From Piromyces finnis finn (lineage: Eukaryota > Fungi > Neocallimastigomycota): DNA of 64,000 bases. The number at the start of each line of letters is the position of its first letter. The first letter of the stretch is position 1. This document shows, piece after piece, positions 1 to 64,000 of the stretch. Below the pieces are notes generated by a model that did no database searches, had not been told where the DNA came from, and saw nothing but the letters and a program-made list of their open reading frames with translations. Location of the stretch: the NCBI GenBank assembly GCA_002104945.1, contig MCFH01000003.1, forward strand, positions 744,001 to 808,000. The letters are read 5' to 3'. A program made the translations under genes and the position numbers.

Positions 1-1
1 A

Positions 2-97
2 ATATATGCCTATGAGTATGATCATTTTGATGTTTGTACGTATTTTATGAATAGTGGATGTGACATCAAGCTAAGAGATAAAATAATAAAAAAATAA
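2..97 (+). CDS. Possible 3' fragment of an ankyrin-repeat protein, truncated by the window edge
   Basis: Frame 2 reads IYAYEYDHFDVCTYFMNSGCDIKLRDKIIKK*. This resembles the second half of an ankyrin repeat (A..xGH.DIV.YL...G.DIN.KD). Only one partial repeat is visible. Confidence 0.35.
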   Translation: MYAYEYDHFDVCTYFMNSGCDIKLRDKIIKK

Positions 98-1446
98 TAC
101 AAGAAAATATTTTAAAAATATATAGTATAAAATATAATAAAAAAATGGAAAATATTAAAATAGTGACTTAGAATAAAATTAAAAGTTAATTATGATAAAT
201 CTTAAGATTTATTATATTTATTTTCCTAAAGAAATTGATGAATTTTGTTAATCCACTGATGTTATATGTTATTAAAATTGAAAGGGTTACGTTACATTTT
301 ATATAAGATAATTAAGTTTGAAGAAATTAATTATCAATAATATCATATTAATGTTTACGATTATTATAAATGTTTCACGGATATAATAAAGGAAAAAAAA
401 CATATTATTTGACTGAAACTTTATCTTACTTAACATTTCAATATTAATGTGTTTTATATTCTATTTAATATATAAAATGTTTAATATTTGTACAAACATT
501 ACACATTATCATAATTTGATGATACACATAATAATGAAAAAAAAAAGTATTGATCAGATGGTTGTAATATTGTAATACTTTTTTATTATAAAACTTTAAA
601 TAATACACTAATGATAGTAAATAAAAATAAATTTGGTATAATTGTATTGAATAAGCTTCATTAATTCAAATTAGATAATTAATCTTTTATAATTTTGATA
701 TTTTATAATAGTTTATAAATATTAAATTAAAATAATTAAAAAAAGCTTGATTAATATATATATTTTTCTTAAAAAAAATATTATACTATTTAAATTTATA
801 AAAAAAATATTCAACTTAATAATATTAAATTACAAGAAGTATTTTCATTATTAAAACATTAAATAACCTATTGAAATTTTAATATTATAATGATAGATTC
901 AAAATAGTCAAAGTCTATTTTTTTTTTTTTTTACAATGTATTCATTCTTGTTATTTTAATTTATTGATGTTTTAATTGGTATTTAATCCTTGAATACATT
1001 TCATTATAAAAAAGTTAAAGTATTAAAATATTATACTATTTTCAAAACTATAATAAACTATTTTATGTAATTAATTCACATTAATTATTAAATTGTACCC
1101 TAAATTTAATTAATAATAATAAACACATTATTAATTTAAATTTTTATTTTTTTTTTTTTAAAAAAAAAAGAATATTTCTTTTTAATGATTCATTAAATAT
1201 TAATTATAATTGAAAATGTCTTATACCCTAAAATAATTATATTAATTAATTAACAATAAAAATCATAATTAAGAAAAAGAAGATTAAAATAAATAAATGA
1301 TACATTAAAAAAATAAATATTTAATACTTTAATTTTAAAAAGTTTTTTCTTTTCTTTTTCTTTTTTTTTTTTTTAAATTTTATTTTCATTTCAATTGAAA
1401 ATTATATATTAAATAAAATATATTGAATAAATACTCAAAAACAAAA

Positions 1447-2023
1447 ATGGCTACAATTAGAATTCATGTTATTGGTGGTGATGGTATTGAAATTGGTAAG
1501 AATAGCTTTATAAAAGAAGATATACATTTAATGATATGAATAATATGAATAGTATTATAATAATATTAATAAAAATTTTAAATATAAAAAAAAATTTGTA
1601 ATTAATAGTTGTTACCATGAACAGAGCCTTACCATTAAAACAATTAATGGATATTTATATAGAAAAGACTGGAAATGTAGGATCAATTAAAAAAAAAATA
1701 AAAATTAAATTATAATCCTAATGAAATAATAAATTAAACATTTTTTACATTTATATTATTTATATTTTTAAAAATAAAAAGGATAAGGGAAAAACAAGAT
1801 TTTTATTTGAAGGACAAAGATTATCTCCAAAACAAACACCCAATGAAGTAAATAATTCTTTTTAATAACATTCAATAATATTCTATTTAATTGAAAAAAA
1901 TAAATATTAATATTAACCTATTTTATATTATTTTATTATAAAAATTTTTTTATTTATAAAAAGTTGGGTATGGAAGATGATGAAACAATTAGCGTTGTTG
2001 TTGAACAAAGTGGTGGTCATTAA
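1447..2023 (+). CDS. SMT3: Divergent SUMO-like ubiquitin-fold modifier (80 aa, 4 exons: 1447-1495, 1609-1676, 1782-1847, 1964-2023)
   Basis: Splicing three GT-AG introns in frame gives MATIRIHVIGGDGIEIVVTMNRALPLKQLMDIYIEKTGNDKGKTRFLFEGQRLSPKQTPNELGMEDDETISVVVEQSGGH*. SUMO signatures are RFLFEGQR, TPxELGMEDDETI and C-terminal EQxGG followed by a 1-residue propeptide. The ORF track misses it. Confidence 0.9.
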
Positions 2024-3550
2024 AAAAATATAATACAGAAAACCTACTCTATCAATATATTATTTATAATGATATTATAAATCATAAATCAAAAGTAACA
2101 ACATGAAATTTTCTTTATATGTAAAGAAAATCAGCATTCCTATCATCATCATAATTTATTTAAAAAAAAAAAAAAAGTTAAATAAGAAGAATAATTTACA
2201 TTATTAAATTATAGATATATTTATAATTGTTAATAATATAAATTAAACTTCATTTTTGAACTGTCTTTTTAAATACAAAAAAAAAAAAAAAAAAGAACAT
2301 TTATAATCATACTCTATACATAAATAATATTATAGAATTTATTATTTATTTTTACATTCAATTAATATTTATATGTAAAAGTAACTTTAATTAAAAAAAA
2401 GAAGTTAACTTTTACATAATATTGTATATGTTATAATAAATTATTATTTATTATATATATATTTAAAAAAATAATAGAAAATAAAAAGAAATAATTTCTA
2501 ATTCATAATTTAAAAAGTTTTTTCTTTTTTTTATGATACATTTTTTGTTTTTTATTAAACAAAAGATATTAAAATTTTTATTTTATCGTAAAAAGCAATA
2601 TTTTTTTTAAATAAAACTAGGGATTAATGATAGTTTTGTTAAAAAGTTTATAATATGTTTATTGATTTGGGAAACTAAATAATATTTTATATATTGAAAA
2701 AAAGATAAATATAGAAGATTTTGATTGTGAAAAGTAAAATATAAATAATTTAGAGTTATATCATTAAATGACAAGAAAATTAATAAGCTGCTTGTTTTGA
2801 ATACGATATATTAGGTGCTATGTATGAGTTTTTAAGTTTATCATAATAGGATTAAGATTATGAATAAATTTTTAAACAATATAAATAATAATAATATTTA
2901 TATTATTAGTCATTTTAACTATAATAATTTAGTAGCATAGTTTTTAATATAAAAAAAAAAGATAATAAATATTATTATTATATATTGATATATAATAAAG
3001 TATATATTAAGTATTGAATATACAAAGCAGAAAAAAAAATTAAAATGATTTGAAGTATAAATGAGAAAAATATCTATTACCATCAAGTAATAAGTAATAC
3101 TTCTTTTATCGTAAATATATACCAATTAAAATAATTCTATGTAATATGAAAAAGTGAGTGATAAACAAAAAAAAAGTTGTAAATTCATATCATTTTTCAA
3201 AGAAATATAGTACGAAAGTAATTAAATGTCAAAAAAAAAAAAAAAAGCTTTTTTTTCCTCTTTATTATAAATTAATTATTAAACCCTTTTATTATAAATT
3301 TTAAAGATAAATGAAATTAAAGTGTATTTATTAATATTTATATTAACGCAAAAAACATTACAATAAAATAGATATATCTTTTTTTTTTTTTTTTTATTAA
3401 AATTAAAATTTATTTAGTTTATCTATACTAATATATAAATATTATTCTTTAACTCTATTTAACTATTCTATTATAAAATGTGATAATATATATATAAATG
3501 GAATTTTTGAATTGAAGAAAAAAAAAACTCTTTGTTAAAAAAAAATAAAT

Positions 3551-4861
3551 TTAATAATGACGTTTCATATAAGACATATTATTGAGATTATAATGATTCT
3601 AAAAAAAAAACAAAATATAAAAAATTATTTTTATTAAAATGAAAAATTAAAATGAATATAATTATTTTATTATATATATACCTTGGCTTGAATCATTAAT
3701 CTTTTTTCATATTCCATTCTATCCTGTTGGCATAAGATATAGGCTGAATGCTGTAAGATATGATTATACATATCAAATTATTTTATTATTATTATTATAT
3801 TTATTAAATCATGTATTTAAATTAAAAAAAAAAGTAGATAAATATCAAATTATAAAGTTAAATAATAGTTTAATCCTTACTTGTGCTGGACTATCAAGGT
3901 TTGGTTCATTTAATAAAGATTGAATACCTATTAAAATATCTCTAATAGATATAGATGGTTTCCAATCCTATTTATAAATATAATTATTATATATTATAGT
4001 TAAAATTTAATACTTTGATTCAATGTCGATAACTATTTCAAAAAAATTTTTTTTACCTCATATTCATTTAATATTGATAAACAGACATCACCTATAATTA
4101 TGAAAGTATTATTTTTTTTTAATTAAAAAGTATTATTTATACATATATAATATTTAATATTTTACCTGATAAATAAATATTTGGATGGCTATATTAATAT
4201 CATATTTATTATTAAATATATTTATATATTATGTTAATAAATGCGCTTTTTTTTTTTTTGTTATAATATTATTTATATAAATATAAATGATGAATGCTTC
4301 ATACAAAACTGGTGGATTAAAAGTACACTTTGGTGGTTTTAATGGGTAATCTAATAATAATAAATGAGTAATAATACAATTATTTAATACAAAAATAGAT
4401 ATATTAAAAATAATGATATAATTAAATTTTTATTTAAAATATATAGATTGTTTTTTTTTTTTTAATAAAAGTACCTTTTGAAAATTTTAAATTTAATTTA
4501 TATATACCACCGTCCCATGAAGTACCTCTATAAAATATATAAGATAATATGAAGATGAGAAAATAACATAATAATAAACAAAACTAATCTATCTTTGAAT
4601 TTATGATTTTTTTCTACCTTACACCTGGAATGTAGGCTTCCCAATTTAATATATCATAATTACCATCATGTGTTTTTAATGGACCTACTTTAAATCCAGG
4701 GATAGAATCTTTTTTTTTTTTTTATAAATAATAATGAAAATGGGTATATTAATTTTATTTTATTTTCTTTTAAAGATTATACATTTATATTTATAATGGA
4801 TCATACCCTTTTTTAGTTGATTTCTTTCTTCAATTAATCTTGATACACAAAGATTAGACAT
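3551..4861 (-). CDS. UBC9: SUMO-conjugating enzyme E2, divergent Ubc9 family (9 exons)
   Basis: The spliced product is [153 protein letters not shown], plus a probable last exon [15 protein letters not shown]. It is colinear with Ubc9: W41, W53, HPN83-85, Y87, catalytic C93, W103, SPAQ127-130 and Y134 all fall at Ubc9 numbering, and both Ubc9-specific insertions are present. The last exon (3598-3551) is less certain. Confidence 0.92.
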
Positions 4862-5946
4862 TTTAAATGACTTTATTATTTTTTTAAAAAAATATAAAAC
4901 TAATAAAAATAATTTTTTTCTTTTTAAATTTTATTTTATTATTAATAAAATGAAAAAAAAATAACGAAAATTAGAATTTGAAAATAGATATATATATAAA
5001 TTATAATAAGAGAAATATAATAATTTAATATTAATTATTAATTTGAAATGAAAAGCTTTGGTATATTCCATAATTATTATAATATAAACTGTATGGTTTA
5101 TTCATCATTAATTTATATTTTAAATTATATAAATTATAAAGATCACGATACTTTGATTATGAGAATCTTTTATATTAAATTTTTGTTATTATTTTTCTTT
5201 CCTTTTTTTTTTTTAATTTTGTTAATCTTTTTTAATAGCATTTCATATACAATTGAATTACATATAACGTTTATCAATTAAAATGAAGTTTTTTATAATT
5301 CAATAATAATAATAATACTTTAATTAAAAATCATCTTTTTTTTTTTTTTTTTTGGGAAACTTTAAATATTTAAATTTATGTATTAAAATTTATATTAAAT
5401 ATTAAATTTAATTTGAAAAAACTAACCATAAAGAAAAATTGTCTCCCTAAACTTTTTACATAACAGAAAAAAAAAGTATACTTTTAATAAAGTTCAATAG
5501 ATAAAAACCTGTGTCTTACACTTTGTAATTTAAAGACAATGAATACTTTTAATTATTGAAAAAATTCATTTTCACTATACATTTCTTTTACATTATTGTA
5601 AAAATAAGATTTTATATATTTCTTTATAATTTTTTTTTCTTTTTTTCCAAATAATACAATAATTACATAATAAAGAATTTAGAACTACAAAAAAAAAAAA
5701 AAAAAAAAAAAGAATTCAATTGTAATTATACTTATTTTTATTTATTTTATTTATAATATTTAAATATAATACACTTATTTATATAACACTTTTATATTTT
5801 TTATATAATAAAAAAGATAAACAATCTAATCTAATATTTATATTATTTATATTATTTATAATTATATATACATTATTTTAAATAATACAAAATACCACAA
5901 TAATCAAAAATTTAAAGTTAATAAATAAAAGAAAAAAAAAATAAAA

Positions 5947-8821
5947 ATGGAAAAAAAAATAGAAAGAGCCATTATTAAATTGAAAAAACAAAGATTCTTG
6001 AATAAAAATAGGATTATCGATGAATGTAATTAATATATTTCTTTTTTTCTTTCTCTCTCTCTCTTAATATAGATATATAGGAGTAAAGATATTTTTTTAT
6101 TTAAAAAAAAAAAAAGAAGAAATAACAAATTACTTCAATTATATTGACTTTTAACATTTTCAATAGAAATATTAAATATAAATTTTATTTATATGTATAT
6201 ATGTATTATATATATATATATATTTTTTTACAATGAATCATTATAAAAAAAAACATTATATTAGTATTTAAAGAAATTAATGATAATGGAATTTTAGAAA
6301 CCTCCTGTGTTTTATCTTTAAAATGTCCTGTAAGTCCCATAGTTTTTTGATTAATTATTTTTTTTTAATATTAATATAAATAAATATATTTATTTCGTTA
6401 AATTAATTATATATATACAATATTTATATAATGAATAATAAAATAACATAAAATAACCAATTAATAATACTAATGCTAAAAAAAAAAAGGTTTCAAGAAC
6501 AAGAATAAAGACACCGATTAGATTTCATCAATGTAAACATGCTCAATGCTTTGATGCTGATTCATTCTTTCAACTCACTTATAACTCAGTTATAAAAAAA
6601 TGTCCAATATGTAATTTACAAGGAAATTATAATTCACTTATTGTAGATGGTTTATTCTACGAAATTTTAAAACATACATCTAATGATATTGAAAATGTAA
6701 TACTTTATTCAGATGGAAATTGGAAAATTAAAAAAGAAAATAGTACTACTAATAAAAATAATTGTAGTAGTAGTAATTATTATAATAGAAAAAATCATTC
6801 ATATAAACATGACTCAAACAACAGTATCAACAACAACAACAAAAATTGCTACTGTATAAATAATTCAGATGAAAAGTGTTCTAATATTGAAATAAATTAT
6901 AAAGAGGCATCATCATCATCATCATCATCATCATCTAAAAGATCCAATAATAAGAATATTATATATTCCTATAAAATTATTGGTAAATAATAATATATTT
7001 TATATCCTTATAAATTAATAATATATTTAATACATAAAACGAATGGACAAAAAAGAAAGAAGATTTAAGAGAAGAAGAGAAAAAAAAAACAATTTATCTA
7101 AATTATATTATATTATCTAAATTATATTATATTATATATTTTTTATTATTATAATTATTATATATATAATAATATAATATTTTTTATACTAAAGATGATG
7201 TTGTTTATTCAGAAAATGGTAAAATGAAAAAAAAAACTATTATTTAATACAATATTTTAAAATATATATAGTTTTGTCTTTTTTAAAAAAAAAATAATTA
7301 AAATAACTAATAATTCTCTTTTGTTTCTTTTTTTTTTATTTATTAAAAATTAATATAAATTATTATTTTTTTTTAAAAGAAGAGAATGAAAAAGAAAAAG
7401 AAGAAAATTACAATTATAAACAAAATACTTTATCAACTTCTTCATCATCAGCATCATTAAATTCATCAACTTCTTCCACAAAACAAAATGAAAATTACAT
7501 TGAAGCAACAAAGAAAAAACTTCTTGAAGATTTAAATTTCATAAAAAATGGCTTATGTCAAACTTCCCTTCATAAAGATGTCATTGATATTATTGATAGT
7601 CGACAAAATAATTCTGAAATAGAAAATGAAATAGAAAATGAAATAGAAAATGATGTCTATGATTGTGATATTAATGAAAATATTAATAATGTAAAATTCC
7701 TATTTATAATTTAAAAATTTTATATATGTATATATTATGAATAATAATTAACTCTATTTTTTTTACAATAAATATATATAAATAATTCATATCAACTTTA
7801 TTGTTGATTCTTTTTGATACCTAAATAAAATAAAATAAAAAAAAGATATCAAAAGCTAATAATGATATTTCTGAAAAAATGAAAGTCATTCAAGATATAA
7901 CAAATAATATACAAAGATTATTAAATATATCAAGTAATATTATATTCTTTAAAAATAAAAAAAATAAAAAAAAAAAAAATTTAATTAATTATTAAAATAT
8001 TTTATATTAATAATAAAATCAATAAATCAATTTTTTTTAGTTACTCAATCAGAAGATCAAGAAATTGACATTAATCAAGAGAGTAGTAATATCCAAAATA
8101 ACAATATAAAGTATCATGATAATATAACTAAAGTTAGTATTAATAAAAATAAAAATGAGAATGATCTCTCTTCATATAATCTTAAAATACTATCAGGAAA
8201 GAATGGTAATTTTCCAAAAAAAAAAAAATTATTATAATTCATTAAATCATATAATAAAATTTTTTCATAATTATTCAACATATATATATATTTTTTTTTA
8301 ATGATAATAGATGACTTTTTAAAATCAACAACCTCTTTAGAATTAAAAAACAAAATTGATTCTATTGAAAGTAATAATAATAATCTCATAATTTTAACTC
8401 TATATTATTTTTTAAAAAATTATCTTTATGATATTAATATATTTTTATTTTTAATAAAATAATTTATTTTTATTAATTTTTAATAGAAGAAATTGAAAAT
8501 TCAAAAAGAAAGAAACAATCATTATTAGAAAATAGCGAATATATTTCTTCAAAATATGGAAAAGATTCTAAATTAAATTCAACGACAGCAACAACAAGAT
8601 ATGAAATAAAAAATATCGAAAGTATGAATAGTAAAATAGGAGAAAGTGACAATAGTCTCGCTAGTAGTAGTGGTAGTGGGGGTAGTAGTTCTTTAGAAAA
8701 TGAATATAATTACAGTACAAGTATAAATATTTCTAAACCAATGATTATTCAAATTAAAACAGAAACCATTCCACAAGAAAATAATAAATCCAAAATAGTT
8801 TATCATTATAAAATTGTTTAA
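5947..8821 (+). CDS. SIZ1: Siz/PIAS-type SP-RING (zf-MIZ) SUMO E3 ligase, apparently lacking SAP and PINIT domains
   Basis: Exons 5947-6025, 6265-6329 and 6490-6982 give ...DELFKEINDNGILETSCVLSLKCPVSRTRIKTPIRFHQCKHAQCFDADSFFQLTYNSVIKKCPICNLQGNYNSLIVDGLFYEILKHTSNDIENVILYSDGNWK. This is a canonical SP-RING with C/H/C/C zinc ligands and the VDG-F-IL...DGxW Siz/PIAS tail. A low-complexity S/N/E-rich region follows over several exons, and those internal boundaries are approximate. The symbol means 'SIZ1-like'. Confidence 0.88.
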
Positions 8822-11503
8822 ATAAATAGAAAAATAATACATTACTATCATTACTATTATTATAACATTAATTTATAATTTATAAAAAAATTTTGAATAA
8901 TTTTTTTTTTCTTTTCGATTTTAATTTTCATATCGTTAATATTTTATTCGTTTTTTAATTCAATAAATTTTAATAAGAGGTGATTTTACCTTTTTTAAAA
9001 AAGTTCTTATTTTTTTTTTATTAAATTTATCTTTTTTTTTATATGTTTTACATTTGATTAAATCTTAATTTAATATAAAAAATATATAAAATATGAAAAT
9101 ATTTAAATAACAATATACACATATCATACATTTTTTATTGATTTATATATATATATATTTATTTTTTGTACTAATATTATTTAGAATATTATTAATATTT
9201 GTTTTTATAACTTCTCTCTATTTAAAATATATGAAGAATAAATATATCAATTTATTAGTTTTCAAAATAATAATATATAATAATTAATTAAATAAAAAAA
9301 GATCTATATAACAATACTTACAAAATCTCTAAATTTGGTAATTCAAAGAAACATTCAGATATAGAATTACCAAAAATACTGATAATTATGCTTGAACGAC
9401 AGGCGAATGTTTTAATTATATTTTTTTTTAATAAGACATCAATTTATAACTAAATTTAGAGTATTAGTATTATCATTATTATTGTTTGTAACTAAAATTC
9501 TATATTATTTAAAGTAATTACAAATGTTTTAATTTATCTAAAATTGGAAAGTCAGAAAAATGAAATATTGCTTTTGTAGTATCTTTTATTACTTTATTAT
9601 TAAGATATCTATTAAATAATTATTTATTAGATATAATTTATAACAAATAAATAAATATATATATATATATATATTTTTTTTTTATTAAAAACTATTATTT
9701 TAGTTTTAAAATAAATTTCAACATGATTGTTTTTTATTAATTACATTGATTCGATGCTATCCTCATTACATAAAATGAAACGACTTTTGCCATAATATTC
9801 AACACTATTAATTCTATTTTTACTTAAGAATTCGCTTATACTATCTATCACAATCAGAATTGTAAAATACTGATAATATATTTACAAGAATAAACAATAT
9901 ATTTCATGATTTTTTTTTATAATATATATTATTTTTTTTATGTTTATTAATTAGGATTCATTTTTAATTAAGAATATCCTTTTTTATTTTTTATTTTTTT
10001 ATTATATATTATTTAAAAGTAATATTTTATTTTCTTTTAAAGAATAAAAAAAGTGGTTTATCCTTTCTTTATAAATATTTGTATTCAATACTCTTTAGAC
10101 TTTTTTTTTCAATTTTAATTTATTTTAAAAATCCTAATTAATTAATAAATAATAATAATTAAAGTTTTAAAATTTTTTACAAATAAATTAAAATTTGTTA
10201 AAAAAATAAAATATAAATAAACTGAATGTGAAATTGAAATGTATTACAAAAAACAATTAACTATTTTTCTGTATAAATATATTCTACATTCTACATTCTA
10301 CAAAATCAATAATGTATTTAATGTATTAATTTATTGTACTGTAGTAAACAAATTTAGACTTATAAGCCATAATACATTATTATGCAATCATATACATTAT
10401 TGTTTACATTGTAATACTTTTATTTATTTATCTATTTATACATATAATTTATATTAAAAATCTACTAATACTTGATATTAAAGGAATTTTGGTAATAAAG
10501 ATGACTAGTAATTTATATTTAGAAAACAATAATCATCCTTTTTTTGATTGTTAAGCATTTAATAAAAAAAATAACTTTAAAATATAAAGAATGTTTTTAA
10601 GGCAATTTTAAATAATGATTAAAGTGGTTAAAATAAAAAAAAACGGAGATATTAATTCTATAAATAAACTTTAAATGATAGTAATTTATAAGAAATACTC
10701 TAATTTTTATGGAGTTTATTGATTTTATGAATGAATGAATAAATAAAAAATAAATAAATGCGAGGTAATGATTTTATTTAAAATATATTTTATTTATTAT
10801 TTATTTATAAATATTAATGTAATGAAAATTAAATTGTTCCACTGGGAAATTTTGATGTAACAAAAGAAATATTATTAGAGTTAATAGTGACCCAATGCTA
10901 ATTCATTATATTTCATTCACTTTCATTATATTTCATTATTTCATATTTCATTATTATTATTTCTTTTACTTTTTTTTATTAAAAAATAATTAATTTATGC
11001 TTAATACTAATAAAATTTAATGTTCCTTTTTTTGTATAAATATAAACGATATATCTTTTTTTTTTTTTCTCTCTTTTTTTAAAGAAAAATTACAATTTTT
11101 TATATAATATAAAGAAAAAATATTATTTTGTATATAGTTTCTTTTTTATTTTTTTACTTTAATTCTAAAATTTAAATAACATACTTTATGTATATAAATA
11201 ATAAGTAAAAAAAAGATAAAAAGGCTATAAAATAGAAAAGAAAAATAGTATATATAAAAGAACAAAAAAATTATATATAAAATTGTTAAAATCAAATATT
11301 TTAATACCAAAAAAAATAGTAATATATAATTATAATTATAATTATTTAAATAATGAATTAAATATTACTTTTTTTTTTTTTTAGAAAAAAAGATTAAATA
11401 ATAAAAAGTATAATAAAAAAAAAGTAAAAAACAAATTAAAATAAAAGGAAAAAAAAAAAAAAACACCTTTTGAAAATTAATTATATAATAAAATATATAT
11501 AAT

Positions 11504-13073
11504 ATGGCATTTACTGATACACAAAATAGTATAATTCAATATACCATTGAATATAGTTCAATATTATCTATTATAGGAAGTGGTACAATTATCATATCTA
11601 CATTTTATACTGATAATATATTTGGAAATGATAAATTCTGGAATAGAATTATTTTTTTTATGAGTTTCTGGGATTTATGTGCATCCATTAATATTTTAAT
11701 AGCAAAGTATGATATATATATATATATATATTGAATTTATACGTCATATATGTAAAACAGATATATCAATCTAACCTTGACTTTTTTTTTTAATAATTTT
11801 TATCCATAGTCATAGTGAAAATAGTAAAATTCAAAATGTAATTTTACACTTTTTTTTCATTTGTTCCATATTATGTGCTATGGTAATAGCCATGACTATT
11901 TTTTGTGTTGCTGTATTACGAAAAAAACTCAATGAAATTGAAAAATATGAAAATTTCTTTCATTTCTTCATATGGATAATTAGTTTTATTTTAACTATTC
12001 CATTTTTTTTTCTTGAACAAGAGACTACCAATAAAGCTGAAAGTACTTCTTTAGATTATGTAACTTTTTGGAGTTTCAAAAATGAAAATTATGAAAAATA
12101 TCAATTAATTTTCTTTTTCGGACCTATATGGATTGTTTTCATTATAAATTCAGTCATTTTTATTTCTTTAGAAATTGTTTGTAGAAAAAGAGAAAGTTTA
12201 AAATCTTGTATTGATAAATCAAATCAAAAAGATGATTTTGTTGTAAAAAGAACTTGCTTATATTTATTTATTTTATTTATTACATGGTAGGTTGAATCAT
12301 TTAGAGTGTAAAGATTCTATAACTATTAATATTTATTATATTATATATTTTGTAATAATAATAATAATGATGATGATGATGTATATATATATATATTATA
12401 ATAGGATTTGGGGTACTTTAAATAATATTCAAGATTTCATTGAAAAGGATCATCCAGTTTTCATACTACATTTTCTTTTTGCAGTAAGTATCATATTAAA
12501 AAATTATTATTTTATTTTTATATAAATATATTAATCTTTTTGATTATTAATTATTTTTTTTAACCAACTTTTTTATTTTATTAGTTATTTACGCCATTAC
12601 AAGGTTTTTTAAATTCATTAGTATACTTTTGGTATAATGTTTTAGTTCATATAATTGATTTTCAAATAGCAAAGACAACCTATAATAATGAATTTAATGA
12701 CATTACAATTATTGATAATTGTATTTTGAATGAAGAAAGTGACTATTCCACCTATATTAACCAGAGTAAAGAAAAAAAAATTAATGATAGTTATTTCTCC
12801 TTTCTTGATTCTAAAACAAAAAATAATGATTATACCTTATTAAATGAAAGTTCATTTTCAATAAATCGTCTTGATAAATCTGGAAATTATTATATGTATG
12901 GTTTTCCTGTATTACATTCTTATGACAGTAATGCTATTGATAACATATTAGATAATAATTTACTTGATAGTCAATATTTTTCATATAATGATGAGATACA
13001 AAATTCCATAAATATAACAATAATAAATTCAGAAAAATCATTAAAAAATAATAATGAAAATTGGATCAATTAG
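11504..13073 (+). CDS. 7TM GPCR, Dictyostelium cAMP-receptor-like (CAR/Crl) family, copy 1 (4 exons)
   Basis: Seven hydrophobic segments are present after splicing. Motifs include SILSIIGS (TM1), RIIFFMSFWDL (TM2), IFFFGPIW (TM5), KRTCLYLFILFITWIWG (TM6) and LFTPLQGFLNSLVYFW (TM7). The C-tail is N/S-rich. Confidence 0.85.
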
Positions 13074-13212
13074 GCATATAGAATGTATATTTAACATTTT
13101 AAATAGTCAATTCTATCCATAAAACAATAAATACAATTATTAATCATAGGTTAATGATTATATTTATTATTATTTTAAATCAATCCTATGATTATTATTA
13201 TTATTAATTTAA

Positions 13213-13330
<118 letters not shown>

Positions 13331-34648: not shown

Positions 34649-35120
34649 GACATGCTATTCTTTTATCTTTTTTTTTTTTTTTTAAAAAAAAAAAAAGAAT
34701 TATTATATTTAATATTTTTATTATTTCTAAAGGCTGTTCAATAGAATTACAACAAAATAATAATTATATAATATATAATTTTTACAACAAATAGGTGTTT
34801 TATAATTTTTTTTTATTATATAATTTTATTTATTTATTTATTTATTAAAATTATGTATAACTTTTTATTTTATTTTATGAGTAATATATAATGATTAAAA
34901 TATAGTAGAATATAGTAGAATATATATATTTTTTTTTTTCATTTACAAAACTTTTTGATTTCTATGAAAAAAAAAAAAATAAATAAAAGCTAATCTTTCA
35001 AAGATTTTTCTATTTTTAAGAAAATTAATTCTGCATTACCAATATTTATAATAAAAATAATAGAAAAGAAAAAAAATAGAAAAATCAAAAAATATAACTT
35101 TTTTTTTAATAATTAAAGGA

Positions 35121-38100
35121 TTAGACTCCTTGAGGGAATCTAGGATAACAATGAGAGTAATAATCACTTATGAATTTACAATATGAGTTTGCACTTTGAC
35201 AGCAAGTTGGACCAGTCCAATCTTTACCACCACATTGACCATAATCAACTGCACAATTTGTTGGAGTCGAAGTAGTTCTAGTAGTTGTAGTAGTTCTAGT
35301 AGTTGTAGTAGTTCTTGTGGTTGTAGTAGTTCTTGTGGTTGTAATTGTTGTTGTTTTTGATTTTGTTGTTGTATTTGTAGTGGTTTTAGATTTAGTAGTA
35401 GTTGTAATGGAAATAGTAGTTTTAGGTTTAGTGGTGGTAGAAATGGTAGTGGTAGTTTTAGGTTTGGTGGTAGTAGTAGTGGTGGTAGTAGTGGTAGTTT
35501 TATCTGAATTAAATGGAATACCACACCATTCATTATTTTCTATACTCCATGAACCATTTTCATCGGTTTCAACAACTTCAAATTTCTGTTTACAACATTC
35601 ATAACCTATACAAAAATTATTAAAAAATAATTAATATATAAAAAAAATTGTTTGTTAAAGATAAATAATTTTATTATTATTTACCTAAACGTTTAGACCA
35701 ACACTTTTAAATTTTAAGAGTAAATAAATTTTTTTTCAATAATAATAATAATAATAAAAAAAAAAAGTAGGATTAGTTAGTTATATAAAATTATAGGTAT
35801 GGTATATATATTGAGTATATATTATTTTCTCTTATAAAATTATTTATAAAGTGATTATTATCCTTACTTGAGCAGTTTTTTCAAAATAGTAGGGTCCATC
35901 TATAATTTCGTATGTTTCAACATCATAGGAAGCAATAGATAATTTGGTTATTCCATCTTCTACCTTGAAATCTAATATACCAAAAGTGGCACTAAAGGTT
36001 TGACTATTTTGATAAACATAATCCAAATCTTCTTTATAATAATCATAAAGTTTACTACCGGTTGAACAATTAGCGGTAATGTAAAAAGTACCTTTGGGTT
36101 GCTTATAAACTTTATTCTTTTTTATATCACTTACACTGTAGTTATTGTTATCATAGGAAATGAACTTTGAAGCGGTATAGACATGATCATGTCCGTTAAT
36201 CACAAGATCAAATTTATTTTCATAAAATAATTGGGTTAAACATGGACGTAATTCATTGACAATGTAAGGTTCCTTCGAATGGGTTACACCATTACCGTAG
36301 ATATCATGATGAAACATTGCAATACGCCAATCAACGTCTGGATATTTTTTTATGGCCTTTTCAATTACATTGGAAAAATCTTCACAATACCCGTAGTTCG
36401 TTTCGAGAACAACGACAAGAACATTATGATGTCTAAAGAAATAATTATATCCCGGAATTAAATCTTGGTATTTGGGGTCGGTGTAGGAATTTGGTGAATT
36501 AAAATGTTTTCTAAAATTATTATTACTAGCATCATGATTACCAACTGCAGCAGCGACAGGTACAGATTTTAATAAATCTGGAAGAAGAAAAGCTGAATAT
36601 TGCATTTCTTCATTCAAAAGTTCCATGGGTCCTTTTTCATTATCTTCCAAGTGTTTACATTCTTCATCGGCTTGATCCCCAGCACTAAGTAGGAGACTTG
36701 GTTTATTTGCAAATTCAAAAGATCTAGAAATAGTTCTATTCCAATTGAATGCGTCATTTCTATTACCTTCATTCAACGTGAGAACCCTTTCATAATTATT
36801 GGTGATGGAAAAACGATCGTGAGAACCTCCAATTTGAGGATCACCAACAAATACAAATTTAAAATTGTAAGGATCACGCGTTTTAAGCTTAATGACTGGT
36901 TTTTCCCATTCTCCATTTAATAATCGTTGATAGTAATAAACGGTGTTTGGTTTTAAATCTTCAATGGTTACTTTGTTAGAATAGTATTGTGTTCCATTTA
37001 ATTTATAATGTTGTTCAAAATAACCGTCATATTGCACGGCATCACTCATGTCTTTATTGACACTATATCTTATGGAAGGTAGTGTTTTAGTAGTGGAATA
37101 CCATCCAAAATTAAGTTTAGTTTCATCTTCACCTGGAAATACAGAAAGACGTTCAAAATCTTTTTTAAACTCTTTATCCCATTTAACTTTAAAGGCTTCC
37201 CATTCATTCTTGGTTTCTTTATTCTTTTCACGATCATTCCAGAGTTGAACACTATTCTTCATACCACACCAATTTCCATCTTCATCAAGACCCCTTTTTT
37301 TTATAATAAAATATTATTTTAAAATTTAATAAATATATTTTTTTTTTATTTTATTTATAATTATATATATTTGAAAAAGTCTTGTTAATTTACTTATGTA
37401 ATAATAATTAATAAATAAATAAATAAATGATTTTTACCATTTACCATCTTGGTCACGATAAACAACATTGGTATTTTCTGGAGAACAACATGGAAAACCT
37501 TTTTTTTTTTATTTTAATAATTATAAAAATTATTGATCTATCCTTTTCAATAATAATAATGAAATTTTTATAAAAATAAAAGGTAATTAAAAAAAAAAAA
37601 GTAAAATTCCTACCACCAGCCATAGACCAGCATAAATCAGTTTCTAATTCATTTTTATTACTGACAGCATTAGATGATGCTGAGGAGGTTTGAGCAGGTT
37701 TATTTGTTTTTGTGGTTTCTAAAGCAGTAGTTTTTATATTTTTAACGATACCACACCAATTATCCATATAAACACCCCTTTATTTTATTTTATATATATA
37801 TATATTTAAAAAAAAAAAAAAAAAAAAAAAAAGAATATAAATATTATAAATATACCATATCAATGAATTATTAAAATAAAAATTATTTTATTTTATTTTT
37901 ATTTTATCTATTTACCAATCTCCTTCATCATCTGAATATTGAATTGGCGTTCCTTCCGGACAACTATTTCATCATAAAAAAAAAAAAAAAAAAGTAAAAT
38001 AATAATAATATAAATCTTAATATTTGAATAAATTATTCAATTATTTTATAACTTCAATTTCAATAAAAATTTTACCAAGGATAATTTCCAGAAATAGAAT

Positions 38101-38179
38101 TATTTGACCAACAATTTGAGGTTGCTTTAACATAAATTGTTGTTGTTAACAATAACAAGGCAATAGTGTATTTCTTCAT
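35121..38179 (-). CDS. Secreted dockerin-metallophosphoesterase-CBM1 protein, copy 1 (SP-Doc-Doc-FN3-like/MPE-Doc-linker-CBM1)
   Basis: Signal MKKYTIALLLLTTTIYVKA. Calcineurin-like motifs GDPQIG, SAGDQAD, GNHD, MFHHD and NGHDH lie in one large exon (ORF 35844-37262). Dockerins follow CW..GYxCC...W|G...WCG. CBM1 is NCAVDYGQCGGKDWTGPTCC...YYSHC. Confidence 0.92.
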
Positions 38180-39330
38180 TGTGTTAACTATTTTATAGGA
38201 TTACTTCATAATTTTTTATTTTTTTTTTTTTTTTTGAAATTGATTTAATTATTATTATATATAAAAAATATTGAAATGAATATTTTCCCCCTTTCTCCTT
38301 TTCTTTGTTTTTATTTAATTTTTATTTTATTTTTTATATTTTCAAAATTTGAAATTTGAAATGTATATTATTTCTTTCTTTCTTTCTTTCTTTCTTTCTT
38401 TTATCAATAATTAATATAAAATTATTTAATATAATAACAAAAGGATTATTTTGTAGACAATTCTTTTGTTATTATTTTTAAAAAAAAAAGATAGAATAAT
38501 ATTATTTATAGCTATTCAACTGAAAAAAAATGTATACATATATATGTATATATTTTTGTAGGTGTGTGTTGTATGTTATGTGTTAGAGCGTGTTGTTATT
38601 TGTTGTTGTTAGTAAAATTTCAAATTCACTCTTTCTATATCTATTTAGATTTAGTTTTTTTTTTTTTTTAATAAAACTATTATTTTTTAAATAGGTCGTA
38701 TTTTTTATTATTTTACGTTGTTAAAAAATAATACTTTTTTTTTTTTTGTTTTAATAGTTAAAAGGTTTATTGTTTTAAATTAATGAACTTCACTTTTTTA
38801 AAATTTATATAGAATTTTTAAAATTTGAAAACTTTTTTTAATTGAAATTTAAATGTAGCATTAGATTTCATTTAAAAAAGAATGTAAAGTTTTTTTCTTT
38901 ATTTTATAAAATAACAACACTTTTTACCTTTTTTACTTTCTATTATACCTTTTTTTTTAAAAAAAAAAAAAAAAAAAAGATATTGAAAAATTAAAAAGTA
39001 AAATGTCAAAAAATTAAAAAAAAACAACTTTTTTTAAACCCAAAAATAAATTAAATTAAAATTAAAAATCATCTGAAAAAGTAAATTTTTATTGGTAGAA
39101 AAAAAATAAAAATAAAATTAATTTTTATAGTATCTAAACTTTAATTTATAATAAAAACATTAATTTAAATGAAAAATGAATAAAAATAATATAAAATAAA
39201 GTTTAAAGATTAAAATAAATATTGTACAAAATTAATTAAAAAACTAACAATATTATTGGTTAAAATTTAATTTTTAGTCAATTTAAAAAGTTTCAAAGTG
39301 CTGACACTTGGTTTTAAAGGTAGAAAAGAT

Positions 39331-39508
<178 letters not shown>

Positions 39509-40000
39509 GTAGTAGTAGTAGTAACAGAAATAATTAGAATTTTAAAAAATAATACTTCAAAATTAATAGAAAAAATAAAAACAAAATTATATAGAGGTAT
39601 TTCAATAGTTTAACAAAAAAAAATAGCGTTCATTCATTGATATTAGAGTAAAAAGAATGATAGTAAATGTTGAATAATACTAAAATATTGTTATACAAGA
39701 TATATAAAAGATAACTTATTTTGTAAAGAATAAATATAAAAATGCTTTTCTATATAGTTAAAAAAAAAGTAGTCATTCTATTTATTATATTTTTAAAAAC
39801 CGTTTAAATCATGATTTATTTATTATTATTGGGAAACATCGCAATGACATGAGAAAAAAAAACTTGCTATTTTTATGGCTAAATGCTTATTATTATAGTA
39901 AATGAATAATAAATGAATAATAAAATTTTATTTACTATTTTTTTTTTTCAGTATTAATAATAATAATAATATTATTATTATTATTTAATTATTATATTTA

Positions 40001-40038
<38 letters not shown>

Positions 40039-41246
40039 GACGCTTCATCATCCAAAAAAAAAATTATATTATTTTTATATTAAAATTTTTAATAATAAAT
40101 TGAAATTTAATATAAATTTAAATTAAATTTAATTTATTTTTTTAAATTTTAATTCTATTTAAAATTTTAATTTTTTAATATAAAGTAATAATATTAAAAA
40201 AAAAAAAAAAAAAGAGGCCATTTAAACTTTTTATTAGGATTCAAAGGAAAAGTAGGCAAGAATAATTAAACATTATTAATTAATAAAATAAAATTGTAAT
40301 TCTAATTAAATGTTGAATGATATTATCATTCACACTATTGTTACTGTTACTATTACTGTTATTGCTATCTCTACTGATATTACCATTTTCATTATTATTG
40401 ATAGGTCTGTTGGAATTACGTTGACTCATAAAAGGTTTTAACATAACTTGTTAGGAAATATTATTTATTTTTAGTATAATATTTATAGTATTTATAATAT
40501 TTATTGATAATTTTTTTTTTAATATATATTTTTGATTGTCTTTTCTTTTTATTTTTTCTTAAAAAAAATAAAATAAAATAAAAACCCTTTTCGTAAAAAG
40601 TAAAATTATTAAACTATGTATATATAATATTAAATCAATCAAAAAGTAAACTATTGTAATGATCTTTTTTTTTTTTTTTTACTATTTATATAAAGTGTAT
40701 CTCAGATACATTAAAAAGATATATTTCTGTACTATATTTATAATGATTAAAAAATGTATTTTTTTTTTTCTTTTAATATTATTATCCTATATCTATAAAA
40801 ATAATTATAAAATTTTTTTTTCTAATAAAAAAAAAGTCTATAATTTTTTTTTTTTTTAAAATGACAAATCAAGTCATTCTTTTAAAGAAAATGATAAATG
40901 TAACGTAATCAATACTTCATTAAGAATGGAATTTTTTTCTTCTTTAATAAATGATAAATAATAATAATTACATTGTTGATGTACTACTATTACTATTTAT
41001 TATTATTAAAGATGTAGGTTTTTTTTCCATTATAATCGAATAAAATATTTTATAAATTAAATAATAATATTAAAAAAGAATCATTATCTTCCTTAGTATT
41101 ATTATATAATTTATTCTATAATGATATTAATTATATTATAATTAATATTATGACCCTTATATTGGGTGAGTTTTTTTTTTTTTTTTAAAATGGCTAAAAA
41201 TAACTATAAAATAAAAATAGAAAGATATTACTTATATTGATTATAT

Positions 41247-44067
41247 TTAATATACTGGTGCACATTGATAATAATAATCACTACGCATAATACATTGGTA
41301 ATTTGGATTTTGACAACAAGTTGGTCCATTATAGCCTATACCACCACATTGTTCGTAATCAGCAACACAGTTGGTTGGTTCTGGAGTTTGAGTGGTAGTA
41401 GTGGTAGTAGTAGTAGTTGTGGTGGTAGTAGTAGTAGTGGTGGTGGTAGTGGTAGTGGTGGTAGTGGTGGTAGTGGTAGTAGTTCTAGTGGTAGTTCTTG
41501 TAATAGTAGTAGTGGTTGGAGTTGGAGTGGTAGTTGTGGTATAAGTAGTAGTGGTGGTTGGGGTTGGTGGTTGAACATTTCCATTTTCAATAATACCACA
41601 CCATTCATCATCTTCTACACCCCATTTACCATCATCATCAACAAAAACTACTGCTGGATTAGTTCCAACACAACATTTGTAACCTAATAGACTAGCCCAA
41701 CACTATAACATTAAATACAATATTGTTTCATAATGTAAAATGAAAAAAAAAAAAAAAATTTTTTTAGTATTATAGTAATAACATTTATAATAAAAGTAAA
41801 TGTAATTGGGTCAACGAATAAACATTGAGTAGATATAAATAAATTCTTTATTTACCTTATTTTCTGGTTCTGGTTCTTGTCCTGGTTCTGGTTCTGTTTC
41901 CACAATTGTTTTTTCGATGATATATGGACCATCAATGATGGTATCTGGTGATTCTACATCATAAGTAACAATTTTTAATGTAGCTTTACCGTATTCCTTG
42001 GTAAAATCCAAAGTACCAAAAGTAGAGGTAAAGCTTTGAATATCTTCGTGAACAAAATCTGGGGTATCTTCAACAAAACTGTAAAGTTTACTACCAGAGG
42101 AACAATTAGCAGTAATAAAAAAGGTACCCTTTGGATCCTTAAAGGTTTCATTGGTTTGAATGTCACTTGTTACATATTTACCAGAATTATTAGCATTAGC
42201 ATCGTAGGTAATAAATTTACTTGCGGTATAGACGTGATCATGTCCACTAATGGCAAGATCAAATTTAAAATTGGATAATAATTTGGTTAAACATGGACGT
42301 AAAACATTCTTCATACCATCTTCTAAGGAATGAGTAACACCATTACCATAAATATCATGATGGAATAAAGCAATACGCCATAAAGTGTCTGGATATTTTT
42401 CAACGGCATTGGTAATGACGGATTCAAAATCAACACATTCTTCATGATTGGTGTTAAGAACTACAATTAAAACATTATTGTATTTAAAGTAATAGTTGTA
42501 ACCTTCAATCCATCCATCATCCATAAGATAGGATGGATTTTTATATGGATTAGGTACGTTAAAATGATGTCTGAAATTTTCAGTATTTCTGTCATGATTA
42601 CCGATAGCAGCAGCCATTGGAATGGTTTGAATTTGTTTAGGGAGAAGTAATGCAGAGTATTGTGTTTCTTCATTATAATGTTCTTGATCACTATAGAAAC
42701 TATTGTTTTCTTCATCAGCTTGATCACCAGCAGATAATAAAAGACTTGGTTCTTTAACAAAATCAAAGGAATGGGTAATAGTTCTATTCCAATTAAAGGC
42801 ATCATTGGCTGTACCCTCATCCACCGTTAATACTCTCTCATATAAATTAGAAATGGAGTAACGGTCATGTGAACCACCAATTTGTGGATCACCAACAAAA
42901 ATAAATTTAAAGTTATCTGGATTGTAGGTTTTAAATTGAATTGGCTTTTCCCATTGACCATTTAATTTTCTTTTGTAGTAATAAACAGAATTACGTTCTA
43001 GGCCAGTAACACTAACTTTATTGGAATAGTACTGTATTCCACTGACCTTATAATGCTTTTCACTTGTTCCTATAAATTCCTTACAATCATTTAAATTTTC
43101 ATCTGTTCCCCAACAAATAGTTGGTACTTCATTTTTAGTGGTAGAATACCAACCAAAGTTAAGCATAGTTTCATCCTCACCAACAAATACAGAAAGACGT
43201 TCAAAATTTTCTTTATATTCATTACTCCATACTTTTTTAAAAGCATTCCATTCATCTCTGGTATCTTTAATTAATTCACGATCAACCCATCTTTGTTTCC
43301 TTTCTCTAAATCCACACCAATTGCCATTAGCATTTTGACCCCTAATATTAATAATCATCATTACAAAAAAAAAAAAAAAAAAATATTAAAATCTCCTAAA
43401 TCTACACCTTTTTATTAATTTTAAATCATATATTATAATAATTGTTATAATTTATAAACATAAAAAAAAAAACGAAATAAATATAAAAACCAAAATCAAA
43501 TTTATATCCTTCTTTTCTTTATTAATTCACTTTTTATTTACCATATACCATCTTGATCAATTAAAGCAATAGATTCACCACCTTCACAACATGGATATCC
43601 TAAAAAATGAAAATAAAATATTAAATAAAAAGATTCTTTTTTTTTTACCTATAAAATAATATAACAAAATCTTTAAAAATATATTCTATATATACCACCA
43701 GCTCTGGACCAACATCTACCATTTCTTATGCCACACCATTCACCATTACTATTAAAAACCCTGTAAAAAAAAAAATAATATCAATTATCATCTATTCCTT
43801 TTATATATAGTTTTATTAGAGTTATAATGAATTATTGATAAATACCAATCGCCTTCACTATCTTTATAATTAGGCTGAGTTATTTCTTCTGGACAACTAT
43901 ATAATAATAATAATTAACAAAAATGCTTTTTATTGGGAAAAAAAAAAAATAAGAAAAAAACAAATGATATTTTACCATGGGTAACCTAATTTTTCTGACC
44001 AACAGTAGGTACTTTCAGCTTTAACAACAGAAATAATTAATGCTAAACTTAATGCGATATATTTCAT
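41247..44067 (-). CDS. Secreted dockerin-metallophosphoesterase-CBM1 protein, copy 2
   Basis: Signal MKYIALSLALIISVVKA and two N-terminal dockerins. The catalytic exon (ORF 41811-43361) has the same five motifs. It is followed by dockerin CWASLLGYKCC...WCGII, a T-rich linker and CBM1 NCVADYEQCGGIGYNGPTCC...YYYQCAPVY*. Confidence 0.92.
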
Positions 44068-46530
44068 CTTGCTATTTTTTTTTTTTTTTAAAATATAAAT
44101 TTTTATTTTCTATTCTTTATAGATTATTTTTATTTTGTTGTGTTTACGTATTTTATTTTTATTTTTTAGTTTGTTTTGTTTTATTTAATTTTATTATAAA
44201 TATATATTGTATAATTTATTTATAATAATTTTCTTTTTATTTTAGTTTTGTTTTTTTTTTAATACTTGGTTTTATCAATAACAATTTAAATATATTATTT
44301 TTTTAATTGATAAAAAGTATTTTTCTTAAATAGTTAATATCGATAGTTTGTTTATTTTTATTTATTATATTAATATCTTTTAAAAATTTTCAATTTTTTT
44401 TTTTTACTTTTTTACTTTTATTATTGTTAATAATAATATACAAAGTAATTCTCTCTTTATTTATAGTGTATATCAAGACTTCTTTATATATTTTTAATAA
44501 TAATAATATTTTGCTGAATAATTTTTTTTTTATCCTTTTTTCTTTCTTTCTTTTAAGTTGGTTAATTAAATATATCAAAGTTTGTTTTGTTTGTTTTTGA
44601 AAAAGAAAATGAAATGAAATAAAAATAAAAAAAGGTAAATTATATAGCAATGTTATAACGTAAAATTGAAATTTTTATTTTTAATTTTTTTATTATTTAA
44701 TTTATAGATTTTTCTTTCTTTTTTTTTTTTTTGGAAATTAATTTCTTTTTTTCATTGTACTTTTTTAAACTAATTAAAATGATAGTTTTTTTTTAAAAAA
44801 TAAAAAAAAAAAAAATGAAAAAAAGCTTCTTTCTTTTTTTCTTTCCTTTCCTTTATCTATTGTTTAAAAAAAAAAAATTGAAATTTAAATAATTTTTTTT
44901 TTTTTAAAGGATTACTCACAATTAAATTTTTTTAATTTATTTTAATTTTTAATTTATTTTTTAATATAAATTTATATACAAAAATTTATTATTTATTTTG
45001 ACTTTATTCCATATATTAACAATACTCTTTTATATTAAATTTAATTATTTATTCATTCCTATTTAAATTAAAAAAGAATATGAAATAATGTATATTGTTT
45101 TTTTTTTTTAAGTATTATATTAGGATCGCCATAATGATCTATTCTATTCTATCCTAAACATAATAGATCATTTAAAATTGGTTTTTTTTTCTTTAAAAAA
45201 TATAACTATTAATTGTTTTTATCATGGAATGGTTACTAAACTATAATTTTATTATTTATTTATTTATTTATTATAATTTGATTATTTGATTATTTTTTTA
45301 TGCTCACACTTTCAAATTTTTATTTTTTTTTTTTTTGTCCTTTCATCCATTTTTATTATGTTACACGAGATGGTTTCATCTGTTACACGACAAATAAGCA
45401 AATGTTAAGGAATAATAGAAAATAAAGTTGGGCTCTAGAACAATTTAAAATTTTAATTTAATATTATCATTCAGAAAATGATTTAATTTTTAATTTATTC
45501 TTTTATAAATTAAATAAAAAAAAAAATAGAGGATGGAATGATGATAAAGTTCCCAGAGATTCTAGGTAAATCATTGTAAAAGAAAAATTATTACAATCGT
45601 AAAATAGAAAAAAAAAAAAAAAGAACAATTATATATATATATAAAAGAATGGTATTAATGTATAGAATAATTAGGATTATTTTAAAGAAAATAAAAAAAA
45701 AAAAATGAAAAATACATTTTAAATCCTTTGAAAAAAGTTTAATACTCTATCAAATTTTAAAAAAAAAAAAAAAAATAAAAAGATTATTAAAATTAAGAGA
45801 AACTCTACTTTGATTTTTAAAAAAGAAAATTGATTTAATACTAAAAAAATTCGTTTTTTTTTTTTCTTTTTATTTATTAATAAATGATAGAACTTGACAC
45901 ATAAATCTAACTTTCTATAGAATCTATTTTTTATCATTGAGGTAAATAGATATATTATTATTATTATTATTTTTTTTTTAATCTGCTTTTTTCCTTGATA
46001 ACCTTTTCCTGATAGTTTTTTTTTTTTTTTTTTTTTTTTTTTAATCGATCGGCGGTTGTAAAGTAACTTTTCCATTTTTATAAATGTCAATGCTAAATTT
46101 TCTTTACTGAACTTTAATGGTACACTAATGGTCACAACCTGGATGGACGGTTGTCATTTAACACAAAAAAAAAAAATTAACCCAAAAAGTATTTCTAGAA
46201 TTTTTAAAAAATAAATTGTATTTTTGTAATAAAAAAAGAAAATTAAAAAAATACTGAGAATGAACTAAATGAAATACTATCTATTCAAAATAAATGTATT
46301 TTTTTTTTTTTTATACTTTAAAATATGAATAAAGGATATTTTATATTTTATATTAAAAAAAAAAAAAAGAGAGAGATTCCCATGAAATTGTTTTTATACG
46401 AATAAACTATACTTTTTTTTTTTCCTTGGTATTATCTTTAATTAACTTTTTTTTTTCATTAAGTAATTCCGGAATATTAATTAAAAATAAAAGGAAAGAA
46501 AGAAAAAAAAAATTCTTATGGTTTTGATTA

Positions 46531-49493
46531 TTAATATTGATTTGGAATACATTGTGAATAATATTCACCAAAACTAACACATTTAAAGTTACTACTCTTA
46601 CAACAGGTTGGACCACTGTAATCTTTACCACCGCATTTGCCAAAATCTTCAACACAATTTGATGGTGTTGGAGTAGAAGTGGTGGTAGTAGTGGTGGTGG
46701 TCTTTCTAGTAGTAGTGGTAGTAGTGGTCTTTCTAGTGGTAGTAGTGGTTGTCTTCTTAGTAGTAGTGGTTGTGGTTGTCTTTTTGGTGGTGGTGGTGGT
46801 TTGATTATTATTTCCCTTCTTTTTTATACCACACCATTCCCATTCATTATTACTATTTAGTTCAATACCCCAATCGCCATCTCCATCTGATTCTACGATA
46901 ATGGTATTTTCATCGCTACAACATGGGAATCCAAGACTTTCAGACCAACATTTATCGTTGTCGTTAACACCAGAAATAATACCACACCAATCCAATTCAT
47001 TATTACTGTTTAATGCAAGACCCCAATCACCGGATTCATCGGAGTAAATAGTTTCGGCATCTGGATCACAACATGGGTAGCCTTGGGATAATGACCAACA
47101 TTTATCATTGTCATTATTATTGACCATCTTGATATCTTTTTCTAAAATGTATGGTCCATCAACAAGTTTATGAGATTCAACATCATAGGTATTAATAGTC
47201 ATAGTAACCTTTCCATCACTTTTCTTGAAATCCATAACACCAAAAGTCGGAGTATAAGTTTGATCATGGTAATAAACATAGTCAAGTTGTGGCTTAACAT
47301 ACTTGTAAAGTTTGTTACCAGTAGAACAATTGGCTGTAATATAAAGTGTTCCATCTGGCTTATGGTAAACCTTATTTCTTTCAATAGAATTAAAACCATA
47401 ACCACCATAATTATCAGCTCCTGTGTAGGTAATAAATTTACTTACGGTATAAACGTGATCATGACCGTTAAGAACAAGATCGAATTTGTTATCATAAATT
47501 AATTTTGTAAGGCAAGGACGTAATACTTTTGTGATACCATCATTTTGAGAATGAGTACTACCATCACCATAAAGATCTTGGTGGAACATGGCAATACGCC
47601 AGTCTGTATCGGGATATTTAGTGATAGCCTTATTAATAATTTCGGTAAACTCTTCACAAATTGGAGCGTTGGTGTTAAGAACAACAAATAAAATGTTATT
47701 ATATTTAAAGAAATAATTGTATCCTGGTTCATTTCCATTATAATACTTTGTATAATTTTTAGAAGCATAATTATTTGGTGTGTTGAAATGATATTTAAAG
47801 TTTTCTGTGTAACTATCATGATTACCGATTGTAGGTACAGTTGGAATGGTTTGCATTAATTTTGGAAGAAGAAAAGCAGAATATTGGGATTCTTCATTAT
47901 AATCGTATTCATTACCTTTTACGGCATATTCTTCATCGGCTTGATCACCTGCAGATAATAAAAGACTTGGTTGACCAGCAAAATTAAATGAATTATATAC
48001 AGTAACATTCCAGTTAAAAGCATCATTTCTATTACCTTCTTCTCTTGTGAGAACTCTAGAGTAATTATTTGAAGCAGTAATTCTGTCGTGAGCACCACCA
48101 ATTTGTGGGTCACCAACAAAAAGGATTTTAAAGTTATCTTGATCATAGGTTTTAAATTGAATTGGTTTTTCCCATTGACCATTTAACTTTCTTTTATAAT
48201 AATATGTTGTATTACGTTTTATATTTTTAACAGTAACAGCATTAGAATAATAAGATGTTCCGCTTAAATCCTTAAAATAGGTAACTGTACCTTTGAATTC
48301 TTCACAATCGCTTGTATCTTTAGTAGTACCCCAACAAATGGATGGGATGGTTTCGGTAGTTGAATACCAACCAAAATTAAGAGAAGATTCATCTTCTCCT
48401 GGTAATACAGATAAACGTTCAAAGTTATCTTTATATTCATTGTCCCACTTTTCTTTGAAAGCATTCCATTCTACTCTGGTATCATTTCTTAATTCACGAT
48501 CATTCCATTTTTGGGTACTATTTCTGTATCCACAGAAATTATTATTTTCAACACCCCTTTTATAGAGCAATGACATTATCAATAAACAAAACAGAAATTA
48601 GGTTAATATTATAATACTACCAACTATAAAAATGATTTTATTGAGTTACTAGAAATATATATATACATTTAAGCTTATTACCATTCACCATCTTGATCAA
48701 CGGAATAGTATGATGCATTAGGTGAACAACACTTGTATGATAAATCTATGGATATTAATTATTTAATAATGATTAATATTTATGGTCATTTAAAACGACA
48801 AATTATTCAAAATTATTTTTTTCATTATAACTAACAAATTATTCAAAATTATTTTTTTCATTATAACTAACAAATTATTCAAAATTATTTTTTTCATTAT
48901 AACTAACAAATTATTCAAAATTATTATAAAAACACAAAAAGTATTTTAAAACTTTGTATTTTTATAAACACTAAATATTTAAATACTATTTTTGTTTTCA
49001 TAATATCCAAGTATTCTAAACTATTATTGAAATGATAAAAACTATATTTCAAACTTTTTTTAAACTATAAAAGTTATTCATACTTATTAAAGTGGCCCAA
49101 CATCTATTTACTATACACCATTCACCATTATTGACACCCCTAATTTATTGATGGACATTTTAAAAAAAAATTAGTATTTTTATTTTATCACTATCTATAT
49201 AAATATATACGATAATAAGTGTATTAAGTACCAATCTCCTTCACCATCCATATATATAATCTTGGTATTCTTTTTACAACTATTATATATTTAAAATGAA
49301 TAAATTATCATATAAAAATTATAGTTTACATTAGCGATTATTAAAATCTTTTTTTTTTTTTTGTATTAATTTTCTTTTATGTATATATTTTGAAAATTTA
49401 CCATGGAAATCCTGAACCCTTACTATAACAAAGTTCTTCTTCAGCTTTTGCAAAAGCAACAGCTAATAGTAATATTAAGCTTCTACTTTTCAT
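46531..49493 (-). CDS. Secreted dockerin-metallophosphoesterase-CBM1 protein, copy 3 (two N- and two C-terminal dockerins)
   Basis: Signal MKSRSLILLLAVAFAKA. ORF 46531-48582 contains the MPE (GDPQIG, GDQAD, GNHD, MFHQD, NGHDH), two dockerins, a TK/TR linker and CBM1 without introns. Confidence 0.93.
48799..48924. repeat. 36-bp minisatellite (3+ copies) inside an intron of copy 3
   Basis: caaattattcaaaattattt(t)ncattataactaa starts at 48799, 48835, 48871 and 48907 (partial). Confidence 0.88.
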
Positions 49494-52282
49494 TTTTAAC
49501 TTTTGTTTTTTTACTTATTTTAACAAGTATAAATATTGTCTAATTTTTAATTTTTTTTTTTTTTTTTTTTAATTTAAGTTTTTGTATTATGTTTCTTTTA
49601 TATTTCTTATATATATAAATTCGTCTATTGAAATAAAAAAAAAAAAAAGGATTCACGTATTCACTATTAAATTATTAATTAATTTATTAATTATTATGTT
49701 ATATTTGAATAAAATAAATTCAAGATATGATAATATTTGTATTATTTTATTGAATAGTGATATTTAATTTTCTATTGAAAAAAAAAGAAATTAATAAAAA
49801 ATTATTATTTTGAAATTTTATGTTGAAATGTTATTTCAATTATATTAATTAAAAAAAAATGGATATACGTTATATTTTCTAATTTAAAAAAAAAATAAAA
49901 AAAAAACCAAATTGATTTTAATTTATCTTTTCAAATATAAAATTGTTGTATTCTAAATTTATTTTCTTTTTATTTTCTTTCGTTTATTTCTATAAAAAAA
50001 AAATGAATTTTAATTTTTTAATAAACAATTTCCTTTTTCTTTTTTTTTTTTCTCTCTTTTTATTTTTTCTTTTTTAAAACTTTTTTTTTTTTTTTTTAGT
50101 TTTTTTTTACCAAAACAAAAGGAAATATTATTCTCTTTATATAAAAAAAAAAAAAAAGTTTAGACAAAAAAAAAAAGAGAAAGTAATTTAAAATTTATTG
50201 AATAAATATATTAATATTAAATGATGGACATATATTGTAATTAATTTTTTAATTATAATATTTATGAATTAAAAAAAAAAAAGAAGGCGGAAAAAAAAAA
50301 AAGAAAATAAAAAAAAATTTTTTTTAAATAATGTATAAAAAAATTTTTTATATTAAATGTAACAAGAGACTTTTTTATAATAAATAAACTTTTTATTTAA
50401 TTTATTTTGACAGAGAAATAAATTAAATGAAACTTTATTAAATTAATTTAGGATTACTTATTTTGTACTTCAAAACAAAAGTTTTTCATTTGTTAATATA
50501 TTATATAAAATAAAACAATGTATTATTAATATTAAAAAAACCACTTTTTTATATATTAAACAATATAATAATAATTACTATAATTATATATTGTATGATT
50601 ACTCAATTTAATTTACTGAATAGGAACATTTATTCTATATAATTAATGGTTTCGGCGAAAAAAACCAAAAGGTTACACAATAATGATTTTTAGAGAAAGA
50701 AAAAAAAATCATTTGTTCTAACATTTAAATCTAATTCCATTGACTAATATATAGTAATATATAATAATATATTGTAGAATATAAAAAGGGTTATCAAAAA
50801 AATATAACCAAAAAAAGATCTTGACCATATAAATTTGAAATTTTTTGAAATAATGCTAATGATCAAAGCATTAAATTTTACCACTACTTTTCATGTATTT
50901 TACCTTGAATACTATTGCCATAATTATTTTAAAACCTCTTTATAACGAGATTTATAAATACTTTATAAATACTTTTTATTATAATTATTACAAATTTTTT
51001 TCATTTTGATGATTATAAATGCTTTATATAAAAATTATTATTACTACAACACTACTATTTTATCTTTTTACAAACTATCACCATTTTTATTATTAATTCA
51101 TTCTATTTTATAGGTAAAATAGTCCAGATCAAATGAAACAACAAAATATAAAAATAGTAACCTTAAAAATTATTAGAGTTTAATTCTTATTAAAATTTTA
51201 ATTCAAATAATGGATTATAAATCATTTATCATTATACAATTTTTTTTAAAATGTTAATGTTTTTTTTCATTATTTACTCTTTCTTTGTAAAAATAAAATC
51301 GTTTTTACACTTTTCTTTTTTTCCTTTTGGCCTGAATACTTTAACTTGAGGAGTTGTTCTGGCCAGAGAGAATAAAATTTCTTCCCCAATATTTAATGGT
51401 ATAAAAAGGTTTTTAATCCATCAATGATTAAATTAAAAAATAAAATTAACTTTCTTATCAAACCAAAATTTTGTTTATAATTAAAAATGTATAAATTTTA
51501 AAAAAGATTAATATTTAAAGTTTATATTTTAATTTAATTTATTTCATTATAAAACATTTTTTTGCTTATCAGTAAATATCCCCCTTTTATAATGTTACAC
51601 AACACATAAAATCATTCGTTTTTTTCCTTTTATGGTTTTATTTATTTTTTTAATAATAAACTCAATTGATACTATTCTATTTCTATAGTTTTTTAAAGCA
51701 GCATGAATGGGTATTGAGATTTTTAGAGTTGGCCATTTTTTCCTTTTGTAGTTTTATTTGTTTTTTTTTTTTATTATAAATAAACTATTTAAAAAAAACA
51801 AAAATAGTAAAAACAAAACTAAATTGTTTACTATTTTTAATGTTTTTTTTTTTAAAAAATGATAATGAATATTAATTTTTAAAAAAAAATTTAATTAAGA
51901 AAAAAAAAATTTTAAAACATTTTTTTATCCCTTTTTTTTTTTATTATTATTTTTGTTTGAATTTAAGTTTTGAAAAGTGGGAAATTTTTGGAGAATAAAG
52001 AAGTATTAAAATGAGGTAATGAGAGTGGATAAAGTGGATGAGAATGAAATGTGACAGAAGGTGAGAATGAAAAATGTTGAAGTGAACAAAGGAACTAAAA
52101 TGATTAGGATATTATCATTTAACACTATTTTTCATAGTAATATATATCTGGATGTGGTATGAATGACATTTGTATTAATGACATATTGATAATAATAATA
52201 AAAAAATAATACTAATGATACTAATGACATATTGATAATAATAATGTTAATACTACTACTACTACTACTACTATTATTAAAT

Positions 52283-52284
<2 letters not shown>

Positions 52285-52372
<88 letters not shown>
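52285..52372. repeat. (ATT)n microsatellite
   Basis: Trinucleotide run read directly. It generates the poly-I ORFs in the ORF track. Confidence 0.9.
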
Positions 52373-52374
<2 letters not shown>

Positions 52375-54592
52375 CATTATTAATAATATTAATGATAATA
52401 TTAATAGGTCAACTCTAATTTCATTTTCTTTATACCTTCAAAATCGATACATATGGACATTATCCATTCTAAATCCTAACTGGATAAAATTAATATAAAT
52501 CGTTTTTTTAAATGATATGACTCCCTTTTTTTTTTTTTTTTTTTGAATACATCACAATTTATCATCATCTCATAGCCCTCTCAATGACACATCAGACAAA
52601 GGCTGATACTTTTAAAACATTTATTAAATAGAATAATAGTAGGATAGGATATTTTTTATTAATCCATCTAAAACATCATAATAGCATGATTATCATGAAT
52701 TAAGCACATGATCTATAGATTGTTCTCCATTTTATGTATTAATTTATGTAAATTTTTATTTTTTTTTTCTTTTTAATTTATTCTCCTTATTCTCCTAGTG
52801 TGAAGTATCACCATTTATATTAATATGACAAATTTAATTTATGTTTGTCATACATGTCATATTATCATTAATTTATCACAACATAATATTAATTTAAATT
52901 AAATTAATTTTTATGAAAAAGTCATAACGTTATCATAATAAGAAGAATTAAAAAAAAAGGGTTATCTTTAAAACCATGATGACTTTTTACCCTAAAAAAA
53001 AAAAAAAGAAAATTATCATTCTATTTAAATAGTAATGTTATTTACATAATAAGGAATATTATTAACTATTGATATTATTTAATATTTATCATGTATTTAT
53101 AAATAAAGAATTCTTATTTCATTGAATAAAAAACCCTTTTAAAATATATATAATGTTTAAAATGTATGACTATATACAAAAATGATGGTGTAAGTGATAA
53201 AGAAATTAACCTTACGATGATGACGATAAAAATTTTATATCTTTTTTAAAAAAAAAAAAAAGTCTTTTTTATTAATTATTATAATAGAGTTAATAAGGTT
53301 TAATTACTTTTTTTTTTTTAATTGCTTTATTTGATGGAATTGATAGAAAATAACAATTAAAATTTGTATAATAAAGTTTGTTTGTTTTAAATGAATAAAA
53401 TAAACTTTTTTTTTTTGTTATTCTAAGTATGAGTAATCGGGATGAAGTAAGGAACTATCCTCCTATAAGATTAGTTATTAATAAATTAAATGTTGGATTA
53501 TTTAGTGATGTGTTTTTTTAATGGCTATATCTATTTATTAAAACACTTTAAAATTATAATGCAATCCCGTGTATTTAAAAATTAAATACAAAGGAATGAA
53601 AAAAAAAGAAAAAGAGTATAATGTATGCTAGTCATTTTAAAATTAAAAAGAAAAAAAAAAGACCATGTCATAATTCTAATATTCATTGAATTATTAAAAC
53701 TATCATTAACTAAGTTACAAAGAATTATTTAAATTTCTAGGGAATTAGAATTATCATCCTCACTATTACTATAAATCCTATTATTTCTGTCATAATCACT
53801 ACTATATAATTACTATTATTACCATTATTACACTATTATTACTAATAGTATTAATGTTAATTTTTATTGTTATTCCTTAATATTGTTATTTTCGCCATTA
53901 TTTCTATTTCTATTATTATTCGGTGTTCACCAACCAAAGGTTGAATACTTTTAATCATAATGAAGGAAATAATTTTTTTTTTTTTTAATTTTTCTTATTA
54001 GATATATAAATATTTTATTTTTATTAATATTCATTTCTATTAAAGTGTCATTTTCTTTAAATTGATAAACTATGAATTAATTTTTTTTTTTTTTTTTGTA
54101 ATTTTTAATTCTACCCATCTTTTTGTTTTAAATTTAATTTCCTATATTACAATATTACATAATACATTATAAAAAGAAATGGGTAAAAACTATCTTTACA
54201 ATATAAAAAAAAAAAAAATTAATGATGGTATGAGTTTATAATAGATAAAAAAATTATAAATAAATATTAAATTATTATTTGCTTAAAAAAAGTAGTTTAT
54301 ATATATACTATATATACTATGAAACAATCCCATTTATAGTATCTATGTATACATATTGATAAAGAATACAAATTTTTGTATTATATATTTATATATAATT
54401 CATTTCATGGATTCTTTTTTTTTTTTTTTTTTTTTTTAATTCTTTGATTTAATTGTTTTTCCTTTTTCCTTTTTTTTTTTTATAATTATTTTCTTTTCCT
54501 TTTACATTATATATACATTATATATACACGTATATACATACATACATATATATGCAGTCTTTATTCATTTCTCAAATTAATAATAATTGCTA

Positions 54593-54903
54593 TCAATTAT
54601 TAATTGGTATACACTGAGAATAATATGGTGCATAATATTGACATTGATAACCATTTTGACAACAAGTTGGTCCATAGTATTCTACACCACCACATTGTTG
54701 ATAGGCACCGACACAATTAGAGGGTTCAGGTGTAAATGTAGTAGTTGTAGTGGTAGTGGTGGTAGTGGTTGGGATAATGGTTGGAACAGTTTTAGTTGTG
54801 GTTCTAGTAGTTGTTGGAATAGTCTTAGTGGTAGCTCTAGTAGTTGAAATAGTTTTAGTTGTTGTAATAGTAATTGGAATTTGAATGGAAGTAGTAGTAG
54901 TAG

Positions 54904-54941
<38 letters not shown>

Positions 54942-57668
54942 GGTACTTGAATGGTGGTAGTAGTGGTGGTAGTAGTTGGTACTTGGATGGTGGTAGTGGT
55001 AGTTGGAATTTGTGTGGTAGTGGAGGTTGAATTGTTTGATATAATACCGCACCATTTACCATCTTCACTACCCCATTGACCATCATTATCTGTGTATATA
55101 ACTTGGGTTTCTCCGTGACAACAGTTATACCCTATTTGAATGAAATAAACCATTAAAAATAATATATATATAAGGGTTAGAAAAAATAAAGCAAATATAT
55201 ATAGATATAGATATGTATTTTTGTTTTATAATAAATAGATTCTTTTTAAAACGATGATGATAATTTTACCTAAAGGTTTAGCCCAACACTAAATTGTACA
55301 AAAAAAAAAAGTATTAATATAAAATAAAATTTTAATAATAGATAAAGGTGAATAAACCATTCAACTCTATAAAACTAATTTTTTTTTCTAGAGCAAAAAA
55401 AAATATACACCATATTTTATGATAGATAGATAGATATATATTTAAAAAAAAAAAAAACTTACAGGATCTTGTTCAACCTTTTCGTCATCCTTTTGAATTT
55501 TCTTTTCAAAAATGTATGGTCCATCAACAATATTTTTTGATTCCACTTCCAATGTGGTAATACTTAATCGAGTTTTACCATCAACATTTTCAAAATCTAA
55601 TACCCCAAAATTAGAGGTAAAGGTTTGTTTGTAGTAGGAGGTGTAGTTTTTAATGGAAGAAAATCCGTAAAGTTTACTACCGGTAGAACAATTTGCCGTA
55701 AGGTAAAGGGTACCATTTTGATTTTCATAAATTTTATTGGTTTCAATGTCGTTCAACGAATAGAGACTTCCATCATCATTGTAGGAAATAAATTTAGAAG
55801 AGGAGTAGACATGATCATGACCATTAATGACAAGATCAAAATGAGCCTTATCAATCAATGGAGTTAGGCATGGACGTAAGTAAAGTTTAATATCATCTTC
55901 GGAAGAATGAGTACTACCATTACCGTAAATATCATGATGGAACATGGCAATTCGCCAATCCGTCTTTGGATGTTTTTCAATGGCTTCTTCGATAACCGTA
56001 GAAAAATCGGTACAATTGTGATTGTTGGTGTCAAGTACCACAACAAGTACATTATTATATTTAAAGTAATAGTTGTAACCGGGAAGGACACGCGTACCGG
56101 TGGTTTGAAGAACAGTATCTTGATTGTATAAATTTGGTGGATTAAAATGATGAATAAAATTATCCGTATATTGATCATGATTACCAACGGTAGCGGCAGT
56201 AGGAATGGATTGAATTAAATTTGGAGTAAGAAAAGCAGCATATTCTTTTTCTTGTAAAATAAGTTCTTCATCAGAATCGTAAGCCATAGATTCTGCTTGA
56301 TCCCCTGCTGATAAGATAAGACTTGGAGTTTTGACATAGTTTACGGCTTCGGTCAGGGTTCTATTCCAGTTAAATGCATCATTTCTAATACCTTCTTCGA
56401 TGGTGACCCCTCTATCCTTAAGAAGTTTACTGTAACGATTCTTAGAACCGCCAATTTGAGGATCACCAAGGAAAATGAAATTAAAATGATCGGAAGGATA
56501 AGTTTTAAATTCAACAGCAGGTTCCCAAATACCATTTAATTTTCTTTGATAGTAATAAATGGTGTTGCGTTGTAAACCAGTAATGGTAACTTTATTAGAA
56601 TAGTAGACGGTATCTTTGATGGTACGATGTTTAAGAAGGGTACCAGTAAATTCTTTGTATTGAGATTCATCTTCTTCTGCCGTACCATAACGAATGGATG
56701 GAATTTCATCCATGGTAGAATACCAACCGAAATTAAGCATAGATTCATCTTCCCCAACACTAACGGAAAGATGTTCATACTGATATTGTAATTCTTGATC
56801 CCATTGGGTTTTAAAGGCTTCCCATTCATCTCTTGTTTCTTCCACCAAATCACGATTATTCCATCTTGGTTCACTATCTCTCATACCACACCAATCATCA
56901 TTTTCAAAACCCCTTTTTTTTTTTTTTTTTTTTTTTAATCATTTTTAACATATAATAGTTGGGTTAAATATTTTAAAAGTTTAAATGTTAATCATACCAA
57001 ACAGATAAACAAATTTATTTATCTATTATCTGTTAAAAAAAAAAGGTTAAAACTATTTACCAGTTACCATCTTGATCCGTATAAGTTACAACAGTGTTAA
57101 AAGAAGAACAACATGGATAATTTGCTATTTTTTTTTTTTTTATGGATAATACCAAATTTAAATAAAATTTTTTTAATTATTTTAAATTTTTAATTTATTT
57201 TTTAAAAAAAAATAAAAATAAAAATAAAGCGAGAGAATTTACATATAGCTAAGGACCAACAATCTGTGTATCTATCTTCTTCTTCATCTCTAGGTATACC
57301 ACACCAATTTCCATTTTCAATACCCCTAAATAAAATAGTTTTTTTATTTATTGATTTATTTATTTAAAAAATTAATTCAATAAAATAATATAATAATACT
57401 ATAAGATAACTATGTACCATTCACCACTACTAGTTTTTGAATAAACTTTAACACCTTCTGAACAACTATTTTTTTTTTTTTTAATCATTAAAAGAAAAAG
57501 GAAGGTTAATATGTCAGAATAAATATTTTATATGATATTAAAAAAAAAAAATAAAATAAAAATAATTTTTTTACCAAGGATATTTTGGTTCTGACCAACA
57601 ATTCGTTGTATTTTCCTGAGCTTTTACGAAAGCAAAAATAAAAGATAATCCAAGGATAGTTCCTTTCA
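54593..57668 (-). CDS. Secreted dockerin-metallophosphoesterase-CBM1 protein, copy 4
   Basis: Signal [17 protein letters not shown] and two N-terminal dockerins. The catalytic exon (ORF 55442-56884) has GDPQIG, GDQAE, GNHD, MFHHD and NGHDH. It is followed by dockerin CWAKPL|GYNCC and CBM1 [20 protein letters not shown]...[10 protein letters not shown]. Confidence 0.92.
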
Positions 57669-58405
57669 TTTTTTTTTTTATTTTACAAAAAGTAATTTTC
57701 TTTCTTTTCAATAATATTTTATTGTTATTTAATATATATATTTTTATTTCCTTTTCCAACTTTATAATTTTTAAATATTAAAAAAAAAAAAAATATTTTC
57801 TTTCAAAGAAATATTTTTTTTATAATATATTGTTATTGTTATGTATTAAAAAAAAAACTATTGTATATTTTATTATTACTTTTTTTTTATTATTATTAAT
57901 TTCAAATAAAATAAAAAAAAAATATTTATATATAGATATAGTTGTTGTTTTATATATCTTTTTTAATTGATAATTATTGTTAAAATAATAATATTTAATA
58001 TATTTATATATATATATATATATTTTTAAAAAAATAAACTAATATTATATAATTAAAATAATAATAATAATAATAATACTATGCTTTTTAATAGGTGTTA
58101 TTGTTTTTCTTTTTTTTTTTTGCTTGTTTAAATAAAACAATTCTATTAAAATAGGCTAATATTTATATATAGTTATTAATAATTCAATAGTAGAGTTATT
58201 TTCTTTTATATTATTATTAATAATATTGTTTTATATATATAGATATATTATTCTTTCTTTTTTTTATTTCTTTTTTTTTTCTTCTTCTTTACTCGTTGAA
58301 ATTTTTATTTTAATGATGATGGTATTAAGTATTTCCTTTTGTTATTTTTATTTAAAAATAAAAACTTCAAGTCTTTTTTTTTTTTTTTTCCCTTATAACA
58401 TAACA

Positions 58406-58449
<44 letters not shown>

Positions 58450-61129
58450 TATTTCTATTTCTTGAATAGAATAAAAAATAAAATAAAAAAAAATGTATTT
58501 AAATAATTATAATACAAAAGTTTTTTTAACTTTTTTTTTTTTTTAAAAAAAAAAAGAAAAAAAAAAAAAGAAAAAATTCTTTTCTTTTTATACTTTAATT
58601 GATTCAACTTTTTCCATTTTTCCATTTTTTTTTAATAATTAATTTTTATTAAATTTTTAAAGTGAAAAGAATGAATGAATAAAATTAAAATAAATATTCA
58701 TTAAAGAATAATAAATGTATTTTATATTGAATACAACAATAACAAGCAATTACAACAACAACAGACAAACAAACAACCATTTTGAATACAATGAAAAATA
58801 GAAATGATGACATTCTATATTTAAAACTTTATTTCTTTTTACAATGACATTGTTTCTACGCAATGCATACTCATTACTTTTTTATAGTAAAAAAAAAATT
58901 TATTATTTTCAATTTAATTTTATTCTCTTCCCACCATACCAATACCAATATTAATAAATTATAAATAAAACTCAACCACCACCTAAAAAATTATAAAAAA
59001 AAAAAAGAGCGATCCTTCTAATGCAATACAAAATATAAAAAGGCTTTTATTTCATTATAAAAAAAACCGCTTTTCTTAATAATAAAAAAAAAAAACCGTT
59101 TTCTTTTTTTTTTTTAATAATTAAATAGAATATGAATTTTTATAAAAAGAAATGTAATAATAATTATTTTTATATATTAATATTTATTAATATTTATTAT
59201 AATATAATTATTAATATAGCTTTTTATTATTTAATATTTATATTAATCATAGATAATATTAATATTTATTATTCATTATTTATTATATAATTATATAATG
59301 AATAATATTATTATTTATTATTTATTATTTTTCTTATTTATTATTCATTAATATTTATTATATAATGAATATTATTATTTATTATTTATTTTTTCTTATT
59401 TAAATATTTAAATATTCATTATTCATTATTTATTATTTATTATTTATTATTATTCATTATTTAAATATTCATTATTCATTATTTATTATATAATTCTTTT
59501 ATTCTTTTATTATTATATAATGAATAATATTATTATTTATTTATTTATTATTTATTTATTTATTTATTTATTTATTATTGTAGCCTTTTTATTAATTCTT
59601 TTTTTTTTTTTTAAAAAAATTTAATTTAAATTCATTTTTAATAAAAAACATCAAAGTCCATTTTTATAACAATTAAAGTTTTAAACTTTAAAAAAATTAA
59701 TATTTTTAATTAAAAAAAGTGTTAAAATATTATTTTTTAAAGTTTATGACACATTCGCACGTTTAACTATTATTATATTAAAAATAATAATCATTAAAGT
59801 TTATTATGAAAAAAAAAGTTGGAGGAATGAAAAGAATGAAATGAAAGCAATAAATAGCAACAGACAGTAACTGACAGTAACTGACCGTGTTCACGATTCG
59901 TTTTAAATATCAATTTTTAAACTATTATTTTAAATAAATAAATAAATAAATAAAATAAAAAAAACACTTTTTTTTAATTTCAATTTTTATATTAAACTTT
60001 TTAGGGATAATGAAAAATTTAAAGTTTAAATTTATGGATTAATAAAAAAAAAAATGAATAGAAAATTAAAAAAAAATTATTCATTTAAATTGAATAGATG
60101 AAATCTATTGTTTTACATATATTATAATATATGGTTTAATATAAGGTTAAATTAATTGGAAACCCTTTTTAAAAAATATCAACAAAGTCGGTCTTTTAAA
60201 TTTTTAATGTAATGAAATGAAGTAAGAATATGGATAAATAAATGATTTTATTGTATATTATTATTGTATTATATCCTTATTAAACTATGGATTAATTCTG
60301 TGGTAACTACTTTAATTTATAAGGTAAAAATATCTTTTTATTATCAACTATCTACTTGATTCAAGCACTTGAAAGGATTAATAACTATTTTTGGACAGTT
60401 TACTGGATCTGCTCTGCTTTTTTGCTTGCACTTCATGATAAAAATTCAATCTCAAAAAATGTGATCTTAATATATTAACATTATATTGTAATATATTAAT
60501 GTTATATATTTTTTATTTAAATATTAAATTTCTAAATTTTCATTGGTTACCAAATAAACACTCCGATAATAAAATAAATTAAAAAAAAAAGAGCAAGTTA
60601 GGACAGATAGGTTGTCAAAGGTTAATGTAATAATAATAACTACATGGTGTGGTAGCAAATGGTATAGTAGTTGTATAAAAAAAAAAGTATCATGGTAGTG
60701 CAATAGTAGAGTAAATAAAAAAGATATTTAGTAGAATAATTCTCTCTTTTTTTATATATTATGTGGTATCAATTAGGGAGTTAGAATGAAAGATCCATAG
60801 ATGAACTATCCATTTTTAAGGTTTGATAAAGTTGTTTTTTTTTTTTTTATACAAATATCAAAATAAGAAAAGGTCTTTTTTTTTTAAAAAAAATTTTATT
60901 AATTTTAAAAAAAAAATCGATATGCCTTTAAAGTATAATAAAAATACAATTAAAAAAAAGGTTGGATAGAATAAAAAAGAAAAGAAATATTGATGATGCT
61001 GATGATAAAGTAATTAAACTTTTGATTTAAAAAAAAAATTTAAAAAAAGTATATTATTTTATCTTTTTTTTATAAAGTATACATGAATGTACAAAAATTT
61101 TATTTTGAATAGAAATGGATATTATTAAG

Positions 61130-61177
61130 GAAGAAGAAGAAGAAGAAGAAGAAGAAGAAGAAGAAGAAGAAGAAGAA
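61130..61177. repeat. (GAA)n microsatellite, about 16 units
   Basis: Read directly, intergenic. Confidence 0.9.
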
Positions 61178-61536
61178 AAGAATATACATAAAATTTTTAT
61201 TTTAAATATTGGCAAGACTTTAATTATAATTCGATGATGAGTATTGTGTAAAAAAAGATAGAATCAATCTTTATTTTATAATGAAAATCATAAAGTAGTT
61301 GTTATTGTTTTAACTTTTTTTTTACAAAAGGTTAACTTTAAAAAATTTTGGAATATTCTTTTAAAAAACTTTTTAAAAACTTTGTTTCCAATTAATCCTT
61401 TTTTTTTTTTTACTAGAGATAAGTCGTTTGGTGTGTGGGATGGTTTATTTTTTTTATTTTACTTCATTCCCATTAAAAAAAAATAAATATTAACCTAACC
61501 TAGATTTATTGTCTTTTTTTTTTTATTCATAGTTAT

Positions 61537-61586
<50 letters not shown>

Positions 61587-62325
61587 AAACTTTATCGGTA
61601 TATGTCCACCTATCAAATTATGAATAACTTTTAATTAAAAAAAATAACCGGCAAATACTTCCTAAAAGTTGGAATTTAGAAAGAATTAAAAGGCTTTATT
61701 TTTTAATAATAATAAATATCGGCGAAATATATTCCTAAAGTTGAAGTTTAAAGTTCCGATAAAATTAATATTAAAAAAAAAAAACCTTACAATCCCTTTT
61801 TGCATTGTTTAATCACGATATTTTTTTTTTTTTGAGACACCATTAAATCTTTATAAATCTTTATTTTTATTAACAATTTTTTATTTATATTTAAATTATT
61901 TATATTTATATGATTTATATGATTTATATTATATATATTATATATATATTATATATATCTTTTTTTTTTTTTTATTCTATTCTCATATTATTTTACCTTG
62001 AAATGATAAAATAGAGAAATAAAAAATTTTTTTTTGATTATTTATAATTAAATAATTATAGATATAATTATTATTTATTTATTTACTTTAGTGTATAATG
62101 TGTATGTGTGTGTGGAGGTGCACGATATTATGTGTAAAAGGATTTCTTTTTTTTTTTTAACATTAAAAAAAATTTAGACTTTTTTTTTTCCTTTTCATTT
62201 TATTTTTAAACAGAATTTAATTATTTACTTATAATAAAAAAGTTGATTTTTTTTTTTACAATGAAGCTTTAATATTTATAGATATTTATATATTTATATA
62301 ATACTACTATTTCTTTTTTTTTTTT

Positions 62326-64000
62326 TTAATAATAGTTGTTGTTGTTATTGTTATAATTGTTATTATTATTGTTATAGTTGTTGTTGTTGTTATTATTATA
62401 ATTGTTATTATTATTGTCATAGTTGTTGTTGTTATAATTGTTATAGTTGTTATTATTATTGTTATAGTTGTTGTTATTGTTATAATTGTTATAGTTGTTA
62501 TTATTATTGTCATAGTTGTTGTTGTTGTTATAATTGTTGTTATTGTTGTTGTTGTTATTATCACTAATTTGAATACATTGATGATAATAATCATTATATA
62601 CTTTACATACAAAGCCTTCTACACAACATGTAGGTCCTTGATAGCCTATACCACCGCATTGGTTAAATGCACTAACACAATTACTAGGTGAAGGTGTAGT
62701 GGTGGTTGTGGTAGTGGTAAAAGTAATAGATGTTGAAGATGGTGTTAAAATTGTTGTGGTTGTTCTAAGAGTTTTAGTAGTTGTAATAATAGGAATGGTT
62801 TTAGTGGTGAGAACTGTTGCAGATGGTGTTGGAATTGGTGTGGACGTGGTAATTATTGTAGTAGTTGTTGAAAGAGTTTTCGTTGTTGTAATGATAGGAA
62901 CGGGTTTAGTAGTAGAAGTTATAGTAATAGTAGAGGTAATGGTAGTAATTGGACTGGCTGATGTAACGGTGGTAGTGGTTGTTGTTGGTAATGTAGATGT
63001 AGTGGTGGTAGTGGTGGTGGTGGTAGTAGTGGTGGTAGTAGTTTCAATGTCAGATGTAGTAATATCAATTGTTGTTGTTGGTTCTTCTTCAATGGTGGTA
63101 GATTCTTCAAGAGTGGTGGTGGTGGTAGTAGGTTCTTCCTCCAAGGTTGTTGTGGTAATGGTATCTTTAATAATACCACACCAATCACCATTTTCAACAC
63201 CCCAATCACCATCACTGTCAGTATAGGCAACTTCAGTTGTTTGGGTACAACATGGATAACCTTGGACTTCTGACCAACATTCTATTGGATTCTCTGGATC
63301 TTCAATAGGATTGATTTCCTTTTCAAAAATGTATGGACCATCCGAGACTTCCATGGAATCTACTTCATAAATCGTAATAGAAAGCATTGTAGTGGTATCC
63401 GTTGTGTTAAAATCCAATACACCAAAAGTGGAACTATACGTTTGATTATACCTATAAACATAATCTCTATTAGGATTAGAGGAGAATCCATAAAGTTTAC
63501 TACCAGTGGAACAATTAGAAGTGATATACAATGTACCATTGACATTTTTATTTACTTCTTCCTTTTTAATGGAAGATACGCCGTAATAACCTTCCATTTG
63601 ATCATTATCCGTACCCTTATAATGAATAAAATTAGAAACGGTGTAAACATGATCATGACCATTAAGTACCAAATCAAAATGATAATGATCCATTAAACGG
63701 GTAAGACATGGACGTAACTTTGAGGTAATATCGGTATCTGATGAATGTGTACTACCATTGCCATAAATATCATGATGGAACATGGCAATACGCCAATTGG
63801 CCTCTGGATACTTGGTGAGGGCTTCCTTAATGACGGTTTCAAAATCGGTACAATCAGAATAGTTGGTTTCGAGAACAACCACAACGACATTATTATATTT
63901 GAAATAATAACTATAACCAGGAATAAATCCTTCCCATCGACTACCCTTCCAACTGTCCTTATAGGATGGGTTGGTAAAGGAATTAGGGGTATTGAAATGA
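62326..64000 (-). CDS. Dockerin-metallophosphoesterase-CBM1 protein, copy 5 (5' part beyond the window), with an Asn/Tyr-rich tail
   Basis: ORF 62326-63882 continues upstream (...[34 protein letters not shown]). It has MFHHD, NGHDH, one dockerin ([11 protein letters not shown]...WCGII), a long T-rich linker, CBM1 and then about 77 N/Y/D residues. Confidence 0.9.

Follow-up and report, generated by a model that had tools for sequence, protein, structure and literature searches.

The 64,000-nucleotide window analyzed here, taken from Piromyces finnis scaffold MCFH01000003, carries three neighbouring intron-rich genes that encode a SUMO-type modifier (positions 1447–2023, forward strand), a Ubc9-type E2 (3551–4861, reverse strand), and an SP-RING protein of the Siz/PIAS type (5947–8821, forward strand). 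The SUMO and E2 genes are convergent, and the E2 and E3 genes are transcribed divergently from a 1085-bp spacer between their start codons (4862–5946), which, read straight from the sequence, is a candidate shared promoter region. The coordinates and orientations of all three genes hold as an earlier sequence-only reading had drawn them. With approximately 10^4 genes, the placement of a Ubc9 paralogue between a SUMO gene and an SP-RING gene has a chance probability of about 1e-7 (estimated rather than computed) and is not expected by chance; no paper on a gut-fungal SUMO/E2/E3 trio was found in the literature.

In the spliced model of the modifier gene, four exons (1447–1495, 1609–1676, 1782–1847, and 1964–2023) are joined to yield a product of 80 amino acids that is identical in sequence to GenBank ORX59184.1, lacks an N-terminal arm, and terminates in QSGGH, i.e., QSGG followed by H; most orthologues end in GG plus one residue, and one Neocallimastix copy ends in GGGF. 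Rad60-SLD is its best Pfam match (1.9e-14), ubiquitin being matched as well, and in the PDB it is closest to SUMO1, SUMO2, and trypanosome SUMO (about 1e-15). Judged by sequence identity, the modifier (35–42% to canonical SUMOs) has clearly diverged further than fungal SUMOs have among themselves; canonical SUMOs share 45–59% with Smt3. In comparison with canonical SUMOs, the basic rim of the SIM groove is lost through K39N, H43P, K46Q, and K78N (for the roles of these residues, see PMC12687455), and Glu67, the E-Q-x-G-G tail, and the hydrophobic floor of the groove are kept.

The E2 gene consists of nine exons separated by GT-AG introns throughout, as mapped from its protein onto the reverse strand of the window (4861–4807, 4708–4618, 4527–4475, 4350–4305, 4188–4166, 4091–4057, 3967–3881, 3750–3682, and 3598–3551), with the catalytic Cys93 encoded in the 12-codon exon 4091–4057. 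Its product of 168 amino acids (ORX59185.1, named ‘Hus5’ in GenBank) matches UQ_con in Pfam, scores best against Ubc9 chains in the PDB (157–197 bits vs at most 110 for other E2s), and carries an extra, conserved C-terminal tail; the AlphaFold2 model has a mean pLDDT of 88 and a UBC-type helix/strand pattern, with low confidence in the tail. In 79 columns, at least 85% of 106 canonical Ubc9 sequences agree; of these columns, 18 differ in the cluster E2 clade and four in the canonical Ubc9 of P. finnis. The changes in the cluster E2 remodel helix 1 and the 20–22 turn (K14N, W16L, R17K, H20S, and P21I), and the altered sites include known E1 and backside contacts (PMC3012696; PMC12687455). Moreover, the +2 glutamate of psi-K-x-E is held by a network of four residues, Ser89, Thr91, Lys74, and Lys76 (bioRxiv 10.64898/2026.09.10.750468; PMC2928739), two of which are altered in the cluster E2 (K76T and T91D); one Neocallimastix copy additionally bears K74I, which makes the acceptor pocket variable among copies. 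The cluster E2 should still be catalytically competent, because retention of the HPN motif, Tyr87, Ser89, Cys93, and the P-A-Q loop leads one to expect both thioester formation and modifier transfer; the effects of all substitutions in the E2 and the modifier are read off structures of other species’ proteins. The HPN motif, Tyr87, Cys93, and the P-A-Q loop are present in every cluster-E2 orthologue.

The third gene is predicted to comprise nine exons on the forward strand (5947–6025, 6265–6329, 6490–6982, 7195–7218, 7380–7690, 7846–7933, 8041–8205, 8311–8370, and 8487–8821) and to encode 539 amino acids without SAP or PINIT. Exon 3 (6490–6982) contains the SP-RING, with its C-x-H...C-P-x-C ligands present, followed by the SP-CTD and a low-complexity Asn/Ser tract; it matches zf-MIZ (6.4e-13), PIAS2 (3e-13), and Siz1 (4e-10), as well as PIAS3 and Siz2, and the PIAS/Siz alignments extend into the SP-CTD. 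Further downstream lies the exon at 7380–7690, where an open frame of 107 codons runs through DNA with about 15% GC. It encodes a helical block (YIE.TKKKLLEDLN...) that is conserved, together with a VIDIID stretch ahead of acidic repeats. The exon shares 64% identity with Anaeromyces and is also found in Neocallimastix, but conservation does not extend to the VIDIID core. The last exon (8487–8821), for which no Pfam match was obtained, encodes a KP-[MKT]-[IV]-I-Q-[ILM]-K stretch and a KSK[IL]VY.Y..[IV] end, both conserved in Anaeromyces and at both Neocallimastix loci; the former fits the SIM pattern [VI][VI]x[VIL] and is a candidate SIM. That these exons, including the predicted middle ones, belong to a single gene, as the earlier reading had drawn it, is supported by GT-AG introns throughout and a reading frame open from end to end, by the Neocallimastix annotation, which joins the equivalent blocks into one gene of 442/464 amino acids, and by seven blocks in the same order at loci L002, L003, and L004. 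The earlier expectation that automated annotation could easily miss the cluster was wrong for the SUMO and E2 genes, both of which GenBank annotates, and half right for the E3 gene, which is present in GenBank but cut into parts of 214 (5947–6990) and 204 amino acids (7879–8821), with two exons left out, among them that at 7380–7690.

The linkage is conserved in relatives, with the same gene order in Anaeromyces and at two paralogous Neocallimastix loci, and partly different flanks; the arrangement is known from three genera, and in Piromyces sp. E2 the SUMO–E2 pair is adjacent. The head-to-head E2/E3 spacers measure 561 bp in Anaeromyces, 901 bp at Neocallimastix locus L004, and about 6 kb at L003. 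The three genes are not clustered in the four outgroup fungi checked, and the trio is, as far as sampled, confined to the anaerobic gut fungi (Neocallimastigomycota). Expression of the SUMO and E2 genes is borne out by spliced transcript contigs: the intronless contig L130 confirms all three SUMO exon junctions at 92.6% nucleotide identity, and L136 carries an intronless E2 open reading frame of 507 bp across all eight junctions. In presumed RNA runs, a fraction of 0.28–0.37 of the sampled words was present, which is approximately the exonic share. Both genes are also under strong purifying selection, which supports the earlier reading (dN/dS of 0.006–0.046 for the modifier and 0.045–0.073 for the cluster E2; 0.066 for canonical Ubc9).

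A canonical, unlinked Ubc9, whose absence would by its own criterion have counted against the sequence-only reading, exists in the same assembly (ORX43268.1, scaffold 54, MCFH01000054.1) and is found in Neocallimastix as well, a result that favours that reading. It shares about 66% identity with the S. pombe-type Hus5, vs about 55% for the cluster E2, retains every backside and E1-contact residue unchanged, and adjoins Vps41, an arrangement also seen in Neocallimastix; neither a SUMO nor a zf-MIZ gene lies close to it. All eight intron positions and phases of the cluster E2 are common to the gut-fungal canonical gene, whereas outgroup Ubc9 genes match at none of three introns in Chytridium, none of two in B. 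salamandrivorans, one of six in Gigaspora, and one of three in Catenaria; since no more than one is matched in any of these four fungi, the duplication took place within the gut-fungal lineage. On this intron evidence, the cluster E2 is shown to be a DNA-level duplicate of the lineage’s canonical Ubc9. Residues specific to gut-fungal canonical Ubc9 occur in the cluster clade at 5 of 21 positions (for residues specific to any of nine other lineages, the clade has 2 of 33), and some of those in common (Ile) could be attributed to AT bias. The protein tree alone fails to place the long-branched E2 clade, since a position outside canonical fungal Ubc9 is not rejected (AU p ~0.6) and even reaches slightly higher likelihood. 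The stem of the clade measures 1.82 substitutions per site vs at most 0.08 inside it, branch lengths that show fast change of the E2 after duplication followed by near-constancy across genera.

The reading of the cluster as a second SUMO system is thus supported in part. The trio is conserved, adjacent, and diverged, and a normal Ubc9 lies elsewhere in the genome, so it looks like a second, specialised tagging branch; it is not self-contained as had been proposed, because neither an E1 nor a SUMO protease was found in the cluster or among ten long open reading frames scanned in the window. No gut-fungal canonical SUMO came up in a word-index search; of the best 150 matches listed from an exhaustive search of a library clustered at 50% identity, none was identifiable as gut-fungal, and none was among the matches listed from a metagenome scan. 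Because no second canonical SUMO was found by these searches, that the branch possesses its own modifier can be inferred rather than observed, and the modifier may also serve canonical Ubc9.

Several other explanations compete for these observations. That housekeeping genes, the genome’s only SUMO, Ubc9, and Siz, merely lie side by side without any second pathway would agree with the GenBank name of the E2 and with its identity of about 55% to other Ubc9s, which equals the yeast–human distance; this is very improbable, since ORX43268.1 refutes the cluster E2 as the only Ubc9, a canonical copy recurs in Neocallimastix, and the cluster E2 departs at the near-invariant positions described above. 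Just as improbable is an origin of the trio in another rumen eukaryote or a large virus: gut fungi are known for horizontal gene gain and the tree cannot place the long E2 branch, but all eight introns coincide with the host’s canonical Ubc9, composition and codon use are host-like, and no relative above 57% identity occurs outside gut fungi among the matches listed.

A less likely but still credible account holds that the cluster modifier is the sole, fast-evolving gut-fungal SUMO and serves both E2s, a specialised E2–E3 pair having come to lie beside it by chance. The absence of a second SUMO from the searches and the retained Glu67, tail, and groove floor favour it; those searches, however, had limited power for a canonical SUMO, the divergence of the modifier exceeds that among fungal SUMOs, and the unchanged backside and E1 contacts of canonical Ubc9 would be odd if its sole partner lacked the arm and basic patch. 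It is unlikely that the E2 paralogue and SUMO-like protein are non-conjugating binding modules that tune the canonical pathway, like a UEV or the SUMO-like domains of Rad60/Esc2/NIP45 on the back of Ubc9. The remodelled helix 1 and 20–22 turn do coincide with backside SUMO contacts (PMC12687455), and Rad60-SLD is the best Pfam match of the modifier, but the processable GG ends, the catalytic features kept in every E2 orthologue, and the linked SP-RING E3 argue against such a role, and Rad60-type domains sit within large proteins and lack GG.

The gut-fungal cluster is best regarded, with somewhat better than even confidence, as a second, diverged SUMO-type conjugation branch with a SUMO-like modifier, a Ubc9-derived E2 of its own, and an SP-RING E3. 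In such a branch, a Ulp-type protease would cleave the modifier after GG, and an E1 encoded elsewhere would activate it, the tail and Glu67 being retained; the activated modifier would then be handed to the cluster E2, whose remodelled helix 1 may alter docking on both E1 and ‘backside’ SUMO. The E3, reduced to SP-RING and SP-CTD, would stimulate discharge, and the common spacer probably drives its expression together with that of the E2. Because K76T and T91D lie in the +2-Glu pocket, the branch should prefer non-classical acceptor sites to psi-K-x-E; similarly, since the basic rim of the SIM groove and the chain-forming N-terminal arm are lost, the modifier would be read by different partners and form few chains.

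The canonical fungal pathway (Smt3/Pmt3, Ubc9/Hus5, and Siz1/Siz2/Pli1) is built from the same three protein families, with a beta-grasp modifier ending in GG, a UBC-fold E2 bearing the Ubc9 insertions and Cys93, and an SP-RING + SP-CTD core; the gut-fungal genes differ in being clustered, in an E2 that is an extra paralogue with altered helix 1 and +2-Glu pocket, in a modifier without arm and basic patch, and in an E3 without SAP and PINIT. Duplicated and diverged modifiers with altered SIM-groove and chain-forming properties are likewise found among the animal and plant SUMO paralogues (SUMO1–5), all of which, to our knowledge, use a single E2, Ubc9, whereas in gut fungi the E2 itself is duplicated, diverged, and linked to modifier and E3. 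The trimmed SP-RING protein resembles the plant ligases PIAL1/2, which lack the full PIAS architecture and are among the structural neighbours. The SUMO-like domains of Rad60/Esc2/NIP45 and the catalytically dead E2 variants (UEV) likewise have these folds in diverged form and bind Ubc9 or a modifier, but the cluster proteins are small and free-standing and keep the GG end and catalytic cysteine. Finally, modifier and enzymes lie side by side in clustered archaeal and bacterial Ubl systems, such as the Caldiarchaeum Ub-E1-E2-RING operon; compared by description, these are prokaryotic operons that include E1 and protease, whereas the gut-fungal genes are eukaryotic, intron-rich, of mixed orientation, and without an E1.

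The SUMO-like modifier gene (1447-2023, plus strand), the Ubc9-type E2 gene (4861-3551, minus strand) and the SP-RING E3 gene (5947-8821, plus strand) of Piromyces finnis form a trio that is real, conserved and expressed. Its best interpretation is that of a SUMO-type conjugation branch that has diverged around a duplicated Ubc9, as a variant of a known system. Protein-atlas searches gave the already assigned families once more and nothing further. The E2 gene, located in DNA of approximately 15% G+C, consists of nine exons and eight GT-AG introns and encodes 168 aa; the hand-spliced model matches, at 100% identity, ORX59185.1 of P. finnis (GenBank name "SUMO conjugating enzyme Hus5"), which is encoded on scaffold MCFH01000003.1 of GCA_002104945.1 in an orientation reverse to the window. 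The protein matches Pfam UQ_con at 7.5e-43, scores 157-197 bits against Ubc9 chains in the PDB versus at most 110 bits against other E2s, and aligns gap-free to S. pombe and human Ubc9 across the Ubc9-specific insertions, with H83, P84 and N85 (the HPN motif) and C93 invariant in alignment A1. Its AlphaFold2 model has a mean pLDDT of 88, in which an extra C-terminal tail is given no confident position. This 13-residue tail is conserved (N-H-[YFH]-x-[IL]-N-x-x-x-Y-[ML]-K-R-H-Y), and an alternative E2 model of 156 aa was rejected, as it ran into intron 8 and as orthologue tails and a cDNA contig give 168 aa. Two public models of cluster-type E2s, P0051 (N. californiae "UBC9-B", 155 aa, ending in ...AKVI) and P0049 (Piromyces sp. 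E2, 163 aa, ending in ...ARVIYIYIYIYI), read into intron 8 in the same manner, and the conserved last exon is missing from both.

Expression is indicated by two intronless contigs. A JGI contig (L136) carries a complete 507-bp ORF of the cluster-type E2 that is contiguous across all eight junctions, last exon included, and shows 82-86% identity with the four genomic copies; similarly, a 515-bp ENA contig (L130) carries a 243-bp modifier ORF that is contiguous across all three junctions, with 92.6% nucleotide identity. Both contigs must represent spliced RNA from gut-fungal species other than P. finnis. In sequencing runs of P. finnis that are presumed to be RNA, a fraction of 0.28-0.37 of the sampled window words was present, which is about the exonic fraction. 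Between genera, dN/dS is 0.045-0.073 for the cluster E2, 0.066 for canonical Ubc9 and 0.006-0.046 for the modifier.

The reading that the trio represents the only SUMO and Ubc9 genes of the genome was rejected when canonical Ubc9 from Dimargaris was used as query, which retrieved the gut-fungal protein P0170 at 70% identity, whose 90%-identity cluster includes ORX43268.1 of P. finnis. The gene for ORX43268.1 lies in the same assembly on scaffold MCFH01000054.1, where it adjoins Vps41 as in Neocallimastix, with neither a SUMO nor an SP-RING gene nearby; therefore, the cluster E2, which is 57% identical to it, is an extra paralogue, and the unlinked canonical copy that a second pathway presupposes does exist. 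In this canonical gene (L129:10001-11897), the catalytic Cys is encoded in a 12-codon exon, and the first intron is approximately 0.7 kb long (in Neocallimastix, 745 bp).

As for the origin of the duplicate, the maximum-likelihood tree places the cluster E2 clade beside gut-fungal canonical Ubc9 (95/75 support) on a stem of 1.82 substitutions per site; this placement is not decisive, because AU tests do not reject a position outside canonical fungal Ubc9 (p about 0.6), and the origin rests on the introns. All eight intron positions and phases are common to the cluster E2 at four loci and the canonical gene of P. finnis and Neocallimastix; in four outgroup Ubc9 genes, each with 2-6 introns, no more than one intron per gene coincides with a position used in gut fungi, and six of those eight positions are empty in all four genes. 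Retroposition and transfer from outside were both rejected as origins of the E2, since its introns are shared with the canonical gene. The cluster clade further carries 5 of 21 residues specific to gut-fungal canonical Ubc9; for nine other groups, the corresponding count is 2 of 33 residues. Shared introns and shared residues together argue for duplication at the DNA level, and, on the strength of its gene structure, which is decisive here, the cluster E2 is a duplicate that arose in the gut-fungal stem lineage.

Against a canonical set of 106 Ubc9 sequences with 79 columns conserved at 85% or more, the cluster clade departs at 18 columns and the canonical protein of P. finnis at 4. Residues R8, E12, R13, K18, the HPN motif, K74 (except for K74I in one copy), Y87, S89, C93 and the P-A-Q loop are kept, and the substitutions include K14N, W16L, R17K, H20S, P21I and F22P in helix 1 and the next turn. 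In yeast Ubc9, the Uba2 Ufd contacts Leu6, Gln10, Arg13, Lys14, Arg17, Lys18, Met36 and Leu38, of which Arg13 and Arg17 are common to the backside-SUMO contacts, and the basic helix-1 surface serving both partners comprises Arg13, Lys14, Arg17, Lys18, His20 and Phe22 (PMC3012696; PMC12687455). Only part of this surface is present in the cluster E2, in which R13 and K18 remain and the rest is substituted. Near the active site, P88L is accompanied by K76T and T91D, the latter two in all orthologues. Ubc9 contacts the psi-K-x-E consensus through Lys74, Lys76, Tyr87, Ser89, Thr91 and Asp127-Ala131, and the glutamate at +2 is gripped by Ser89, Thr91, Lys74 and Lys76 (bioRxiv 10.64898/2026.09.10.750468; PMC2928739). 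Since one positive charge is lost and one negative charge is gained at this site through K76T and T91D, the classical psi-K-x-E preference should be weakened. In P0047, the E2 of the Neocallimastix locus L003 and one of two Neocallimastix copies, Ile replaces Lys74, so that three residues of the +2-Glu pocket are altered; at the same locus, the spacer between E3 and E2 is approximately 6 kb rather than approximately 1 kb.

The linkage itself is conserved among gut fungi, in agreement with the co-inheritance proposed in the sequence-only reading: Anaeromyces robustus and two paralogous Neocallimastix loci have the full order zf-MIZ(-)/UQ_con(+)/SUMO(-), and in Piromyces sp. E2, the SUMO and E2 accessions are adjacent on one 27.6-kb contig. 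The flanks are partly different, with GPCR-like and Ank genes in P. finnis, Med12 in Anaeromyces and at one Neocallimastix locus, and Sas10 and EF-hand genes at the other Neocallimastix locus. Within 8-10 kb of Ubc9, no SUMO or zf-MIZ neighbours were found in Chytridium lagenaria, Batrachochytrium salamandrivorans, Gigaspora rosea or Catenaria anguillulae. An Ank gene of P. finnis lies approximately 2 kb beyond the SUMO gene (15129-15350 of the trio locus L001). The transcript-type contig L136 (1-3597) also carries an ankyrin-repeat ORF, open at its 5' end and 1023 codons long, that terminates 10 bases ahead of the cluster-type E2 start codon and shares its strand. Possible explanations are a chimeric assembly, a read-through, and a gene order that differs in the source species.

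GenBank divides the E3 into a 214-aa gene ending at 6990 and a separate 204-aa gene at 7879-8821. The single gene at 5947-8821, as drawn from the sequence in the first place, is the better model, because its nine-exon frame is open with GT-AG introns only (539 aa), the equivalent blocks are annotated in Neocallimastix as single genes (442/464 aa), and seven blocks are kept in the same order in Anaeromyces and at both Neocallimastix loci; the trio analysis thereby corrects the public E3 annotations of P. finnis and Anaeromyces. The protein matches zf-MIZ at 6.4e-13, and its third exon encodes an SP-RING and an SP-CTD that align with PIAS2, PIAS3, Siz1 and Siz2; the zinc ligands C-K-H-x-Q-C-F-D ... 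C-P-I-C align with PIAS2 and Siz1, and PDB alignments extend through the SP-CTD (L-I-V-D-G-L-F-Y-E-I-L ... D-G-N-W). PINIT and SAP domains are absent: in P. finnis, Anaeromyces and Neocallimastix, the RING is preceded by only 48 residues, and the precomputed Pfam lists of four annotated orthologues contain zf-MIZ only, with neither PINIT nor SAP. The N-terminus is a conserved basic stretch of 26 residues. Downstream of the RING, candidate SIMs comprise an unconserved VIDIID and a conserved C-terminal [IV]-I-Q-[ILM] stretch.

The modifier (four exons, 80 aa, C-terminus Q-S-G-G-H), whose sequence is that of ORX59184.1, scores 53.7 bits against Pfam Rad60-SLD versus 41.1 bits against ubiquitin, and the best 60 of its 164 PDB matches are all SUMO or SUMO fusions, with SUMO1, SUMO2 and trypanosome SUMO matched at approximately 1e-15. 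Its identity to canonical SUMOs is 35-42%, and these in turn are 45-59% identical to Smt3. A di-glycine is present, followed by a short and presumably cleaved tail (E-Q-S-G-G-H; G-G-G-F in one Neocallimastix copy), and the modifier retains both its acidic 83-86 stretch and E-Q-x-G-G at the C-terminus. Its C-terminal tryptic remnant is distinct from the one left by canonical SUMO. SUMO proteins carry a flexible N-terminal arm of about 15-20 residues. This arm, which is the main chain-building site of SUMO (PMC12687455), is absent from the modifier, with only three residues before the first strand in all five orthologues. The SIM groove keeps its hydrophobic floor (I, V, M, L), and its basic rim, formed in SUMO1 by Lys39, His43, Lys46 and Lys78 (PMC12687455), is replaced by N/P/Q/N in all orthologues. 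Among the contact hotspots of SUMO, which include Glu/Asp67 and Tyr91 of SUMO1 (PMC12687455), Glu67 is retained (F-E-G-Q-R; F-D-G in one copy). An apparent co-variation between V91 of the modifier and F22P of the E2 was discarded as evidence, as the canonical SUMOs compared, from fungi and Polysphondylium, have Met, His or Val in place of Tyr91.

A canonical SUMO was sought by several routes. The word-index protein search for a second SUMO returned the modifier's own cluster alone, and among the best 150 matches listed by an exhaustive HMMER search, none had 50-95% identity and no gut-fungal match was identifiable. A degenerate DNA pattern (R-F-L-[FY]-[DE]-G..R.....T-P) run over metagenome contigs gave at least 120 matches; among those listed, L018 and L033 were rejected as probably ciliate, being AT-rich with TAA/TAG at SUMO Gln sites, L053 was rejected for wrong codon use, and L088 and L123 could be assigned to no taxon. 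The contigs L018 and L033 have 19-20% GC, their SUMO genes have in-frame TAA/TAG exactly at Gln, as in ciliate-type code use, and one of their introns follows T-P-N-E, the site of intron 3 in the gut-fungal cluster SUMO. The neighbouring annotated genes and the ten long window ORFs scanned included neither an E1 nor a SUMO protease, and the proposal that the trio is self-contained is therefore not supported. The broader proposal of a second SUMO system stands in part: a second E2-E3 branch is established by the canonical Ubc9 in the same genome, and the modifier is likely a second one; the above searches yielded no canonical SUMO assignable to gut fungi.

Elsewhere in the window, a long exon at 20113-20838 (minus strand; Pfam 2e-14) matches the C-terminal end of FancD2, a DNA-repair gene approximately 11 kb from the SUMO cluster. 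Exons of two genes for Dicty_CAR/Frizzled-like seven-transmembrane receptors lie on the plus strand at 11880-12287 and 16910-17413, and genes of a similar kind are annotated by GenBank on either side of the trio. A tandem family of purple-acid-phosphatase-like genes with Pur_ac_phosph_N and Metallophos domains occupies the minus strand at 35847-37262, 41814-43361, 46534-48582 and 55445-56884; the member at 46534-48582 has additional CBM10 and CBM1 modules. Adjoining this family, the ORFs at 54596-55153 and 62329-63882 carry CBM10 and CBM1 only, the CBM10 module being the dockerin type of gut fungi.

Beyond a diverged branch around a duplicated Ubc9, gut-fungal cells may contain two insulated SUMO-type systems, in which the three trio products would make up a closed circuit, fed by the common or a second E1. 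Its tag, a chain-less SUMO variant whose groove is uncharged, would be conjugated to lysines outside psi-K-x-E and be read by a class of binding motifs of its own; we consider this somewhat less likely than not. A literature search found no paper linking gut fungi with SUMO. Irrespective of insulation, the acceptor-site pocket and docking helix of the cluster E2 are rewritten, and the E2 is tied chromosomally to a diverged modifier and a minimal SP-RING ligase; its substitutions are ready for testing the determinants of psi-K-x-E preference and E1/E2 pairing, and the trio is a possible source of orthogonal tagging parts. It is also a rare eukaryotic example of neighbouring modifier, E2 and E3 genes. 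To our knowledge, the textbook view holds Ubc9 to be the sole SUMO E2, through which every SUMO paralogue and every E3 passes; because of this single-E2 bottleneck as taught, a conserved and expressed Ubc9 paralogue represents a natural experiment in rewiring, and the insulated circuit, if true, would be the first natural SUMO pathway known to us with a dedicated second E2.
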